DNA of 52,629 nucleotides from a virus. The notes under the pieces were generated by a model. That model saw nothing but the letters and a program-made list of their open reading frames with translations. It did no database searches and had not been told where the DNA came from. How positions within the stretch are numbered: the first letter of the stretch is position 1; each line of letters begins with the position of its first letter. A program made the position numbers and the translations under genes. Where the stretch lies: positions 1-52,629 of IMG/VR virus record IMGVR_UViG_3300009494_000004. One strand, written 5' to 3'. Below are positions 1-52,629 of the stretch, piece by piece.

Positions 1-342
1 AATTACTTTGCGCAATAGATGACTTGTATTTCAAGTACCAAATACACCACCGCCTGCCCGAATACCCTGCTGACCGACTGAAGACCCGTGAAGGTCGTCC
101 CCTGGACCTCTAAGATCGTTCTTGCGCAGTAACGCCAAGAATAACCTTAAAGCGAGCAGGGAAGCCCGCTACAGCACGCTGGTTGCCGCTCCCCCTGAAC
201 ACCCCGCTGACCGGCTGGAGGCCTTCAGCGACCGGGGCGTCGCCTCATACTTTTCTCACACGCGTGCCGGGCGGGTGTTTAACAGTTGAACATGTTTGCC
301 CTCGTGTTTGCCTCATACTTTTCGCCCGATTTCGGTTAAAAG
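1..342. repeat. 342-bp unit X, terminal copy. Exact duplicate of 52288..52629, so either the assembly overlap of a circular/concatemeric genome or a true direct terminal repeat.
   Basis: The first 342 nt and last 342 nt of the window read identically. The same unit occurs again at 502..843. Confidence 0.9.
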
Positions 343-361
343 TACGAGAAAAGTATGAGGC
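310..361 (+). other. Hairpin with a perfect 14-bp stem (gcctcatacttttc / gaaaagtatgaggc) and a 24-nt loop that holds a mini-hairpin ccg-attt-cgg
   Basis: 310..323 is the exact reverse complement of 348..361. The 3' arm (346..361) is also a 16/16 complement of the motif copy at 242..257. Confidence 0.7.
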
Positions 362-390
362 AGAAATGCGCAATTGTTGAACAACGGCCA

Positions 391-498
391 GGGCGTCGCC
401 TCATACTTTTCTCACACGCGTGCCGGGCGGGTGTTTAACAGTTGAACATGTTTGCCCTCGTGTTTGCCTCATACTTTTCGCCCGATTTCGGTTAAAAG
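391..498. repeat. Extra copy of the 108-bp 3' sub-unit Xb (identical to 235..342 and 736..843)
   Basis: The verbatim string gggcgtcgcctcatactttt...cgcccgatttcggttaaaag appears three times inside 1..843 and once more in the terminal copy. Confidence 0.9.
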
Positions 499-501
499 AT
501 A

Positions 502-843
502 AATTACTTTGCGCAATAGATGACTTGTATTTCAAGTACCAAATACACCACCGCCTGCCCGAATACCCTGCTGACCGACTGAAGACCCGTGAAGGTCGTC
601 CCCTGGACCTCTAAGATCGTTCTTGCGCAGTAACGCCAAGAATAACCTTAAAGCGAGCAGGGAAGCCCGCTACAGCACGCTGGTTGCCGCTCCCCCTGAA
701 CACCCCGCTGACCGGCTGGAGGCCTTCAGCGACCGGGGCGTCGCCTCATACTTTTCTCACACGCGTGCCGGGCGGGTGTTTAACAGTTGAACATGTTTGC
801 CCTCGTGTTTGCCTCATACTTTTCGCCCGATTTCGGTTAAAAG
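502..843. repeat. Second full internal copy of the 342-bp unit X
   Basis: Reads identically to 1..342. It is separated from its neighbours by the trinucleotide ata (499..501 and 844..846). Confidence 0.9.
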
Positions 844-846
844 ATA

Positions 847-965
847 AATTACTTTGCGCAATAGATGACCTGTATTTCAAGTACCGTATACGCTGCCGCT
901 CACCGCTGGTTACCGAATACCCTGTCGACCGGCTGGAGGCCCGTGGAGGTCGTCCCCCGGCCCCC
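847..965. repeat. Degenerate partial copy of unit X
   Basis: The first 39 nt (aattactttgcgcaatagatgacctgtatttcaagtacc) differ from unit X at one base. Beyond that the copy diverges, mostly by transitions, but keeps the ccctg.cgaccggctggagg.c..gg.ggtcgtcccc sub-repeat. Confidence 0.7.
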
Positions 966-1022
966 CAGCGACGTTTTACGGCTAAGCAGCGGGCGGCATA
1001 TCGGCTCGCCGATTGTAACCAG

Positions 1023-1060
1023 ATATAGGCTGTCGCCTTCATTATATAGGCGTTCGCCTA
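1023..1060 (+). promoter_or_regulatory. Two direct repeats ATATAGGCnnTCGCCT spaced 22 bp apart, 65-100 bp upstream of promoter-like motif P1
   Basis: atataggctgtcgcct (1023..1038) and atataggcgttcgcct (1045..1060). Confidence 0.3.
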
Positions 1061-1124
1061 TTGTTTTTGCGATTTTTTCAGAAGGCTTTTTCGTTAAGTC
1101 GCTATCGATAGGGCGGTTGCGTTG

Positions 1125-1144
1125 TTGGCACAGTATTCGCTTAC
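1125..1144 (+). promoter_or_regulatory. P1: sigma-54-type -24/-12 promoter-like motif TTGGCAC-N5-TCGCTTAC
   Basis: ttggcacagtattcgcttac matches the TGGCAC-N5-TTGC spacing (GG..N10..GC). The sequence is nearly identical to the minus-strand motif at 46517..46536 and related to the one at 51891..51910. It lies upstream of the plus-strand gene cluster. Confidence 0.5.
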
Positions 1145-1183
1145 TATATAGTTATGAGCAACCACACTGACAAGGAGAACGTT

Positions 1184-1372
1184 ATGTTAAACCAACTGAA
1201 AGCAGAAGGCCTTATTTGGCATTTCGGCGACTCGCTCGTTACGCGCACGACCGACGGCATTAAGTTTGGTCTCGGCGACGAGAACGATACGGTAGATATT
1301 GAGCAGTTTCTGCGCACGTATTGGGACGTTGACCTCAACGGCATTAACGTGACCGCCCCGAACGTTTGGTAG
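1184..1372 (+). CDS. Hypothetical small protein
   Basis: The track ORF is 1154..1372. The internal ATG at 1184 is preceded by AAGGAGA, and it shares the 14-nt initiation region aggagaacgttatg with the gene at 2352. The ATG at 1154 remains possible as a near-leaderless start. Confidence 0.5.
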   Translation: MLNQLKAEGLIWHFGDSLVTRTTDGIKFGLGDENDTVDIEQFLRTYWDVDLNGINVTAPNVW

Positions 1373-1381
1373 GATATCATT

Positions 1382-1627
1382 ATGTCGCAAGCAAATCATA
1401 CTGGAACAGTTGATAACGTCCTGACCGCCCTCAAAACGCCGGGGAAAGAGGTAGTGAAAGGTAAGGGTGGCTTTCATGTTAAGGGTGAGGGGTTCCTGTC
1501 GCTGCGTGAAGCTCGCCGGTTGGTTGGAATAAAAGCGCCTGCTCGGCAATTCAGAAGCAGGCAGTCAGCGTTTGGGGATTGGACTACCGTCAAAATGATT
1601 AACAGGCCGCGAAAGCAGAAAAGGTAA
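1382..1627 (+). CDS. Hypothetical small basic protein
   Basis: 81-aa ORF tightly packed after the previous gene, with AGGA 8 nt upstream of the ATG. Confidence 0.5.
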   Translation: MSQANHTGTVDNVLTALKTPGKEVVKGKGGFHVKGEGFLSLREARRLVGIKAPARQFRSRQSAFGDWTTVKMINRPRKQKR

Positions 1628-1630
1628 GCT

Positions 1631-2059
1631 ATGAAAAATATAGTCCTCATTTTCTTTGTCGCGCTCTATGTTGCTCTGCCGGACGCTGCCGAAGGCGGCG
1701 AGTCGGATAGGTTCTTCGTCGGCGTATCGTTCGACCTGTCAACAGGGGGGCGGCCCGATTTCGGCTCTATGCGCCCTTGGGTTGAGTTCCGGCTGACCGG
1801 GTCATCTCCAAACGACGTGAATCTTTTTCGGCCCGGCGAGATGCACCACGCCTACGTTGGCGCGGCGTTGTATGGCCTTGGTAAGCTGGCAGATATCAAG
1901 GCGCTTCGCGTCGCGGGTATCGTGCTCGTCGCCGACGACGCGGTTCAGCATATACTAAGGGTGGACAGCCCGGTCCATATGCTAAATGACGAACTGTATC
2001 AATACGGTTGGTATCGGTGGCTGACGCAGACAGGTAATCAGATAATAGGTAAAAATTGA
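1631..2059 (+). CDS. Hypothetical secreted or membrane-anchored protein
   Basis: N-terminus MKNIVLIFFVALYVALPDAAEG looks like a signal peptide. AAGG lies upstream of the ATG. Confidence 0.55.
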   Translation: MKNIVLIFFVALYVALPDAAEGGESDRFFVGVSFDLSTGGRPDFGSMRPWVEFRLTGSSPNDVNLFRPGEMHHAYVGAALYGLGKLADIKALRVAGIVLVADDAVQHILRVDSPVHMLNDELYQYGWYRWLTQTGNQIIGKN

Positions 2060-2069
2060 AAGGCATATA

Positions 2070-2282
2070 ATGGGTGAACAAACGTCGAAACCACGTAAGT
2101 CCTATACCGATGGATTAAATGTAAGTTGTTATAAGCATCGGCAATATTTGAATCAGCCGTACCGAATTGCTTTATGGTCAAATTGGGTTCAACCAATTGA
2201 TCTCGATAAAGTAGGTATTATATGCGATTATTGCGGAGACATTCTTGAGGAAAAACAAGTTACCTATATATTTACGGGTTGA
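2070..2282 (+). CDS. Hypothetical protein in an AT-rich island
   Basis: 70-aa ORF with an AAAGG ribosome-binding site and a CDYCGD motif. Local GC is about 37% against about 50% elsewhere. Confidence 0.45.
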   Translation: MGEQTSKPRKSYTDGLNVSCYKHRQYLNQPYRIALWSNWVQPIDLDKVGIICDYCGDILEEKQVTYIFTG

Positions 2283-2351
2283 AATCAATCAAACAACTTT
2301 GGCTTGTCGATCCGGATACTCGGCAGTAATTGGTAAGACGAGGAGAACGTT

Positions 2352-2657
2352 ATGGACAAACAACCTTGGGAAATGACAAAAAAAGAGTTTCAGCAAAGTC
2401 TTCAGGCAAGGCGCGAAAAGGCCATTGAGGAGTGGAACGCTGTTGGATCGAAGGGATTTCCGCCGGGGGTAAGAATAGGGACTGTAGGTGATCGAATAAG
2501 GCTGGCCGAAAGCGCCGGATACAAACTGCCTCGTGACGATGATTTGATAATGCGAATGGACATTCACAGACTTTATGTAGAAGCCGCTTACGCTACGGGC
2601 AAACTTATTCCGATCAACGTTCTGAAAGATTACCCTAAACTGACGTTAAATAAATAA
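2352..2657 (+). CDS. Hypothetical protein
   Basis: 101-aa ORF with the strong Shine-Dalgarno GAGGAGA. Its 3' end overlaps the convergent GT2 gene by 12 bp. Confidence 0.5.
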   Translation: MDKQPWEMTKKEFQQSLQARREKAIEEWNAVGSKGFPPGVRIGTVGDRIRLAESAGYKLPRDDDLIMRMDIHRLYVEAAYATGKLIPINVLKDYPKLTLNK

Positions 2658-3338
2658 CTTCGGTTCGCCGGTTCGCCCGTCCCAAGACCGTTGCCTGCCG
2701 CCCGTATGTTCAATTACCGAATCGGGGTGAACCGAAGCGTTCCGGTAGCCGCGTCGCAGCGCGTTCCTAAAGTAGCTTGTATCAACCGTTCGTATAAGCC
2801 GCCGTGTATCCCAATTCCCGTTTGCCTTAAATGCCGCTGCGGATATGAACACGCAACAGCCGGGCGGAAACCTGTAGACATTAATAGAAGTTGTTGGTCC
2901 AGTTTTAACGTCAAGTTGATGTTTCGGCCACGAAAGGCCGCTCAATCCACATAGCGGCTTCTTGTCCAGATGTTCGTGTTCTTTATAGGTAGTCAATAGT
3001 GTGTGCAACCAACCTGGTAGAAATCTGAGGTCACTATCGCAGAATAAGAAATAATCCGGTTTTCTAACGTCAAATTTGGCGCAACGTTCGGCAGCTATTC
3101 GCGCACCGAGATTCCAAGCGTACGGCTTCCCCATATTTTCGTTCAACAGGACAAGTCCAGCTATTACATTTTCGCGGTATTGCATCAAGACGTCTATAGT
3201 CTTTTGTCCGCTCCCGTTGTCGACGACTGTGACGTCAACGAGGTTGCGGTCTGTCGTCTCGGTTAGCGTTTTGAGCGTGCCTGCCAGTAGAGCGCTTCGC
3301 CCAAATGACGTCATAACGAGAGCTATTCGCTCACTCAT
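2646..3338 (-). CDS. Family-2 glycosyltransferase (GT-A fold)
   Basis: N-terminal VMTSFGR...VTVVDNGSGQKT, NENMGKPYAWNLG and a DxD-type FCDSDL motif are typical of GT2. Start is coupled to the endolysin stop (ATGAGTGA). Confidence 0.7.
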   Translation of the reverse strand: MSERIALVMTSFGRSALLAGTLKTLTETTDRNLVDVTVVDNGSGQKTIDVLMQYRENVIAGLVLLNENMGKPYAWNLGARIAAERCAKFDVRKPDYFLFCDSDLRFLPGWLHTLLTTYKEHEHLDKKPLCGLSGLSWPKHQLDVKTGPTTSINVYRFPPGCCVFISAAAFKANGNWDTRRLIRTVDTSYFRNALRRGYRNASVHPDSVIEHTGGRQRSWDGRTGEPKLFI

Positions 3339-3777
3339 TTGTTACACGTTCGAAATGTGGCCCGTCGAAAATGCTCTTGAAGTGTCCGCCCCAACGTAGC
3401 CTGATGCCCTCAGCTATAGCACACGCGAGCACGACACCCGCCAATAGGTAGAACCGTCCGAGACGGCGTGCGTATTCGACCGTCGTTTGATCCCGTATAC
3501 CCGGCCATAATACTGGATACGGAGCGAGATCAACAGCGTCGCTCGTCTCCGAGTCCCACGACCCGTCGTCTTTGAGCGAGCGGTTATGCTTGCTTTCCGG
3601 GTATTTCGCGAAGCTGCGCCTCCGCTCTACGGCGCGTCGCTGATCCGCTTCGCCACGCAGACCGCATAGTACGGAGAAGTTCGTCACCTTAATCGCGCGT
3701 TGCAGCACCTTTTGCAAGTCGGGATGTAGGGTCGCAATTCTTTCCTTGCTTTTTTTTCCGAATGAAGCCATTGTCAT
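3331..3777 (-). CDS. Endolysin, peptidase M15 (VanY / L-alanyl-D-glutamate peptidase type)
   Basis: SKHNR...SDAVDLAP and WGGHF...DGPHFE resemble the Zn-ligand motifs of M15 peptidases. It sits next to a holin-like gene. The ATG at 3771 has better Shine-Dalgarno spacing than the one at 3777. Confidence 0.7.
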   Translation of the reverse strand: MTMASFGKKSKERIATLHPDLQKVLQRAIKVTNFSVLCGLRGEADQRRAVERRRSFAKYPESKHNRSLKDDGSWDSETSDAVDLAPYPVLWPGIRDQTTVEYARRLGRFYLLAGVVLACAIAEGIRLRWGGHFKSIFDGPHFERVTNE

Positions 3778-3780
3778 CTC

Positions 3781-3999
3781 CTATCGTTGTGGAATTTTTT
3801 TCCATTTCTCCATAAAATTCACTACGAAGGCCCAACGTTTTTTGCAGTTGTCGCACCACCATCCGGGCGGCAACGAACCCGGCGCGAGTACAAGGCGTAC
3901 GTGCCCGGATCCGGTATCCTCGACCGTTCCGCCTTCGCAGTCAGCTATCTTTTTGAGTACGTGACGGACAAGGTCGCTTGCGGTTTCACTTAGAACCAA
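3781..3999 (-). CDS. Hypothetical lysis-cassette protein
   Basis: The track ORF is 3781..4050. A TTG at 3999 is preceded by GAGGG at 7 nt and overlaps the upstream stop by 10 nt. Function unknown (WWCDNCKK motif). Confidence 0.35.
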   Translation of the reverse strand: MVLSETASDLVRHVLKKIADCEGGTVEDTGSGHVRLVLAPGSLPPGWWCDNCKKRWAFVVNFMEKWKKIPQR

Positions 4000-4268
4000 C
4001 CGAACGCCCTCGCCACAGCCGCGAACGTACCAGTCGGCGCAAGCGCCCATAAACCGACCTTGATGACGGTACGGCGGAACCTGGTGTTCCTGTGGACTTT
4101 TACGTTAAGTTCCGTATGCATTACCCTATGCGCTTCGAGAAATACGTTAAGGTTTTCGGTCATCAAGTCTACCTTGTCGTGAAGTTCGCCATGCCGTATT
4201 TCAATGTTAACGATACGTTCGGCATCGCCACGTGTAAACTGAATAGATTCGGTATCTCCGTTACCCAT
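3990..4268 (-). CDS. Hypothetical lysis-cassette protein with a C-terminal transmembrane helix
   Basis: C-terminus VIKVGLWALAPTGTFAAVARAFGWF is hydrophobic. Start is coupled to the holin stop (ATGGGTAA). Confidence 0.45.
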   Translation of the reverse strand: MGNGDTESIQFTRGDAERIVNIEIRHGELHDKVDLMTENLNVFLEAHRVMHTELNVKVHRNTRFRRTVIKVGLWALAPTGTFAAVARAFGWF

Positions 4269-4674
4269 TATTTCCGCCTTTCATTGCTTTTACAACGGCA
4301 GGCACGATTTTTTCCGCACCTCTGCTGCCGATGTATCCGCCGACACCAATTTTTAGCAGCGCCCACGTTTCCGGTGACAACTCAAACACGAGAAGTCCGA
4401 GGTAGTGCGCGACGACGAGCGCGAGAAACGTCAACATGGTAATCGGTCGCCAGGTGCGCTGCAACCATGATTCGCCTTTTGTTTCGGCTATGATAACATC
4501 GGCTTTCATCTGCGCGATCTTTCCTTCGTACTCGAGGATTTTACCTGCGAACATATTTTCGATCTTCGTCAACTGGTTCTTCAACCGCCCTTTCTCTTCG
4601 TCGGTTGTCGATAGTTCGTCGATCAGTTCCGTGGCGGGCTTGATGAGGCCGCCTATGAAAGAAAGTATTCCCAT
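4261..4674 (-). CDS. Holin-like membrane protein (resembles GTA-type 3-TM holins)
   Basis: The N-terminal MGILSFIGGLIKP..ELIDEL coiled segment followed by hydrophobic helices (ITMLTFLALVVAHYLGLLVF, LLKIGVGGYIG) resembles that family. It lies upstream of the endolysin. Confidence 0.55.
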   Translation of the reverse strand: MGILSFIGGLIKPATELIDELSTTDEEKGRLKNQLTKIENMFAGKILEYEGKIAQMKADVIIAETKGESWLQRTWRPITMLTFLALVVAHYLGLLVFELSPETWALLKIGVGGYIGSRGAEKIVPAVVKAMKGGNNG

Positions 4675-4686
4675 TTTTTCGCTCCG

Positions 4687-7600
4687 TTATATCGTTTGAG
4701 CACCGAGTTCGGTCATACCGATAGTACCGTCTCCGTCGCGTATTGTTTCGATTATTATAATTTTCCAGAACTTATGCGATTCCGTCCCGTCACCGTCTCC
4801 GCGAATTACTATTGTGTCGACGGATGTCGAGTCTATTCCCCCGTTAAGAACTGTTCGTGTCGTACCCCATTGAGTCCAGCCTAATACAGAATTATCGTCG
4901 CTATAATAGATGCGGCACATACCGTCTATTAAACCGGGATACGCTATTTCGCGATCGAGATTTATAAGAAATGACGCGGCCAAAGCCAACTGAACCGCGC
5001 TGCTCCATTCGAGACAATAGTGATCCTTGATTGCTATATAACCGTCATCGCTGCCGATTTCCACGGCAAGGTTTTCGTCTGTCATTTTTTCGTACCACGG
5101 AATAGTGACGTTTTCGTCCCACGAAATTGTGGGCGTATGCTGGATGTATCTTCCGCGTGGAAATTCATCTGGAACAACTGTTGCGGTCAGTTCGGTCAAA
5201 CCGAAATCAGGGGATGGCGCACTGTCGCCCGTCCAGATATTAACCCAAAATTTCCAATATCTATGTGATTCGTCCGCACTGCCATTTCCGTTAATGACAA
5301 CCGTGTTTCCGTCTATTATTATCCCTCCGGTGCTTCCGCGTACTTCTATTCCCCACCGCGTCCAACTTGAATTATTGTCACTCCAGGAGATATAGACTCT
5401 GGGATCTCCGGCAAGCGGTCCAGTTAGTGCTCGATCCGCGTTTGCGATAAACGTCTTAAATATACTTAACTCGACTGCATTTTCAAATTCAAGGCAGTAG
5501 TGGTCACCAACCTCTATAAATCCGTTATCGCTGCCGATCTCCGTATCCGTATCGCCGTCGGTCATCAGCGTGTTCCACGGAATAGTGACCGGCGTCTCGG
5601 ATACGTCAAAGATGTATCGGCCCCAGGGTTCCGGTTCCGGTGACGGACTCGGTGAAGGCGACGGAGACGGAGACGGAGACGGAGACGGAGACGGAGAAGG
5701 TGAGGGTGACGGGCTTGGACTTGGTGATGGACTTGGCAGAGCTGCTTCGTACAACTCTACCGCCGTAATCGTTACACTATCCGTTCCCTTTTCGGTGTTG
5801 GTCACGAGAAGTCGTTTATCTCCCCAACTCGCGCCATAGGCCTTCTTCAGGTCATCGATGTCCTCGTGGAACTCCACCCAATCGCCGGTTTGCAAATGCG
5901 AATGCGAGAATCCCGGCGTCACGAATTCCACCTCAATATGTTCCTTCGACCAAATGCCGTCTACGCTGTTGACGTAATGCTGCGCGACATGTTGTGCGCT
6001 GGTTCCAAGTACGTTCTTCCAGTCGAACGATGCGTGCCTTTTCATAACGAGGCTGATTGAATCATTGTCCGTGTAGTTGTCGTTGTTGAGGAACCGTCCG
6101 TATTCTCCCTGCCAGCGCGAACGTACGTCCATGTCGTTTATGATGAACGTCGTTTTTTTCATCTTAAAGTCATCACCGACAAGTTCCCCCCGCCTGATGA
6201 CCGCGTTTGTTGTCGGCGCTTTGTCGTTGAGTGGAATACATCGGAGCTTGCCTGCACCGGACATAGAAACGACGAACGTGCTTTGTTCGGATAGCTTCTG
6301 CGTTATCGCGCTAATTTTCGTTTTTTGAGTGACGTTTAGTCTTGCATCCACGTTCGGGTTTTTGGCGGCGGTAAAACTCGCCAGATCGATGTCGTCTCCG
6401 GTAAGAGAGAAGAACTCTTGGTAAAGCATTTTTATTATGGTTGCCGGGTCTATTGTATATCCACCTTCCGTATAACCCCGCGCGCTTACCCATACTTCAT
6501 GTTGGAACGGCATGGTGAGTATGTAACGGAGTTTTACGCCCGATATAGATGCTACTGTCTGGTTTCCGACGACACTGTCCGCGACTCCTGTTCCACCGAT
6601 TGTTCCTGAATGAATAGCTACGCCGAGCGCCCATTTTCCACCTATCGCTTCGGTTCCTACATTCGACGCGACGAACGGAGGATTTTCGTCGTTCGGGTAT
6701 TTCCAGGATAGACTATCGAGCGCGATAAGGTCATTGCCCGTCCCTCCAGCGGCAGCGTTTTTTGCATATCCTATAAGCAATCGTTCGTCCCCTCCGTCAA
6801 GGCCGTAGTAGAGCCAAAGCTTCAATTTTGCCAACTCGGCGTCCGGCCAATCCACTGATTCAAGTAGCCTATACCCCACTTTCACGGTTCCACCCATGAG
6901 TAGATGCTTTTTGAGTGTCGCTTCATGTTGTACACCGAATAACGCCAGCCCTTCGCCTGTTGTTCCGTTGTCCGCAAAGCGGTCTTTGAAGTTGCACGGT
7001 AGCCAGTACATAAAGCTTTCCAGCTTTTCACGCTCGGACTCCGGCTCTTTGTAACTTTCGTCATCGTATACGCCGGGCAGGTCCTTGTCCGTATAGAAGT
7101 CAGCGACGACGTTTTCGCCCACCCATATCCATGAAACGTCGCCGTCATAATCATTGGATTCGAACGCACGGCACGGCAATATCGTAAACGCGCCAGTTTT
7201 TCGATACGGTATACCGCAGGATGTTACAGGATAATCTGATACCACGAAATACCCGTTAAGTGCGCCCGTGTACGCAATCGCCTTCGCCAGTCCCGTCGCT
7301 ACGGCCGAATTGTCCACGTCCTCGTAGATGTCCGCGACGTCGAAATTCCCGTACAGCAACGGTATCGGCTTTGTCAAGTTTGCTTCCGGCGCGTTCGGCC
7401 ACTTGTCGCCGACGACTCGTTCCGGCACGGACAAATCCCAAAGTTTGCTTCGATCCTTCGCCGTAAATCTTGCCGTACGTCGATCGGTCTCCAGTGATTG
7501 AAGCACGAAGCCGTCGAACACGAGCAAGCAGTCGTCGATGTCCGTTATGCCGTCTACCCACTGGTACGACTTGCACGTCGCGCCGTTCAAGTCTTCAAGC

Positions 7601-7890
7601 AGTTCGGAGGCGCGGATGGGGCGTCCGCCAGATTGTGGATAAAATTTCTCGTCCGACAACGTGAATGACATATTCGACGTCTGCCAGCGCTTCGATGTAA
7701 TGTCGATTCCTTCTTTTATAGCGCTCTGCTTGAGGAGTATCGGGTACACCGGCGCGGTGTTCAGTCCGCGCGGCATTGGGCGCATGGAGAAGTAGTACGT
7801 GGATCCGCTGATAGTCACGGCAAGCACGACGTCCCGCTGATGGCCTGCGACGGCGGCGTAGGTTTCAAAAAGGTCGCTACGATCAAGCAT
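4687..7890 (-). CDS. Tail tip / host-specificity fibre protein with a (PS)n linker and two duplicated C-terminal lectin-like modules
   Basis: About 1070 aa and the last large tail gene. A 37-aa PSPS...PEPEP linker is followed by two paralogous ~155-aa modules (GRYI..IPW..MTD..EIGSD.G.I...DHYCLE...ESH.(Y/F)WK). The ATG at 7890 has a GGGGGA Shine-Dalgarno; the track start is 7905. Confidence 0.75.
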   Translation of the reverse strand: MLDRSDLFETYAAVAGHQRDVVLAVTISGSTYYFSMRPMPRGLNTAPVYPILLKQSAIKEGIDITSKRWQTSNMSFTLSDEKFYPQSGGRPIRASELLEDLNGATCKSYQWVDGITDIDDCLLVFDGFVLQSLETDRRTARFTAKDRSKLWDLSVPERVVGDKWPNAPEANLTKPIPLLYGNFDVADIYEDVDNSAVATGLAKAIAYTGALNGYFVVSDYPVTSCGIPYRKTGAFTILPCRAFESNDYDGDVSWIWVGENVVADFYTDKDLPGVYDDESYKEPESEREKLESFMYWLPCNFKDRFADNGTTGEGLALFGVQHEATLKKHLLMGGTVKVGYRLLESVDWPDAELAKLKLWLYYGLDGGDERLLIGYAKNAAAGGTGNDLIALDSLSWKYPNDENPPFVASNVGTEAIGGKWALGVAIHSGTIGGTGVADSVVGNQTVASISGVKLRYILTMPFQHEVWVSARGYTEGGYTIDPATIIKMLYQEFFSLTGDDIDLASFTAAKNPNVDARLNVTQKTKISAITQKLSEQSTFVVSMSGAGKLRCIPLNDKAPTTNAVIRRGELVGDDFKMKKTTFIINDMDVRSRWQGEYGRFLNNDNYTDNDSISLVMKRHASFDWKNVLGTSAQHVAQHYVNSVDGIWSKEHIEVEFVTPGFSHSHLQTGDWVEFHEDIDDLKKAYGASWGDKRLLVTNTEKGTDSVTITAVELYEAALPSPSPSPSPSPSPSPSPSPSPSPSPSPSPSPSPEPEPWGRYIFDVSETPVTIPWNTLMTDGDTDTEIGSDNGFIEVGDHYCLEFENAVELSIFKTFIANADRALTGPLAGDPRVYISWSDNNSSWTRWGIEVRGSTGGIIIDGNTVVINGNGSADESHRYWKFWVNIWTGDSAPSPDFGLTELTATVVPDEFPRGRYIQHTPTISWDENVTIPWYEKMTDENLAVEIGSDDGYIAIKDHYCLEWSSAVQLALAASFLINLDREIAYPGLIDGMCRIYYSDDNSVLGWTQWGTTRTVLNGGIDSTSVDTIVIRGDGDGTESHKFWKIIIIETIRDGDGTIGMTELGAQTI
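5626..5736 (-). repeat. Low-complexity (Pro-Ser)n/(Pro-Glu)n linker coding repeat, including six tandem GGAGAC hexamers on the plus strand
   Basis: gacggagacggagacggagacggagacggagacgga is read directly. It translates on the minus strand to PSPSPSPS...PEPEP. Confidence 0.85.
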
Positions 7891-7892
7891 GT

Positions 7893-9920
7893 CTACATCC
7901 CCCATGTTCCGTAGTTGGTTTTCGTGGCCGCGTATCGTGTTGACACATCGGCGTCGGTGAGGGCTGTTCCCTTAATAACGTGTATTTCGTCTATTTTGCT
8001 GGTACCATCCTGGTACGTACCTACGAACATATAAACGCCGGTCGTCTCGTGTATATCGCCGGTTACCGTGGAAATATCACTTTCGTGTACAAACGTGCCA
8101 TCTACGTAGGTGCGCATCGTATTATTAGTGCGACTTACAGACATCGTCAACAGGTGGTATTTTCCGTCGTTTACAGCGGGTCCGTGTCCTTGATCTAAAA
8201 TTTGGGCAACATTGTCCCCGACGACGACGATTATCTTGGTTCCGTTAACGGCTAAGACAAACCCACCAGTGGAGCAATTGAAGTGATTGACTGATCGACG
8301 AAACACGCCCAGATGCGCGCCGGTCATGGCTACCCACGCCTCGATAGAAAAATTGTCGGTTTCCATGTTGAATTCGATTCGATCCGTACTGGTCATTCTC
8401 AGGTATTTTCCGCCCGTCAAGTCTACCACGGACGTGCCTCGTTCGAGGACACCGTGCTCATATACGACTGAACCGCCTATTATGTCGTTCCAATCGTAAC
8501 CGTTCATGCTGGAATCCATCCAATCATTACGAAACCGCCACAGAGCGAATGTATCCGCCATCGACGTCAGACTTCCCTCCGAATACGGCACACGCTCGAA
8601 TCCCATCTCTCTCAGCAGCAGTCGGGGTTTGCGGTATTCGCCCATGAATCTGTTCTCCGCGAGCGGTGAGTCGAACGTCACCGCGTAAAATGCGTCTGAA
8701 CCAAGTTCCGTCTTCATAATGACAGGCAAGTTACCGCCGCGCGACGCCTTGTACGCGCTAAACAGGTTTGTCCATTGCCCGGTATCGCCCGTCAGATCGA
8801 ATCTCCGCTCAATCATCCGCTGTCCGCCGACGCCCGCTGACGACGAAAATCTGTGACCGGACCTCGTGACGGATACGTTATTGCGATACAGACGCTTGTT
8901 GTTTTCTGGATGTTGATGCGACCAGGGGAGCGAATAGTCGTTAAGTGTCCATACGGCGGACACTTCCGGGTACAGGCCTACAGGCGCGACATCGAAATTA
9001 TTGAACGTTACTCTCCAATACCGGGCGGCGGTCGGCTCGAACGCGGATAGCACGACGGCGCGGTATTCGTGGTCGAACTCCACGGCGTCCAACGGGATGT
9101 AGGTTACGTCGTCCACGCTGAAGGCGATCTGCCACGTCTTTCCTCCAAAGTCATACATTTCATTGTAGTTGTGTAGCCACAGCGCCAGCGCGTCGACCGT
9201 TTTTTCGGCACCGAGGTCTATATATAGCGAATTAGTTCCCCGGTCGTCTGGCATCCACCACGTGTCGGGGTTGTTGTCGAGCGCGTATTTCGCGTCATGA
9301 CCGAACTCATGCCCGGTTACGTTCCGTCCGTTCGTTATTACGGGTACGGCGTCTACAGGGGCGTAGAGGTTGCCCGGCGTTACATGCGACGGCGCGTACA
9401 GGTATTCCGCGTATAGGCACCAGTTATAGTGGTTGGCTGCGCCGAGGTCGCCCAGCGGGTCGTTGAACGCGGTCTCCGCGTCCGCAACCGCTTTGCCGTC
9501 GTTTGAGGTGGGATCAACGACATAAAAGACCCTCAACCCATAGCCCGCGTCCGACGTATCGTATGATATAAGCGCCAACGCCTTCTTGCCCGCTGTGAGC
9601 GAAAGGTTGCATCCCACACTGCACCACTCCCCGTTGTGGTGTCCTTGGTCTGAGATTGTAATTTCTGGCGATATGGCCTCCACAGTCCAGTTTTCCTCGT
9701 CAGGGTTGGATGCGTCGTAGACGGCTATTTTCACGTGAGCGAAAGTAGCATTTTCCCACCGAAGGCGCGCCCATACTTTTGTCACGACGCACGCGGGGAC
9801 ATCTGCGTCCCACGCGCTCACGATTGAGTCAACGTCGAAGTGACCGAATTCCATCAACGCAGTTATTTCGTTCTGCTGGCTCCAGATTTCATACGAGGTG
9901 TTGCCGAACGTCGCTTCCAT
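7893..9920 (-). CDS. Tail protein with a discoidin (F5/8 type C)-like domain and a C-terminal LamG/concanavalin-like lectin domain
   Basis: ALDNNPDTWW...SLYIDLG...ARYWRVTF resembles discoidin domains. FSIEAWV...GGFVLAVNG...DGKYHLLTMSV...YVDG resembles LamG. The ATG at 9920 overlaps the upstream TGA by 1 nt (TGATG); the track start is 10031. Confidence 0.65.
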   Translation of the reverse strand: MEATFGNTSYEIWSQQNEITALMEFGHFDVDSIVSAWDADVPACVVTKVWARLRWENATFAHVKIAVYDASNPDEENWTVEAISPEITISDQGHHNGEWCSVGCNLSLTAGKKALALISYDTSDAGYGLRVFYVVDPTSNDGKAVADAETAFNDPLGDLGAANHYNWCLYAEYLYAPSHVTPGNLYAPVDAVPVITNGRNVTGHEFGHDAKYALDNNPDTWWMPDDRGTNSLYIDLGAEKTVDALALWLHNYNEMYDFGGKTWQIAFSVDDVTYIPLDAVEFDHEYRAVVLSAFEPTAARYWRVTFNNFDVAPVGLYPEVSAVWTLNDYSLPWSHQHPENNKRLYRNNVSVTRSGHRFSSSAGVGGQRMIERRFDLTGDTGQWTNLFSAYKASRGGNLPVIMKTELGSDAFYAVTFDSPLAENRFMGEYRKPRLLLREMGFERVPYSEGSLTSMADTFALWRFRNDWMDSSMNGYDWNDIIGGSVVYEHGVLERGTSVVDLTGGKYLRMTSTDRIEFNMETDNFSIEAWVAMTGAHLGVFRRSVNHFNCSTGGFVLAVNGTKIIVVVGDNVAQILDQGHGPAVNDGKYHLLTMSVSRTNNTMRTYVDGTFVHESDISTVTGDIHETTGVYMFVGTYQDGTSKIDEIHVIKGTALTDADVSTRYAATKTNYGTWGM

Positions 9921-10768
9921 CAGTGGTATCCGTCCTTCCCTATCAACGGCAGTTCGACGAATTTCATCGTCATCTCGTATATATCCGTATTCACGAGCGT
10001 TTCTTCCGTCTGGTCGGAACCGAATACGCAAAGCCTGCGGACGTCGTCGACGTCTATCAACGTGAACGGTATCCGTGCACCGTTGCAGGCACGTACGAAA
10101 CTAAGTATTACGTCAAATTCATCGGCGTCAAACATGAACGTCGCCGTCATTTTCGTAGTCGGGTTTATGCTCCATCCGGTACGGAACTGCCGTCCGCCCA
10201 CCATCTTCAACGTGCTTTTCGGATACTCAAGCAAGTCGTTTGTCGGTATCGCACGCCCCCGATCAAACTCGTAAAACTTGAACAACCAGCACATACTGAC
10301 CCTTGCGTCGTTCGGCGCGTAGTAGCCCGGCGATTCGGTTCCTTCGATAGTGAATCTCCAGTATCTTGATGCTACGGACGCGGGGTCGTTTTCGGCGTCC
10401 ACGAAGTACCGCAGCTTAATCGCATGCGTATCGTCGCCAAGATCGTCCGGGCTGTCCGTGCCATCGCTGTTGAAAGCGAGATCGATTGGCGTCCAGCCGG
10501 TTCCGCTACACGACCGCTCGACGGTGATGTCGAGGCTGCCGGTTTCGTCGTCCGTTTCGTGGTGCACGAAACTGAAGCCGTCGCATTCGGTGACGGAACC
10601 GAGGTCAACAGTGAGCGTATGCTGTGCGGATGCCTCGTTTGCCTGCCAGGCAAAGTTCGCCTCAAGGGGCGATACGGCGTGTCCCGCTGGATGTCCGGTT
10701 GCCTCACTTGACGCCGCCGTTACTATAGCAGCAACCATCGGATCGTATGTATGCAGCTTAGTCAACAT
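9920..10768 (-). CDS. Distal-tail-like protein (position after the tape measure) with an SRYWRFTIEG lectin-like motif
   Basis: 282-aa ORF immediately downstream of the tape measure gene, with an 11-nt overlap. The functional assignment rests on synteny only. Confidence 0.5.
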   Translation of the reverse strand: MLTKLHTYDPMVAAIVTAASSEATGHPAGHAVSPLEANFAWQANEASAQHTLTVDLGSVTECDGFSFVHHETDDETGSLDITVERSCSGTGWTPIDLAFNSDGTDSPDDLGDDTHAIKLRYFVDAENDPASVASRYWRFTIEGTESPGYYAPNDARVSMCWLFKFYEFDRGRAIPTNDLLEYPKSTLKMVGGRQFRTGWSINPTTKMTATFMFDADEFDVILSFVRACNGARIPFTLIDVDDVRRLCVFGSDQTEETLVNTDIYEMTMKFVELPLIGKDGYH

Positions 10769-13031
10769 CTACGTCAAGGCCTCCGGTTACGTTTCTTTCG
10801 CTCACGGTAAGAAGCGACCGTCCGTCGTTCACGAGTTTTTGCAACGTAGGGGCAAGCTCTTTTTCAACGTAATCCGTGGACATAACGTTACCCGATATAT
10901 CCACGTTAAGCACAACCATACTACCGCTTCCGTTACCACTACTGTTGCCCGCTGCCGGGATATTCATTTGCCCTACGCCAACCGCAAGCTCCCCGCCTCC
11001 GGCGGCCTCTTCGGTCACTCCGCGCGTGAAATGACGCATGAAGTCACGCCCCTGATCCGCGGCCATTCTGTCGTTCGCGGTCGTATCGAATAGGCTACCG
11101 AGCATACCAAGTATACCGCTGCCAGTCTTAAAACTGCCGACAAGTTCAAGCGCTACGGACTTCAATACCGCGTTGACAAACAGGTTAATAAAGTCAGCCG
11201 CCATATTTTTGAATATGCCGCGCGACTTTGTTTCCATGACGGTGAGCGTCCCTATCGCGTTAGTGACCGCGCCTTGTACGGAAGTCTCCAAACTGGTGAC
11301 AAACGTTTGCACCGGCCATATCATACGTTCGTACGTTTCGGCCCATATTTGCTCTTTTGTCGCCGCGTACCCCTTGTCGAGACTTTCCAGTTCGGCAAGG
11401 TGGACCGCATGCAGGTTCTCTGACGCAATTTTGCGTTCTTCGTCCGTCAGTTGAAGAGTATCATCCAGCGCGATAACGGATTCCCGATATTCTTGGTTGA
11501 GTTGGCGTCGTTCGCGCTGATACTGCTGTTCACGATCCGTCAAATTAAGAATGTTCGCCTCAAAGGCTACCAGTTCCACATCGGCGAGTTCTTTTGCACG
11601 TGTTTTCGCGGACTCGATACGCTGTTTTTCAAGTGATTTGTCAAACGCGGCCCAATGGTCAAAAGTCTTCTGCTGCGCCTCGTTGGCTTTACCGATAATG
11701 TCAGCAATATCGCGACCGGCGTCACTATCGCCTCCCCCGCTATCGACATCATCGGGCTTCTGACCGATATTTGCATAAGCGGCTGCGATATTCTGCGCGT
11801 GCTGGAGGACGGCAGCGTCGATATCCGCAAGGTCTTTTTCTGTGTCTTCCCAACTGGCTTTGAATCCGTCGAATACGTGGTCCATCTCGTAACCCGCTTG
11901 CGCCCATGCGGTCAAATCGGTCGGATTCTTCAGAGCGGTGAACAACGCCTCCGCTGCGGTGACTACGGAGTTTATCGGATCGACAAACGAAACTTTCCAC
12001 ATTCGCGTTGATATTTGGCCGAGGTTATGCGTAACTTTCGCGCCAAGTATAAGGCCGGATGTAAGTATAGCGATGTCCGCAGCGAGGGTCTGTACGTCCT
12101 CGACGCTATCGCCCTTGAACGCCGCCGTCAGTTCTTTAGTAACGTTTTTGGCTTCGGTTACCAATATGCCAAGCGTCGGCGTGAGGTACGAACCGACCGC
12201 GACCTGCAAATCCTGAATGTAGCGGGGAAACGAACGCAGCTGCTTGGAGACGTGTTGCATGGCCGTCTCGTACGCGCCCGCTATGAGATCGCCCTTTTCA
12301 AATATCGCGTTAAGCATCGCTTGCTTCTTCTGCGTTTCAGTTAAGCTTGTGGCCGTAACGCCGAGTTCGCTCGAATACGCTTTATATACTTGGCGGAGGT
12401 TGAGGACAATACCAAGCTGCTTTAGCTGGCGCGGCATCAACTTGGCCGTAGAATCGATGAGCATCTGGAACGCCTCGGACGAGTTTGTCTGGCCTATCGT
12501 CGCGGCGTCCTGGGCAATTTTGCCGAGTTTCACGGCGTCCGTAAAGCTGATCTGCGCCTGCGCCGACCGCAGAAGCGCCTGATTCGCCTCTTTCTGCGCG
12601 ATGCCGCTTTTCCGCAGCGATGTGACGTAACCGTCGATCTGCTCAGTGGAATAGCCCGCTTTCTGCCCGACGAAATTAAGTACCGCGCCGAGTTCTTCGA
12701 CGTTTGCCGCGACCATTGTTGCTTCGCCGATTTCGCTGACAAGCCACTTGAAACCGCTGGCGAGTTTAGATATCGTCTTCTCGAATACAGACGCCGCGAG
12801 GTTGCCTATCGCGATGCCGTTCGTGAACTTCGTGAATACCTTTGCGCTCTTCTCCCCCACCGTAGATAGCTGCTTGACCTGGCGTGTCAGCTTCTTGATC
12901 TCGTTCTGCGACTTGACCATTTGCGGACCACCGAGGGCATTTAGCTCCTTACGGAGACGCTTGATTTTTGCGGACGCCCGTTCTTTCGCTTCGAATACGA
13001 GGGCGAATTTCTGTTCGCTGGTCGCTGCCAT
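10758..13031 (-). CDS. Tail tape measure protein
   Basis: 757 aa, Ala/Gln/Lys-rich helical sequence with a glycine-rich C-terminal region. It occupies the canonical position after the chaperone pair. Confidence 0.8.
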   Translation of the reverse strand: MAATSEQKFALVFEAKERASAKIKRLRKELNALGGPQMVKSQNEIKKLTRQVKQLSTVGEKSAKVFTKFTNGIAIGNLAASVFEKTISKLASGFKWLVSEIGEATMVAANVEELGAVLNFVGQKAGYSTEQIDGYVTSLRKSGIAQKEANQALLRSAQAQISFTDAVKLGKIAQDAATIGQTNSSEAFQMLIDSTAKLMPRQLKQLGIVLNLRQVYKAYSSELGVTATSLTETQKKQAMLNAIFEKGDLIAGAYETAMQHVSKQLRSFPRYIQDLQVAVGSYLTPTLGILVTEAKNVTKELTAAFKGDSVEDVQTLAADIAILTSGLILGAKVTHNLGQISTRMWKVSFVDPINSVVTAAEALFTALKNPTDLTAWAQAGYEMDHVFDGFKASWEDTEKDLADIDAAVLQHAQNIAAAYANIGQKPDDVDSGGGDSDAGRDIADIIGKANEAQQKTFDHWAAFDKSLEKQRIESAKTRAKELADVELVAFEANILNLTDREQQYQRERRQLNQEYRESVIALDDTLQLTDEERKIASENLHAVHLAELESLDKGYAATKEQIWAETYERMIWPVQTFVTSLETSVQGAVTNAIGTLTVMETKSRGIFKNMAADFINLFVNAVLKSVALELVGSFKTGSGILGMLGSLFDTTANDRMAADQGRDFMRHFTRGVTEEAAGGGELAVGVGQMNIPAAGNSSGNGSGSMVVLNVDISGNVMSTDYVEKELAPTLQKLVNDGRSLLTVSERNVTGGLDVDVD

Positions 13032-13033
13032 TA

Positions 13034-13537
13034 TTATCTTTTGCTTCTATTTATATTGGCTATCAATTGTTGCTGTTTTCGCTCGTCGCGGTTTGCATGT
13101 TCGCGTTTAATCCGCGTTATCTCGCCGTCAATAATGTCGCACGCATCAACCCAGAACGCCGGAAGGTTCTGGTAGGATTCGAATGTCTCATTCTGCGTTC
13201 CGTTTATTCGTGAGTAAAGATACCACAGCTTGCGCGACAGCGGCGTCGCTATAGAAGATATGCATACGCTGTAGTAGTTGACAAGGCAACTCCAAATTGG
13301 TGTTTGCTTGCCGGTCTCCCTGCGGACGGCTTCGACAATCTTCCACCATTCGTCAGAGGTAACACGTACGTCGGGCATATTCTGCCCGCGCGCCGTTATT
13401 TTTCCGTCTCTGTCTGGATAGAAGAAGCAAGCGCGTTGTCCGGTCCGGCATTTTTCTCCGCATTCCCCGCCGACCCCGGAGTAGGCTGCTCCGGCGAGGA
13501 GTTTGAGTTTCCCCGTTCGTCCGTTGTCATGCCACAA
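13034..13537 (-). CDS. gpT-like reading frame: either a -1 frameshift extension of the tail assembly chaperone, or an independent gene starting at the ATG at 13378
   Basis: This ORF overlaps the 3' 142 nt of 13396..13812 in the -1 frame. A-rich tracts (GGAAAAATAA at 13405..13396, GAGAAAAAT at about 13457..13449) lie in the overlap. Confidence 0.45.
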   Translation of the reverse strand: MWHDNGRTGKLKLLAGAAYSGVGGECGEKCRTGQRACFFYPDRDGKITARGQNMPDVRVTSDEWWKIVEAVRRETGKQTPIWSCLVNYYSVCISSIATPLSRKLWYLYSRINGTQNETFESYQNLPAFWVDACDIIDGEITRIKREHANRDERKQQQLIANINRSKR

Positions 13538-13812
13538 TGGTCCACGACAGCATCGATGATTTCTTTAAGCTGCCCGTAGTCGAGCGTCCCAAGCAAATCC
13601 ATCGGCGGTTCATCAAACCCTTCAATTTTGGTGATAACGCTCGCTATAAGTTCCGAAAGGTTTCTCCAGCTTCCGGGTTTCTGCTCTTTGCCCATAATGT
13701 CGACAAGCAAATCTTCTTTTTGAAGGGCCGATAGGCCCATAATGTGGATTTTCACGTCGCCGCATACGGTTACGACGCGCGTTCTCTCCTTATTGATGAA
13801 ATTCAGCGGCAT
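13396..13812 (-). CDS. Tail assembly chaperone (gpG-like)
   Basis: 138-aa acidic protein between the tail tube gene and the tape measure, with ACGGAG 7 nt upstream of the ATG. Confidence 0.55.
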   Translation of the reverse strand: MPLNFINKERTRVVTVCGDVKIHIMGLSALQKEDLLVDIMGKEQKPGSWRNLSELIASVITKIEGFDEPPMDLLGTLDYGQLKEIIDAVVDHCGMTTDERGNSNSSPEQPTPGSAGNAEKNAGPDNALASSIQTETEK

Positions 13813-13840
13813 GTCATTACTCCGTAGAGTTAAAAGTTAA

Positions 13841-13864
13841 CGTCCGTGACCGTAGCCACGGACG
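13841..13864 (-). terminator. Stem-loop downstream of the tail tube gene (candidate attenuating terminator)
   Basis: The minus-strand RNA reads CGUCCGUG-GCUACGGU-CACGGACG followed by UUAACUUUUAAC. The 8-bp stem is GC-rich. Confidence 0.45.
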
Positions 13865-13879
13865 CATATTACAAATATC

Positions 13880-14893
13880 TTACGCGGCGGGCCAAGAACG
13901 GTCAACGGCATTTCCGACTACTATCGTTAACATTTCACCGACTGCACCAACCGTATATGTTGACAGCATTTTGCAGTTAAGCGATTCGGCGAGCAGTCCG
14001 TCATCGTCGTACTCAATAGATTCGATTTTGCCCGTTGCTGTCAGGGTGATAGAACCGAAGTCCACGTCGAATTGCACCATTTCGCCCGCTTTATAACTGA
14101 TTATTGCTTCGTCCGCAGTCTCGTCGCGTAACAAGTTTACCTTAAACGAACCGCTGCGCCCCTTTAGGCCAAAACCTTCAAAACTATTTGTCGGGTTGTG
14201 TCCCAACTTCTCTACTTCGTGCGCAACTTCCATTTCGAACGAACGGAGTGTAACCGCTACCGGCGACGCGAGCGCAGCGCCTTTCGTGAGCGTTGCGCTT
14301 GTGATATCGTTGAAGTAAACCAGCCCCGTACCGTCTCTCGGCGTCCAAGTCCCCGACGGGTTGGCATCGCTGTCGTCCGTCCCCAGCGAATGCCAGTCCG
14401 TCTCGAACTTAAGCAGGCCGTCGCGTTCGGCTGAAAACTTGAGCCTTGACGCTATACACCCGCCCATTAACTGCGACGTCGACGCCGCCGGAAGGCGTTT
14501 GACGAACGTCAGGAAATGACCGCCGTCGGCGTCAAAGTCCGGATGTGTTGCGAAGAGCGTGAACGTTTTCGTGAAATCCGTGTCCCCCTGCTCGACGACC
14601 TTTTGAGTCATTGCGTAGATGAATTGATCGATGTCATTCAGATCGACCGGGCCGTTTATCGGAAACTTCGCGGACGAACCGACGACGCTGTGTGCCGTCG
14701 TTTGGTCAACGGGATTCTGTGACCCGTGTTGCGCGGGTAGCTCGTGAATCATCACGTCGGGGTCGACATCGAACGGATCGCACGTAATTTCCTCGAATGC
14801 TTCGCCCACCGCTATTGGCGTAATGAAGGTTGCCTGCTCCGCGTAGCCGACCCTTACCTGTCTGCTTTCGTATACCGTTCCCACGTCACTCAA
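13880..14893 (-). CDS. Major tail (tube) protein candidate
   Basis: Its position before the chaperones, and the stem-loop that follows, support this call. The TTG at 14893 has GAGGAG 7 nt upstream, and a GTG at 14884 is an alternative. The track start at 14968 would overlap the upstream gene by 83 nt. Confidence 0.5.
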   Translation of the reverse strand: MSDVGTVYESRQVRVGYAEQATFITPIAVGEAFEEITCDPFDVDPDVMIHELPAQHGSQNPVDQTTAHSVVGSSAKFPINGPVDLNDIDQFIYAMTQKVVEQGDTDFTKTFTLFATHPDFDADGGHFLTFVKRLPAASTSQLMGGCIASRLKFSAERDGLLKFETDWHSLGTDDSDANPSGTWTPRDGTGLVYFNDITSATLTKGAALASPVAVTLRSFEMEVAHEVEKLGHNPTNSFEGFGLKGRSGSFKVNLLRDETADEAIISYKAGEMVQFDVDFGSITLTATGKIESIEYDDDGLLAESLNCKMLSTYTVGAVGEMLTIVVGNAVDRSWPAA

Positions 14894-15293
14894 TGAAATT
14901 CTCCTCGCCTCGGTCGGCTTCGTTATCGACCGGATCGTCGTCGTCCGCGTCGTCGGTTTCGTCGTCAATTCGATCAGCGGTTTGGATACCGATCGGTTCG
15001 TTTTCAGCGGTTACGGTGTCGTCCGGGTCGTCGACTGTTACCGTGTCCTCAGCCAGGACGATTCTACTGGCGACTTTATCCTGCATACTTCGCGGACCGT
15101 CGTCTTTCTTTTTCGCCTTCTGCACAAGTCCGGCCTGAATCATCTTCAGGGCCACGTGCTCCTCCAGTTCCTCGGTGTAGCCAAGTTGAAGTTCGCGGAT
15201 CACTATGGGCGCGAGGTGATATCTCCGCGCGATACGTTGCAACTTTTTCTGGTTCAGGCGGTCGGTTTTGACGACCTTAATCGTTTTGGTCAT
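14886..15293 (-). CDS. Hypothetical protein with a strongly acidic C-terminal half
   Basis: 135-aa ORF ending in a DDETDDADDDDPVDNEADRGEE tail. Confidence 0.5.
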   Translation of the reverse strand: MTKTIKVVKTDRLNQKKLQRIARRYHLAPIVIRELQLGYTEELEEHVALKMIQAGLVQKAKKKDDGPRSMQDKVASRIVLAEDTVTVDDPDDTVTAENEPIGIQTADRIDDETDDADDDDPVDNEADRGEENFIE

Positions 15294-15717
15294 AAAATTC
15301 TACCTTATGTATGTTTACGTTTATTTGCGCTCCAGTCGTCCCACTGGACGAATGCTCGATATTGTAGGCGACGCCGGGTACGTCGAACACGCGGTATCCG
15401 CCGCCGAGATCAATGTTCTCCCTTATCTTCCGTATCACCGCGTCGGTCAGTGTCATGTTCAGCGCCGTATCGACCGGGCCGAGTCTGTAAGCGGTATGGA
15501 CGCGCACCGACAGAACGACGTTTCTGTTATCGATAAGCTCCTGCGAGTTGATTGCGGCGTCGCCATCAAGCGGCGCGTCGGCTTCCGCTTCAACGCTAAG
15601 AGACGGCGTAACAAGTGCGGCCTTCTCGTGCGTAACGTATACGGTAGACGCTGTAAATTCGTCCATTGTTATAAGCAGCGCCACTATTTTCGCATGTGCC
15701 GTATTCGATGCGCTCAT
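15277..15717 (-). CDS. Neck / tail-terminator-region structural protein (function from position only)
   Basis: 146-aa ORF whose ATG overlaps the upstream TAA by 1 nt (TAATG). Confidence 0.45.
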   Translation of the reverse strand: MSASNTAHAKIVALLITMDEFTASTVYVTHEKAALVTPSLSVEAEADAPLDGDAAINSQELIDNRNVVLSVRVHTAYRLGPVDTALNMTLTDAVIRKIRENIDLGGGYRVFDVPGVAYNIEHSSSGTTGAQINVNIHKVEFYDQND

Positions 15718-16124
15718 TAGAACGCCCCTTTCGTCGCTACGTACGTTACTGTCGCGGCGATTCTCGTTGAACTGTACTTGTCGGCGTCGATAAGCGCAAC
15801 CTCCTCTTGCCCGATTATCCGTATTTGTAACGCGCCTATCGCGGCGGCGAGTGCGCCGCCGTATAGCAGGTCTTTCACGGCATCGAGCATTTTCTCGATA
15901 TCGCGTCCCTTCTTCAGCAGGATGACATTGACGTCAAGCTCGTACCGCACATCCGTGGCGTCCTCGACGACTGCCTCTTCCGTTCCCGATATGAGACCCG
16001 CGTACGGCGAGTTTTTCCGCGCTTCGCCCGGCGTCAACAGTGCGCGCGTCGCCTTAGTGACGGCGGATAGTGACTGCAACTGCGCAACCAGCGCGTCGAG
16101 CACCGATGTCTTCTTATTCGCCAA
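15717..16124 (-). CDS. Head-tail joining region protein (function from position only)
   Basis: 135-aa ORF with a TTG start preceded by GGAGG at 4 nt. Confidence 0.45.
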   Translation of the reverse strand: MANKKTSVLDALVAQLQSLSAVTKATRALLTPGEARKNSPYAGLISGTEEAVVEDATDVRYELDVNVILLKKGRDIEKMLDAVKDLLYGGALAAAIGALQIRIIGQEEVALIDADKYSSTRIAATVTYVATKGAF

Positions 16125-16125
16125 G

Positions 16126-16530
16126 CTACCTCCAGAATATCTTCGTCATGTAATTTTGCATCAGCTTCCTGACAGCCATTTTCGTACTGATGACTGCTTT
16201 GGAGACGTAACGTTTTTTCGGTATTTTCGTCGCATGGTTCCGTCCGGTCCAGCCGCCAAATTCGTGGATCGCGGCGTAAACGCAATCACTGCCAGCCGAC
16301 ATAACCCATCCCTGGTTCGCGGCGGCTATCTGCCATGACCACGAGTCGTGGAGTCTTCCTGTACGTTTCATCAGCACGCGATTAGACAGGTTGCGCCGAA
16401 TCGCCTTGGTAAGTTTGTCGCCTACTTTAGCAAGCTGTAGCGGTAAATCGCCGAGGTTACGTAGCGCATTCTCCAGCGCGGGGCACTTGAACCGCTTTGG
16501 CTCGGTTTTCATGTAAAAGGTAAGGCTCAT
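16126..16530 (-). CDS. HK97 gp10-like head-tail joining protein
   Basis: CVYAAIHEFGGWTGRN resembles the conserved YA..(H/Q)EFG motif of the HK97-gp10 family. Start is ATGA-coupled. Confidence 0.55.
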   Translation of the reverse strand: MSLTFYMKTEPKRFKCPALENALRNLGDLPLQLAKVGDKLTKAIRRNLSNRVLMKRTGRLHDSWSWQIAAANQGWVMSAGSDCVYAAIHEFGGWTGRNHATKIPKKRYVSKAVISTKMAVRKLMQNYMTKIFWR

Positions 16531-18074
16531 GCCATGAATCCCCTTTGCGCGTCTTTGTCGTCTTTTCTTCGTTTTTTCTCCATTTCAAATAGGAGTTTTT
16601 TTAGCCGCTCGAAAAGCGCGACGTCAAATAGAAAAAGTTTGCGTTTCACGTCTCCAGCGATATGTCCGGTCGCCGACATCGTATCCAAGCGCCTTTGCGT
16701 AGTATGGCCAGTCGCGTCTACGGCGTCCGAACGTTTTTGCAGCGTATGGCCTGTCACGTCAATGCTGTCTTCTCGCGTTTCTGGTGATGGAGGCGGCGAA
16801 GGACTTGGCGATGGACTTGGCGAAGGCGCTGATTCGACGTGGCCTGTCGCGTCCATAATGTCCGACCGCCCCTGTAGAATGTGGCCTATCGCGTCTATGG
16901 CGTCCGAGCGTTCCTGCAACACGTGGCCTGTCGCGTCCATAATGTCCGACCGCCCCTGTAGAATGTGGCCTATCGCGTCTATGGCGTCCGAGCGTTCCTG
17001 CAACACGTGGCCTGTCGCGTCCATAATGTCCGACCGCCCCTGATGCACCGTCGTACTTATGAACGATGAGTCGTCATTAACGCGAATACCGAATATTCCA
17101 AGCCCGACTCCTGTGTGGGAATACTGAAAGTCGAGCCTTAATCTATTACTACGCATTCCCGCCGTCCAGTCCTTTCCAGCGATTTCCAATATAAATGGCG
17201 TCATGTCGTACCAAGGAGCGTCTTTCCATTCACTCCAGTCCGAATACTCAAGCGGCGTACCGTCATTTGATATCCGTGTTATACGAACACGAAGATGCAA
17301 ACCGCTGGCCGCGTCGCCATACGGTTTTATGGTGACGATCCAGGGACCGGTCTCCCAATCATCGTTATACGGATCGTTCGCTTCCGTATAGAAATACGAC
17401 GTTTCGGTCTCACCAGGATTGACAGTAGACATCAACTCCGTCATCCCGTCGGTGACGCGCAACAACTTCTTGTCGAAATCGTCGCCGGGTTCCTCTAAAT
17501 CCGAATTTGAGTCGGTGAGTATGAGTTTCGGTTCCGTGAATAGCGGAGCTACATGACCTATCGCGTTTATTTCGGCGAAGTACGGACTATATGTCACCTT
17601 AACGTATATTTGTGTACATTTTATATTATTTCCCATTTTAGAGCCACCCCCTGATGACGACTCTACGCCGATCTGTAGAGTGCCGAGGTCCGTCCAGTGC
17701 CAATTGCCGCCGTTCGGCCTGGAGAGTTCTTGTGTATATTCCGCCCAGCTTCCGGTCAACGTCTCCGTGGAGCCGTGCGTCATAGCGCCGTTGAGGTATA
17801 CCAATGGCGCTATTTTTCCGCTTCCCTCGTTTAACCTGCCCCAGAATACGACCTCAATTTTTTCGACGTGCTGCGTTCCGTGCGTCCAACTATCTAACGT
17901 AAATATGTCACATTCATTTGAACCGTTTGGTATCGTCACTCCGTCATCGTCAATACATGTTGTATTGCCGTCCTGTGTTATCTCGTCTACCTGTTCCCAG
18001 TGTGCAGCAAATAGCGGAAAGTCCCATCCGGTAGCCGCGCCGACTCCGTTTGGCCTCAATATCTGGATTGACAC
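16527..18074 (-). CDS. Virion-associated protein with an N-terminal beta-rich domain and a C-terminal array of eight 14-aa repeats split by a PS linker
   Basis: GTG start with GGGAG upstream. The C-terminus reads (G/E/K/R)RSD.(M/I/V)DA.GH.LQ eight times, with APSPSPSPSPSPPPSPE in the middle. Confidence 0.6.
   Translation of the reverse strand: MSIQILRPNGVGAATGWDFPLFAAHWEQVDEITQDGNTTCIDDDGVTIPNGSNECDIFTLDSWTHGTQHVEKIEVVFWGRLNEGSGKIAPLVYLNGAMTHGSTETLTGSWAEYTQELSRPNGGNWHWTDLGTLQIGVESSSGGGSKMGNNIKCTQIYVKVTYSPYFAEINAIGHVAPLFTEPKLILTDSNSDLEEPGDDFDKKLLRVTDGMTELMSTVNPGETETSYFYTEANDPYNDDWETGPWIVTIKPYGDAASGLHLRVRITRISNDGTPLEYSDWSEWKDAPWYDMTPFILEIAGKDWTAGMRSNRLRLDFQYSHTGVGLGIFGIRVNDDSSFISTTVHQGRSDIMDATGHVLQERSDAIDAIGHILQGRSDIMDATGHVLQERSDAIDAIGHILQGRSDIMDATGHVESAPSPSPSPSPSPPPSPETREDSIDVTGHTLQKRSDAVDATGHTTQRRLDTMSATGHIAGDVKRKLFLFDVALFERLKKLLFEMEKKRRKDDKDAQRGFMA
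16837..17042 (-). repeat. Perfect 84-bp tandem repeat, 2.45 copies, inside CDS 16527..18074
   Basis: 16837..16920 equals 16921..17004, which equals 17005..17042 (partial copy), read base by base. Confidence 0.9.
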
Positions 18075-18080
18075 GAGACG

Positions 18081-18866
18081 TCACTCCCATTCCGGCGACG
18101 GATTTTCGTAATCATGCACGACATAATCTCGTTTTGAAGTCAATTTGATCCATTTCCATTCAACATCGCTGACGAACGACCCAGTCTTAACGGTTCCGCG
18201 CGTATACGCCGAGTTGGTATGCGAGAACCCAAATAGGTCACCGTCTTTCCAATAGTAGTCGTGTGTCACTAACCGTGCTCGCGGATATCCAGGGTGCCCC
18301 CTTTTGAAGAACAGTAGAACAACCTGGACGTCTTCGTCTGGCATGTCTTCCCACGTTCCCTGCCGCGCTGTTCTTATGATAGCGTCCTTATAGTATATTT
18401 TCCAATAGGCCACGCCGCGTACGGCGTTGACAAGCGCTTGGTCTTGCGCGTAATCGGTGACCCACTTCCAGGTGCCATCCGGTTTCACGGCCATAAACAT
18501 TTTTACTCGCTGTCCGCCAACTATTTGCACGTCGACGCCGATTCCGGTAAACAGAAGAACCGGCGAAAGACCCGGCGACGGGTCAGGAGACGTATTCAGA
18601 TCCGTCGACCACCGCTTGAACGCTACAAAATCTGCGTCTTCGTAATTCAGCCGCAGCGGCCAAGGCGCTATGATTCCGTTTACGGACATGAATCCGTTCA
18701 CGAAATTTAGCTTGCAGCGCATCTGTCCGTCCTGCACCCACGTCAGTGTCAACAGGTGCGCGGGGTGGTTTATGATAACCTGACGTATGTAGTCCCTGCG
18801 TGTGATTATGGTGCCGTCGTCCATCACAGCGAGCCAAAACTCCGTCTCTTTCGTCTTGAACTGCAT
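18081..18866 (-). CDS. Hypothetical protein (structural module)
   Basis: 261-aa ORF with no motif I recognise. Confidence 0.5.
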   Translation of the reverse strand: MQFKTKETEFWLAVMDDGTIITRRDYIRQVIINHPAHLLTLTWVQDGQMRCKLNFVNGFMSVNGIIAPWPLRLNYEDADFVAFKRWSTDLNTSPDPSPGLSPVLLFTGIGVDVQIVGGQRVKMFMAVKPDGTWKWVTDYAQDQALVNAVRGVAYWKIYYKDAIIRTARQGTWEDMPDEDVQVVLLFFKRGHPGYPRARLVTHDYYWKDGDLFGFSHTNSAYTRGTVKTGSFVSDVEWKWIKLTSKRDYVVHDYENPSPEWE

Positions 18867-18872
18867 AATCTT

Positions 18873-19364
18873 TTACGATACGTCGTACAACAGGGTTATC
18901 GTCAGCGTGTTCAGCGCGCCGGGCGGTGTGGTCGCGCCGGTCTGCCTTTGCATTCTCATGTAGTCACTTTCACCATCCGCCCCAAGGACACCTGTTCCAG
19001 ATCCGTTAAGACCAAGATTTTGGCTACCTGGCTCGGATACCGGAATATCGCTATCGCCGGAATCGCTTTCTGATGGCGTACTGTACGACACGGCGATACC
19101 GAGACACTTTAACGCTTCGGCGGTTTTGTAATTGCCTGCACTTTTGTATACTTTTGTATTCGCTATTTCCGTTATGCCTTCGGACGCCATGCCGGTGAAC
19201 TCCGCCTTAAGGAACTTCTCGAAGCTGTTGTCGCCCGCCGTTATCTTATTGTTGGCGGGCGTGAGGTCCGCCTCGTCCGCGCTGCCGAAAGCAATATCAG
19301 TAATATCCGCTGATTTTGTCTCAAGCGCGCTATTATATTCGTTCCACGTAATTACCAGTGCCAT
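18873..19364 (-). CDS. Hypothetical structural protein
   Basis: 163-aa ORF with an AAGAGG Shine-Dalgarno. Confidence 0.5.
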   Translation of the reverse strand: MALVITWNEYNSALETKSADITDIAFGSADEADLTPANNKITAGDNSFEKFLKAEFTGMASEGITEIANTKVYKSAGNYKTAEALKCLGIAVSYSTPSESDSGDSDIPVSEPGSQNLGLNGSGTGVLGADGESDYMRMQRQTGATTPPGALNTLTITLLYDVS

Positions 19365-19379
19365 CTTATTACCTCTTTA

Positions 19380-19961
19380 CTACCACACCGTTTTGTACCG
19401 ACGCGCCGTTTTTACGGCCATTTCCGGCAGTTTGTCTCTATAATGGAATTTTTGCTCTCCGTCACTTTGAATTAACACACCTTGACGGTCGGCTTCGTTG
19501 ACGATATGCTTCGCGAGTTGGTAGCACGCAAGCTTGAGGTCATCAGGGTAATCGGTGTCGAAACCGTACTCGAACGTAACGCGAATATTCCGCCATCCCT
19601 TGCGAAATTTATGTCCGTTCGTGAAGTATACGCAATTCGAGCCAGGGATAAACGAATACGGATAAGACGTGGAGTCGTATTCCTCCCACGCCGATCCATT
19701 CCAGTATTCTATTTTCGACACGTCTAAAATTGGCGCGTCTTTCGTCCAGATACGGCATGTTTCCTTACCGTTCAGAATTTCCACGTTGTCTAACGGACTC
19801 GGTAGCGGAGATACTCCGTAAATCGCAAACGTTCGCCCTCCGGCTTCCTTCTCGATCACTCCTATCGCAAGGTCTATGGCCGCCTCTATCTGCTCCTCGT
19901 TTTCTGTCGGACTCGGCAGGCCGTCGTATATTTCATAATCGTCAATTGTGATAATTGCCAT
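19380..19961 (-). CDS. Head-tail connector (gp6-like) candidate
   Basis: N-terminus MAIITIDDYEIY...ENEEQIEAAIDLAIGVIE resembles gp6-type connector/adaptor proteins. It lies downstream of the capsid gene. Confidence 0.5.
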   Translation of the reverse strand: MAIITIDDYEIYDGLPSPTENEEQIEAAIDLAIGVIEKEAGGRTFAIYGVSPLPSPLDNVEILNGKETCRIWTKDAPILDVSKIEYWNGSAWEEYDSTSYPYSFIPGSNCVYFTNGHKFRKGWRNIRVTFEYGFDTDYPDDLKLACYQLAKHIVNEADRQGVLIQSDGEQKFHYRDKLPEMAVKTARRYKTVW

Positions 19962-20053
19962 TTCGGTTCTCTTTCTATATGACGCGACGGGACGGAAGCT
20001 TTACTTTCGGCGCGCCGATTTCGGCTTCCGTGTTTCCGTCGGTCATCGCGTCA

Positions 20054-20878
20054 TTAAGCGTCCAAGTCATTCGACTTCTGATAAAACACGAGAAGTTCCG
20101 CGCCTGCCATATCTACAGGTGACGGATCGGTAAGAGCCGAGTCGTCTATCGCAAGTGTAGCATCAGAATCTACAGTCGTATAGTACGCTATTTCGCCAAG
20201 CAGGTCGCCATCGGTTTCGTCGAACACGGCCACAACAAGCGGCACGTCCTCAGCGAGGATGTCAGCCAACGTTGCGTACGACGGATGCACGTCTCCCGAA
20301 GCGTCAATGTTCGAAAGGCCGAACTGTAGGTTCATCGCGGAAAAACCGCGCGGACCTGATAGGTCCATCCACACGACAAATATCCGCTGGCCGGAGGTAT
20401 CATTTGTCGCGATCTTAATCTCATCGGCGTCCGTAATGGTTGTTTTGTCCGTCTGATCGGTCCATGCGCCGGTTGTGGTATGCACGGACACGCTACAAAT
20501 CAGAACATCGGTCATTGATATGCCGGTGACCGCAATTGCCGTCGCGGCTGTAGTACCATCACCGTCACCAGCGAGCACCATCGGCGAAGCAACCTGTTGA
20601 CCCGCGTCACGCGCCATCCACCATACGGCAATAACGTCATTAGCCGACGCGGGCACCGTGATTTTGCCGCCCGCAATAATCGCGGATGCGGCGGTTCGGT
20701 CGGTTTTATCGTTGGTTGTTTCGGCAAGTTCAATACAACCGATGATAACGTCGTTTTCCGTGATGGCGGTTCCGTCTTTGGCTGCGGTAGCAATACCAGC
20801 CGTAGCCGAATCAGCCGCGCCAGCAAGGATAGCGAATTTAATCAGGCCTGCTCTTGTGGCCCTTGTCATTCCACCCAA
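20054..20878 (-). CDS. Hypothetical Ala/Thr/Asp-rich protein directly after the capsid gene (possible decoration protein)
   Basis: TTG start with AAGGAG at 6 nt. The assignment is positional only. Confidence 0.4.
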   Translation of the reverse strand: MGGMTRATRAGLIKFAILAGAADSATAGIATAAKDGTAITENDVIIGCIELAETTNDKTDRTAASAIIAGGKITVPASANDVIAVWWMARDAGQQVASPMVLAGDGDGTTAATAIAVTGISMTDVLICSVSVHTTTGAWTDQTDKTTITDADEIKIATNDTSGQRIFVVWMDLSGPRGFSAMNLQFGLSNIDASGDVHPSYATLADILAEDVPLVVAVFDETDGDLLGEIAYYTTVDSDATLAIDDSALTDPSPVDMAGAELLVFYQKSNDLDA

Positions 20879-20904
20879 TTCAGGCTCCTTTTATCATTTA
20901 CAAA

Positions 20905-20929
20905 CGGACGGCGCTTTCGACACCGTCCG
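20905..20929 (-). terminator. Stem-loop after the capsid gene (candidate partial terminator)
   Basis: The minus-strand RNA reads CGGACGG-UGUCGAAAGCG-CCGUCCG followed by UUUGUAAAUGAUAAAAGG. Confidence 0.4.
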
Positions 20930-20960
20930 CTGTTTGTTTGCAAGTTCAATAGCGGTCCGC

Positions 20961-23078
20961 TTAGGCGGTATGCTGCATGTTGTACATGTAGACAACCGGC
21001 ACGATCGCGTCGGCGCAAATTTTACCGAAGTCCCAACGTGCGGTCGCGACAAACTGCTGCTGCTGAGTCAAGATATTCTTGTTGTACTCAAGTGTAACAC
21101 CACGCCGCGCGGCAACACGGAAAGATGGCTTATGAGCACAGACCATAGCGGTATGCTTGGTATCCGTGGCGTTATGACGGATGCCGGTACTCTGAAGCTG
21201 CTCGTCGAACTGACCGGAGATGTAAATCTCAGAACCGTCGATGTTCGGTAGCACACCAGACAGCATATAGGCAAGAACACCAAGAGCGTCTTCTTTATAC
21301 AGCGCCTGCTGTACCTGAGTACGGCCTTTGATACCAGTGATATAAATGCAGTCTGCCGGTTTGAGACCGGCGACTCCCATATCACCCTTTGCGTCGGTGA
21401 AGTTGACCAACTCAAGCGCGTTTACGCCGGTAGTTGCGGACGAAGTTTCAATGTCACGACCTTTGGCAGTCGCCAGCTTGCGCAAACCCTTGAAAGACGT
21501 CTCCACGTTGTACGTTTCGTACACGGTGGTATCGGTATTATCAAAGTGAGCGCCAACAGTGTCATCACCGTTGATGATTGCGGATTCGAGACCTTCAAGC
21601 AGAGCCGTCGCCAATTCGCCACGGATGAATGAAATCATGTCAAGAATAGTATCTTCGGTCAACTCTTCGGAAGCGACAAGCGCGCCGATGAACAAGTCGG
21701 GAGTGAAAGTCTTCGCTCCAGTGGCGATATTGGTCTTGCGCGCCTCTTCGGCGTTGTCGACCAGAGCCTCGCCGCCCTTGTAGACGACGGCTTTGCCGTT
21801 CTGGAACGGATAGTTCGCCGACCCGCCTTTGGGCATATTCCACAACGGGAACTTATTCGCCAACGCAGGCTGTGTACGCAAATACTCGCTGAATTCGGAC
21901 GACATATCCGACGGCAGCCATTCGGCCCCGTAGCCGGTATTCCCGCCCGCCATAGCAAGGGCGACGTCGGCGTCGAATTCCCCGACAGCGGAAACCAGCT
22001 GCTTGAACAGCTTGTTCTTCTGGATATTGTAGACAGAGCGGTTGCGATAGCGCATCATCGCGTCGGAGATCAGCACGGCGTCATGCAGGTCGCGAAGGTT
22101 CTTCAGCTCGTACCCGGCCTCCATCTTGTCGTAGTCGACGGGCATCTGGAAAAGACAGTAAGCCTTCTGCGCAATATTGCCGAGCTTATTGCCGTCATCG
22201 TCGGTCAGCCAGACGAACTCCTTAATCAGGGAACGGTAGTCCTTGAAGGCGAGCTTGCTGTCGGTGACGGACTTGGCGGCCTTCGCGGCGACTAATTCCG
22301 TACGGACAGATTCGAGTTCGGTTGCCATAGCCTCAAGACGCTCGGCAAACTCGGTTTTCGTGATCGAATCAGTTGACAGCTTGGTCTGCGTTTCGCGAAT
22401 TTCATTGTAAAGGTTCTGGAGGCCGCTGACCTCACCGGTCAGGCGCTCCTGCTCGCCGAGGAATTTTTCGGCGTCGAACTGGTTTTTGTTTTCGTTTGTG
22501 TCTGCCAACTTTTTGCTCCTTATAGCTAAGTCGGTTATTTTGTTTTCGTCTTTGTTTTCGTCAGTATTCCGTACTTCGTATACGGCGCGTGAGTCCGCGC
22601 CAATATTGACGAGGGACACTTCTTTTAGCCGTCCCATCGTAACTGTGACGACGTCCGTCTCCTTGTTGTAGACGTACTCGTCGATGGTGAACCCTATCGA
22701 GAACATTCCAAGAGTACCTTCGCGGATAGACCGTTTAAGTGTCTCGCTGTTTTCTTTCCAAATAAGGCACGTTCCGTACAAACCTTTTTCAGGCACTATT
22801 TTGAACTTTGTCGTTTTGCCGACAGGTTCACTGTACATGTCGTGGAATGCCATCACACGTCCGTTAAATAGTTTTAGACCTTCAGGATGCTTAAATGCAT
22901 TTGCTTTGACGACAAGTCCATGCGACTCAATGAGGCTTTCCGTGACAAACCATCCCTCGATGATAATATCGCCGCTATCCGTTTCGGAAAGCTCGACGGT
23001 TTCGTCGCATACCAGCTTCACGAGTCCAGAATCGCCCTGCAAACGCTCTAACGCCTCCTTGGCCTCGATATTATTCAT
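20961..23078 (-). CDS. Fused prohead protease (HK97/S78-like), coiled-coil scaffold and HK97-fold major capsid protein
   Basis: The N-terminal ~170 aa (IEGWF...AFHD...FSIGF...LKEVSLVNIGADSRA) look like a prohead serine protease. Residues ~190-270 form a heptad-like coiled coil. The C-terminal ~400 aa look like an HK97-type capsid protein. Strong Shine-Dalgarno GAGGAG. Confidence 0.8.
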   Translation of the reverse strand: MNNIEAKEALERLQGDSGLVKLVCDETVELSETDSGDIIIEGWFVTESLIESHGLVVKANAFKHPEGLKLFNGRVMAFHDMYSEPVGKTTKFKIVPEKGLYGTCLIWKENSETLKRSIREGTLGMFSIGFTIDEYVYNKETDVVTVTMGRLKEVSLVNIGADSRAVYEVRNTDENKDENKITDLAIRSKKLADTNENKNQFDAEKFLGEQERLTGEVSGLQNLYNEIRETQTKLSTDSITKTEFAERLEAMATELESVRTELVAAKAAKSVTDSKLAFKDYRSLIKEFVWLTDDDGNKLGNIAQKAYCLFQMPVDYDKMEAGYELKNLRDLHDAVLISDAMMRYRNRSVYNIQKNKLFKQLVSAVGEFDADVALAMAGGNTGYGAEWLPSDMSSEFSEYLRTQPALANKFPLWNMPKGGSANYPFQNGKAVVYKGGEALVDNAEEARKTNIATGAKTFTPDLFIGALVASEELTEDTILDMISFIRGELATALLEGLESAIINGDDTVGAHFDNTDTTVYETYNVETSFKGLRKLATAKGRDIETSSATTGVNALELVNFTDAKGDMGVAGLKPADCIYITGIKGRTQVQQALYKEDALGVLAYMLSGVLPNIDGSEIYISGQFDEQLQSTGIRHNATDTKHTAMVCAHKPSFRVAARRGVTLEYNKNILTQQQQFVATARWDFGKICADAIVPVVYMYNMQHTA

Positions 23079-23124
23079 TTAGTCTCCTCATTTTGACAAA
23101 AGTTTATTATATATTTTTTGCTTA

Positions 23125-24915
23125 TTAATTTTCGCTATGCGTAAATATCAGGTCACGCGCTATCGTTCGAATCCACTGTTGTGTTCGTAATGCGTGGCCA
23201 CGCATTAATGTTGCTGCAAATTCATTCGCGCGTTGCACGGAAAATAAACCACGCACGCGCCGCTCCATTTGGCGGAAGTTAGTGCCGAATCTGTCGGCGT
23301 CGGCTATGATGCCGACCAGCGACTGATTCGTTTGCTTCGCCATCGCGTCGATGTCTATTATGGCGAGCCGCAGCAGGGAGTCTATTTCGTCCGCGTGTTG
23401 TCGGGAGTCAAATGTGAACGGCGACCCGGAAAATGCCTCCATGCCGTCCGCATCGGCCGTTTCCTTGAGTGTCGGTAGTAGTGCGTTTCGCACGCTGCGA
23501 GCAAAGTCGAATTCCGGGAGCGCTCTTTTTCCCTGCCCCTCCGGGTCGATGAGCGCGCGCATAAACGTCCCGTTGGCGGTCATTTTTCCAAGCAACGCGA
23601 TTACGGCGGCGCGCTGCATTTTGAAGACCGTATATAGCGCGTTAGCCGCCTCTTTGCGCTTGCCTTCGTCCTCTTTGCCAGTGTCGTCGCTGTCTCCGTT
23701 GTCATTTGGGTCATCAGGGGCGGCGTCTTCTGATATATCAAGCTGTTCGCGCACGTACTTTGCGGACACGACACCACTTTTTTTCAACTTGATGAGTTTC
23801 TCAACCCGTTCACTGTCGTCGCCTCGAATCGCTGGCACAGAGTCGAGGTTAAATCTGATATAAACGTCCGGGCCGTATAGCGGCCAAATAAACTGTTTAT
23901 TAATACTGTCCTCGATGACCTTTATAATTGGTTTGATCGTATTCAGCCAAAAGTCGAGGTCCTGGGCGAGTGCGTTAGCATAGTTCGAATACTCCAACAC
24001 ACCACCACGGAATGGCGGAAGGCCGTATACACCGAATGTCTTTTCCCGGTTCATCCTAAGCAGCTTATCGAACGCAAGATCCTTATGCCGCTGCTCCGGC
24101 CACTCAAACTTGCCCGCGTATTTGTTGATGAATAATTTGAACGCGCGCTCCGCGCTGCTAATGTCACCTGATATGGCGTCAAGTATCTGCTCGTGCTGGT
24201 CGTCGGAAAGATCGTGGTCAGGCGTAAACATAAGGTTAATTGTCGCACCGTTCTCGAAGAACCGCGAGTTGAACCTGTTGATAAAATGGTCCATCATAAT
24301 TTCTTCGCGAATCGTTGTCACCCTGCCAATACCCCAGAACGGATCGTCCACCTGCATATCGCGGATGTGAATCACGTCGGAGCGCTTGTAGGTTTTCGCG
24401 TGAATTGTATGTTTGCCGAACTTGTAGTATTTTTTGTCTTTCGAGATATCGATGTTTCGCGGGTCGCGCGGCCATATCTCAATTTTTCCGTTTGGTCCGG
24501 TCTGCCGCTCGATTGACAATAATGCGTTGCCGTCGTTAAGGTACGACTTTACGATGTGGTCAACGACGTCACTCCACGAATGCTCCGGGTTCGGATTCTG
24601 TAGAACCTGGTTCGCCTCGTGGTCGTTGTCGCCCACCTCACGTCTTACGCCGCCCGATACCTCGGCTGTCATCACATCAACGGGAAGTCCCTTGATCGCG
24701 TCGGAAATAGCGCGCGTCGCGATATATATGTTGGCGTTGACCTTCGGCGCTTCAATGTCGTGTTCGGTCTTCGGGTGCCGCTGTATCCAGTCGCGCGTCC
24801 CGTACTTGCGGTAGACGTCGACATTCCGCAGCCTGTCCTTAAACTCATAGTAGCCTCCGCGTACAGCCTGCACGGCTCGCGCAAGTCTATAGATTATTCC
24901 GCGTTTCATCGCCAA
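23125..24915 (-). CDS. Portal protein (HK97-family) with an extended C-terminal domain
   Basis: 596 aa, located between the terminase region and the capsid gene, with the conserved-looking portal core (NPNPEHSW, LNDGNALL, FENGA). An alternative ATG at 24909 is ATGA-coupled. Confidence 0.75.
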   Translation of the reverse strand: MAMKRGIIYRLARAVQAVRGGYYEFKDRLRNVDVYRKYGTRDWIQRHPKTEHDIEAPKVNANIYIATRAISDAIKGLPVDVMTAEVSGGVRREVGDNDHEANQVLQNPNPEHSWSDVVDHIVKSYLNDGNALLSIERQTGPNGKIEIWPRDPRNIDISKDKKYYKFGKHTIHAKTYKRSDVIHIRDMQVDDPFWGIGRVTTIREEIMMDHFINRFNSRFFENGATINLMFTPDHDLSDDQHEQILDAISGDISSAERAFKLFINKYAGKFEWPEQRHKDLAFDKLLRMNREKTFGVYGLPPFRGGVLEYSNYANALAQDLDFWLNTIKPIIKVIEDSINKQFIWPLYGPDVYIRFNLDSVPAIRGDDSERVEKLIKLKKSGVVSAKYVREQLDISEDAAPDDPNDNGDSDDTGKEDEGKRKEAANALYTVFKMQRAAVIALLGKMTANGTFMRALIDPEGQGKRALPEFDFARSVRNALLPTLKETADADGMEAFSGSPFTFDSRQHADEIDSLLRLAIIDIDAMAKQTNQSLVGIIADADRFGTNFRQMERRVRGLFSVQRANEFAATLMRGHALRTQQWIRTIARDLIFTHSEN

Positions 24916-25688
24916 GGGGAATCTCCCTTCGTAAAGAATATCTTCGCAATGCCACCTTGCGCAGTGACCTTATTGACATTGATTTCGTCAACAGGGCGCG
25001 CGAACTGCAATCCGTTTGTTGTCATAAATGTAGTCATTTCTTTTATACCATAACCGTATCGTCCGAAATGTTCCCGGTAGTATTCGATAAGCACGAGCAA
25101 CCGATCGTTTGCCTTTATAGTATTTGCCATGCCGTTCATCGCGTTCAGCTCTGCGCCCTCTACGTCTACCTTTACGAAGTCGAGTGTCTTTGGTCCGTTG
25201 TCGGTAGTCGGAATATTGTCTATGGCGATACCGTTACAGGAAGGCGCAGCCGAAAGCTTTTCACCGTTTTTCAACTGAAGGTCGATTTGATTTGTTACGT
25301 AGTGCCTCGCTGGACCGCTGTCCGTATGCAACGCCAATTTTGCGTTTACGTTCCACGCTGCGGCGCATACTGGTACGACGCCGTTTATTCCACGGCTTCT
25401 AAGTAATTCCGCATTCTCACAAAGCGCCTTATAACTGACTGTGTTCGGTTCAAACGCATAAATCACTCCAACGCCATAATGGGTGTACTCGTTGGCGAGA
25501 AATACGGACCAAAGACCAACATGCGCGCCGAGATCGAGTGATACGTGCGCCAGTGTCCCCTTTCCAAACCGCCAGTGGAGGTATTCAGCGACGATGGCCC
25601 TTTCCTTACCTTCATAGTTGGGCAATTCACAAGGTCCGCAACCTTTATAACCGCAAGTCGATAGGCCTGTGTCTTTTAAACATGCCAT
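24906..25688 (-). CDS. FkbM-family SAM-dependent methyltransferase
   Basis: LDLGAHVGLWS...YAFEPN...LDFVKVDVEGAELNAM is the FkbM (Methyltransf_21) pattern. The gene is inserted between terminase and portal. Confidence 0.7.
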   Translation of the reverse strand: MACLKDTGLSTCGYKGCGPCELPNYEGKERAIVAEYLHWRFGKGTLAHVSLDLGAHVGLWSVFLANEYTHYGVGVIYAFEPNTVSYKALCENAELLRSRGINGVVPVCAAAWNVNAKLALHTDSGPARHYVTNQIDLQLKNGEKLSAAPSCNGIAIDNIPTTDNGPKTLDFVKVDVEGAELNAMNGMANTIKANDRLLVLIEYYREHFGRYGYGIKEMTTFMTTNGLQFARPVDEINVNKVTAQGGIAKIFFTKGDSPWR

Positions 25689-27424
25689 TTTCGTTTTCTC
25701 TCCTTCGTGTTCTCTTCCGTTCCGATAACGGCATGCGTATCACCGCCAATTATTCGCGCCTTCGATTCGGGTTTCCGCACCTTCGCGCTGTTAGCGAACC
25801 ACACTCTGTCGGACGCAACACTGTTCGTCATTCCGCTTACGAACCACGCGAGCCATCTATACGCCGCTGAATGGAAAAAGTGGTCACACCCTTTCGTCCA
25901 TACCGGCCTTCCGCCCGCGTCGGTTACGCGACTCGGCACGGTCATCTGCCTTACGTACTCGCCGTTTGCCCTCGTGCGCCAGTCCGGCGGTATCCTCGTG
26001 TTGCCGTCCTTATATGACTTCACCATAAGGTCAAGTAGTTCCGTGCGGTTCGTCTCCAGTATCTGCTTTTCGTACTCCCTGTTGCATACCGGCGTCTTGA
26101 TCTGATCTTTCGCCCGGTAATAGCACATCCAGCGGAAGCCCTTCTTTTTCACGAAGTCGCGCGTCTCCATGTAGCCGCCGCCCTGAGCATCGATGACGTG
26201 GCTCACTACGTTGAAGGTCTCCTCAAGCGTCTCAACCTCCGCCCACCTGTCGACTTCCGTATGGATTATATCGTAAAGGACGCTATTCAGCACTATAGAT
26301 ATCGTGCATGTAAATTTCTTCCCCTGATCCGTGCCCATTACCGTACGGTACGCCTCCGCGTCAAATACGGTCGGCAGCTTGGTCGCGGCCTTCCGCAATA
26401 GCGCCTCGTCCATTTTGAACTCGACATCCTCGTATTCGACGGCGAGGTAATTGTTATGAAAGTTCTGCATCGCCGTTGGGTTGTTCTCGGCCTTCACGAA
26501 TTTTTTGAACAGCTTTATGATGTCCGCAGCGACGCCGCGCTTGTCGACGAACAGCCTCGATACGCGGTATCCGCTCGCAAGCCCTCGTCCGGGGTTCATT
26601 GCTATCCAACGACCCGGTCCCGTGCGATCCATAGGCGCGCCGCATTTCGCGCACGCCGCCATACCGGACGGGTGACGGAGCCGCCAGCCCGCGTCGCAGC
26701 GCTCAACGAAGTTAATGTACCAGTCAAGAACCTGCTCGTGACCACATTCCGAACAATCTACGTGCCATTCCTTCTGGTCGCTCTCCGCGTACTCGGCGAG
26801 AATACCGAAGCCCTCGCGTGTCGGGTTTCCATACTTCCACACGTGCGGACGTTTCGAGTTTTCTAAACGGTCGTATGCGTATAGAATGTTTTCCTGGTTC
26901 AGCAGATCGAACTCGTCGAAGAACAGAACGTCGCACGGAAACTCGAAGAAGTCAGCGAGCACGTTCGACCCGACGAACTTCCAGCCCGCGCCAAAGAACG
27001 ACTTGTACACATTAGAGTCGAACTTCTTTTCGTCGAGGTTTTGCACAGCCTCCGTGTATAGCGGCGAGCGCGCCTTCATTTTATCGATACGGTCATATAC
27101 AAACGTTTTGCGTGCCGTGCCCGACGGCATGACGTACATTCCGCGCAGCCCCTGCCTCGCGTATGTATACATCGCGCAGAGCGCATGCTCCGTGAGGTGT
27201 ACCTGCGAGCTTTTCACGACAACCAGGTCGCGGCTGTCGTCTTTATATATGGCTGCAAGCCAAGGTTTATCAGAAAACGTCATCCGCGACCCGTTCGTCG
27301 TCCGGTGGTGAACGATGCCCATGAACAGACGAGGGTATTTGTCGGCCATCTCGGACATCCCCGCGCCTATCAACTTTTTCGCTTCTCTATTCGCACTTGG
27401 CATTGTTGGTTTCTTTTTTAGCAT
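25676..27424 (-). CDS. terL: Terminase large subunit, GpA (lambda)-like
   Basis: 582 aa with a Walker-B-like VLFFDEFD and a CSECGH...CAKCG zinc ribbon typical of GpA-type terminases. Canonical position. Confidence 0.8.
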   Translation of the reverse strand: MLKKKPTMPSANREAKKLIGAGMSEMADKYPRLFMGIVHHRTTNGSRMTFSDKPWLAAIYKDDSRDLVVVKSSQVHLTEHALCAMYTYARQGLRGMYVMPSGTARKTFVYDRIDKMKARSPLYTEAVQNLDEKKFDSNVYKSFFGAGWKFVGSNVLADFFEFPCDVLFFDEFDLLNQENILYAYDRLENSKRPHVWKYGNPTREGFGILAEYAESDQKEWHVDCSECGHEQVLDWYINFVERCDAGWRLRHPSGMAACAKCGAPMDRTGPGRWIAMNPGRGLASGYRVSRLFVDKRGVAADIIKLFKKFVKAENNPTAMQNFHNNYLAVEYEDVEFKMDEALLRKAATKLPTVFDAEAYRTVMGTDQGKKFTCTISIVLNSVLYDIIHTEVDRWAEVETLEETFNVVSHVIDAQGGGYMETRDFVKKKGFRWMCYYRAKDQIKTPVCNREYEKQILETNRTELLDLMVKSYKDGNTRIPPDWRTRANGEYVRQMTVPSRVTDAGGRPVWTKGCDHFFHSAAYRWLAWFVSGMTNSVASDRVWFANSAKVRKPESKARIIGGDTHAVIGTEENTKERKRKWHV

Positions 27425-27537
27425 AGTAAAACCCGAAACGGCGTTAACCGCTCCGGGCCGGAGAGAACCGCACCACGATTCAGCGGTGATGAACCACCAC
27501 GAACCGAAGCGAAGTAAATTCTTTCGCTATTCCGTTA

Positions 27538-28131
27538 TTATCCGCACCTTACGCCGTCGCATACGAAGATTGTTTTCTTTTCCTGCATGTCAAGCCGCTG
27601 GATATCGTGTATTTTAAGCACGTCCTTATAGTAAACTTTAATACTCTTTCTATCAGGGTAGATCCTCAGGTGCGATCTGCTGTCGAAGTTCGGCACTGAG
27701 AAAACGACGTGGACGCCGGGCGGCACGAAATCCAGGATGCGGAGGTCATCGAGGTGCTCGAACGTTTCCACTGCCACGATGGTATCGAACGGTAGGTGGA
27801 GCCACGTATTAGGGTCGTAAGCATCGCCGCACCATACGTCGTATAGCGTGAATAGACTATGTTTCTTTAACGCTACGGCGCTAAAATCGAACCCCTTGTA
27901 CCTATGGCCAGCTATCACCAGACGGCGTCCCAGCTCGCCGACGCCGCAGCCTACTTCGAGAATATCGGCCGGTTCAGGCAAAAACGCCAGTACAGCGTCG
28001 TATACGGGGTCGAAGCGCGCCGTATTGTAGATGCCGGTGCGGTAGGCGGTTTTATAGATGTCGTCGTAATACGCGGCTGTCTCCTCCTCGCGCTTTGTCG
28101 CGGTCACCTTTATTAATCCGTTATACTCCAT
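27538..28131 (-). CDS. Class I SAM-dependent methyltransferase
   Basis: Motif I ILEVGCGVGELG, followed by a motif-II-like GFDFS and VAVETFEHL. Confidence 0.7.
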   Translation of the reverse strand: MEYNGLIKVTATKREEETAAYYDDIYKTAYRTGIYNTARFDPVYDAVLAFLPEPADILEVGCGVGELGRRLVIAGHRYKGFDFSAVALKKHSLFTLYDVWCGDAYDPNTWLHLPFDTIVAVETFEHLDDLRILDFVPPGVHVVFSVPNFDSRSHLRIYPDRKSIKVYYKDVLKIHDIQRLDMQEKKTIFVCDGVRCG

Positions 28132-28318
28132 GATAGGTTTTCTTCGTATCGCCCCACTTGGCAGAGGTGCGCTGAACGCCAGTTACGACAAGCGGCGTGA
28201 ACCGACATCCGCATACCGGGCAGGGTGGTCTACAGTCGCGTTCGGCGACCGCGTTTATCTCCTCAAACTCGGTGCAATCGCATTCGCTGTTTTCGCACTT
28301 GTAAACGTAAGTCGGCAT
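28121..28318 (-). CDS. FmdB-type CxxC-CxxC zinc-ribbon protein
   Basis: MPTYVYKCE..C...F.........CPVCG is the FmdB/CxxC_CxxC_SSSS signature. Confidence 0.6.
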   Translation of the reverse strand: MPTYVYKCENSECDCTEFEEINAVAERDCRPPCPVCGCRFTPLVVTGVQRTSAKWGDTKKTYHGV

Positions 28319-28325
28319 TGGTCCA

Positions 28326-28451
28326 TTACCAGGGCAGGTCGCAGATTTGCCGCGCCTTCGTAATTACGTAGCCATACAGCCGTAAAGCGTACGGATAGCC
28401 AACGACACCAAGAGCGACACCGGCTGCAAACACTATAATGTAACTAATCAT
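28326..28451 (-). CDS. 41-aa single-pass membrane peptide (below the ORF-track cutoff)
   Basis: My own translation is MISYIIVFAAGVALGVVGYPYALRLYGYVITKARQICDLPW. AAGGAA lies 5 nt upstream of the ATG, and the ORF fills the gap between two genes. Confidence 0.35.
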   Translation of the reverse strand: MISYIIVFAAGVALGVVGYPYALRLYGYVITKARQICDLPW

Positions 28452-28481
28452 TTTGTTTCCTTTTCTTTTTCGTCTTCACAT

Positions 28482-28973
28482 CTATTGGCTTGCTTGTTTG
28501 CTGCCGCTCTTTTCCGTCTTCCAAAACACGGCCTTAATCTTGGCCCTGACCTGAGCCGGAATTACGAACCTCATCGCGTAACGCACACCGCGAACGACCA
28601 TAACGGCTTTACCCTTAGCGTTTATCCACCGACGAAGAACACCGCCGTGTACCGGCGAAACAAACTGCTCAGCGTAACATATCGAATCACTGTCCATTGG
28701 CCGCGAAAGTGATCGCCCGCCGAGCTTCGCAAAAACCGTGTCGTCCAGTCTGAGCGTAACGCCTCGAATATCGAACGGCACCGAATCACATGTAAATAGC
28801 ATACCTGTTAGCGCGTAGCTACCGTCAACACATTCAACGTTCAAGATATGGGCGTAGTTACCTGTGATCCGCACGCCTACGCCCACGTTCGCATTCGCAA
28901 CCAAAAAACCGGCGATAACCGCGAACGCAATCGCCAATAGCAACGCAATAAGTATTCTCCGTAAAGTTCTCAT
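28482..28973 (-). CDS. Hypothetical membrane-anchored protein
   Basis: The internal ATG at 28973 (MRTLRRILIALLLAIAFAVIAGFLV) follows the upstream stop by 13 nt. The longer track ORF would overlap that gene by about 200 nt. Confidence 0.5.
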   Translation of the reverse strand: MRTLRRILIALLLAIAFAVIAGFLVANANVGVGVRITGNYAHILNVECVDGSYALTGMLFTCDSVPFDIRGVTLRLDDTVFAKLGGRSLSRPMDSDSICYAEQFVSPVHGGVLRRWINAKGKAVMVVRGVRYAMRFVIPAQVRAKIKAVFWKTEKSGSKQASQ

Positions 28974-28986
28974 TCTCTCACCCCTA

Positions 28987-29355
28987 TCAGGATTTTTCTC
29001 TTCTCGCACGAACCCCGGCAAAGTGCTTTGACAAATAGTAATCCGCTTTCCTTTGAAGCGTGCGCCGGGCCGTGCGATTAAGTTTCTTATCCTGCGACGC
29101 GCGCCATAGCCGGGCGTACTCATGATGCTCCGCGTTTGGACATACACCCTGAAACTCGTCGTCGGTACGACCCTCGTTGCGTATCTCAAACAACCTTCCG
29201 CATTCTGGGCAGCGCTCGGTCGGCGTCGTCAGCAGGTAGCGGGGAACCGTGACGAACTCGCCGTCCGTGCGCCGAATCAGCGTGCCGCCGGTCACTTCGT
29301 CTACCGCGAGGGCGGCGAACCGCCCATAGCCTTGTATCGAATCGACCGTCAACAT
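28987..29355 (-). CDS. Hypothetical zinc-ribbon protein
   Basis: CPECG...CPNAEHHE. The ATG at 29355 overlaps the upstream TGA (ATGTTGA). Confidence 0.5.
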   Translation of the reverse strand: MLTVDSIQGYGRFAALAVDEVTGGTLIRRTDGEFVTVPRYLLTTPTERCPECGRLFEIRNEGRTDDEFQGVCPNAEHHEYARLWRASQDKKLNRTARRTLQRKADYYLSKHFAGVRARREKS

Positions 29356-29777
29356 CCAGTGTCGCAATCGCAATTATCTTTGTTTTTGGCGTCGCGTTTA
29401 GCCTTGTCGTTCCAAGCGCAGCGGCAACAATATGTCGGACGACGGCATACAACGCAAAGTCCGTTGTTCATGCAAGGTGGTCGGTCCGCCAACGGTTTTT
29501 TACTACTTACATTATCAATAGAAGGCAAAGGCGGAATAACGCTGGGAATACGCGACTTCTTATTTCGCACGACTTGTTTGTCCCATTTGTTCAGCAACTC
29601 CGCGCTAATCGTAACCGCCCATTCGTCTTTTGCTACGTTAAAGACACCCAGCGACTTTACGGACTTCGCAAAATCAGCAAGAAACGATTTGCGGACCCGC
29701 TTTTTTGCCACAAACTCCCAAATAGTACCCGCAATAAAACCTATTACAACGCCGACAGCGAGTATAGTCAACATCAT
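29349..29777 (-). CDS. Membrane-anchored Cys-rich protein
   Basis: N-terminal transmembrane helix MMLTILAVGVVIGFIAGTIW and C-terminus PPCMNNGLCVVCRRPTYCCRCAW...NCDCDTGC. Start is ATGA-coupled. Confidence 0.55.
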   Translation of the reverse strand: MMLTILAVGVVIGFIAGTIWEFVAKKRVRKSFLADFAKSVKSLGVFNVAKDEWAVTISAELLNKWDKQVVRNKKSRIPSVIPPLPSIDNVSSKKPLADRPPCMNNGLCVVCRRPTYCCRCAWNDKAKRDAKNKDNCDCDTGC

Positions 29778-30307
29778 GACATCCCCCCGTCTTTACTGTC
29801 TTCGCCACCGCCGTCGCTGTCCTGATCGTCTTCGTCGCTGTTTGCTTCATTCAACAACTGCGCCTCTTCGACAAACGTATTACGCGAGCAATCGCAGTCC
29901 GCACCGCAACAAGCGTCGTATGTTGTTTTGCCTGATACAGTTTCACCAAACGATCGCAGTGATCCGCAATCGCTTTTTTTAATTTCATCATCCAAGGTCG
30001 GGTACGACGGTTTAATATCAATAACCGCAACAATATCGCATTCGCGCATAAGCAGCAGCGACTCGCCATTTATAGTAATTTCGCCGCCCGTGAAACGTCC
30101 GTATAGTACGGTGTCGCCTACCTTCACAATCATGTACTGAAGCTCGTTGCGCGGGGCGACACGCTTGCCGGGTCCACAGGTAACAACCATTCCCCGGCCC
30201 TTACCCTGCGGGTTAGGTAAAATGATTCCGTTGCCGGTCTCCGTTTCCGGCGCGTCCGGGCGAACGGCGATTCTGTCTTCAAGCAGTCGCGTAGTTTCGT
30301 TTTTCAT
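29774..30307 (-). CDS. GroES/Cpn10-like co-chaperonin with an ~80-aa Cys-rich, acidic C-terminal extension
   Basis: LEDRIAVRP...GIILP...GMVVTCGPGK...VKVGDTVLY...LLLMRECDIVAVI aligns along the whole of E. coli GroES. The ATG at 30307 has GGAGAGAG upstream. Confidence 0.75.
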   Translation of the reverse strand: MKNETTRLLEDRIAVRPDAPETETGNGIILPNPQGKGRGMVVTCGPGKRVAPRNELQYMIVKVGDTVLYGRFTGGEITINGESLLLMRECDIVAVIDIKPSYPTLDDEIKKSDCGSLRSFGETVSGKTTYDACCGADCDCSRNTFVEEAQLLNEANSDEDDQDSDGGGEDSKDGGMS

Positions 30308-30320
30308 TAATCTCTCTCCG

Positions 30321-30584
30321 TTAAAAGTTAAGCAACCTTGGTTGTTCGTCACGCTCCCAGGCGTCCACAAGGTGCTTCGTGACCGCTTTGCGCAACTGCG
30401 GACCGTTTAACCGGGTCAGCTTTTTGGCGGTCGCGCTTATATTAAGCTTCTGCGTCCAGTCCGCGTAGTTAATAATGCTTTGCCATACTGAGCCGGGGTA
30501 GTTGTCTGCCATTTGTCTAATCGAGGGCGCGTTCACTTTTTCTCCTTGCGTGCTGTCTAATACTATAACCCAGTTTTTGGTCAA
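30321..30584 (-). CDS. Hypothetical protein, first gene of the late operon
   Basis: 87-aa ORF with a TTG start preceded by AAGGAA at 5 nt. Confidence 0.5.
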   Translation of the reverse strand: MTKNWVIVLDSTQGEKVNAPSIRQMADNYPGSVWQSIINYADWTQKLNISATAKKLTRLNGPQLRKAVTKHLVDAWERDEQPRLLNF

Positions 30585-30606
30585 AGGTTTCCTTTTTTAT
30601 TCACTG

Positions 30607-30629
30607 AATTACTATAAGCAGTAGTAGTT
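30607..30629. promoter_or_regulatory. Operator-like imperfect palindrome AATTACTA-N7-TAGTAGTT
   Basis: aattactataagcagtagtagtt, 23-45 bp upstream of the first late gene. Confidence 0.35.
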
Positions 30630-30656
30630 TGCCGCCTGACATCATTTTGTTTTTGA

Positions 30657-30679
30657 AATTACTACCCGTTGTAGTAATT
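30657..30679. promoter_or_regulatory. Operator-like perfect palindrome AATTACTAC-N5-GTAGTAATT
   Basis: aattactac ccgtt gtagtaatt, with perfect 9-bp arms. Confidence 0.4.
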
Positions 30680-30770
30680 AGCGTTACTGCTCATTTGTGC
30701 AATATAGGTCAAAATGCGTCATAGCCTATCAGCGCAAAGACGATTTCACTCATAGGTATATAGACCTACC

Positions 30771-30999
30771 AGTAGTACCCCTATTTCTTGGAGTTCTTGT
30801 AACTCTTGCAATGGGTTACGGAAGTTGAAATTTCAGTCAAATTGACGAAAAACCGAGTCCTTGTAACTCTTGTAACGACTTACGCGGATTTGAAATATAT
30901 TAAAATAGCTAACTCGTTGCAGGAGTTGCAAGAACTAAGGTTTTCGTTATTACCGTCAGTACGGACCAGTAGCTAACTCGTTGCGGGAGTTGCAAGGAC
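30771..30999 (+). repeat. Element A: 229-bp internally palindromic element with four 23-bp boxes (two forward, two reverse) around an AT-rich centre. Inverted homologue of 51983..52212.
   Basis: Boxes GTYCTTGYAACTCYYGYAAYGRS at 30793..30815 and 30857..30879 (forward), and at 30913..30935 and 30977..30999 (reverse). Box spacing is 64/56/64 bp and the centre is atttgaaatatattaaaata. Flanks also align with the reverse complement of element B. Confidence 0.8.
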
Positions 31000-31089
31000 A
31001 CGAGAACTGAGGGTACTATGCCGGTACTAAGGGGTGCACCGACGTGGGGCACTGCGCCGAAAACGGTGTATATGCAAACTTTTTCACAC

Positions 31090-31638
31090 TCAGCGCCTTT
31101 GTTCCATTTCGTTTATGTCGCGGCGCACCCAGTCGCGAATTTTCCATATTTTCGCCCTGACCGTCGACGCCCCACGCCCAAGGCCGAGTATTTCGGCAAT
31201 CTCTTTGCAGGGTATTTCGTCCGCTCGGAGGGCCATAACTTCGATGGCACGGCCTATCGGGCATCGCATTAGCGACCGTATAATGTCTTCGGCTTTCTCT
31301 TTCGTTAACCTGGCGTTTTCGGTATGCGTCCAGACATTGGTCGCGCTTTGAATTTCAGCGTTCTTTATCTCGGCTATCGTCGGCGAACCGCCCCTCGCCC
31401 GGCGCTGCTGGTGATGACGCCGCGACATAAGCAAGCACGCACCTCTTAACAGGTCAGCAGCGCGGGCCGGGTCGTTCGGCTTACCTATAACGTATGTTAC
31501 GGCGTTTTGCAGAGCGTCTTCGCCGTTCTCGCCCCGCACGCCGAGCTTCCACAGGTAGCCGAGCAGGGCGGGTCGCCTCTTCGCGTACGCCCGACCGACG
31601 GCGTCTGCCCACGTATCGCTATCGCATAATAACGTCAT
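31090..31638 (-). CDS. ECF-like sigma-70 family sigma factor
   Basis: Region-2-like LLGYLWKLGVRGENGEDALQNAVTYVI and region-4 HTH RAIEVMALRADEIPCKEIAEILGLGRGASTVRAKIWKIRDWV. 182 aa, the last gene of the early operon, ATGA-coupled. Confidence 0.65.
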   Translation of the reverse strand: MTLLCDSDTWADAVGRAYAKRRPALLGYLWKLGVRGENGEDALQNAVTYVIGKPNDPARAADLLRGACLLMSRRHHQQRRARGGSPTIAEIKNAEIQSATNVWTHTENARLTKEKAEDIIRSLMRCPIGRAIEVMALRADEIPCKEIAEILGLGRGASTVRAKIWKIRDWVRRDINEMEQRR

Positions 31639-32267
31639 TGCCCTCTTTTCCTTTCGTTTCTCTTTTCCGTCGCTCCGTCCTTGGCAAACTTTTGTTTATG
31701 CGCTTCAACCGCAAACACCTCGTTAGCGTCGTCGACTATATCAAGCGACCTGCCCGTAATGGCTGCCCTCGCGTCCCTTTCCGTCCAATATACGGATTCA
31801 ACCGCGCGCCAGCGGCCTTTGCAGCCGGATTTAAGCCACACTTGCGGTACCGGCATCGCGCCGTTATACAACGGGCGAAAATTGAACTTGATGTTTCTAA
31901 CGGTTCCGGCACGGATTTCGTTGCGCTCAATCATGAACGCCGTTTTATCCATTAGTTCGGCAAGTGCATTCTTTACTTCGCGGCTCGCCCGTACCACGCG
32001 TTTGTGCGGAGCGTCGTCGGGTACATCCGACGTAGATTTCATTGATTCAATTGTCTTTCGAACGCCGATGAAAGACAACTGATCCACCTTCGAATAAAGT
32101 CTTTTAACTTCCCGAATCTGTATCCTTAACGCGGCGGTCAAATACTTTATCGCTTTAGCGTCCTCTTTGCGTTTGAGCAGCAAGTACGCCAAAGCAGCGC
32201 CAAACGTGAAGATGGCGGCGGCATACAGAATGTCGACAACTATAGGTAAAATGTTTATTGGTTCCAT
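31635..32267 (-). CDS. Hypothetical single-pass membrane protein
   Basis: N-terminal transmembrane helix ILPIVVDILYAAAIFTFGAALAYLLL. 210 aa. Confidence 0.5.
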   Translation of the reverse strand: MEPINILPIVVDILYAAAIFTFGAALAYLLLKRKEDAKAIKYLTAALRIQIREVKRLYSKVDQLSFIGVRKTIESMKSTSDVPDDAPHKRVVRASREVKNALAELMDKTAFMIERNEIRAGTVRNIKFNFRPLYNGAMPVPQVWLKSGCKGRWRAVESVYWTERDARAAITGRSLDIVDDANEVFAVEAHKQKFAKDGATEKRNERKRGQ

Positions 32268-32443
32268 TTTCGCCTTTCTTTTTTGTTATGGCTTTTAAGT
32301 CCGAAACGTTTTCTTGTTACGTTAGCCCTGTTTCTCGTTTTCTCCAGATATTCGTGCCTGTTTATTGCACGACCTATCACAACGATACCTGCAACAAAAC
32401 AAACGATGCATGTAAGCGCGAACCACTGTATCCAAATAGTCAT
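32255..32443 (-). CDS. Small membrane protein with a basic tail
   Basis: MTIWIQWFALTCIVCFVAGIVVIG followed by a Lys/Arg-rich tail. Start overlaps the upstream stop (TGATG). Confidence 0.45.
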   Translation of the reverse strand: MTIWIQWFALTCIVCFVAGIVVIGRAINRHEYLEKTRNRANVTRKRFGLKSHNKKERRKWNQ

Positions 32444-33222
32444 CAGATGCTATCCTTGTCTTCGTTGTCTTCGTTGTTTTCGTCATACAAATACGGATCA
32501 ACATGCGTTTCGTCAATTGACGCCAGTCTGTCCCGTATTGCCGTCTGCACGGCTTCAAGCAGATTGTTTAGCTCCGCGAGCGACAGCGCAGACAGGTTAA
32601 GGTTATGCAGGCCGCCAAGTTCCTCTCGCCAAACGAGAAGCATCTCGCCAACCGTCTCGGCGGTTATTTCCACGGCTTTTGGATTCGCGATAAGTACCCG
32701 ACCACCGGACGCGGACAGAGCGGCGCGGTCGGCATCAGCGGATACCTCTTTACGGACCTGTTCCATCAGCATACGAATCTGCGCGACATCGTCATGGATC
32801 GTCTGTACGGTAATGTACCCCTTGCTGCTTTCATGTACCGTATCTTCGCCGCCGCTCTTTTCGATACGTTCCATCACCGTGTCTATTAAATCCGATAACG
32901 CTTGCGCGCGGGCCTTCATTCCAGCCCAATGAACATCCTCAAGTGTGGCCGCCCAAATATCATGTGCTTCGACAAGCTCAGCCTTTGGTATGGCGGAGCA
33001 CCGTTTGAGAAACGTATTGCAGCCGTGCGCCTCTGGATCGAGACCGGAAAACCCGTTTGTTGTCCCGAATGTCGGATCGGTTAGCTCCCTGTAAAGTTCC
33101 GTCGGTTTAGCCCAAGTCGCCAGCGCGTTGACGATGTAATGTCGCACTTTTGCAGGCCAACGCGGCGTCTGTATCCGTGCGTTCTTTTTTGGTCGTCCGC
33201 GTTTCCGTTTTTTGTCAATCAT
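32443..33222 (-). CDS. AT-hook / DUF2280-like DNA-binding protein (possible small terminase; low confidence)
   Basis: KRKRGRPKK AT-hook, then VRHYIVNALATWAKPTELYRELTDPTFG, which resembles the N-terminus of DUF2280-type putative small terminases. Acidic C-terminus. Confidence 0.35.
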   Translation of the reverse strand: MIDKKRKRGRPKKNARIQTPRWPAKVRHYIVNALATWAKPTELYRELTDPTFGTTNGFSGLDPEAHGCNTFLKRCSAIPKAELVEAHDIWAATLEDVHWAGMKARAQALSDLIDTVMERIEKSGGEDTVHESSKGYITVQTIHDDVAQIRMLMEQVRKEVSADADRAALSASGGRVLIANPKAVEITAETVGEMLLVWREELGGLHNLNLSALSLAELNNLLEAVQTAIRDRLASIDETHVDPYLYDENNEDNEDKDSI

Positions 33223-35257
33223 CTGCTTCCGTTTCTTCTGTAAACTGTTTCGGGTCTACACTTAACGGCGCACGCCATACTGTTTTCGTACCGAATGCAC
33301 CCTCTGACTTTCCTATAGTTATACCGAGATTTTCCTGTGCAATCAGCCGTATCCGACGCCAAACAGCACTTTGCGCTTTGCCTCCGTAGACGTTCTTAAT
33401 TCTTGTATTCATGTCGACGGACGCGATCTCGTCTATGCCGTCAAACTGCGAAAGCAGCCAGTCTTCCGTCTTTTTATCGTGTCTATTTTTACCGTTATCG
33501 TCATCGCTGTCCTTTAAGTCAATCTCCCGATAGCCGTCCGTCTCGTTCACATATTGCAGAATTTTATCATTCGACGGCCCTACAAACCTACCAAGGAACG
33601 AAAGTGCCCTTGTGTTTGGGCTACGCTTACCGCCGCCGGACGGACGAAGGTGCGCTATCACGTCAACAGCGGCCTCGATACCGACCGAACCCGCCGACGC
33701 GCCGGACTTGTTCTCGTGATGTATCCACACGACGGCAGCGTCCGCGGCAAGCGCCGCGCTACGCAGTCGCGCGGTCTCCGCCTGCCAAAGCGCGGTTTCG
33801 TGCGACTCAGGAACTTCATGGCTTTCCGAAAAAAGCGGAAAGAGCGTATGGATCGAGTCAAGCACAACTATATCCGGCGCGATTTCCACTATGATGTCAT
33901 ACAGCCCTTTCCACGTTTCCGGCATGATGCCCGGAATCTCGCCGTGCAAAATGCGAACGCGCGCAGCGTCGATATCCGATACGTTTGCCTCTTTGAACCT
34001 GCGGACAACGTCGCCAAGCGGTTCGTCGTTCGACACCCAAAGAACCGTTCCTCCGTTATCAAGAACAGCAAGCGACTCGTACGTGCACAGCGTGGACTTG
34101 CCGGACCTTTTTGCAGACCCGACAAGCAGCGTTATCCGCTGCCTCCAGCTCACCCACCTGCCGACTGTTTTTGGCCGCTCGGTGAGTTGCGGATCGGTCA
34201 TCAGCTCGGCGAGGCTCGGCGGCGGTTTGCGGCCTTTCTTCTCGCCATCATCATCGTCGACGTCGTCCGTATCTCGGAGACCGTTTTTTTTGATATCTAC
34301 GCGCGCTTTTTCCCTCGCCTTCTTTACGGCGTCGTCACTTTCGCCGAAGTCGTAACCCTCGCCCGCGTATGCGCTCCGCACAATCCGTTCCAAGTCATCA
34401 AGTGTAAGTGGTGGATTATTTAATCCATTCCATTCAGACAGAAGCCGTCCGGTCTCGCCGATGTCAATACCGCACTTGCGGCACTCGCTCGCCAGCACAA
34501 TCGCACGGTTGTCCCGACCACCATCTCTGCTTTCTTTGACGCCCTTCGCGAGCAACAAGTTCAACGACTTGCGGTACAGCTCTCTACGGTACTTCGACAG
34601 ACGTGAATCGAGTTCCGGCCAGGTACCTTCATTTTCGTCAACAGGGGGGGAAGTCTCCTCTGCGAACGTTTCGTCCGGCAGCACGAAATAGCCGCCGTTC
34701 GTGCCAACCCGAAAATACTCATCAAAATTTTCATGCGCCCAAGACTTCGTTCTCTTATTATCGTCAAGATAGTATTTCGCGCACGGAAACGCTGGTTGGG
34801 ATATTGTTAGCATCTTTGAATCGCTATCGGGAAACCGCCCAATTAGCCATTTACGCACGATGGCGAATTTTGCTGGGTCGTCAATAGACGGAGACAACGG
34901 AAGCAGCACACGAAACCTCGGTTTATCCGCCGTATGTCGTGCGGTTGGTGCTATAACGTAAATATATTCGGCGAACTCTTTTTCCAGTCCGTCAACAGTT
35001 TTTCCCTCGTCGTAATCAAGTGCAATTGCAGCCATAGACTTTGCATTCGCACGGCTGCGAACACCATCCTTGAATTCCCATACTGTATAGCCACGAGTTT
35101 TCAATACAAGCGCAAGGGACTTGCATCCTTCATCTGTTGATAGATTAAATGTCGTTTCGACATCCATCATACCGCCTGGTTTTCGACGATAGCCAGCTTC
35201 TTCTTTTGACTGAACAGATTCACGGGCGACAAATAATGTTAATTTCATTGATTTCAT
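33215..35257 (-). CDS. Primase-polymerase / RecA-fold (AAA_25, RepA/DnaB-like) replicative helicase fusion
   Basis: Walker A GSAKRSGKST, Walker B-like IVVLDSIH and VWIHHENK. The central RDNRAIVLASECRKCG resembles a PriCT domain. Confidence 0.7.
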   Translation of the reverse strand: MKSMKLTLFVARESVQSKEEAGYRRKPGGMMDVETTFNLSTDEGCKSLALVLKTRGYTVWEFKDGVRSRANAKSMAAIALDYDEGKTVDGLEKEFAEYIYVIAPTARHTADKPRFRVLLPLSPSIDDPAKFAIVRKWLIGRFPDSDSKMLTISQPAFPCAKYYLDDNKRTKSWAHENFDEYFRVGTNGGYFVLPDETFAEETSPPVDENEGTWPELDSRLSKYRRELYRKSLNLLLAKGVKESRDGGRDNRAIVLASECRKCGIDIGETGRLLSEWNGLNNPPLTLDDLERIVRSAYAGEGYDFGESDDAVKKAREKARVDIKKNGLRDTDDVDDDDGEKKGRKPPPSLAELMTDPQLTERPKTVGRWVSWRQRITLLVGSAKRSGKSTLCTYESLAVLDNGGTVLWVSNDEPLGDVVRRFKEANVSDIDAARVRILHGEIPGIMPETWKGLYDIIVEIAPDIVVLDSIHTLFPLFSESHEVPESHETALWQAETARLRSAALAADAAVVWIHHENKSGASAGSVGIEAAVDVIAHLRPSGGGKRSPNTRALSFLGRFVGPSNDKILQYVNETDGYREIDLKDSDDDNGKNRHDKKTEDWLLSQFDGIDEIASVDMNTRIKNVYGGKAQSAVWRRIRLIAQENLGITIGKSEGAFGTKTVWRAPLSVDPKQFTEETEADD

Positions 35258-35288
35258 TATTCTTTTTCAATGATTTTGAAATGTTGCG

Positions 35289-35510
35289 TCATTTGTTTTG
35301 CTGCCCGCATTGCGACATTATTTTTCCCGGCACTCTCTTCAAAGCGGCATTAGGTATAGGCGTCCACGCAAAGTTGTCCTTTGGCGTGTTCTTTTCGGCG
35401 GACAGCTCCGCTATGGAGGCCATAATTTCAGCGTATTCTGCGGCGGTCAACTTGAAGCCGAAACCAAGGCATTTTTGACATACGACTATTCTGTATCTTT
35501 TATTTGTCAA
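35289..35510 (-). CDS. Hypothetical small protein
   Basis: TTG start in a TTGA overlap with the upstream stop, with GGAGA 5 nt upstream. Confidence 0.45.
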   Translation of the reverse strand: MTNKRYRIVVCQKCLGFGFKLTAAEYAEIMASIAELSAEKNTPKDNFAWTPIPNAALKRVPGKIMSQCGQQNK

Positions 35511-35809
35511 TGTCGTCTCCGTTTAATACGCCGCAACCCCGGCCACAATTTTACAAACGTGTAGTAAAGCAAAAGCGCCAGCCAAACCGCGTTTGCCACA
35601 ACAACGGCTACGCCGCCAATAAATGACAACCACTGTCCGAGATGCGGATAGTAAAACAGGTTCCAGCCGCCCCACGCGGTAAAGAACGCTACCGCAATCC
35701 AACTGACACCCTTAACCTGCCTGTCGATAAGCAATCGACGCACGTTCAGCATAACAAACAACGCGCCGCACGCCTCAAGTATTCCATTGATCGTATCAGG
35801 CCACGTCAT
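35507..35809 (-). CDS. 3-TM membrane protein with a SemiSWEET/PQ-loop-like layout (tentative)
   Basis: 100 aa with three hydrophobic helices. The pattern LN-VRRLL..R.VKGVS, W..NLFYY and VANAV parallels the PQ-..VLKTRS...IS, LW..YG and SNAV of bacterial SemiSWEETs as I recall them. Confidence 0.35.
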   Translation of the reverse strand: MTWPDTINGILEACGALFVMLNVRRLLIDRQVKGVSWIAVAFFTAWGGWNLFYYPHLGQWLSFIGGVAVVVANAVWLALLLYYTFVKLWPGLRRIKRRRH

Positions 35810-36669
35810 TTCGTTTGACTCTCCATCCGTATTCCGAATCCGAGTAGAAGCGCGACAAGTGTATCCTTAATAGTATTGTCTGGTTCGGAAAGGAACCGCG
35901 TCCCAGCGACAGCTTGTACATAGTTCCTTATTACCGATTCAGTTTCATCAATGAGATCCGCCGCCGCGCGCCTGACGAGATGCTCGTCCGCGGCGGCGAT
36001 ACATAAATCCCTCACGTCAGCACGCGGAATGGTAGCCTTTCGCAGTTTTTGCGCGGATTTAACAATCTCCGGATCAAGCGTCAATTCGACAAATCTGTCA
36101 TAAAATAGGTCGGCGGCTTCGTTATAGTCAAGTTTACGGAACGTAAATTCGTCTATAGCACCGTCATACGACATCGCCATGTTGAACTTCAGGTCATCTG
36201 ATGGATTTGCAGACATCAAATGCTTATATTCCGTGACATTCATTATCTGATCTGCCTTTGTAACATAAGGACTTCTTTTAATTGGCAGACCGAATGCCTC
36301 GGCGACAACCGGCTCCCATATCCGTTCCAGCGCTTTATAGGAATTGAGCAACGATTTTAACGGACGCGATACGTCGCCAAGGTACGCTTCCGCCGCGTCG
36401 TGCATAAGCGCTTCAAACTGCAACATCCTCTTCTGCTTGTCTGTCATAGCGGCCAACTCCTCCGGGGGGACCAGAGAAAGCACCAGGTTCGCGCACTCGA
36501 CGGAATGCTCGGCAACACTGTAAAAACCGTTCGTATAGCCGGTAAACCGGCACTGTGCACCCAGCGACTGCGCAATATCCCTTATGTCGATGATACCAAC
36601 ATGCGGCCTTAAAAGGTTAACGGATATCCCACTTCCCGTCGCAATAATCGGTTCGGTTGTTTGTTTCAT
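35806..36669 (-). CDS. HD-domain phosphohydrolase, YfbR-type 5'-deoxynucleotidase / dNTPase-like
   Basis: FYSVAEHS...LMHDAAEAYLGDVSRPLK reproduces the H...HD...D metal-ligand pattern of YfbR-like enzymes. The ATG at 36669 has AAGGAGAG upstream. Confidence 0.65.
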   Translation of the reverse strand: MKQTTEPIIATGSGISVNLLRPHVGIIDIRDIAQSLGAQCRFTGYTNGFYSVAEHSVECANLVLSLVPPEELAAMTDKQKRMLQFEALMHDAAEAYLGDVSRPLKSLLNSYKALERIWEPVVAEAFGLPIKRSPYVTKADQIMNVTEYKHLMSANPSDDLKFNMAMSYDGAIDEFTFRKLDYNEAADLFYDRFVELTLDPEIVKSAQKLRKATIPRADVRDLCIAAADEHLVRRAAADLIDETESVIRNYVQAVAGTRFLSEPDNTIKDTLVALLLGFGIRMESQTK

Positions 36670-36686
36670 GTTTCTCTCCTTAATAT

Positions 36687-37220
36687 TTACGGTATCCAAC
36701 CATGTTTTTTGTCGTATTTTTCCGCACCGCCACGTTTAAACGGAGCGTCCGCAGGGCGGTTATCAAACTCCGGTTTGATGTCTACGAAGTCGAGGAGGAA
36801 AAGCAGGCAGCAAATAGCGTGCGCGAGGTGGTGCAGTCCCGATTCCGGATCGTATTCTTCGCCACCGTACCAGGCCCAAATATGACGTAACGCCGCGCCA
36901 ACGTATCGAGACCATTTAAGGCCACACCGGTACGAATTTGCCTCATACTTTTTTGCACCGTACGTGAGGACAGCGACGACCTGCCGTAGTGGGCCGGGCA
37001 TTAGTAACTCGAACATCAGCTTTCCGTCGTCGTACTTCGGTGCCTCAAATTTAGATGTTGCCGTTTCCCCCGCCACTGTTGACGACATAACCCGTTTTAG
37101 TGGCGGTTGCCGTAAACTATTTTTAGGTTTGTCAAACAATGCTATAAGTTGCGCAACCGGACCGAGTTTGATTTTTCCAGGTTTGATTTTTTCAATTTTC
37201 TTTTTCTTCAACGGATTCAA
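36687..37220 (-). CDS. MazG-like all-alpha NTP pyrophosphohydrolase (DUF5664 / dATP-dGTP diphosphohydrolase-type domain)
   Basis: KYDDGKLMFELL...VLTYGAKKYE.NSY......SRYVGAALRHIWAWYGGEEYDPESGLHHLAHAICCLLFLLDF matches that phage domain. The start is uncertain (TTG at 37220 or 37211). Confidence 0.6.
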   Translation of the reverse strand: MNPLKKKKIEKIKPGKIKLGPVAQLIALFDKPKNSLRQPPLKRVMSSTVAGETATSKFEAPKYDDGKLMFELLMPGPLRQVVAVLTYGAKKYEANSYRCGLKWSRYVGAALRHIWAWYGGEEYDPESGLHHLAHAICCLLFLLDFVDIKPEFDNRPADAPFKRGGAEKYDKKHGWIP

Positions 37221-39264
37221 CTCCTTTTTCTACGGACGTGCAGCTGCTCCACGAGTCGCCCGCCTCGATATCGACCGCAAAGGGGACAAACCCTTCGACA
37301 TCAATTTCCATAGCGTCGCGTATCATCGGCACAAGTCTGTCGCGATACTTTTTCGGTGTATGAAATAACAGTTCGTCGTGGACCGTTAATAGCATTTCGA
37401 CCGGGAACTTCGCAGGGACAATGATTCTATCATAACATCGTTTTATTGCGATCTTCATAATATCGGCGGCGGTGCCCTGCACTTCCTGGCTGATGGCGCG
37501 GCGTTCCCATTTCGCGCGCTCACCGGGAACGTCCGACCAGATTCCAGTCATCCCGCCGTCGTTTTCGTTGCCAGTCAACGGACGAATGCGACCAAAGTAA
37601 GTCTTCGCCCATCCACGCTGAAACGCAAGGCGCTTCCTACGACCAAGCCACGCAGTAAGTGCGGGCACAGTTTCGAACCATTTATCGATAAATTTCTGCG
37701 CTTTGCTTTCACTAATGTTGTATAGAAGAGCAAACGCATACGCGGTTTGTCCAAAAAGTGCTCCAAAATTTTGGCCTTTCGCTTTTTTATACTCTTCTTC
37801 AGTATAGTCCGCGCCGAACATTTTGATAGCGGTCGCAACGTGCGGCGATTCACCTTTCGCAAATGCATCAATCCATACTTTTTCTTTCGCAAAACTCGCC
37901 GGTATTCTAAGTTCAATCTGCGAATAATCTGCATCGACAAATGTCCAATCCTCATCCGATATAAACGTTGCACGGATATTAACTGGTACGTAGTCACCAG
38001 CGCACTTTGGAATGTTTTGTAAATTCGGTCCCGAACATGAAAATCTACCTGTTGCCGGACCGACTGACCAAAACGACGCGCGTAGTTTTCCGTCGTCATC
38101 CATTGCCTTTGGTATCTTCGATGTGAAACTGGATCGCAGCGTGCCAAGGCTTGATCCGTTCAATAACATTTCAACTACTGAATGCTTATTTTTCAATGAA
38201 TTGATAAACTTCTTTCCAGTAGCGCCGTAACCTGACGCCGTGTACGCTACCGGCTCCAATAACCGCCCGTCGACATCAATAAGTGCTGTTTTCTTATCGT
38301 GCGAAAGCGTTTTTTTGTTCCAGTTACCGAAAAGCAAAACGGATTTCTGCATCCAGCTTTTGAGGTTAATTTCCGTCGGTTTGCCGTACCGCTCCTCGGA
38401 CGCTATCTCATTCACCCGTCCGTTGATGACTTCGTACGCCTGCCCAAGCACCTTGTCCTGATCGGCAAGCAAGTCCAAGTTTATCCGTACGCCCGCCTGC
38501 TCCATATGGATGACTGGACGCACGACCTCATGCTCAAGGTTCCATGTTCCGCGCTGTTTTTCTTTCGTCTCAGCCAGTTCGGGAAGAAGCCATAATCTCC
38601 AGGTGAAATCAGCGTCCTGACAGCCGTAAATACGTTGCATCTTATTGTTAAGTTTGAGGAAGTCGCCGGGCATAAACTTTGACTTCGGGACACCGATTAT
38701 CTTGCTCATCGACAGCGTCGACCCGACGCCGGTGAGGTGCTTTTCGGCGAAACCTTTTAACCCTCCCGTCATTTTGTTATTCGGCCACGTAAGGTGGACG
38801 CCGATGAACACATCCTGGAAATCGTGGACTTCAACTCCGTGGTTCTCCAAAATGGGGATATCGTATTTCGCGTTTGCCATGACGAGCGTACTTTTCTTTG
38901 CCTTTACGGCGAGCGCCCTTAAACATGCCTTTGAGGGCATTGGAACCCAATAGGCCTGTGCGGGTTCGCAGCATACCGAAAAGCCGTACAGCTCCGTCTT
39001 GCCGGGCCGTATATCGAGACCGCTTGTTTCCGTATCTACCGCAAACTCGTTACCAAATCCGTTAAGTACCTTCCGTAATTCGGTAGCCGTTTTAATTTCA
39101 ACGTACCGGCAACCTTTATCCATTGCTTCGGCGTATTGAACCTGAAGCCCGGCTTCTTTCTCCAGCTTCAGTTGCGTCTTGGTTGGCGGCTTGATCTTTT
39201 TTTCTTTTTTCCTTTTAATTTCAGGCACTGTACGCCTCCAATGCGGCTTCCGCAGCCTCGACAT
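37192..39264 (-). CDS. Family-A DNA polymerase with a 3'-5' exonuclease domain
   Basis: Exo I FAVDTETSGL, motif A DADYSQIELRI, motif B KGQNFGALFG and motif C TVHDELLFH. Confidence 0.85.
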   Translation of the reverse strand: MSRLRKPHWRRTVPEIKRKKEKKIKPPTKTQLKLEKEAGLQVQYAEAMDKGCRYVEIKTATELRKVLNGFGNEFAVDTETSGLDIRPGKTELYGFSVCCEPAQAYWVPMPSKACLRALAVKAKKSTLVMANAKYDIPILENHGVEVHDFQDVFIGVHLTWPNNKMTGGLKGFAEKHLTGVGSTLSMSKIIGVPKSKFMPGDFLKLNNKMQRIYGCQDADFTWRLWLLPELAETKEKQRGTWNLEHEVVRPVIHMEQAGVRINLDLLADQDKVLGQAYEVINGRVNEIASEERYGKPTEINLKSWMQKSVLLFGNWNKKTLSHDKKTALIDVDGRLLEPVAYTASGYGATGKKFINSLKNKHSVVEMLLNGSSLGTLRSSFTSKIPKAMDDDGKLRASFWSVGPATGRFSCSGPNLQNIPKCAGDYVPVNIRATFISDEDWTFVDADYSQIELRIPASFAKEKVWIDAFAKGESPHVATAIKMFGADYTEEEYKKAKGQNFGALFGQTAYAFALLYNISESKAQKFIDKWFETVPALTAWLGRRKRLAFQRGWAKTYFGRIRPLTGNENDGGMTGIWSDVPGERAKWERRAISQEVQGTAADIMKIAIKRCYDRIIVPAKFPVEMLLTVHDELLFHTPKKYRDRLVPMIRDAMEIDVEGFVPFAVDIEAGDSWSSCTSVEKGVESVEEKEN

Positions 39265-39988
39265 CGCGCTCGTATAGATGCAGATTAAGCGCGATATTCG
39301 TGAACCGTCCGCAGGGTCGGCTAAGCTCGTCGGCCATCGCCATCTGGAGTCCGTGCATCGTGAACACGTCGTTGCGAAGACCTGTATTTACATCCTGCGA
39401 GCGGAATACAACTGTCGCACATAAACCGCCATTCCTTATCGTAAACTGAAGGCAGATACAGCACGGAAAATCTTTCGTCGGAACCGCCTTGTGCTTGACC
39501 TGATTTACGTTCAACACGACCTGCCTGCTGTCCGAGTCTTTTCGTAGCTTGTCAACCGCCCATATCCATTGGTTTATATCTGTAACGTAGTAGCCCGTGT
39601 CGCCCTCGTGCTTCGACGGCACCGTCATATCGAATCGCTGACTGAATAAATACTGTCCGTACGCACTATTGACACGTATACCGTCGTCGGAAAATTGCTC
39701 CCAAAGCTTTGTAAAACTTTTTCTCGTCACCGGATGTACAAGGTCGGCAATTCTGTCAGATCCGCTCAAGTACCAAGCAAGTTCGGCCTCAGCGTACGGC
39801 ACCCTCGTGTGAAACGGCTTTAACGTTGACACAAAATGCTTGTCCTGATAACCGTTTATATAATCAAGCGTAAGAATGTAATTGTTTACCTCACGCACGG
39901 CCAAACTACGCGGCGCGGACTTCTGCCCAGCCAATGTCGCCCTAATGGCATCATAATACTCTTTATTGAAATCTGTAAATAGCGACAT
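39221..39988 (-). CDS. Thymidylate-synthase-fold enzyme with the dCMP-hydroxymethylase-type active-site signature (deoxycytidylate C5-modifying enzyme)
   Basis: It aligns with E. coli ThyA across ELAWYLSG, NSAYGQ, DSDSRQVV, FPCCICLQF and FRSQDVNTGLRND. The residue 31 positions after the nucleophilic Cys is Asp (RND, as in T4 gp42 D179), not the Asn of dUMP-specific enzymes. The ATG at 39988 has AGGAGAG upstream. Confidence 0.65.
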   Translation of the reverse strand: MSLFTDFNKEYYDAIRATLAGQKSAPRSLAVREVNNYILTLDYINGYQDKHFVSTLKPFHTRVPYAEAELAWYLSGSDRIADLVHPVTRKSFTKLWEQFSDDGIRVNSAYGQYLFSQRFDMTVPSKHEGDTGYYVTDINQWIWAVDKLRKDSDSRQVVLNVNQVKHKAVPTKDFPCCICLQFTIRNGGLCATVVFRSQDVNTGLRNDVFTMHGLQMAMADELSRPCGRFTNIALNLHLYERDVEAAEAALEAYSA

Positions 39989-40454
39989 CGACTCTCTCCT
40001 GTATCTTTTCAGTTTCCCAGTTAAGCAAACCCCCGTTCCATTTCTGTTCGAATCTGCAATCCTCAAACTTATTTAACGGTACGGAACTACGCCCGGCGTT
40101 TTTTGCGACTTTCGCAGCGGCCCGCCACCTGTCAACGGGAACAGCATACGCGCACTTGTTGCGCGGACCTTTGTAATGCACGATAATGAGAAATCCCACA
40201 CCGCCCGCGCGCTCAATATCTTCCAGTTCGTCAAGCTGACTTTCACGAACTCCACGTAACGGCTGAGAAATACCGTGTTTTACAATTTTGAATTCAAACC
40301 CGACCGCTATTCCGTCCCAACAGGCAATAACGTCAACAGCGCGTGTCCCCGTATCAAGTCCATACCGGGGATCTGCGATCTTATGACACCAAAGCTCCGA
40401 CTTGACACGTCGCCAGCTTTTCGTTATTTGGTTTGTTATCTCGGTTTCTCTCAC
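39963..40454 (-). CDS. PD-(D/E)xK nuclease, Holliday-junction-resolvase-like
   Basis: VDVIACWDG..VGFEFK gives a D...E.K catalytic motif. GTG start with GGAGA upstream. Confidence 0.5.
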   Translation of the reverse strand: MRETEITNQITKSWRRVKSELWCHKIADPRYGLDTGTRAVDVIACWDGIAVGFEFKIVKHGISQPLRGVRESQLDELEDIERAGGVGFLIIVHYKGPRNKCAYAVPVDRWRAAAKVAKNAGRSSVPLNKFEDCRFEQKWNGGLLNWETEKIQERVDVAIYRFQ

Positions 40455-40466
40455 GGTTTTCTCCGG

Positions 40467-40814
40467 CTACAAATTAAACGATTCCGACGCCCTGATAAGT
40501 GCTATTATATTCGACACGTAACATAGACTTATTCCGTATTCGCCTGACTTTGACGGCTGGCAGATGCCAAGTTCTATCGCAATAGCGCGCTGCAACGTTT
40601 GTAATCGTGCGACCTCAACGACAAGTTCATTTTTGTTTTTTGCGTGAAGTGAAATTTCAGTCGATACCCTAAATTCGCAGAATATGGGCTGGGGTGGCGT
40701 TTTCGGCCCTTTGTGGCTTTTCGGTCCGTCGATTCTCTTTGCAACTTTTTTTGCGGACTTGCGACTTTCGCCGGGATCATACCAGTCTTGTTCGTTTTTT
40801 GATTCTGGTTTCAA
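40467..40814 (-). CDS. Hypothetical protein
   Basis: TTG start in a TTGA overlap, with GAGGG upstream. The N-terminal DWYDP motif is shared with the product of 43262..43921. Confidence 0.45.
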   Translation of the reverse strand: MKPESKNEQDWYDPGESRKSAKKVAKRIDGPKSHKGPKTPPQPIFCEFRVSTEISLHAKNKNELVVEVARLQTLQRAIAIELGICQPSKSGEYGISLCYVSNIIALIRASESFNL

Positions 40815-41107
40815 ATCTTAACCCTCATTACTTTGACTTTTTTCTGGACGTACGACAGCGCCTCTACGGTATTCCGTATTGTGTAGAAACCCGTACGCCA
40901 CGCGATTACGATAGGCTTACCGTACCGGGTGCGGTCCGACGCTGCCCATGCGTCAAAATGGTCTTTGAATTTTTTCGTCGTTTCGTCTTCAGTGGGGGCA
41001 TTGACCATAACCGCATTCAACTGCGCAACCATCATCCTCTTAAACGAGGTAAGGTCCATAAAATCCCCAAGCGAAAATCTGTATTTTGTTTTTTGTTTCT
41101 TACTCAT
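40811..41107 (-). CDS. Hypothetical protein
   Basis: The ATG at 41107 overlaps the upstream stop (ATGAGTAA). The track start is 41137. Confidence 0.45.
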   Translation of the reverse strand: MSKKQKTKYRFSLGDFMDLTSFKRMMVAQLNAVMVNAPTEDETTKKFKDHFDAWAASDRTRYGKPIVIAWRTGFYTIRNTVEALSYVQKKVKVMRVKI

Positions 41108-42098
41108 TGTTTTGTGTCCACATTCCGTAGCCTGCATGGTTCGGACTGATTATCCTCGGCAACGTGCCGGATTCCTGTATGGCCCGCATAACCTGCCAAT
41201 ACTCTATGACGCGCTGCTCCAGCGTATGGTAGCGTAGCACATTCTGCTGTCCGCACGCCGCCATCTCCTCGCGAATATCATCATGCTCTAAGTAGAAATC
41301 TATTTTACGCACCAGGTCGTCAAACGTGTCATCGTGCGTAACACAATGCGTGCCCTTCTCCCACATATAGTCGAAATTCTGCACCTTGTGGTTGATAAAC
41401 GCCACGCCGGAACCCATCGCGTTATACGTACGATTACTGACGACAAACGGACCGGGATTCAGAAATAGGCTGCGCTGTATATTGAACGCCACTTTGCTTT
41501 GAGCATAGGCCTCGGCCATATTCCATTCACGAATCTCGCCGGGTCGCCCTATTTTGTCGAGGACGAATTTGCATTTGTACCGACGGCTAAGTTCATTAAG
41601 CCATTTTCTTCTAATCTTATCGGTCGATCCTATGAAGCACAAGTCGTAGATTTCCTTCGACAAATCAAGCCGCGTCGGCAGCGCGCCGTCTTTCATGCAG
41701 GAACGGTGATCGAAGTATTGAGGCATCCACAGCACGGTCGGCGCGAGGTCGCAGTACCGGCGAGCCGTCTCAAGTATGGAGAACACGAGCACGTCGGCCC
41801 GGTTCGCAAGCTGACGACGCCACATCCTGTCGCGCGTCCGCTCCGTCATGTCGGGATACCAGAACAGAAGCTTCGCACCGCTTTTTCGTATTTGGCGGTA
41901 GTAGCGCCGGAAGTCCGGACGTAGCGCAAAGCAGAACACCCAATCGGGCTTATACGACTCAAGCACGGGTAGCATCTCCTCTGGATGCGCGCGCGACCCG
42001 GTCAACATAACGTCGAATCCCTGACGTTTCGCTTCCTTGTACAAATACGGACCGGCGAACCGCTTCTGAAATCCGCACGCCCAAACGAGAACCTTCAT
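41100..42098 (-). CDS. Glycosyltransferase, CgeB/GT1-like (GT-B fold)
   Basis: [10 protein letters not shown]..., LCFIGS..., VAFNIQR....[16 protein letters not shown] resemble the DUF3880/Glyco_trans_1_2 (CgeB) family. ATGA-coupled start at 42098. Confidence 0.55.
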
Positions 42099-42343
42099 AC
42101 GGATACTCCATGACATTTTTTGTACTTAAGACCGGAATCGCACGGACACGAATCGTTCCTGCCAATCTTATAATAGGGACGCCGATAGGTTCCACGTACG
42201 GATGAATCCCAGAACGTCATACACTTACGCCCGTATTTGTCCCTCTTGTCCGGTTTCCGCTTTTTGGGTTGCGCGGTTACGCTTTCACGCTTACGCAGAA
42301 AACTAAATAGCCACGCAATTATTTTCGCAAAAATCTTCATCAT
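42095..42343 (-). CDS. Small protein with an N-terminal hydrophobic helix and a C-terminal SEC-C zinc motif
   Basis: [17 protein letters not shown] is a SEC-C motif. ATGATGA coupling to the upstream gene. Confidence 0.55.
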
Positions 42344-43179
42344 AGACTGTCCTTTAGCATGCGTTTCGCCTCGTTGACTATGACCGACGAATCCGGCAAC
42401 CACATTTTCTTTTGTCTCCAGTGCGCATCGCCTGGACTTTGCATTGTCTTGACGCGCGTATTAAACGGATTCCAATGACTTTGAACCCGTAGACTGTGGT
42501 CGCGGCACGTTTGCCAACACAACTGTGGAAGCCCGCACAGTGTCGCCAGGTGTGCTGGTCCCGACTGCGGACTAATGATGAGTTTCGACGACGCCATTAA
42601 ATCCGTTAATGCGGTAAGGTTAATATCTCGGCAATCCGTGCCCCCTACGTGCAAAGACGACTCAGATTTTCCAATACATACGACGCTGTATCCGGCGCGC
42701 ATAAGCGATTCTGAAACTATCTTTGCATGCTTTTTCGGCCAATTCCTAAATCCGGTGCTGCATTTGTCGGTATCGCGAACATGGAGCAAAACATCCGGTA
42801 CAAGGCAACCGTCGACCTTTTTGCCCAACCGAATAAGCGACTGCCGCGTAGACCAATACTGTGAATCCCACCACCGCTGCGGATACGCATCCGGTTTTAT
42901 CCATTCCGCGTTTGGCGCAAAATCCTCAATGTAAAAGCGAAAATTCGTGATTTTCTGTCTATCGACAGATCGGTCGTAACACATATCAGTTTGGTTGTCG
43001 CCTTCGCCGAAATGTAATATGTCGTCGGCAAAGTCCGTATATAGTGCATCGTGTCCAGCCCGACACGCGACGACGACTCGGTCGTACTTCGGCGCAATTT
43101 TCCTGAGAAACCCCTGCCAACAAAACAGTTCCCAACCGAGCTCGCCTATGAATGGTCCGGCAAAAAGTGTCTTCATCAT
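42340..43179 (-). CDS. Glycosyltransferase, GT9 (heptosyltransferase)-like GT-B fold
   Basis: N-terminal [12 protein letters not shown] and C-terminal [19 protein letters not shown] resemble GT9 enzymes. AAGGAAA Shine-Dalgarno. Confidence 0.5.
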
Positions 43180-43194
43180 TTTCCTTATTTAGAG

Positions 43195-43219
43195 CAGGCC
43201 GGGTTTTATGCCCGGCCTG
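43195..43219 (-). other. 9-bp GC-rich stem-loop between genes (weak terminator candidate; no U-tract)
   Basis: caggccggg-ttttatg-cccggcctg. Confidence 0.3.
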
Positions 43220-43261
43220 ATTCAGCGGCCTACCGATCCGTGTAACAGCTACGCCGATTCG

Positions 43262-43921
43262 TCAGTCACTTTTCTTGCCGGACGTGGCATCCTTCAGCTC
43301 TTTTGTAGTCATCACCTTGCCGACTTTGTCCTTAAATGACTCGCGGAACTTGTAGCTCTCCCAGTCGCTTTCGACTTTTTCCGAAAGATCGTCGTCCAAA
43401 GCGAAGGCTTCCGGCGCGACAGAAATGTCGTCGAAGAACGTGAATTCGCCCTTTTTAACGCCAGTCAACAGCAGGTCGTGCTCGAAGATTTTCTCTCCCC
43501 ACTGCTTGAACTGCTTAAACAGCCGCTCGTATATGGGTTTCGACATCGCCCAAAGCACGAATTTGTATTCGATGTCCTCAATTTCCATTTTCTTGCCAAG
43601 CGTGCCGTCGCTCTTTACATCATACACAGCAACCGGCACAATATAGCGTGGATCGGGCGGCTTGCCGGTAAGCTCCTGGTCAAATCCCGGTTTCACTTCG
43701 CGATAACGTCCGTCGACAATTTCGTACTCCGTCAGAGTTTGCACTGAACCAACTTTGTTCTGGTCGATATAGGAGCAGTATTCGCGATGTGGCGGACACA
43801 TAAGCATAACGCGCGTCACCTTGCCCGGCTCGGCCTTCAGCCAATCGAGGCTATTCTGTCCCGCCTCTGCCGGATCGTACCAATCGGCGTTGACCTTTTT
43901 CTTCTTGCTTTTTTTCGACAT
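43262..43921 (-). CDS. Hypothetical protein (possible ssDNA-binding/annealing role from position only)
   Basis: 219-aa ORF with a Lys-rich N-terminus, a DWYDP motif and an AGGA Shine-Dalgarno. Confidence 0.45.
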   Translation of the reverse strand: MSKKSKKKKVNADWYDPAEAGQNSLDWLKAEPGKVTRVMLMCPPHREYCSYIDQNKVGSVQTLTEYEIVDGRYREVKPGFDQELTGKPPDPRYIVPVAVYDVKSDGTLGKKMEIEDIEYKFVLWAMSKPIYERLFKQFKQWGEKIFEHDLLLTGVKKGEFTFFDDISVAPEAFALDDDLSEKVESDWESYKFRESFKDKVGKVMTTKELKDATSGKKSD

Positions 43922-43976
43922 TTCACCATCCTTTTTTCCGGTTATAGTTTTTTCTTCAGTTCATGTAAATTCGCGA

Positions 43977-44039
43977 AAACGCCGCGACAACGGGGCTTCT
44001 GTGTCTTTCCAGTGTCCGCCCCGGAATAGCGCGGCGTTT
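43977..44039 (-). other. Nested inverted repeat (10-bp outer stem aaacgccgcg/cgcggcgttt, 6-bp inner stem cggggc/gccccg); candidate terminator or attenuator
   Basis: Read directly. On the minus-strand RNA the outer stem is followed by UUUUCGCGAAUUU. Confidence 0.35.
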
Positions 44040-44047
44040 GCAAACGG

Positions 44048-44269
44048 TTAGAAGTCATCGTCATTGTTCAACCTGAACAGCGTCCACAGTTCGTCAGCCG
44101 GGACCGAGAACGGCCAGTCGGGGTTAGTGTCCTGTACGACGTACACAGTACCGTTCCGCAGGATATCGTCGTGCCGATACCCCCTGACGACTGTATACGG
44201 GTCGCCGTACCTTTTACAGACCAGCTTCGTCCCCTTTGGCAGGTCGCGGTCAAGCGTAAACGTGCTCAC
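44048..44269 (-). CDS. Small protein ending in an acidic tail plus Phe (…NNDDDF)
   Basis: The GTG at 44269 overlaps the upstream TGA (GTGA). The longer track ORF (to 44410) would overlap the upstream gene out of frame. Confidence 0.45.
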   Translation of the reverse strand: MSTFTLDRDLPKGTKLVCKRYGDPYTVVRGYRHDDILRNGTVYVVQDTNPDWPFSVPADELWTLFRLNNDDDF

Positions 44270-44505
44270 AGCAACCCCCCCGCAGCGAGCTTGCGTCGCA
44301 TAGCAAGAACCTCCAGTTCGCGGTCGGCGAACGTTTTTGTTTGCGCAGCCGCCTCGGATTGTGTCACGGCGACCTCGCTTCGCTTGCCGCGCGCAATAGC
44401 GCGTTGACATGTCTTGCAGTACGATTGCCGCCCGTCAAACTTAGCCCGGTCCGCCCAAAATTCGCAAAGCGGCTTTACTTTCAGACAATATGGGCATTTC
44501 TTCAT
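44266..44505 (-). CDS. Stand-alone CxxC...CxxC zinc-ribbon protein
   Basis: CPYCLKVKPLCEF......DGRQSYCKTC. Paralogous to residues ~185-225 of the product of 44814..45704. ATGA-coupled. Confidence 0.5.
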   Translation of the reverse strand: MKKCPYCLKVKPLCEFWADRAKFDGRQSYCKTCQRAIARGKRSEVAVTQSEAAAQTKTFADRELEVLAMRRKLAAGGLL

Positions 44506-44795
44506 CGGACCTCCACAAGGTCGCGCTTCGAGATTTTCGTATACAGCGACTTAATCTCCAGGACTTCGTGTTCGGTCGCGACCGCGTACGCTATCGTCTT
44601 CCAGTCCGCGACCGAAACCGGCGTCCGCTTGACGTGGATAACGTCGAAGCCGACGCGAACTTCGCAGTCCGCGCCGATCTCCTCGATAACACGGTCAATC
44701 TTCGGACGGAGCCTGGCCTCAATATCCCTCAGCTCGGCCTTCAGTGCGGCCTTCAGCTTCAGCAATCTAACGTCTTCCCGATTGAGTATTGACAC
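44502..44795 (-). CDS. Hypothetical protein
   Basis: GTG start with AAGGA 8 nt upstream. 97 aa. Confidence 0.45.
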   Translation of the reverse strand: MSILNREDVRLLKLKAALKAELRDIEARLRPKIDRVIEEIGADCEVRVGFDVIHVKRTPVSVADWKTIAYAVATEHEVLEIKSLYTKISKRDLVEVR

Positions 44796-44813
44796 GGCTT
44801 TTTCCTTACCCCC

Positions 44814-45704
44814 CTATTGCGTAGTTTTCTTAGTGGCCTTTTTGACGGCTTTTTTCGCGGTCTTTTTCACGGCTTTAATCTTTTTGATCTCCGAAGCCTT
44901 CGGTGCCAGAGCGGCGGGGTCGTTATTGTTGCGCAACTTCGCGGTTTTTTTTGGTTTGGCCGATCTGGTCCGCTTTGTCTCAACAGCCTTCGATATGGCC
45001 TTAGCAGACTTTTCGGGTATATTCGGCCCGGCTTCACGTCGCTTCTTCTGATAGGCACACTCACACACCTTGCAGTGGCTAAGCTTACCATCCGGTGACT
45101 TCGTTTTTTTGTGAAAATCAGTCAGCGGTAAAATTTTTTTGCAACGCGCGCACCGCTTCTCGCCTTTCGGCGCGTGCTTCACTGTCGACGTTCGTTTGGC
45201 GATCTGCTTAGCCGCCTTTTCGCTGAGCGTCTTCAGGTGTTCCGTTGGCTTCGAACTTGTAACAGTCTTCCTCGACGTGGCTTTCTTCGACTTTGCAACT
45301 CCAGTCGAGTCATCGAATTTGTCGTCCGTTTTTGTCAATTTCATGTCCTTCTCCTTATTGAAGGTTTCGGTTATTGGTTCTCTTTTGTCAGCGAGCAGAT
45401 CGCCAAATTTTTTCAGCATCTTATTGAAATCGCGTCTTACGATTTTACGTCCCTTATCGGCAAGATATCCAGCGATACCTTCGGCCGCTTCGCGCCTTGT
45501 GTGGTAAATCGGCGACATGCCGCACCCGGTATGAAGATCCGACACGTTCCACGCCTCGTTGTCGTACTGCATCGAACCGTCAACAATAGAAAGTAGCTTT
45601 CGGTGCACAAACGGCACGAGGAAACCGAATCCCTTCATCGGCGGCAGATGGTAGCCTTCTACCTCGAAAATCCCCGCCCTTATTCGCAGCTTCGCCGTTG
45701 ACAT
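44814..45704 (-). CDS. DNA-binding-like protein: N-terminal globular domain, zinc ribbon and a histone-H1-like Lys/Ala-rich tail
   Basis: CARCKKILPLTDF.......DGKLSHCKVC followed by KPKKTAKL...KKIKAVKKTAKKAVKKATKKTTQ. Confidence 0.5.
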   Translation of the reverse strand: MSTAKLRIRAGIFEVEGYHLPPMKGFGFLVPFVHRKLLSIVDGSMQYDNEAWNVSDLHTGCGMSPIYHTRREAAEGIAGYLADKGRKIVRRDFNKMLKKFGDLLADKREPITETFNKEKDMKLTKTDDKFDDSTGVAKSKKATSRKTVTSSKPTEHLKTLSEKAAKQIAKRTSTVKHAPKGEKRCARCKKILPLTDFHKKTKSPDGKLSHCKVCECAYQKKRREAGPNIPEKSAKAISKAVETKRTRSAKPKKTAKLRNNNDPAALAPKASEIKKIKAVKKTAKKAVKKATKKTTQ

Positions 45705-45711
45705 TTTTACC

Positions 45712-46485
45712 TTATTTCTTCTCCATATTTTTCAATTTAGCCTTTGCCTCATCAACCTCAAACTTGGATTCTAAGATAGTGACTTTTTCGGCCTTTATGT
45801 CCCGTATCGCGGCGATCTGGCCATCCTTACACTGTTTACAGATACCATGCGACTCGCCGGTTTTCCGGGTCTTCTCGAACTCGTCGTCCTTAAGGGCGAT
45901 AAGGATGAACTCGGACCCGTCGTACCCGCGTACGACATACGACCGGCACCACGCGCAGAGATGAACGGCGTCCAGCTTACAGCATGACGCTATAAAAGTC
46001 TCGCGCCGAGTCTTTTCGACGCCGACGGTTTCGCAGCTAAGAGCTATTTCGTAAAGGTCAACACCAAATTTTTTGCAGACCGCAAACGCCTGACCCATCA
46101 TCCAGTCGTATTCATCAGCAATGATGTCGTCTATGGCCTGTTCATCGTCGTCACTATTGATTTTCGTATAGTCGGCGAACAACATATCGGGGTTAAAGCA
46201 AACGCCAATCCATTCTCGGCAATGAACCAAAAACTGTTTGACATCCTTAAGATTTTCAATTTTCACAGGCAGCTTTGGAATATCGCGAACCACGTCAGTC
46301 TCAACATTATGCTCAGCAAGTTCGTACTCAAGCTCCTCGGCCTTAATAGCCGCCCATTGAACATCAGTTACGCAATATAATGTAGCGGTTTTGCCATCAC
46401 GATATACAACCTCAACAGTATAAAGGTCATTAGCTTTCCAACTTACGATTTGAGCAACCTTTTTACGATCTGTCTGGTTTTCCAT
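45712..46485 (-). CDS. Hypothetical protein
   Basis: The ATG at 46485 is preceded by AAGGAGA. The track start (GTG at 46509) coincides with the predicted +1 of promoter-like motif P3. Confidence 0.5.
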   Translation of the reverse strand: MENQTDRKKVAQIVSWKANDLYTVEVVYRDGKTATLYCVTDVQWAAIKAEELEYELAEHNVETDVVRDIPKLPVKIENLKDVKQFLVHCREWIGVCFNPDMLFADYTKINSDDDEQAIDDIIADEYDWMMGQAFAVCKKFGVDLYEIALSCETVGVEKTRRETFIASCCKLDAVHLCAWCRSYVVRGYDGSEFILIALKDDEFEKTRKTGESHGICKQCKDGQIAAIRDIKAEKVTILESKFEVDEAKAKLKNMEKK

Positions 46486-46516
46486 TACAATCTCCTTGTT
46501 AAGGGTCACTTATATA

Positions 46517-46536
46517 GTAAGCGAATCCCGTGCCAA
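46517..46536 (-). promoter_or_regulatory. P3: sigma-54-type -24/-12 promoter-like motif TTGGCAC-N5-TCGCTTAC (minus strand)
   Basis: The reverse complement reads ttggcacgggattcgcttactatata. It shares 16 identical nt (attcgcttactatata) with P1 at 1125..1150. It lies in the only sizeable intergenic gap inside the early operon. Confidence 0.5.
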
Positions 46537-46654
46537 GATCCAGAAAAAACCGTAACACGTTGAAACACAATACAATAGCGTAATCGACGAAAGGTCAACC
46601 GCAGAAAAAATGCAAAAAAGTGTGGGTTTTTAGCCATATTATGTAGATCGCTAC

Positions 46655-47926
46655 CTATACTTCCTCACGTAGCCATTCAAGACGAGAAAAATCTTGTATA
46701 ATCATGTTATCGTTGTCATAAATAACGCGAGATATTTTCGCATCAAAGGGACACGCAGCCCGTGTAAGCGCCGCCGCGACGGCCCGGATAAGATCCTCTG
46801 ACGTGTTTACTGGAACGTTCTGCGTAACGTGCGCGGGTTTCGCACCTTTGTCGTAACTGAGTTTGAAATCGTCCGGCAGACCCATAAAATCCATACACTC
46901 CCGCACGGACATAAATCTCGACTTGGTCGGATGCTTCCACCACCTCATCCCGTGGATCATCAGGGTTGGCGTGAGATCGCGCACAAGCACCGGAGTCTCC
47001 CGGCGAAAACCAAGACCCTGGTCCGTCTTTGCCTTGACCTTAATTACGATGTCGTTCCACTGTTTCGCGTTCGCCCGGTACTCGTCACCGCCCCTGACAC
47101 GCGGACGGACCGACTCGGCGGCAAGCCACGCAATCAGCTCCGAAAGTAAACCCTGCTTGACGGCTAACGAAATAACGTAACTTTTGGCGTTTGGCTCTCC
47201 CCCAATACTAACATTTTTCGAATCTATCCAGCCCTTGCGACGCGCATAACGAATCAAGGAGTCATTGGCGTAATTACTATTAAGAAACTCCTCGTCGTGC
47301 GGTCGCGTACCGAATACTTTACCGCATCTTTCGAGAAACTCCGAAACTGCCAACGGCCTTCCCCTTGTCTCCAGGGCGATAATCCTGGGCGTACCCTTCC
47401 ACAAAAGGCCGTACGTACGCCTTCGCTTCTGCGGTATCCCGTGGTTCGCCGTATTGACCTTTACCATAGTGAGTGAGTAGCCCAGGCTTTTTGCAAGCTC
47501 GGCAACACGCTTCGCCATCGGACGCCCCTTGTCCGTCGCCAGCAGGGGCGCGTTTTCAAATACGTGTACACCCGGACTGAAAGCCGTTATGGCGTAGCGA
47601 ATTGTCCGCGTAATCCAGTCGTTCGTTGGACAGTCGCAGCCTTTCGTTGGTGAATTATTCCCCATCGACAGACCGCCACACGGCGGAACGGAATGCGTGA
47701 TATCTATACGAGAGAATTTATCCGTGTTCGTTACGAAATACGGAACCTTTGGCCAGTAGCTCCTGAGACTTGACGAGTGCGCGCCGCCGAATACATTTCC
47801 GGCCCCGTCAAGCATATCAACAATGACCTCCGGCAGTCGGCCGATTGCGCGCGCCGCGCCAATGGCGAGTCCACCCGTGAGCGGCATGATGGCTGCATGC
47901 GTTAAATTTGTTTTCCGTCTCAGCAT
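46655..47926 (-). CDS. Divergent DNA cytosine-C5 methyltransferase-fold protein
   Basis: Motif IV-like PPCGGLS (canonical PCQ), motif VI FENAPLL (ENV), motif VIII QKRRRTYGL, and C-terminal RECMDFMGLPDDF and QNVPV (canonical GNAVP). Confidence 0.6.
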   Translation of the reverse strand: MLRRKTNLTHAAIMPLTGGLAIGAARAIGRLPEVIVDMLDGAGNVFGGAHSSSLRSYWPKVPYFVTNTDKFSRIDITHSVPPCGGLSMGNNSPTKGCDCPTNDWITRTIRYAITAFSPGVHVFENAPLLATDKGRPMAKRVAELAKSLGYSLTMVKVNTANHGIPQKRRRTYGLLWKGTPRIIALETRGRPLAVSEFLERCGKVFGTRPHDEEFLNSNYANDSLIRYARRKGWIDSKNVSIGGEPNAKSYVISLAVKQGLLSELIAWLAAESVRPRVRGGDEYRANAKQWNDIVIKVKAKTDQGLGFRRETPVLVRDLTPTLMIHGMRWWKHPTKSRFMSVRECMDFMGLPDDFKLSYDKGAKPAHVTQNVPVNTSEDLIRAVAAALTRAACPFDAKISRVIYDNDNMIIQDFSRLEWLREEV

Positions 47927-48993
47927 AATTTTCTCCTTCGTAAAATTGTTCTGACTATTTTTGGTATTTGAACGGACATATCGTTTTCCGCAAAGTAATT
48001 CGACATTGCTTTTTGGTATGCGATCACAGTAGAGACCCTCGAAACCGTTCTCCGTATCCTATCGATATCGCCTAAGCCGGTTATTAATAGGGACTTGAAC
48101 TCGTCCGGAACAAGATATTCGAGTCGGTTATCAATCAGAGGAAGCACGCCGGATGACACAGTTTGAACGAGCTTGTTGCAAGTAGCTCGGCAATTAACCA
48201 CCTTCTTATTCATTGTGCAAAGCTGCCCCCAGCGGTTCGGCAACATATCCAGCAGAGTTTTTTGCGGTACTTGTCCGTGAAAATGGACGTCCGGTAACCC
48301 GGCCTTTTGCTTATTCGTCCATCTGCCGTACACGTCTATATCCCCGAACCGTGACAGGAACTCGGTCTTCTCCCCTTTCCTGGAGTTCCCAAAATACACC
48401 GCACGCTTACCCGGTAACGGTCTCCTTATCGGAACGGAGGCGCCACTCCAGTAAACCGCGTCAATGTCAGCGTAGAAAAAATTGTCCACAGGAAGGGGGA
48501 TATTGCGGCATCCGTTCCATTCGGTCGCGAGTCTGTCGGCGTCTCTCCCGAAGTGGAGAACAAACACCCTGTTCGGGTCCAGCCTTTCTATCCCCCACTT
48601 TCTGTAGACGTCCGTTCGATTCGGGCGGTATAGAAACAGGTCACGCAGCGAAGCTGTGAAATCCGTGAAGTAGTAAATAACCGGAAGATTGGATTTCTGG
48701 ATTGTCAGATATTTTACAAGTTCTCTACGGGTAAGCGAATTACTTTCCCAAACGAGATTCGGGTTGTCGTAAAATTTCATATTCCATTCGAAATCGAACG
48801 GTATAGACTGAAACAGCAGTATTGCGTCCGCCTCGTCGATATCGTCGACGAAGTCACATCCGCTTTTGTCGCGTATCCCGCGCCAGGTCAACCATACGCC
48901 GGTTCCGCACCGTTCGAATCTTTTTTTGGTCGCCGTCGAGCTATCGACGGCGCGGTTGAAATTCATCGGGTACAACTTCGGACGTCTTCTCAC
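47920..48993 (-). CDS. T4 DNA beta-glucosyltransferase-like protein (tentative)
   Basis: VIYYFTDF (T4 bGT IYYLFTD, holding the catalytic Asp), AVYFGNSRKGEKTEFLSRF (T4 VIYGGSFRSGQRESKMVEFL) and FHGQVPQKT (T4 FTGKIPMNM) occur in the same order and at similar spacing in a protein of similar length (357 vs 351 aa). The T4 sequence is recalled from memory. Confidence 0.45.
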   Translation of the reverse strand: MRRRPKLYPMNFNRAVDSSTATKKRFERCGTGVWLTWRGIRDKSGCDFVDDIDEADAILLFQSIPFDFEWNMKFYDNPNLVWESNSLTRRELVKYLTIQKSNLPVIYYFTDFTASLRDLFLYRPNRTDVYRKWGIERLDPNRVFVLHFGRDADRLATEWNGCRNIPLPVDNFFYADIDAVYWSGASVPIRRPLPGKRAVYFGNSRKGEKTEFLSRFGDIDVYGRWTNKQKAGLPDVHFHGQVPQKTLLDMLPNRWGQLCTMNKKVVNCRATCNKLVQTVSSGVLPLIDNRLEYLVPDEFKSLLITGLGDIDRIRRTVSRVSTVIAYQKAMSNYFAENDMSVQIPKIVRTILRRRKLC

Positions 48994-49000
48994 TTCACGC

Positions 49001-50305
49001 CTATCTTCCCATAAGCTTATTCAAATAACGGTCCACGTTTACCTGAAGCCGCGCAAGCGGGCCGCGCGTGGCGTTCCAAACGAACGCCATCGTCCCGCGC
49101 TTCTGCCAATTAAAGGACTTCAGCCGATGCCATTCGTTCGGCGCAGTTATTCCCGGCAGATACTCGACAGACACGCCTTGCTCTTCCATTGTGGACGGCT
49201 TGCTGGAGCCTTTACGGTGCTGGTCACCGAGGTGCCATTCGCGGTATCCGTTCTTCGTCCGCGCCCACGCCTCCGGCATTTCGTTCGCCATAAGCGCCGC
49301 GAGCCGTATTGGCGCGACGCTGTGCCCGTGCTCGTACCCTATGAGATTGCATCCGTATTCATGAAATTTGTACGGCGACGACGTTGCGTCCACCGTCACC
49401 TCCGGGTCGTTCTTGTAGTACGCCTGAAGCACACGGCCAAGCATGAACGACGTCGTCCGGTCGTGGTTTCCAGGAATGAAATAAAGACGAACCGGCGCAA
49501 TCTCGCGCACTCTGTCGACAATCTGTATAGCGAGCGCTTCGCCGGTCACGAACGTGTTGTAGTATGCGTCCGCCTCCGGCTGCCCGGTGTGCTGCGTAGT
49601 TTCCTGCCATATCGTGTCGGAGTGGAAGAAATCGTTTCCCATTGGCATCACAATTTCTTCAAATGGCCCGAACGAAGCGGCGAGGCTGATTATTTCCTCC
49701 AACGACTCCATGACCATCTGCGCACAAAACTCCGGCGACCATTCAGCGTCGGACGCGGGCTTGAACGTTCGCATCCCATAGTGCGGATCCATAAGCGCGA
49801 TCTCGAGCGCGTTACGTTCATTCTTCTGCCCTAACTTCAGCCGTCTGATTTTCGGTTTCGGCGACTTACTCTCCAGTTGCATAAGCAGCTTACCGACGGC
49901 GTCCTCGACGACCTCCGGCACGGCGCGCTCAAACACTACTTTAAGTCGAACATTCTGAACTGTAAACGGCTTGTCCTTTTTTTCCGGTTCGCGAATCTTC
50001 ATCGTCACGTCGTAACTGGAATGCTCAAAACTTTTAACGCGCCACACCGCCATATCGACATTCAGTTCACATATAATATCGTCAATAGTTGCGAACCTGC
50101 ATCCGTCGGCTTCGACAACCCACTGACCACTTTTCTTTTGCTGCTTAAAGACGTTTTTCTGAATTTCGGTTTTGTCGTCCAAACGGTCAAACCTCCTCTT
50201 ATAAACATTTTCAGATATACCGAGGCTCCGCGACGCGGCGGCTTTATTACCAAATTTTACGTACGCTTCACGTATTTGTTTGTCGGTAGCTTTTAGTTTT
50301 GCCAT
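49001..50305 (-). CDS. Calcineurin-like metallophosphoesterase with an N-terminal HTH-like region
   Basis: LMDPHYG (DxH), MGNDFFHSD, IPGNHDR (GNHD/E) and GYEHGH. N-terminal AASRSLGISENVYKRRFDRL. Confidence 0.6.
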   Translation of the reverse strand: MAKLKATDKQIREAYVKFGNKAAASRSLGISENVYKRRFDRLDDKTEIQKNVFKQQKKSGQWVVEADGCRFATIDDIICELNVDMAVWRVKSFEHSSYDVTMKIREPEKKDKPFTVQNVRLKVVFERAVPEVVEDAVGKLLMQLESKSPKPKIRRLKLGQKNERNALEIALMDPHYGMRTFKPASDAEWSPEFCAQMVMESLEEIISLAASFGPFEEIVMPMGNDFFHSDTIWQETTQHTGQPEADAYYNTFVTGEALAIQIVDRVREIAPVRLYFIPGNHDRTTSFMLGRVLQAYYKNDPEVTVDATSSPYKFHEYGCNLIGYEHGHSVAPIRLAALMANEMPEAWARTKNGYREWHLGDQHRKGSSKPSTMEEQGVSVEYLPGITAPNEWHRLKSFNWQKRGTMAFVWNATRGPLARLQVNVDRYLNKLMGR

Positions 50306-50652
50306 TAGCGTTTCCTAATTCCAAATGTTTTGTTGAATTGTTTTTTCATCCTAATAAGTTTTGATGAACTCTGCGCGGATATGAACCGTCCGCGAAGAAA
50401 TACATTTAACTTCCGTGCGATAGTAACAGGATTCAAAGTTTCATATTTCCAAATAACGCAAACGCGCCAACCCGTGTTTTCTAATTTTTCAACTGTATTA
50501 TTACGTATACGCAAAAAACAGCTATACATAAATATAACTGCTTTCCATTTTCGCAATACGATATTTGGTTTACCCGGTAGTCCACAGCCACCAAGACGGA
50601 AACGAAAACCCATGCGATGAAGAAGTGAACGGACAATAACTTCTGACTTCAT
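50305..50652 (-). CDS. Degenerate Vsr/DUF559-like protein (catalytic and zinc residues missing)
   Basis: E.IVRSLLHRMGFRFRL....LPGKPNIVL...KAVIF parallels Vsr E..L.SLL...G..FR....LPG.PDFV.....VIF, but the catalytic Asp is Asn and the GCFWH.H.C segment is replaced or shortened. The gene is AT-rich (~36% GC). Confidence 0.4.
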   Translation of the reverse strand: MKSEVIVRSLLHRMGFRFRLGGCGLPGKPNIVLRKWKAVIFMYSCFLRIRNNTVEKLENTGWRVCVIWKYETLNPVTIARKLNVFLRGRFISAQSSSKLIRMKKQFNKTFGIRKR

Positions 50653-50653
50653 A

Positions 50654-51322
50654 TTAACTTCTGACTTCGATGGCGTAGACGTCCACCTCGATATCACCAT
50701 GCAGGCCAATATGGTCAAAGAACCGCCTAATGACGCCTGTTACGGACTTCTTAAGTTTCGCGTTCCCATACACGGTCGTCATGGGCATTGTCCCCTGCAA
50801 CGTCATCCCTTGCAACGTTACGACGTATTTGGCGCTGATGCGCCGTCGTTCCTTGTAATCAATAGCGTTCGATTTACCGAATTTTTGGCAGGCAACCGCC
50901 GAATATTTCTCCTCTTTGTCGAGAACGGCCAAACGTCCAGCGTCCGTCACAGGCGCGACGTCCGTCACGGTCATCTTGCTACCAGCAGCGTCGACGGACG
51001 CGCGACATACGGCTGCGACGTATTTGTTGATCTGTAAAAACACGCTCTTCGATATCTGCGTAGGTCCGCCCCTTACCTCAATAACCGCCTCCCGAACGGC
51101 GGACTCGCGCACCAGCCCTGTCGGGACATTTGTGCTTTTGACCTTCAGGTGGAACTTCGTCACCCTCTTCTCGTTGCCGTCCGTCAAGCACATTGTTTCA
51201 ATCGTTTCGTAAAGATGTCGCCGCAGGGCGTCGAGGAACTTTGCCGATACGCGGACGTCGTTCGTTTTCCGCAGCACGCGCATGAAGGATTTCACGGGCC
51301 GTTCGAACAAAAGGTTCTTCAC
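50654..51322 (-). CDS. Hypothetical protein
   Basis: The GTG at 51322 overlaps the HNH gene's TGA (GTGA), with AGGA 5 nt upstream. The track start is the TTG at 51352. Confidence 0.45.
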   Translation of the reverse strand: MKNLLFERPVKSFMRVLRKTNDVRVSAKFLDALRRHLYETIETMCLTDGNEKRVTKFHLKVKSTNVPTGLVRESAVREAVIEVRGGPTQISKSVFLQINKYVAAVCRASVDAAGSKMTVTDVAPVTDAGRLAVLDKEEKYSAVACQKFGKSNAIDYKERRRISAKYVVTLQGMTLQGTMPMTTVYGNAKLKKSVTGVIRRFFDHIGLHGDIEVDVYAIEVRS

Positions 51323-51882
51323 AGTAATCCTAACTCTTTGTTTGTAACGCAAAAAGATTTGTTAAGTTTAATTGCAGTGTCAACAGCGCACGCCGCTTCG
51401 ATAGCGGTAGAAAAATGACTGATAGAAACCCGCCGCTTATTTTGTTGAGTGTAAGCCCGGTAACGACCGTTTGATCGTTGTTGAACACCGCGAAATCCAC
51501 TTATTCCAATCTTTGCGCCACGACTATTGCGTATTAAAGCTTTGGGGCGATTGTGGTTTTCTTTCGCTGTTTCATAACAGAGATTATCGGCTCTGTTATT
51601 AGTACAACACTCATCAATATGTGAAGTCTGTAATCCTAAAGGGCAGGGACCGAGCCAAGCGCACGCTACAAGTTGGTGAATAAAATGAATATGTGGTTTT
51701 CCGTCACGGTATAGGCTTACTACCACCCGACCATTCATTTTTCCACCTGTTTGCTGCCTTAAAATACGCGGACATTTGTAATCCAATAATCTTTTCCATA
51801 AACGTACCCGACCTAATGATGAAACTTCATAATCCGGGTATCCTTCAATTTGTCGCCATTCTTCGTTTGACTGATTTTCCAT
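51319..51882 (-). CDS. HNH homing endonuclease with NUMOD4 and AP2 DNA-binding modules
   Basis: EEWRQIEGYPDYEVSSLGRVR (NUMOD4), HIDECCTNNRADNLCYETAKENHNR (HNH) and GFRGVQQRSNGRYRAY...FSTAIEAACAVDTA (AP2). AT-richer than the genome. Confidence 0.7.
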   Translation of the reverse strand: MENQSNEEWRQIEGYPDYEVSSLGRVRLWKRLLDYKCPRILRQQTGGKMNGRVVVSLYRDGKPHIHFIHQLVACAWLGPCPLGLQTSHIDECCTNNRADNLCYETAKENHNRPKALIRNSRGAKIGISGFRGVQQRSNGRYRAYTQQNKRRVSISHFSTAIEAACAVDTAIKLNKSFCVTNKELGLL

Positions 51883-51890
51883 ACGCTAAG

Positions 51891-51910
51891 GTAAGCTAAT
51901 TCCGTGCCAA
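51891..51910 (-). promoter_or_regulatory. P2: sigma-54-type -24/-12 promoter-like motif TTGGCACG-N4-TAGCTTAC (minus strand)
   Basis: The reverse complement reads ttggcacggaattagcttac. The GC of the -12 element lies 13 nt before the ATG at 51882. The motif sits 73 bp downstream of element B. Confidence 0.45.
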
Positions 51911-51982
51911 CCCGATAAAAAATTTGCCTATAATGTATCGCGCCCGCGCGCGTAAAGCACCCATAGCACCCCCCACCCCCCA

Positions 51983-52212
51983 GTCCTTGTAACTCCCGCA
52001 ACGACTTAGCTACTCGTCCGTACTGGGGGCAGTAACAAAAACTCAAGTCCTTGTAACTCCCGCAACGACTTACGCGGTTTAATATATCTCAAATTCCCGT
52101 AACTTATTGCAGGAGTTACAAGGACTTGGTTTTTCCCTTTTTTACGGCTACTTCCGTACAGCCGTAACCCGTTGCGGGAGTTGCAAGAACTCCAAGAAAT
52201 AGGGGTACTACT
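51983..52212 (-). repeat. Element B: inverted homologue of element A (30771..30999), with four 23-bp boxes around an AT-rich centre
   Basis: Boxes at 51983..52005 and 52047..52069 (gtccttgtaactcccgcaacgac, twice), and at 52103..52125 and 52168..52190 (reverse orientation). The centre tttaatatatctcaaat is the reverse complement of the element A centre apart from one base. The flank aggggtactact is the reverse complement of agtagtacccct at 30771. Confidence 0.8.
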
Positions 52213-52287
52213 ATCGGGCTATATAAGCCCTTAAGAAACGCTATCGTCTATTCATCAGTGGAATCCCGCGCCCGACACCAAAAGATG

Positions 52288-52629
52288 AATTACTTTGCGC
52301 AATAGATGACTTGTATTTCAAGTACCAAATACACCACCGCCTGCCCGAATACCCTGCTGACCGACTGAAGACCCGTGAAGGTCGTCCCCTGGACCTCTAA
52401 GATCGTTCTTGCGCAGTAACGCCAAGAATAACCTTAAAGCGAGCAGGGAAGCCCGCTACAGCACGCTGGTTGCCGCTCCCCCTGAACACCCCGCTGACCG
52501 GCTGGAGGCCTTCAGCGACCGGGGCGTCGCCTCATACTTTTCTCACACGCGTGCCGGGCGGGTGTTTAACAGTTGAACATGTTTGCCCTCGTGTTTGCCT
52601 CATACTTTTCGCCCGATTTCGGTTAAAAG
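52288..52629. repeat. 342-bp unit X, terminal copy (identical to 1..342)
   Basis: See the feature at 1..342. Confidence 0.9.

Follow-up and report, generated by a model that had tools for sequence, protein, structure and literature searches.

A sigma-54 promoter gives no transcript as long as no ATP-driven activator has remodelled the polymerase, and such promoters therefore seem a poor choice for the first genes that a virus expresses. Transcription from them requires an AAA+ enhancer-binding ATPase, and their geometry is given by a GG at -24 and a TGC at -12 relative to the start (PMC3844500). At glmY/glmZ of the Enterobacteriaceae, GlrR sites and dependence on rpoN and glrR have been shown, and IHF is required at the sigma-54 promoter of glmY (PMC3045617). 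Among phages, sigma-54-type promoters have already been reported in Pseudomonas phage YuA; the literature that was searched gave no other phage example, and the sites of YuA lie among late genes. In the YuA record, three active promoter-trap fragments are annotated as '-24/-12 consensus', all among structural genes, and one sigma-54-like start site, P015, was mapped by cappable-seq (PMC10914365).

The DNA analyzed here (the window, 52,629 nucleotides) is a complete or nearly complete tailed-phage genome. Its ends are repeated, with positions 1-300 equal to 52288-52587 (at least 300 nt identical), and the genome map is therefore circular or terminally redundant. Nearly every gene is on the minus strand. 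The early module (51.9 to ~40 kb) encodes an HNH endonuclease, a Vsr-like endonuclease, an HTH-phosphoesterase, a C5 methylase, glycosyltransferases, and a thymidylate-synthase homologue, and the replication module encodes a family-A DNA polymerase and a primase-helicase. A 0.7-kb non-coding gap separates the replication module from the late genes; after it come a GroES-like gene, methyltransferases, terminase, portal, a protease-capsid fusion, and tail genes. No gene for an RNA polymerase or an AAA+ activator was detected in the window with Pfam, PHROGs, and NCBIfam. YuA is alike in being a siphovirus without an RNA polymerase, in carrying a family-A DNA polymerase and a thymidylate-synthase homologue, and in combining sigma-54-type promoters (putative in the window) with others, but there is no detectable sequence relationship between YuA and the window. 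Megablast found no close phage relatives in GenBank, where the best DNA polymerase identity was 31%, and IMG/VR yielded no match when it was scanned with the motif, with the two early genes that flank it, or with the DNA polymerase or the primase-helicase. When bacterial genomes were searched for the host, the close search was empty and the distant matches were scattered over many phyla.

The element under study is the 26-mer TTGGCACGGGATTCGCTTACTATATA at 46511-46536 on the minus strand, read directly from the letters. It holds the -24 element TGGCAC (46535-46530, GG at 46534-46533) and the -12 element TCGCT (46524-46520, GC at 46522-46521), and directly after the latter comes the AT-rich extension TACTATATA (-10 to -2). 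GG and GC are 10 bp apart (TGGCACGGGATTCGC at 46535-46521). A twin copy, P1 (TTGGCACAGTATTCGCTTACTATATA, 1125-1150, plus strand), heads a reversed gene cluster (1184-2657), and a third copy (TTGGCACGGAATTAGCTTACCTTAGC, 51885-51910, minus strand) precedes the first early gene, which encodes an HNH/NUMOD4 endonuclease. The original prediction had counted three mismatches between the focal copy and P1 (23 of 26 identical), but there are only two (positions 8 and 10; 24 of 26), while the 16-nt identical core that it described is correct and corresponds to ATTCGCTTACTATATA, the last 16 nt of both copies. The distance of 45 kb that it gave between these two copies holds on the linear contig but not on a circular or terminally redundant map, where they are ~6.9 kb apart. 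No equivalent of the pair appeared in 100 dinucleotide-preserving shuffles of the window. In the third copy the 5' 20 nt are kept, and the 3' half is degenerate and does not contain the TATATA part. As had been claimed, all three copies lie directly 5' of genes, with same-strand start codons downstream of each: the ATG at 46485 is 25 nt from the focal motif, the ATG at 1184 is 33 nt from the end of P1, and the ATG at 51882 is 2 nt from the end of the third copy.

The closest bacterial counterpart of the motif is the archetypal sigma-54 promoter glnAp2 of E. coli (TTGGCACAGATTTCGCTTTATC), which has 16 of its first 18 bases in common with it, including the non-consensus TCGC at -15 to -12, and an equal GG/GC spacing. 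The glnAp2 sequence was confirmed upstream of glnA in all 5426 E. coli genomes, and it is also in the Salmonella list used below. Two features set the phage motif apart: it adds the conserved TACTATATA from -10 to -2, and none of the upstream NtrC enhancer sites that are defined at glnAp2 was recognized at it.

A position-specific scoring matrix (PSSM) was made from 29 intergenic ChIP-supported Salmonella sigma-54 sites (PMC3844500, Table 3). The three highest-scoring 18-mers on both strands of the window were P1 (16.4 bits), the focal copy (15.2 bits), and the third copy (15.1 bits), as ranked by a matrix that is enterobacterial. Real Salmonella promoters scored 14.0-23.0 bits in leave-one-out analysis, and glnA scored 15.7 bits, within the 15.1-16.4 bits of the phage copies. 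In 1000 Markov-1 simulations, sites of at least 15 bits numbered 0.31 on average, and three or more of them arose with a probability of 0.006, a value that leaves aside that all three sites are non-coding and directly precede genes. A single site of 15 bits is not significant, as the shuffle maxima averaged 14.4 bits. Position -14 holds a C or an A where T is usual, a departure that glnAp2 shares.

The conservation of the motif was analyzed in related uncultivated phages, which are independent metagenome contigs reached through homologues of the flanking genes. The closest relative, L017 (84% identity in the early nuclease), has exactly three copies, all of them syntenic with those of the window: one before the first early gene (at 8553, 15.2 bits), one after the C5 methylase gene, and one before the reversed cluster (the P1 orthologue, at 7891 on the minus strand). 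In L018 (60% identity), TGGCATACTATTTGCTTA stands before the first early gene, and this orthologue of the first-gene copy (at 3720) scores 20.9 bits. The focal 26-mer is identical (26 of 26) in L009 and has one or two changes in L007 and L017. In L007, L009, and L012 the focal copy is kept before homologues (P0002-P0004) of the 257-aa gene that follows it in the window, the proteins being 50-61% identical over 28-38% of their length. In L004 (58% terminase identity), the gap that precedes the late genes holds eight copies of the form TTGGCACG-N4-TTGC (15.0-21.4 bits) within 0.8 kb, and six of these are arranged as face-to-face pairs. The two four-base spacers of these palindromic pairs lack complementarity to one another, an observation that favours a protein site with a sigma-54 contact pattern over a hairpin. 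Outside L004, all copies (10/10) are just 5' of a gene start, in the orientation of the gene and with a conserved leader; the distance to the same-strand start, copies of the window included, is 2-320 nt. No sigma-54 core match was found in 40 loci (488 kb) with distant homologues of the early nuclease, so that the motif is restricted to this clade, and a metagenome scan with the motif gave a match in one contig only.

The 18 copies from seven related phage sequences were then compared position by position. T-27, GGCA (-25 to -22), T-15, G-13, C-12, and T-11 are invariant, the spacing of GG and GC is the same in 18/18 copies, and positions -19 to -17 carry almost no information. This pattern matches the sigma-54 logo, in which -27 to -20 and -15 to -11 are constrained and the spacer is free. 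The extension TACTATATA (-10 to -2) is conserved only in copies placed before genes, and there is no common sequence 3' of -11 in the first-gene copies (three phages) and the L004 copies. The conservation of the whole 26-mer, -10 to -2 included, is not predicted by sigma-54. The proposal that the -24/-12 motif is read by a sequence-specific factor is supported in that matrix ranking, synteny, and the 18-copy profile agree with it, as does the poor fit of the sigma-70 and T7-type readings.

The YuA promoters were compared with these sites. With the same enterobacterial PSSM the YuA maximum was 11.7 bits and the present sites reach 15-21 bits; the latter are therefore much closer to the canonical motif. 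The -24/-12 fragments of YuA are in the structural (late) region, whereas the sites of the window head early units. The sigma-54-type promoters of YuA are experimentally supported, whereas those of the window are predicted from sequence.

The focal copy lies in the gap 46486-46654. This had been called the only internal gap of the early operon, but smaller ones were found at ~43.92-44.05, 43.18-43.26, and 42.12-42.34 kb; within the first 8 kb of the minus-strand operon, no other clean gap is as large. Upstream of it is the C5 cytosine DNA methylase gene (46655-47926, minus strand; Pfam PF00145, E = 4.6e-17), which is the last gene of the first early transcription unit, and the order of C5 methylase gene and focal gene is also found in L007, L009, and L017. 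A terminator-like region (46604-46657, minus strand) starts at the methylase stop codon and consists of a hairpin followed by CACACTTTTTTGCATTTTTTC, which together look like an intrinsic terminator. The hairpin is weak in the window and good in L009 and L017, and the block ACACTTTTT-N4-TTTTT is invariant in an alignment of the five orthologous focal gaps. The upstream flank of P1 likewise has a hairpin and a T-tract. With a terminator-like element followed by a promoter-like site, the 'gap in the operon' is thus the place where one transcription unit ends and the next begins. The first gene of the second early unit (45712-46485, minus strand) encodes a protein of 257 aa with a conserved Cys/His cluster. 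For the first conserved early protein, the predicted structure had a mean pLDDT of 38 and was unusable.

Read along the minus strand, the focal gap contains, after the terminator-like region and a variable sigma-70-like element, an IHF-like block and a T-rich stretch; next come the -24/-12 site with TACTATATA, then the leader and then the start codon ATG. The candidate IHF block, TCAACGTGTTA (46553-46563, minus strand), is centred near -49 and resembles what we take to be the IHF core, WATCAANNNNTTR; CAAC-N3-TTA inside it is invariant in the five orthologous gaps. Sigma-54 promoters typically have IHF sites (PMC3045617), and the candidate block was counted in favour of a sigma-54 promoter. The short conserved 5' leader GACCCTTAACAAGGAGATTGTA (46483-46506, minus strand) includes the ribosome-binding site AAGGAG (46497-46492) and the ATG (46485-46483). 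The longest conserved block in the five-gap alignment runs from the -24 element through the ribosome-binding site, and the element is therefore regarded as functional.

On this evidence, we consider it fairly probable that the 26-mer is a host sigma-54 (-24/-12) promoter that heads the second early transcription unit. Host RNA polymerase with sigma-54 would bind TGGCAC (GG at -25/-24) and TCGCT (GC at -13/-12). The predicted transcription start is a G at ~46509 (range 46507-46511, minus strand), placed 12 nt 3' of the C of the -12 GC according to the sigma-54 geometry of PMC3844500, and the transcript would have a 24-nt leader with a strong ribosome-binding site. For the third copy, the predicted start at ~51883 directly adjoins the ATG at 51882. 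The focal promoter would act right after the terminator-like end of the first unit, and the same type of promoter would head the first early unit (51885-51910) and the reversed cluster (1125-1150). The AT-rich TACTATATA would probably ease melting, or may add further control, for example through a sigma-70 -10 box that overlaps it or through a site for a regulator. The first early promoter must fire before any phage protein is made, which favours the host holoenzyme. The match in sequence, its excess over chance, the synteny, and the constraint at particular positions are observed, whereas the binding of sigma-54 holoenzyme, the place of the start, and an activator for it are what we infer from the letters of the genome.

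The same letters can be read as a housekeeping sigma-70 promoter with TTGGCA as -35, a 16-nt spacer, and TATAAG as -10, acting alone, with a phage cofactor, or as an overlap with a sigma-54 site; we give this reading a small chance of being right. The hexamers of the focal copy and P1 match the sigma-70 consensus at 10 of 12 positions, and the promoter scan called P1 (TTGGCA-16-TATAGT), whose TATAGT is retained in both P1 orthologues. Another gap contains TTTACA-N17-TATAAC, with ACTATAA in common with the motif. YuA has promoters conserved over the whole motif, CTTTACTTCTTCGG-N8-CACTATAC, which are annotated as dependent on a phage cofactor (PMC10914365). However, a -10 box that has both the A of position 2 and the near-invariant T of position 6, at 16-18 nt from a -35 hexamer, is present in only 2/18 copies, both of the P1 type, whereas position 6 is G in all four focal orthologues, as in the focal TATAAG, and a -10 box is altogether absent from the first-gene and L004 copies. 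Two copies have lost the first T of TTGGCA but retain GGCAC, and a sigma-70 promoter would leave the invariant T-15, G-13, C-12, and T-11 unexplained, as they would fall in the supposed spacer.

Two known systems bear on the overlap of the two promoter types. At glmY/glmZ the -24/-12 element overlaps a -35/-10 promoter, with an IHF site upstream (PMC3045617), and the P1 copies overlap likewise, so P1 may be a dual promoter like glmY; the focal orthologues differ in that they do not have the key -10 T. The 28-nt repeats of YuA are similar to the motif in being conserved over their whole length, in standing before gene clusters, and in having an ACTATA-type -10-like box, but they contain no GG-N10-GC, whereas the constrained positions of the phage motif follow the sigma-54 logo. 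As the ACTATA box is common to these repeats and to the 3' half of the motif, it is possible that TACTATATA is a second control element.

The phage also encodes a sigma factor of its own. The gap in front of the late genes is immediately preceded by a gene (31090-31638, minus strand) whose product, of 182 aa, is an ECF-type (group 4) sigma factor. A profile of its family matched CnrH (8.3e-8), SigH, RpoE, SigL, and SigW in the PDB, with values of 8e-8 to 3e-4 and over residues 10-174, which span regions 2 and 4 of the sigma-70 family. Members of the family gave Pfam matches to Sigma70_r2, r4_2, and ECF, and one homologue is named sigma24 by JGI. An ECF sigma factor is also encoded by L004 and other relatives. 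A candidate promoter for it, GGAAACC-N15-GGTTATAGTATTAG (30548-30592, minus strand), lies just before the first late gene; this conserved block (GGAAACC-N15-GGTTATAG) is present as a single copy in the genomes of the window and L015, and a near-identical block is found in L016. The late genes are probably served separately by this ECF sigma factor, from a single promoter.

It could be argued that the ECF sigma factor, or another specificity factor among the early proteins, reads the 26-mer itself and that its likeness to sigma-54 promoters is a coincidence. Conservation in the focal and P1 copies extends over the whole 26-mer, as a dedicated factor would predict, the phage and its relatives do encode an ECF sigma factor, and GGCAC resembles what is presumably the core of an ECF -35 element, GGAAC. 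However, the copy before the very first early gene cannot wait for a phage-made protein, and the sigma factor gene sits at the end of the replication module. Nothing resembling a -10 element is common to the first-gene copies of three phages and the L004 copies 3' of -11, and a better ECF candidate, with GGAAAC, a 16-nt spacer, and GGTTATAG, is found exactly before the late genes. It is also unlikely that agreement with sigma-54 at 11 constrained positions and in the exact spacing arose by chance, and we regard recognition by a phage factor as very improbable.

The activator that a sigma-54 promoter needs was sought in the window. No PF00158 or AAA+ match was found in ~40 ORFs, and a scan of all open frames for a GAFTGA-like loop and Walker A showed nothing relevant. 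The 434-aa early protein was considered as a sigma-54 activator because of HTH_8 in its homologues, and it was rejected: it has an N-terminal HTH and a phosphoesterase of the Mre11/calcineurin type and contains no AAA+ domain. A candidate regulator-binding array of four elements of 18-30 nt, CTTGYAACTCYYGYAACG, is located at 51986-52187, two per orientation and 77-278 nt 5' of the third copy, and a second array lies in the gap before the late genes. These arrays are conserved in L015, L016, and L017, and related arrays in L018 share the core GCAA-YRR-GTTA. The window has only eight such elements, at 30.8 and 52.0 kb and more than 5 kb from the focal site, and the arrays were rejected as a common enhancer for that site on account of these positions; they look more like sites for a phage regulator. 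No enhancer common to the three promoters was found, and together with the negative activator search this is the weak side of the sigma-54 reading. A host activator for these putative promoters is possible.

The result of the activator search can also be counted for a different reading, in which sigma-54 holoenzyme or another protein binds the 26-mer but no working promoter is formed. The site might then serve as a roadblock, insulate what follows the terminator, repress the sigma-70-like promoter upstream, or act as a sink for host sigma-54. The holoenzyme is known to bind stably and inactively at many non-promoter sites (PMC4591121), and sigma-54 binding at Salmonella glmY represses an overlapping sigma-70 promoter (PMC3045617). 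In L004 the face-to-face pairs cannot all be productive promoters. The focal gap does contain a possible sigma-70-like promoter, TTGACC-N15-TATTGT (46572-46598, minus strand), 35-60 nt 5' of the motif and in 4/5 orthologous gaps; its 15-nt spacer caused it to be missed by the promoter scan. However, the quality of this element varies between the gaps and it is poorly conserved, the first-gene copies have no convincing alternative promoter, and the placement of all ten sites outside L004, just upstream of a gene, in its orientation, and with a conserved leader, is that of promoters. We therefore hold a purely non-promoter role to be quite unlikely.

Two further readings, a promoter for a single-subunit RNA polymerase of the T7 type and an RNA element within a longer leader, were also considered, and both seem scarcely credible. 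The string CTTACTATA in the motif superficially resembles what we take to be the T7 promoter core, CTCACTATA, but a T7-type promoter was rejected, as there is no polymerase gene and the ORFs of at least 500 aa are all otherwise assigned or encode tail proteins. As to an RNA element, some orthologues have a GGTTAC upstream that is complementary to a downstream GTAACC, but this pairing is lost in L012 and L009, and the folding energies are no better than those of shuffles for most sequences. The focal gap gave no Rfam match and no tRNA. A paper on rpoN and phage resistance in Salmonella was considered as a parallel and set aside as not relevant, the effect there being metabolic or RpoS-mediated.

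A more far-reaching reading concerns the whole clade. We suggest, as a speculation that is much more likely wrong than right, that these phages run their whole early programme from host sigma-54 promoters without an enhancer-binding ATPase of their own. This would imply that a host activator which switches on at infection is hijacked or that there is a new, non-AAA+ way of opening the closed complexes of sigma-54, and the L004 sites may act as a trap or switch. The trap or switch idea concerns eight near-perfect sites at the boundary of early and late genes, with the host sigma-54 holoenzyme as the target.

The early use of sigma-54 by a phage without its own activator is unexpected. If it is true, the phage group would be a clean system for asking how infection triggers enhancer-dependent transcription, and it would be a caution for annotators that phage early promoters are not always of the sigma-70 type. 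If the motif has another reader, it would still be a well-defined conserved regulatory element of an otherwise unannotated group of phages.

The promoter copies in the window were examined together with the sequence ahead of them. Upstream of P1, the copy of the -24/-12 motif on the plus strand (1125-1150), a hairpin followed by an interrupted T-tract was found at 1030-1075 (+), and the same arrangement was present upstream of the focal sigma-54-type promoter (46511-46536, minus strand) at 46604-46657 (-). The T-tract took the form TTTTT-NNNN-TTTTTT at both promoters, and a hairpin with an interrupted T-tract also preceded the promoter in the closest relative, L017, and in the related phage loci L007, L009, and L012. 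Therefore, P1 and the focal promoter each seem to be insulated from upstream transcription. Another gap, at 43925-44047 (-), contained a GC-rich hairpin and a T-run followed by TTTACA-N17-TATAAC, which is a sigma-70-like promoter. The final T of its -10 box was again missing, and the sequence ACTATAA was common to this gap element and the focal motif.

At the third copy of the motif (51885-51910, minus strand), the gene immediately behind the promoter encodes an HNH/NUMOD4 endonuclease, whose start lies 27 nt past the T of TGGCAC (51882-51910, -). No ribosome-binding site was found ahead of this gene, and a sigma-54 start at the predicted position of about 51883 would leave its mRNA leaderless. 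The gene was missing from the corresponding place in L017, which suggests that it is a homing endonuclease inserted immediately behind the promoter.

Matches elsewhere were also investigated. On the sigma-54 matrix, built from enterobacterial sites, the match ranked fourth was TGGCACGTAGATTGTTCG at 26750-26767 (-), which scored 14.3 bits; it lies within the terminase gene in the orientation of the gene and is probably a chance match. The pattern TGGCA[CT]-N5-T[TCA]GC had no match in the forty loci with distant homologues of the early nuclease (L021-L060; 488 kb), where about 5.6 would be expected from length alone. This absence is due in part to low GC content, and avoidance of the motif in these loci is conceivable. 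In the related phage locus L004, eight matches to TTGGCACG-N4-TTGC, each scoring 15-21 bits on the same enterobacterial matrix, were clustered at 5686-6495, in a 0.8-kb non-coding region 5' of the late genes. Two of the eight were in tandem on the minus strand, and the other six formed three face-to-face pairs with -12 elements about 5 nt apart, so that only a single orientation of each pair could be occupied at once.

The window also encodes an ECF-type sigma factor of 182 aa (31090-31638, -). The family is rare, with only six homologues among 1.8 billion representative proteins, and its gene was always the last one ahead of the gap preceding the late genes. A single conserved block, GGGGAAACCTTT-N13-GGTTATAGTATTAG, was located at 30548-30592 (-), with counterparts at 10936-10980 in the related locus L015 and at about 11105-11150 in L016; it is followed on its 3' side by AAGGAGAAAAA and then by the first late gene, and is a candidate ECF-type late promoter. 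Between it and a repeat array lie palindromes of the pattern AATTACTAC-N5-GTAGTAATT (30640-30700, -), and similar palindromes were present in L015. That array, before the late genes (30796-30996), and a further one between the divergent early promoters (51986-52187) each consist of four copies of CTTGYAACTCYYGYAACG, two forward and two reverse, spaced at 64/55/64 nt. The arrays were kept in L015, L016, and L017, and related arrays in L018 had the core GCAA-YRR-GTTA in common. They probably serve as binding sites for a phage regulator, or else as a replication origin. At 1-900 and 52288-52629, all within the non-coding stretch that separates the two divergent early promoters, the window ends overlap (1-300 is identical to 52288-52587), a 501-nt unit is duplicated in tandem (1-300 is identical to 502-801), and there are additional partial repeats of 150-350 nt.

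Among the early proteins, one of 434 aa (49001-50305, -) belongs to a large family (435 matches at E <= 1e-10) in which an N-terminal Fis-type HTH is fused to an Mre11/calcineurin-like phosphoesterase. Its PHROGs label is DNA repair exonuclease, and homologues were found in phage contigs and in MAGs from many phyla. A 5-hmdU DNA kinase domain was identified in L007 (3744-4688), and a thymidylate-synthase homologue and glycosyltransferases are encoded in the window (39221-40066, 41100-42116, and 42340-43179). Taken together, these predicted genes suggest that this phage clade hypermodifies thymidine in its DNA.

Follow-up and report, generated by a model that had tools for sequence, protein, structure and literature searches.

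The window, meaning the whole stretch of 52,629 nucleotides analysed here, is an approximately 52.6 kb genome of a tailed, siphovirus-like phage without a close cultured relative. It encodes TerL, a portal protein, a protease-MCP fusion, a tape measure protein and PolA. Located in its replication/nucleotide module is the gene of a glycosyltransferase (GT) resembling T4 bGT. Neither megablast with 7 kb of the window nor tblastn with this bGT-like GT gave a match among 50,697 phage records, and no tblastn search, in either direction, connected the protein with a cultured phage. The following features are considered:

35806..36699, minus strand: HD-domain / YfbR-like dNMP phosphatase homologue (phrog_318) in the nucleotide-metabolism block
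36687..37220, minus strand: PF18909 protein (dATP/dGTP diphosphohydrolase N-terminal), only a candidate for nucleotide-pool editing
39221..39988, minus strand: thymidylate-synthase (TS) homologue, 255 aa from ATG, predicted source of 5hm-dCMP
41100..42116, minus strand: second glycosyltransferase (Pfam Glyco_trans_1_2), 338 aa, candidate for glycan extension, conserved in the related contig L015
42340..43179, minus strand: possible third glycosyltransferase of GT9 (heptosyltransferase family), 279 aa, weak match
46655..47926, minus strand: C5-cytosine DNA methyltransferase family protein (C5-MT), 423 aa, its start overlapping the stop of the bGT-like GT by 7 nt
47920..48993, minus strand: bGT-like GT-B glycosyltransferase, 357 aa, GTG start, predicted base-proximal DNA 5hmC glycosyltransferase
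49001..50305, minus strand: exonuclease (phrog_704, Mre11/SbcD-like metallophosphatase) directly upstream of the bGT-like GT, synteny kept in L003 and L015
50305..50718, minus strand: decayed vsr-like gene with an in-frame deletion of about 27 aa, the FWHxH block being gone

The open reading frame of the bGT-like GT was found on the minus strand at exactly the interval given in an earlier note on this DNA. The database version of the protein starts at an internal ATG and has 348 aa. The GTG start was favoured, because the homologues P0002-P0004 share the N-terminal start MRRRPKLYPMNF with the bGT-like GT and the first beta-strand of its structure model comprises residues 6-10. The resulting 357 aa agree with the claim that the protein is nearly as long as T4 bGT (351 aa). 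Judged from its sequence and its model, the reading frame is a real gene and a remote homologue of T4 bGT. Its subfamily is small, with only about six close members in a set of 5.8 billion proteins. No relative turned up when IMG/VR, GTDB genomes and JGI metagenomes were scanned by pattern.

Pairwise BLASTP between the bGT-like GT and T4 bGT was not significant (E 0.81, 23% identity over 272 aa); the identity of the two proteins is about 15-23%. Single-sequence searches against Pfam, PHROG, NCBIfam and the PDB gave no match, and PF09198, with a gathering score of 27 bits, was not hit at E≤1. This model matched six intermediates only, among them P0013 (36 bits, above the gathering cut-off) and P0011 (28.7 bits). 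The bGT-like GT lies below the PF09198 threshold and therefore represents a sister subfamily, not a member of the curated family. A profile of the close family recovered the intermediates from 1.8e9 proteins at E 1e-31 to 1e-16. With five sequences, a profile had no match in the PDB and reached only E 0.028 against T4 bGT alone in hhalign. The 15-sequence family profile (A5, T4 left out) retrieved 1BGT as the sole significant PDB entry (E 8.6e-18, residues 1-288), and hhalign of the window clade profile with six bona fide bGTs gave E 3e-6 and a probability of 88% over 271 collinear columns. Both values place common ancestry with the bona fide bGTs within detection at the profile level. Profile comparison, as proposed in the earlier note, returned T4 bGT as the best match. 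The three sequence blocks on which that note was based are present and collinear with those of T4 in MAFFT, HMMER and hhalign alignments: VIYYFTD aligns with KIYYLFTD of T4, AVYFGNSRKGEK with VIYGGSFRSGQR and FHGQVP with FTGKIP.

The AlphaFold (AF2) model obtained with 15 sequences was confident (pLDDT 86, pTM 0.86) and superseded an earlier, unusable run with five sequences (pLDDT 46). It has a compact two-domain GT-B fold nearest to the bGT structures. In a Foldseek search of the PDB, ranks 1-5 were all T4 bGT (TM 0.61-0.70, E 2e-10), and the families that followed had a TM of 0.52 or less. The T4 bGT structures matched include the D100A mutant entry 1NZD. The two proteins share the two-Rossmann GT-B fold, a near-identical length and some 270-290 collinear residues. 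The likeness to T4 bGT is above chance at the profile and fold level only; by profile searches, profile-profile comparison and structure model alike, no known protein comes nearer than T4 bGT.

In T4 bGT, Asp100 is the catalytic base, and R191, R195, R269 and E272 are the contacts to the UDP phosphate and ribose. In the 357-aa numbering of the bGT-like GT, D100 corresponds to D111, R191 to R205, R195 to K209, R269 to K274 and E272 to Q277. The D111 and R205 columns are invariant in 17 of 17 sequences, which bears out the catalytic-Asp block recognized earlier; D111 is a candidate catalytic base. The four UDP contacts are all invariant in the six bona fide bGTs; in the bGT-like GT, R191 is kept and the other three are changed (R195K, R269K, E272Q). 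The observation that R269 and E272 appear as K and Q was correct, because the residue map assigns them to K274 and Q277. From the alignment, R205, K209 and K274 are predicted phosphate contacts, and Q277 would stand in place of the ribose-binding Glu. The T4 E22 region and N70 are unalignable or substituted (N70 to F), and compared with T4 bGT the N-domain contains an insert of about 17 aa past the second strand. A different donor or acceptor specificity of the bGT-like GT is plausible.

The diagnostic residues of TS homologues are the catalytic Cys146, N177D for dCMP rather than dUMP, L143D/E for hydroxymethyl rather than methyl transfer, and a retained D169, which indicates that the enzyme is not a 5hodCMP synthase (PMC13326640). 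The TS homologue of the window (PF00303, 71.7 bits) scores far under the NCBIfam thymidylate-synthase equivalog cut-offs. It possesses C146, L143D, D169 and N177D, a C/D/D/D pattern identical to that of T4 gp42 and characteristic of gp42-type dCMP hydroxymethylases. The L143D/D169/N177D signature is common to the TS homologues beside bGT or bGT-like genes in VPE25, ATCCB, L008, L017 and L015. A 5hoC (RB69-type) chemistry was ruled out because D169 is retained, and a 5hmU/base-J-like chemistry because position N177 is Asp.

The dNMP phosphatase homologue may have a role in the modification. The PF18909 protein was considered as a T4 gp56-like dCTPase and rejected, having no similarity to T4 gp56. 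The search of the window for a dNMP kinase, a recognisable dCTPase or a nucleotide-sugar synthesis gene found none; no P-loop candidate for such a kinase is present among the unassigned ORFs, and neither the 265-aa nor the 296-aa neighbour is similar to HMUDK-like proteins. The trio of HD-domain protein, PF18909 protein and PolA had prompted the idea of a Z-genome (2-aminoadenine) cluster, which was dismissed as no PurZ-like ORF was seen. Among the further GTs, the 279-aa protein is barely above the gathering score of GT9 (E 8.1e-5, 22.5 bits versus a cut-off of 22). A paralogy of the 338-aa GT with the bGT-like GT is unsupported (hhalign E 0.13), and tblastn with both proteins against phages yielded no match. 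Together with the gp42-type hydroxymethylase, these two or three further GTs probably indicate a multi-sugar hypermodification of cytosine.

The C5-MT affiliates with PF00145 (62.9 bits, cut-off 22), and its clade invariantly shows motifs IV (PPC), VI (ENA), VIII (QKRRR) and X (QNVP), the family patterns being PC, ENV and QxRxR for the first three. At motif I, an atypical and likewise invariant N-terminal PLxGGxxxG takes the place of FxGxG, and matches to Pfam and TIGR models begin at model position ~55. The pairing of GT and C5-MT is kept in four related contigs, including L015, L003 and the distant L004; L007 has the GT without a C5-MT within the 1.9 kb available downstream. Both L015 and L003, contigs of JGI sample 3300042089, retain the order vsr, exonuclease, GT and C5-MT, then GT, RecU, TS and PolA, and L015 encodes an intact 164-aa Vsr with the FWHxH block that is deleted in the vsr-like gene of the window. 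The genes adjoining the intermediates encode dUTPase/DCD, TS homologues or nucleotide-kinase-like proteins, and the GT nearest to the TS or kinase genes of L017, L008 and L019 is the bGT-like one. In L016, a relative of the C5-MT clade adjoins a protein with a 5-HMUDK-like kinase domain; in S-TIM5-type cyanophages, such relatives lie close to a ThyA homologue with N177D.

Considering the homology and fold, the conserved catalytic Asp and single Arg, the hydroxymethylase signature and the conserved synteny, we propose, with a probability of roughly 0.7, that the bGT-like GT shares an ancestor with T4 bGT and acts on phage DNA in the base-proximal glycosylation of 5hmC. We infer the DNA acceptor, the 5hmC base, the base-proximal position, a UDP-hexose donor, the beta linkage and the biological role of the enzyme. 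The TS homologue would turn dCMP into 5-hydroxymethyl-dCMP, which would be phosphorylated and incorporated by the phage PolA to give DNA with 5hmC. Duplex DNA would then be bound between the two Rossmann domains of the bGT-like GT and the 5hmC flipped out. Asp111, the equivalent of T4 Asp100, would deprotonate the hydroxymethyl OH for an attack on C1 of a nucleotide-sugar held by R205, K209 and K274, and the sugar would be transferred with inversion. The glycan may be lengthened by the neighbouring GTs at 41100..42116 and 42340..43179. Such DNA is predicted to withstand restriction enzymes and possibly CRISPR nucleases as well. Against this pathway stand the failure of the protein itself with PF09198, PHROG, NCBIfam and single-sequence PDB searches, the insignificant BLASTP result, the three changed UDP contacts, the divergent E22 region and N70, the N-domain insert and the dNMP kinase, dCTPase and nucleotide-sugar genes that were not found in the window. 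An intact-looking, conserved C5-MT beside the bGT-like GT is likewise hard to square with a full replacement of C by 5hmC.

The bGT-like GT might instead add a second or third sugar onto one already placed on 5hmC by another GT, as the beta-glucosyl-HMC-alpha-glucosyltransferase of T2 and T6 does. Three glycosyltransferase-like genes within the same module and an acceptor-side N-domain remodelled with respect to T4 bGT (N70 to F and the insert) would suit such a function, and there are documented cases in which several phage GTs place di- and trisaccharides on DNA. We nevertheless regard it as unlikely: 5hmC itself is the acceptor of T4 bGT, the sole characterized relative, the catalytic Asp does not vary, and in the three intermediates named above it is the bGT-like gene that lies nearest to the TS or kinase genes. 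If the acceptor were not DNA but, for instance, a phage protein, a small molecule or a polymer of the cell envelope, the likeness to bGT would come down to a small GT-B scaffold common to both. Next in the structural ranking are GTs for proteins or small molecules (Gtf3, GtfC, SenB), P0011 has a weak Gtf3_C match and no TS nearby, the window also holds a GT2 adjoining the lysis genes, and a base-modification neighbour is missing from about 65% of the phage GT contigs mined. Yet T4 bGT is clearly on top in both sequence-profile and fold searches, and the gene, flanked by those of an exonuclease and a DNA methyltransferase, belongs to an operon-like array that also includes PolA and a dCMP hydroxymethylase-type enzyme, so that we hold a non-DNA acceptor to be highly improbable.

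The neighbouring C5-MT invites two more readings. A post-replicative route, in which the C5-MT homologue marks cytosines that are hydroxylated and then glycosylated by the GT at those sites only, would be akin to the known MT/5mYOX(TET)/GT clusters. The overlap of the two genes, the recurrence of their pairing in L015, L003 and even L004, and the invariant catalytic motifs of the methyltransferase agree with it. It is very unlikely in view of the conserved gp42-type dCMP hydroxymethylase, already a source of 5hmC, and of the GT in L007 with its downstream region devoid of a C5-MT. Moreover, the scanned ORFs of the replication module contain no TET/JBP (5mYOX) domain: no Tet_JBP or 2OG-oxygenase was matched in the Pfam-scanned ORFs, those of the structural block being scanned with PHROGs only, and a TET/5mYOX route was rejected on this ground. 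Alternatively, the GT and the atypical PLxGG C5-methyltransferase-fold enzyme may form a translationally coupled functional unit, in which the latter creates or edits a C5 substituent on DNA or targets the GT to specific sequences. The methyltransferase-fold enzyme might then catalyze C5 hydroxymethylation at the DNA level, another non-methyl transfer, or the methylation of cytosines that escape replacement by 5hmC. The L016 kinase and the S-TIM5-type ThyA homologue near relatives of the C5-MT clade are hints in this direction; we consider the idea quite doubtful. If true, pre-replicative (TS-type) and DNA-level (methyltransferase-fold) cytosine chemistry would be combined in one pathway, which is not known to have been described.

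T4 bGT (b-gt; CAZy GT63; PF09198; PDB 1BGT/1QKJ/1J39) was the founding member of the DNA glycosyltransferases and is used as a standard tool in epigenomics to label 5hmC. In the PDB, it alone is significantly related to the bGT-like GT by profile, and no other fold matches better. T4 also encodes a gp42-type dCMP hydroxymethylase, as does the phage of the window; however, T4 is a myovirus of 169 kb and the window an approximately 52 kb siphovirus-like genome, where the bGT-like GT has a C5-cytosine methyltransferase homologue as its partner and is accompanied by two further GTs of other families. Its placement outside the T-even lineage, as given in the earlier note, stands, but is not new: bGT homologues have been annotated in the non-T4-like tailed Enterococcus siphophages VPE25/VFW (PMC4999554) and Lactobacillus phage ATCCB, likewise beside TS homologues with L143D/D169/N177D, and cytosine modification has been reported for the DNA of VPE25 (PMC4999554). 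In contrast to the far more divergent protein of the window, these bGTs share 31-42% identity with T4 bGT and have R195, R269 and E272 unchanged.

Clusters of GT-B and ThyS are common in metaviromes, a link between a GT-B DNA glycosyltransferase and ThyS being present in about 28% of the contigs mined (Pyle et al., bioRxiv 10.1101/2023.12.21.572611). Such clusters, like the window, comprise a TS homologue, secondary GTs and a GT-B of bGT-like architecture in which a catalytic Asp is putatively assigned; among their products are mono- to trisaccharides on 5hmC, made up of hexose, HexNAc or heptose units. The combination of the window, a ThyS-type hydroxymethylase and a C5-methyltransferase without 5mYOX, is not described in the passages of that study considered here. 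The arabinosyl-5-hydroxycytosine systems of RB69/DLP3 and the galactosyl/glucosyl-5hoC system of RL38J1 (PMC13326640) also employ a modified dCMP made before replication by a TS homologue, and several GT-B enzymes then build the glycan on DNA, as proposed for the window. In contrast, their TS homologues have D169N and make 5-hydroxy-dCMP, their GTs resemble BshA/MshA/PimA and not bGT, and NDP-arabinose or mutase genes are absent from the window.

Both bGT homologues outside the T-even phages and GT-B and ThyS clusters are thus already published, and the bGT-like GT, a very divergent relative of T4 bGT in an uncultured, non-T4-like tailed phage, is a rare, new and expected example of a known anti-restriction strategy. 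The subfamily is missed by current Pfam, PHROG and NCBIfam models, and the bGT lineage reaches further into small non-T4-like phages than annotated. With its altered nucleotide-binding residues and acceptor-side domain, it provides candidate enzymes with other sugar-donor or sequence preferences, and the probable multi-sugar hypermodification of cytosine bears on the evasion of restriction enzymes and CRISPR.

In a pairwise BLASTP comparison, GT, the ORF at 47920..48993 (-) of the window, and the T4 DNA β-glucosyltransferase (bGT) shared 23% identity over 272 aa with an E-value of 0.81, a resemblance no better than chance at this level. As a single sequence, GT had no match in Pfam, PHROGs, NCBIfam or the PDB sequences. 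Its family is extremely rare: four close homologs were present among 5.8 billion clustered proteins, and an HMMER pass over 1.84 billion representatives yielded 25 proteins with E ≤ 1e-3, including P0006 at 5.5e-110 and ten more at 1e-31 to 1e-16 that span query residues ~80-350. The window clade is nevertheless tied to bGT by three independent lines, namely intermediate sequences, the family profile searched against the PDB and a profile-profile comparison. Six intermediates match the Pfam family PF09198 (T4-Gluco-transf), with P0013 and P0011 above the gathering cut-off. A profile of the window clade and the intermediates (alignment A5, 15 sequences, T4 left out) retrieved T4 bGT (residues 1-288, E 8.6e-18) and no other PDB sequence at a significant level, and the profile of a wider alignment (A2) retrieved it at 6.4e-23. 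With the intermediates left out, six window-clade sequences aligned with six bona fide bGTs (T4, Acinetobacter AB1I1M-1, Serratia PS2, CC31, VPE25 and ATCCB) over 271 columns, with an E-value of 3e-6 and a probability of 88%.

The structure of GT was predicted from the 15-sequence alignment with a mean pLDDT of 86 and a pTM of 0.86; from five sequences only, the pLDDT was 46. In a Foldseek search of the PDB, ranks 1-5 were all T4 bGT entries (E 2e-10 to 1.4e-8, TM 0.61-0.70), followed by Gtf3/GtfC, SenB and CalG3 with TM 0.52 or less. Comparisons of the two kinds proposed in the earlier note, of profile and of predicted structure, point to T4 bGT, and together they establish GT as a homolog of this enzyme, yet outside the curated Pfam family. 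The note's proposal of a bGT-like protein outside the T-even lineage was correct, with homology at profile and fold level in a siphovirus-like phage. In three distant bGT-like relatives (P0010, P0012 and P0016), Trp occupies invariant Gly positions of the family (e.g. IWNWRWWAR for IGNxRxGxR and YWxW for YGxW), which suggests that their source genomes read TGA as Gly and were translated with a TGA = Trp code.

GT is encoded by exactly 47920..48993 (-), with a GTG start and 357 aa, and its database version (P0001, 348 aa) starts at an internal ATG. The closest homologs start with MRRRPKLYPMNF, and the first β-strand of the model comprises residues 6-10; the coordinates and start originally read from the sequence are therefore right. 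All three blocks in which likeness to bGT had been noticed were found in GT, collinear with T4 bGT in all alignments made, and the suspected replacement of R269 and E272 by K and Q was borne out by the residue mapping.

Residues of T4 bGT and their counterparts in GT (357-aa numbering; invariance judged in 17 sequences)
T4 D100, GT D111: invariant
T4 R191, GT R205: invariant
T4 Y186 and G188, GT Y200 and G202: conserved
T4 R195, GT K209: substituted
T4 R269, GT K274: substituted
T4 E272, GT Q277: substituted

The E272 position is invariant among true bGTs and varies in the intermediates. In addition, GT has F at the position of N70 and an insert in the N-domain. These three differences argue, at the level of sequence, that donor or DNA recognition may differ from that of T4 bGT.

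The window spans an entire contig, and its first 342 nt (1..342) are identical to its last (52288..52629), indicating a terminal repeat or circular assembly overlap. Positions 1..300 are also exactly duplicated at 502..801, and another repeat family of ~173 nt lies at 226..899. Nearly all genes are on the (-) strand. They encode a large terminase, portal, protease-major-head fusion, tape-measure-like and minor tail proteins, endolysin and holin, together with a primase-helicase, PolA, a RecU-like resolvase, an endonuclease-VII-like protein and an HNH endonuclease; the window is thus a ~52.6 kb siphovirus-like phage. A nucleotide search of 50,697 phage records with 7 kb of the window gave no match, and PolA has at most 31% identity to any protein in them. 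A Cpn10/GroES co-chaperonin homolog with an extended C-terminus (29774..30370 (-); PF00166 5.6e-16, phrog_3188) and a class-I SAM methyltransferase directly adjoining the large terminase gene (27538..28131 (-); Methyltransf_23 7.1e-12) were also detected. The genes relevant to GT, including a (-) strand group ~5-9 kb beyond it downstream, are:

50305..50718 (-), decayed vsr-like gene upstream of GT, Pfam match to residues 22-68 only
upstream of GT, exonuclease (phrog_704)
46655..47926 (-), C5-cytosine methyltransferase family protein (C5-MT), downstream of GT with a 7-nt overlap (PF00145, 62.9 bits)
42340..43179 (-), weak GT9-like protein
41100..42116 (-), Glyco_trans_1_2 glycosyltransferase
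39221..39988 (-), thymidylate synthase (TS) homolog, grouped with RecU
35806..39264 (-), PolA, then a PF18909 NTP-diphosphohydrolase-like and an HD-domain dNMP-phosphatase-like (YfbR-like) protein
2646..3338 (-), fourth glycosyltransferase, GT2 family (PF00535, 2.9e-12), adjoining the endolysin and holin genes

The gene order around GT is the same in the related contigs L015 and L003, both from one JGI sample, whose GTs are 86% and 79% identical to that of the window at an overall nucleotide identity of ~75-80%. Relative to the intact 164-aa Vsr of L015, the vsr-like gene lacks both the N-terminus and, owing to an in-frame deletion of ~27 aa, the FWHxH catalytic block. The GT2 gene is kept in both contigs and could serve host-envelope modification or form part of a DNA glycan pathway. 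The PolA, PF18909 and HD trio resembles dpoZ/mazZ/datZ of 2-aminoadenine (Z-genome) phages, although no PurZ-like ORF was seen in the window. The PF18909 protein has no similarity to the T4 gp56 dCTPase.

The modified base can be predicted from the TS homolog. Viral TS homologs have experimentally grounded diagnostic positions (E. coli ThyA numbering), in which N177D denotes dCMP in place of dUMP, L143D/E hydroxymethyl in place of methyl, and D169N a 5-hydroxy-dCMP synthase (PMC13326640). The window protein carries C146, L143D, D169 and N177D, as does T4 gp42. The same hydroxymethylase signature occurs in the TS homologs adjoining bGT in VPE25 and ATCCB, in those beside bGT-like intermediates on contigs L008 and L017, and in the TS of L015. 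From this signature, the acceptor of GT is predicted to be 5-hydroxymethylcytosine (5hmC) formed before replication; 5-hydroxymethyluracil and 5-hydroxycytosine are argued against by N177D and the retained D169, respectively. No TET/5mYOX domain was found in the Pfam-scanned ORFs of the window. A dNMP kinase, a recognizable dCTPase and nucleotide-sugar synthesis genes were not found in the window and are gaps in the pathway model; the sugar donor is presumably drawn from the host pool.

Residue roles in GT were assigned from those in the T4 bGT structures (1BGT/1J39/1NZD). By analogy, GT would flip 5hmC out of the duplex, Asp111 would act as the base, R205, K209 and K274 would hold the nucleotide-sugar diphosphate, and the sugar would be transferred with inversion. 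The remaining glycosyltransferases of the window may lengthen the glycan afterwards, as occurs in T2 and T6. The di- and tri-saccharide DNA products reported for metavirome clusters (bioRxiv 10.1101/2023.12.21.572611) offer a further parallel.

The role of C5-MT is less evident, since complete replacement of C by glycosyl-5hmC would leave it without substrate in phage DNA. The protein is conserved, with identities of 82% to its counterpart in L015 and 43% to that in L004, whose GT is only 38% identical; in L003 a more divergent copy (33% over 171 aligned residues) follows GT and is cut at 235 aa by the contig end. Motifs IV, VI, VIII and X are invariant and motif I is an unusual PLxGG. Possibly C is replaced only in part, or C5-MT acts on host or early DNA, or the two genes merely share an anti-restriction island, much as GT has N6/N4 methyltransferases for neighbors in L004 and L007. 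A fourth possibility, functional coupling of GT and C5-MT, is improbable. In the metagenomic contig L016 (552..2719), the gene immediately preceding a C5-MT relative encodes a protein with the PF18723 (5-HMUDK helical) domain. In S-TIM5-type cyanophages, C5-MT relatives lie two genes from a ThyA homolog with N177D; in S-TIM54 (L005, 4126..8215), this homolog also has Cys at L143. These arrangements hint that the C5-MT clade may travel with pyrimidine-C5 modification genes.

Systems of this kind are already known. The Enterococcus siphophages VPE25 and VFW have cytosine-modified DNA and a bGT homolog ~40% identical to that of T4 (PMC4999554); they and the Lactobacillus phage ATCCB are examples of annotated and published bGT homologs outside the T-even phages. 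Large-scale mining found thousands of viral contigs with GT-B DNA glycosyltransferases of bGT-like architecture, preferentially ThyS-linked (bioRxiv 10.1101/2023.12.21.572611). A cassette in L008 (9142..13646) encodes a dUTPase/DCD, a bGT-like protein, a ~310-aa protein, an RGP (UDP-arabinopyranose-mutase family) and a TS homolog with the hydroxymethylase signature, and L017 (389..3667) has the same order minus the RGP gene. Judged by their genes, both look like further 5hmC-glycosylation systems, possibly with a pentose or furanose donor. What is new here is a rare, highly divergent subfamily of the bGT lineage that scores under curated-model thresholds and comes from a phage group not sampled before. 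Its nucleotide-binding residues are changed, and C5-MT is its conserved partner.

Follow-up and report, generated by a model that had tools for sequence, protein, structure and literature searches.

Predicted sigma-54-class promoters and a duplicated four-box element in an uncultured phage

The DNA analysed here is a phage sequence of 52,629 nucleotides, referred to below as the window. In the non-coding control region heading its early operon, the minus strand carries the motif TTGGCACGGAATTAGCTTAC (51910-51891), and upstream of this motif lies an array of four repeated boxes, named Element B. The question raised by this locus is whether the motif is a promoter of the sigma-54 (-24/-12) class and whether the boxes are the enhancer belonging to it, as an earlier sequence-only reading of this DNA had proposed. 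On balance, we incline to a joint explanation in which the motif is a genuine sigma-54-class promoter and the four-box element a separate regulatory platform.

The window represents a phage genome that is complete or close to it; the final 342 bases of the window are identical to its initial 342, and roughly 9% of it is intergenic. The minus strand holds almost all genes, from 51882 down to approximately 2650, while a small cluster of plus-strand genes occupies 1184-2657. Minus-strand genes near the motif (termed P3) and Element B encode an HNH homing endonuclease, an unknown 232-aa protein and a Vsr-like endonuclease. The same stretch also encodes an exonuclease-like metallophosphoesterase, a C5 cytosine methylase, nucleotide-modification enzymes, PolA and a primase-helicase, with the terminase, portal, capsid and tail genes located further down the strand. 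This gene layout agrees with the position at the head of the early operon that had been proposed for the element. DNA searches against GenBank phages, including megablast of the 2.6-kb control region, returned no close relative. Protein matches of PolA and the exonuclease were at most 33% identical (best PolA match approximately 30%), and Rfam and tRNA scans of the window gave no matches. Three features of this setting are referred to below:

51319-51882, minus strand: HNH/NUMOD4/AP2 homing-endonuclease gene, an insertion immediately downstream of P3
33215-35257: primase-helicase gene
52288-52629, continuing through 1-1000: nested repeat region with a 501-bp period, between Element B and P1

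Three matches to the pattern TGGCAC-N5-TNGC were found in the window, compared with an expectation of 0.29, and a count of three was reached in none of 100 shuffles. All three matches fit the 20-nt pattern TTGGCAC-N5-TNGCTTAC without mismatch (TTGGCAC-N5-TnGCTTAC), and each is intergenic and co-oriented with the gene that follows it:

51891-51910, minus strand: P3, predicted sigma-54-class (-24/-12) promoter heading the minus-strand early operon
46517-46536, minus strand: P2, predicted sigma-54-class promoter, TTGGCACGGGATTCGCTTAC
1125-1144, plus strand: P1, predicted sigma-54-class promoter, TTGGCACAGTATTCGCTTAC, heading the plus-strand cluster 1184-2657

Within P3, TGGCAC is found at 51909-51904 (GG at 51908-51907) and the -12 element at 51898-51895 (GC at 51896-51895). 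The latter is TAGC, not TTGC, and P3 (TTGGCACGGAATTAGCT) consequently has one mismatch (A for T at -14) to the sigma-54 consensus YTGGCACGrNNNTTGCW. P1 and P2 carry TCGC at -12, and the extended consensus of the three copies, TTGGCACGG..TT.GCT, fits YTGGCACGrNNNTTGCW. The predicted P3 start (approximately 51883) is placed 1-2 bases ahead of the ATG of the HNH gene, whose mRNA from P3 would be nearly leaderless. P2 is located within the 145-bp gap after the C5-methylase gene, approximately 30 nt upstream of an AAGGAG-ATG start, and leaders of approximately 28-35 nt reach such starts at both P1 and P2. The sigma-54-type promoter reading that had been put forward for the motif at P3 is supported by three intergenic, co-oriented copies, which are also kept in related phages. 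The P1 and P2 copies, as well as the second element copy described below (Element A), had not been linked to this locus in the sequence-only reading.

Related uncultured phages were retrieved via the neighbouring exonuclease-like gene. In contig L002 (exonuclease 84% identical), three copies of the motif were identified at matching positions, one of them with CGGCAC, and contigs L004 and L005 (74% identity) retain the P2 copy. In L003 (60% identity, 32% GC), TTTTGGCATACTATTTGCTTACC heads the early operon amid otherwise unrelated sequence. Further copies occur in L008 (55% identity; TGGCATAATTCTTGCT) and in L016 (46% identity), where three perfect TGGCACG-N4-TTGC motifs are found inside 200 bp. 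A scan of related phages for the motif had been suggested in the sequence-only reading; it gave copies at matching positions in L002 to L005 and the additional copies of L008 and L016. The orthologues of the three sites are:

P3: L002, position 8553; L003, position 3720
P2: L002, position 14077; L004, position 2303
P1: L002, position 7891, minus strand

The HNH/NUMOD4/AP2 gene is not present at the corresponding position in L002 and L003. The -12 element is TTGC in L003, L004, L008 and L016. The GG-N10-GC frame is held in 12 of 12 instances (three in the window and nine in the relatives), but because this frame belonged to the search pattern, it is the number and placement of the matches that constitute the evidence. 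Positions that were not selected for are also conserved over the 12 instances: mostly G at -21 and R at -20, a T at -16, and TTAC behind the GC. The bases around the two elements agree with sigma-54 usage, with G/R following TGGCAC, T preceding the GC and T/A following it. A conserved T-tract adjoins the -24 element.

In 645 kb from 80 exonuclease relatives at greater distance, the motif shows no enrichment (six found, 7.9 expected); it is therefore a trait of a subclade and not general to carriers of the gene. Such a restriction is as expected if the motif tracks the host. L001, an IMG/VR relative with 57% identity, has another gene order and carries neither the motif nor the boxes. Assignment of a host through the metagenome-assembled genome (MAG) labels of distant relatives was rejected, as these labels conflict (Planctomycetota, Ignavibacteria, Desulfobacterales, Burkholderiaceae and an actinomycete). 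The motif-bearing contig L016 itself sits in a MAG labelled as an actinomycete, a label that depends on the unreliable binning of phage contigs; actinomycetes generally lack sigma-54.

Going by these sequence comparisons, P1 to P3 are probably sigma-54-class promoters read by the host enzyme. They would serve the early DNA-metabolism and replication operon (P3), an internal early unit (P2) and the small divergent cluster (P1). Without an ATP-driven activator to open it, a sigma-54 promoter remains closed. Host RNA polymerase with sigma-54 would accordingly bind P1 to P3 and a host enhancer-binding protein would open them, the latter being needed because the phage has no AAA+ activator gene. 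The sequence-only reading had seen no AAA+ activator with a GAFTGA loop in the phage, and the searches concur: six-frame translation of the window contains no GAFTGA, ESELFGH or RpoN-box motif, no canonical Walker A was found in any plausible ORF, and a Pfam scan of ORFs of at least 230 aa gave no Sigma54_activat match (three ORFs of this size outside the scan are the capsid, portal and terminase by PHROGs). Neither a phage-encoded RpoN nor a single-subunit RNA polymerase was found in the window.

That the 20-nt motif is not read by sigma-54, and is instead a sigma-70-type promoter with TTGGCA as its -35 or a site recognised by an operator protein or a factor that the phage specifies, appears improbable. 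P1 does overlap a sigma-70-like TTGGCA-16-TATAGT, which a consensus scan calls with 10 of 12 matches, and TATATA is present just downstream of the motif in P1- and P2-type copies. A usable -10 at 16-18 bp is nevertheless missing from P3 in three phages and from the copies in L004, L008 and L016. A -10 with A2, T6 and at least five of six matches was found only in two P1-type copies, and eight of the 12 instances score at most 3/6. Furthermore, the conserved block T.GCTTAC would land inside the sigma-70 spacer, whereas the extended sigma-54 consensus accompanies the GG-N10-GC frame in all 12 instances. With regard to a phage factor, the phage encodes a protein with weak likeness to ECF sigma factors (31090-31638), but its gene is the last of the early region and it thus cannot serve early promoters; a phage RNA polymerase gene was not found. 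An operator is opposed by the motif not being palindromic. The structure model of the sigma-like protein was too poor to use (pLDDT 50). A promoter scan of the control region found no further sigma-70-like promoter.

Upstream of P3 lie a spacer and the parts of Element B:

51911-51981: spacer between P3 and the first box, 71 bp; L002 matches it in length (box and TGGCAC 73-74 bp apart) and over much of the sequence
51982-52009, plus strand: box B1, AGTCCTTGTAACTCCCGCAACGACTTAG, centred approximately 113 bp upstream of the predicted P3 start
52046-52073, plus strand: box B2, identical to B1 across 27 nt
52074-52098: conserved asymmetric centre, TTTAATATATCTCAAATTCC, 64% A+T
52099-52126, minus strand: box B3, in inverted orientation
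52164-52191, minus strand: box B4, in inverted orientation
52194-52230: nearly invariant flank AAGAAATAGGGGTACTAC (52194-52211), followed by the short palindrome or hairpin GGGCTATATAAGCCC (52216-52230)

In the spacer, a T-tract adjoins the -24 element directly on its upstream side, and a stretch of alternating CG is also present. When up to three mismatches are tolerated, a 21-mer taken from the box matches seven sites, with 0.00 expected. B1 and B2 contain the partial dyad AAGTCnTTG-N9-CAAnGACTT and the other boxes TTG-N9-CAA alone (read by eye). The start-to-start distances of the aligned boxes, 64/53/65 bp, correspond to 6/5/6 helical turns, and all four sites would therefore lie on one face of the helix. 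As a whole, the element is an imperfect palindrome of approximately 250-260 bp. The sequence-only reading had described four boxes, two in each orientation, which holds, although their length is 27-28 nt and not 23 bp. Its outer spacings of 64 and 65 bp are confirmed, while the 56 bp given for the middle one becomes 53 bp on aligned boxes, and the gap to the promoter motif, put there at 73 bp, measures 71 bp. The palindrome itself is real but extends beyond the 230 bp assigned to it, continuing to the flank and hairpin. Likewise, the centre is A+T-rich as described, yet it is not a mere spacer: the core TATATCTC(A/G)AAT is present in every copy, which identifies the centre as a specific site. 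No acceptable match to a promoter or IHF site was seen by eye inside this centre.

A second whole four-box copy, Element A, separates the last gene of the early region from the late operon, and orthologues of it were identified in related contigs:

30773-31018: Element A, collinear with the reverse complement of Element B
30792 (plus), 30856 (plus), 30909 (minus) and 30973 (minus): box starts of Element A
L010, 5540-5780: Element A orthologue
L011, 10680-10925: Element A orthologue
L098, 6950-7200: Element A orthologue
L099, 1410-1665: Element A orthologue

Together with Element B of the window and of L002, this gives seven copies; L010 is the same contig as L002, so that the five copies outside the window come from four related contigs. 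The element occurs twice per genome, with copies 21 kb apart. Five of the seven copies were aligned and are collinear over approximately 300 bp, in the order box 1, box 2, centre (TATATCTCAAATCCGCG), boxes 3 and 4 (both inverted), flank (GAGAAATAGGGGTACT) and short palindrome. Between copies, identity is 54-93% in the boxes, 64-92% in the centre and 74-100% in the right flank. The spacers are of constant length and only 27-76% identical, and box starts are spaced 64/53/64-65 bp across copies. The short palindrome is TAGGTCTATATACCTA in Element A and differs from that of Element B, meaning that both of its arms change together. The A+T content of the centre is 64-76% in the window and 44% in L002. 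Box patterns were searched for in IMG/VR and JGI metagenome contigs (collections without the sample of the window), with no matches. Conservation of boxes, centre and flank around drifting spacers of fixed length indicates putative protein-binding sites held in helical phase, and such phased modules are, as a sequence signature, well supported as pointing to a cooperative protein-DNA assembly.

The promoters next to the two copies differ. In the window and in L002 alike, the centre of the proximal box lies approximately 113 bp upstream of the predicted start; in L003 the distance is approximately 98 bp, and a variant box array there ends approximately 60 bp upstream of the L003 P3. No sigma-54-type motif was found near Element A in any of the five contigs carrying it. 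Downstream of Element A there are instead a promoter-like sequence of another kind and a conserved late leader in which ATTACTAC-N5-GTAGTA palindromes occur in pairs. Conversely, no four-box array was found at P1 and P2 (in the window and L002) or at the three L016 motifs. A half-box, TTCAAC-N4-TTAC, located 29 nt upstream of the TGGCAC of P2 in the window, L002 and L004, scored below the threshold of the box matrix and for this reason was not counted as a box. Because Element A lacks the sigma-54 motif and the P1, P2 and L016 sites lack the array, the element does not qualify as an enhancer dedicated to sigma-54; it may act on P3 by way of a factor that is also active at a promoter lacking the sigma-54 motif, or have its main role elsewhere.

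For the element, our tentative preference is a platform for a sequence-specific, probably phage-encoded protein that controls the adjacent promoters, a proposal drawn wholly from position and conservation. A DNA-binding protein would assemble cooperatively on the element and control the neighbouring promoters, with Element B placed where an upstream regulatory region of P3 would be expected and Element A preceding a late promoter without the sigma-54 motif. The box-binding protein may, speculatively, be encoded at 50654-51352 (gene of the first conserved early protein), 49001-50305 or 31090-31638. The product of 49001-50305 is a metallophosphoesterase with an N-terminal three-helix HTH, scored as Fis-type HTH_8 in several homologues. 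Its structure model was of moderate quality (pLDDT 66.5) and gave nothing significant in Foldseek against PDB, and a profile search of PDB sequences with the HTH-phosphoesterase gave no match.

The main rival for the element is a replication origin, with Elements A and B acting as origins, or as an origin and a second cis site, and an initiator such as the primase-helicase binding to the inverted boxes and melting the centre. The two copies per genome, 21 kb apart, and the inverted site pairs around an A+T-rich centre fit an origin equally well; moreover, the sites lie in non-coding promoter regions and the phage has its own PolA and primase-helicase. We nevertheless consider an origin possible but doubtful. 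The centre is short (25 bp) and conserved by sequence and not by composition, as its 44% A+T in L002 illustrates, nothing links the boxes to the primase-helicase, and the iteron-like repeat region at 1-1000 is an alternative origin candidate. The cumulative GC skew falls steadily without a turn at either element, although this says little because one strand carries nearly all genes.

It is unlikely that Element B is a sigma-54 enhancer in the strict sense, where a host AAA+ activator would bind the boxes, oligomerise, loop to the holoenzyme and open P3. The upstream distance named in the sequence-only reading is appropriate for this: relative to the predicted P3 start, box centres are located at approximately -113, -177, -230 and -295, with the nearer two in the range of classical activating sites, and the proximal box centre lies approximately 95 bp, or roughly nine helical turns, from the centre of the -24/-12 motif. 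The preservation of the box-to-promoter distance in L002, the end of the L003 array approximately 60 bp upstream, the conserved T-tract beside the -24 element and the lack of an activator of the phage's own point in the same direction. The specificity for sigma-54 is what fails, since the same element stands ahead of the late operon in five contigs with no such motif near it, while P1 and P2 in the window and L002, as well as the three L016 motifs, have no array. In addition, the boxes are 27-28 nt long, have weak dyad symmetry and are 5-6 turns apart, whereas typical activator sites are adjacent dyads.

Taking the element for a MITE-type mobile palindromic repeat or for a pair of recombination sites, with no role in transcription or replication, has very little to recommend it: the imperfect palindrome of approximately 260 bp, the inverted repeats at its ends in L002, L098 and L099 (GGTACCCCTATTTC ... 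GAAATAGGGGTACC), the two inverted copies per genome and a spacer 1 closer between the two copies of the window (76%) than between orthologues, which suggests gene conversion, are outweighed by conserved position and phasing, as both copies are syntenic in every related contig covering those positions, strict box spacing and sequence alongside drifting spacers imply selection on function, no recombinase or transposase gene was found, and no inversion of the 21-kb segment was seen in relatives.

Should the sigma-54-class assignment of P1 to P3 hold, the placement of the first transcription units on such promoters would tie the onset of infection to the signalling state of the host and restrict possible hosts to rpoN-carrying bacteria. 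Near-consensus, conserved early sites would offer a clean system for studying viral exploitation of the enhancer-dependent polymerase, and with its strict phasing and its two copies, the four-box palindrome makes a well-defined cis element. A bolder reading, which we regard as a long shot, is that of an uncultured clade of modified-DNA phages running the whole early programme on consensus sigma-54 promoters, with a phased four-site enhancer of its own capturing a host AAA+ protein or a new phage activator, for which the Fis-type HTH-metallophosphoesterase (49001-50305) would be a speculative candidate. If true, enhancer-dependent transcription of early genes would be seen here for the first time in a phage, and the second enhancer copy would time the switch to late genes.

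Among known systems, the origins of HSV-1 (oriL/oriS), SPP1 (oriL/oriR) and P4 (ori/crr) have inverted initiator boxes around an A+T-rich spacer, some of them duplicated. They resemble the present element in the two inverted box pairs, the short A+T-rich centre, the placement in promoter regions and the distant duplicate, but here the centre is conserved in sequence and not merely A+T-rich. In the switch region of phage Phi29, four binding sites of protein p4 are located between the divergent promoters A2c/A2b and A3, and the p4 nucleoprotein complex represses the early promoters and activates the late one. Several phased sites in a non-coding region between divergent transcription units are common to both, and copies at the start of the early region and at the early/late boundary would be analogous to the p4 switch region. 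This likeness is a functional analogy only, since the Phi29 sites are inverted repeats of another sequence, in one region per genome, and no p4-like or p6-like gene and no sequence or protein homology to Phi29 was recognised in our phage.

Classical sigma-54 enhancers include those of glnAp2 with NtrC sites, nifH with NifA sites (TGT-N10-ACA) and pspA with PspF sites. A -24/-12 promoter with repeated, helically phased binding sites 100-200 bp upstream is shared with them, and the P1 motif TTGGCACAG-N3-TTCGCT appears close to the glnAp2 sequence. In contrast to these enhancers, the boxes described here are longer, have weak dyads, are 5-6 turns apart and form a large palindrome around a conserved centre, and the same array is also found at a promoter without the sigma-54 motif.

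Transcription in known phages uses sigma-70, or else a polymerase or sigma factor of the phage itself, and to our knowledge Pseudomonas phage YuA is the sole documented sigma-54-dependent phage; we know of no report of an AAA+ activator encoded by YuA or of a four-box element in it. Its sigma-54-dependent promoters were reportedly described by Ceyssens et al. in 2008 (J Bacteriol 190:1429). The development of YuA is strictly dependent on host sigma-54 (PMC5053324), and one sigma-54-like start site has been recovered for it (PMC10914365). Early transcription from sigma-54 promoters, called unusual in the sequence-only reading, would therefore remain unusual for a phage without being unprecedented in its dependence on the host factor. 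Three -24/-12 promoters are annotated in the YuA genome (GenBank NC_010116), all in the late region for virion and lysis proteins and partly within genes, and they match the consensus poorly (e.g., AGGCAC-N5-CTGGC). Both are tailed phages without an RNA polymerase of their own and with three -24/-12 promoters for host sigma-54 per genome, yet they are not closely related, and the weak late sites of YuA contrast with the near-consensus, intergenic sites heading early units in our phage, where the motif is conserved across related uncultured phages with a conserved multi-site element alongside. What is new with respect to YuA is thus the near-consensus nature of the sites, their early placement, their conservation in uncultured phages and the multi-site element next to them.

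The homing-endonuclease gene and the conserved motif that accompany the sigma-54-type promoter motifs P3 (51910-51891, minus strand) and P2 (46536-46517, minus strand), and the sites of this type in the related contig L016, are as follows:

51319-51882, minus strand: HNH/NUMOD4/AP2 homing-endonuclease gene, directly 3' of P3
46551-46565, minus strand: TTCAAC-N4-TTAC, upstream of P2 and conserved at matching positions in the related phage contigs L002 and L004
8587-8793 of L016 (GTDB contig CALOAN010000046.1, labelled uncultured actinomycete): sigma-54 consensus sites

The ATG of the HNH gene lies 1-2 bases past the predicted P3 start, so that its mRNA would be nearly leaderless. At the corresponding position L002 carries a small Cys-rich ORF and the related contig L003 nothing, and the position downstream of P3 looks like a hot spot for insertions. 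In P2-type promoters, TTCAAC-N4-TTAC is found 29 nt 5' of TGGCAC, and a similar sequence is present in the related contig L008. It was considered as a further copy of the box found in the four-box elements and resembles the second half of that box, but its box-matrix score was below threshold. L016 possesses the perfect consensus TGGCACG-N4-TTGC three times within 200 bp: two sites, arranged in tandem on the same strand, have no obvious gene downstream of them; the third, which is divergent, precedes a small ORF. Were the actinomycete label of this contig correct, a host without sigma-54 would be expected.

An early-region gene and a set of DNA-modification genes were also identified:

49001-50305, minus strand: 'DNA repair exonuclease' (phrog_704), homologues compared in alignment A1
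35806-37220, 39221-40066, 41100-43179, 46655-47926, 50305-50718, 24906-25688 and 2646-3338: DNA-modification set

The phrog_704 protein is a metallophosphoesterase, its DxH, GND, GNHD and GDQH motifs being invariant in the alignment. At its N-terminus is a three-helix HTH (GNKxxAAxxLGxxR), which in several homologues scores as Fis-type HTH_8 or PucR HTH_30; its middle domain is rich in beta structure. Comparison of the protein with solved structures gave no match by sequence or fold. The DNA-modification genes, a dense set, encode an HD/YfbR-like nucleotidase, a dATP/dGTP diphosphohydrolase N-domain protein (MazZ-like), a thymidylate-synthase-like enzyme, three glycosyltransferases, a C5 cytosine methylase followed by a Vsr-like endonuclease, and an FkbM methyltransferase. 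The window showed no PurZ-like gene. The phage DNA probably carries hypermodified bases, such as a glycosylated hydroxymethyl-pyrimidine, and modified bases could influence promoter recognition.

Repeats occur at the termini and within virion-region and other ORFs:

1-1000 and 52288-52629: nested repeats with a 501-bp period
16837-17042: perfect 84-bp tandem repeat, 2.5 copies, 100% matches, inside a 515-aa ORF (16527-18074), a virion-region gene
5638-5712: CGGAGA hexamer array, 12.5 copies, inside a 1072-aa ORF

The 501-bp-period copies share 300 nt at 100% identity, and the nested repeats contain seven copies of GCCTCATACTTTTC, one of them inverted relative to the others. The 342 bp shared by the two ends of the window begin exactly on a repeat-unit boundary, which makes the assembled copy number of the repeat uncertain; L002 has a single copy in its homologous region. 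An iteron-type origin, a packaging site and a non-coding RNA locus are possible readings of the repeat region.

The following features lie around Element A (30773-31018), the four-box element preceding the late operon:

30540-30772, minus strand: conserved late-operon leader, downstream of Element A (counterparts in related contigs: L010 5780-5990; L011 10920-11160; L098 7200-7450; L099 1665-1850)
29774-30307, minus strand: phage GroES (Cpn10) homologue, second late-operon gene
31060-31090, minus strand: GTGTGAAAAAnTTTGCATATAC, conserved at matching positions in L011, L098 and L099
31090-31638, minus strand: weakly ECF-sigma-like gene, last of the early region (homologues P0121-P0123)

The leader contains the palindrome TAGGTCTATATACCTA, followed by two ATTACTAC-N5-GTAGTA(AT) palindromes and then by GGGGAAACC-N17-GTTATAGTATTAG, which looks ECF-type; TTTACA-15-TATATT stands in its place in L098. 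At the end of the leader come AAGGAG and the beginning of a small, conserved ORF. The palindromes resemble operators of a second system, separate from the four boxes. The GroES homologue, with a Cys-rich C-terminal extension of ~60 aa, is kept in L011, L098 and L099.

GTGTGAAAAAnTTTGCATATAC lies just upstream of Element A and directly 3' of the stop codon of the last early gene, regardless of the identity of that gene, and is without the GG required for a sigma-54 site. In L098 and L099 a D12-type methyltransferase occupies the position of the ECF-sigma-like gene, whose product has only three homologues among 5.8 billion proteins. Its likeness to ECF sigma factors is weak but consistent: TIGR02937 is matched over nearly the full length (E=0.033) and the E. 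coli RpoE structure at E=0.17, SigW models are also among the matches, and a JGI name reads 'sigma24 family'.
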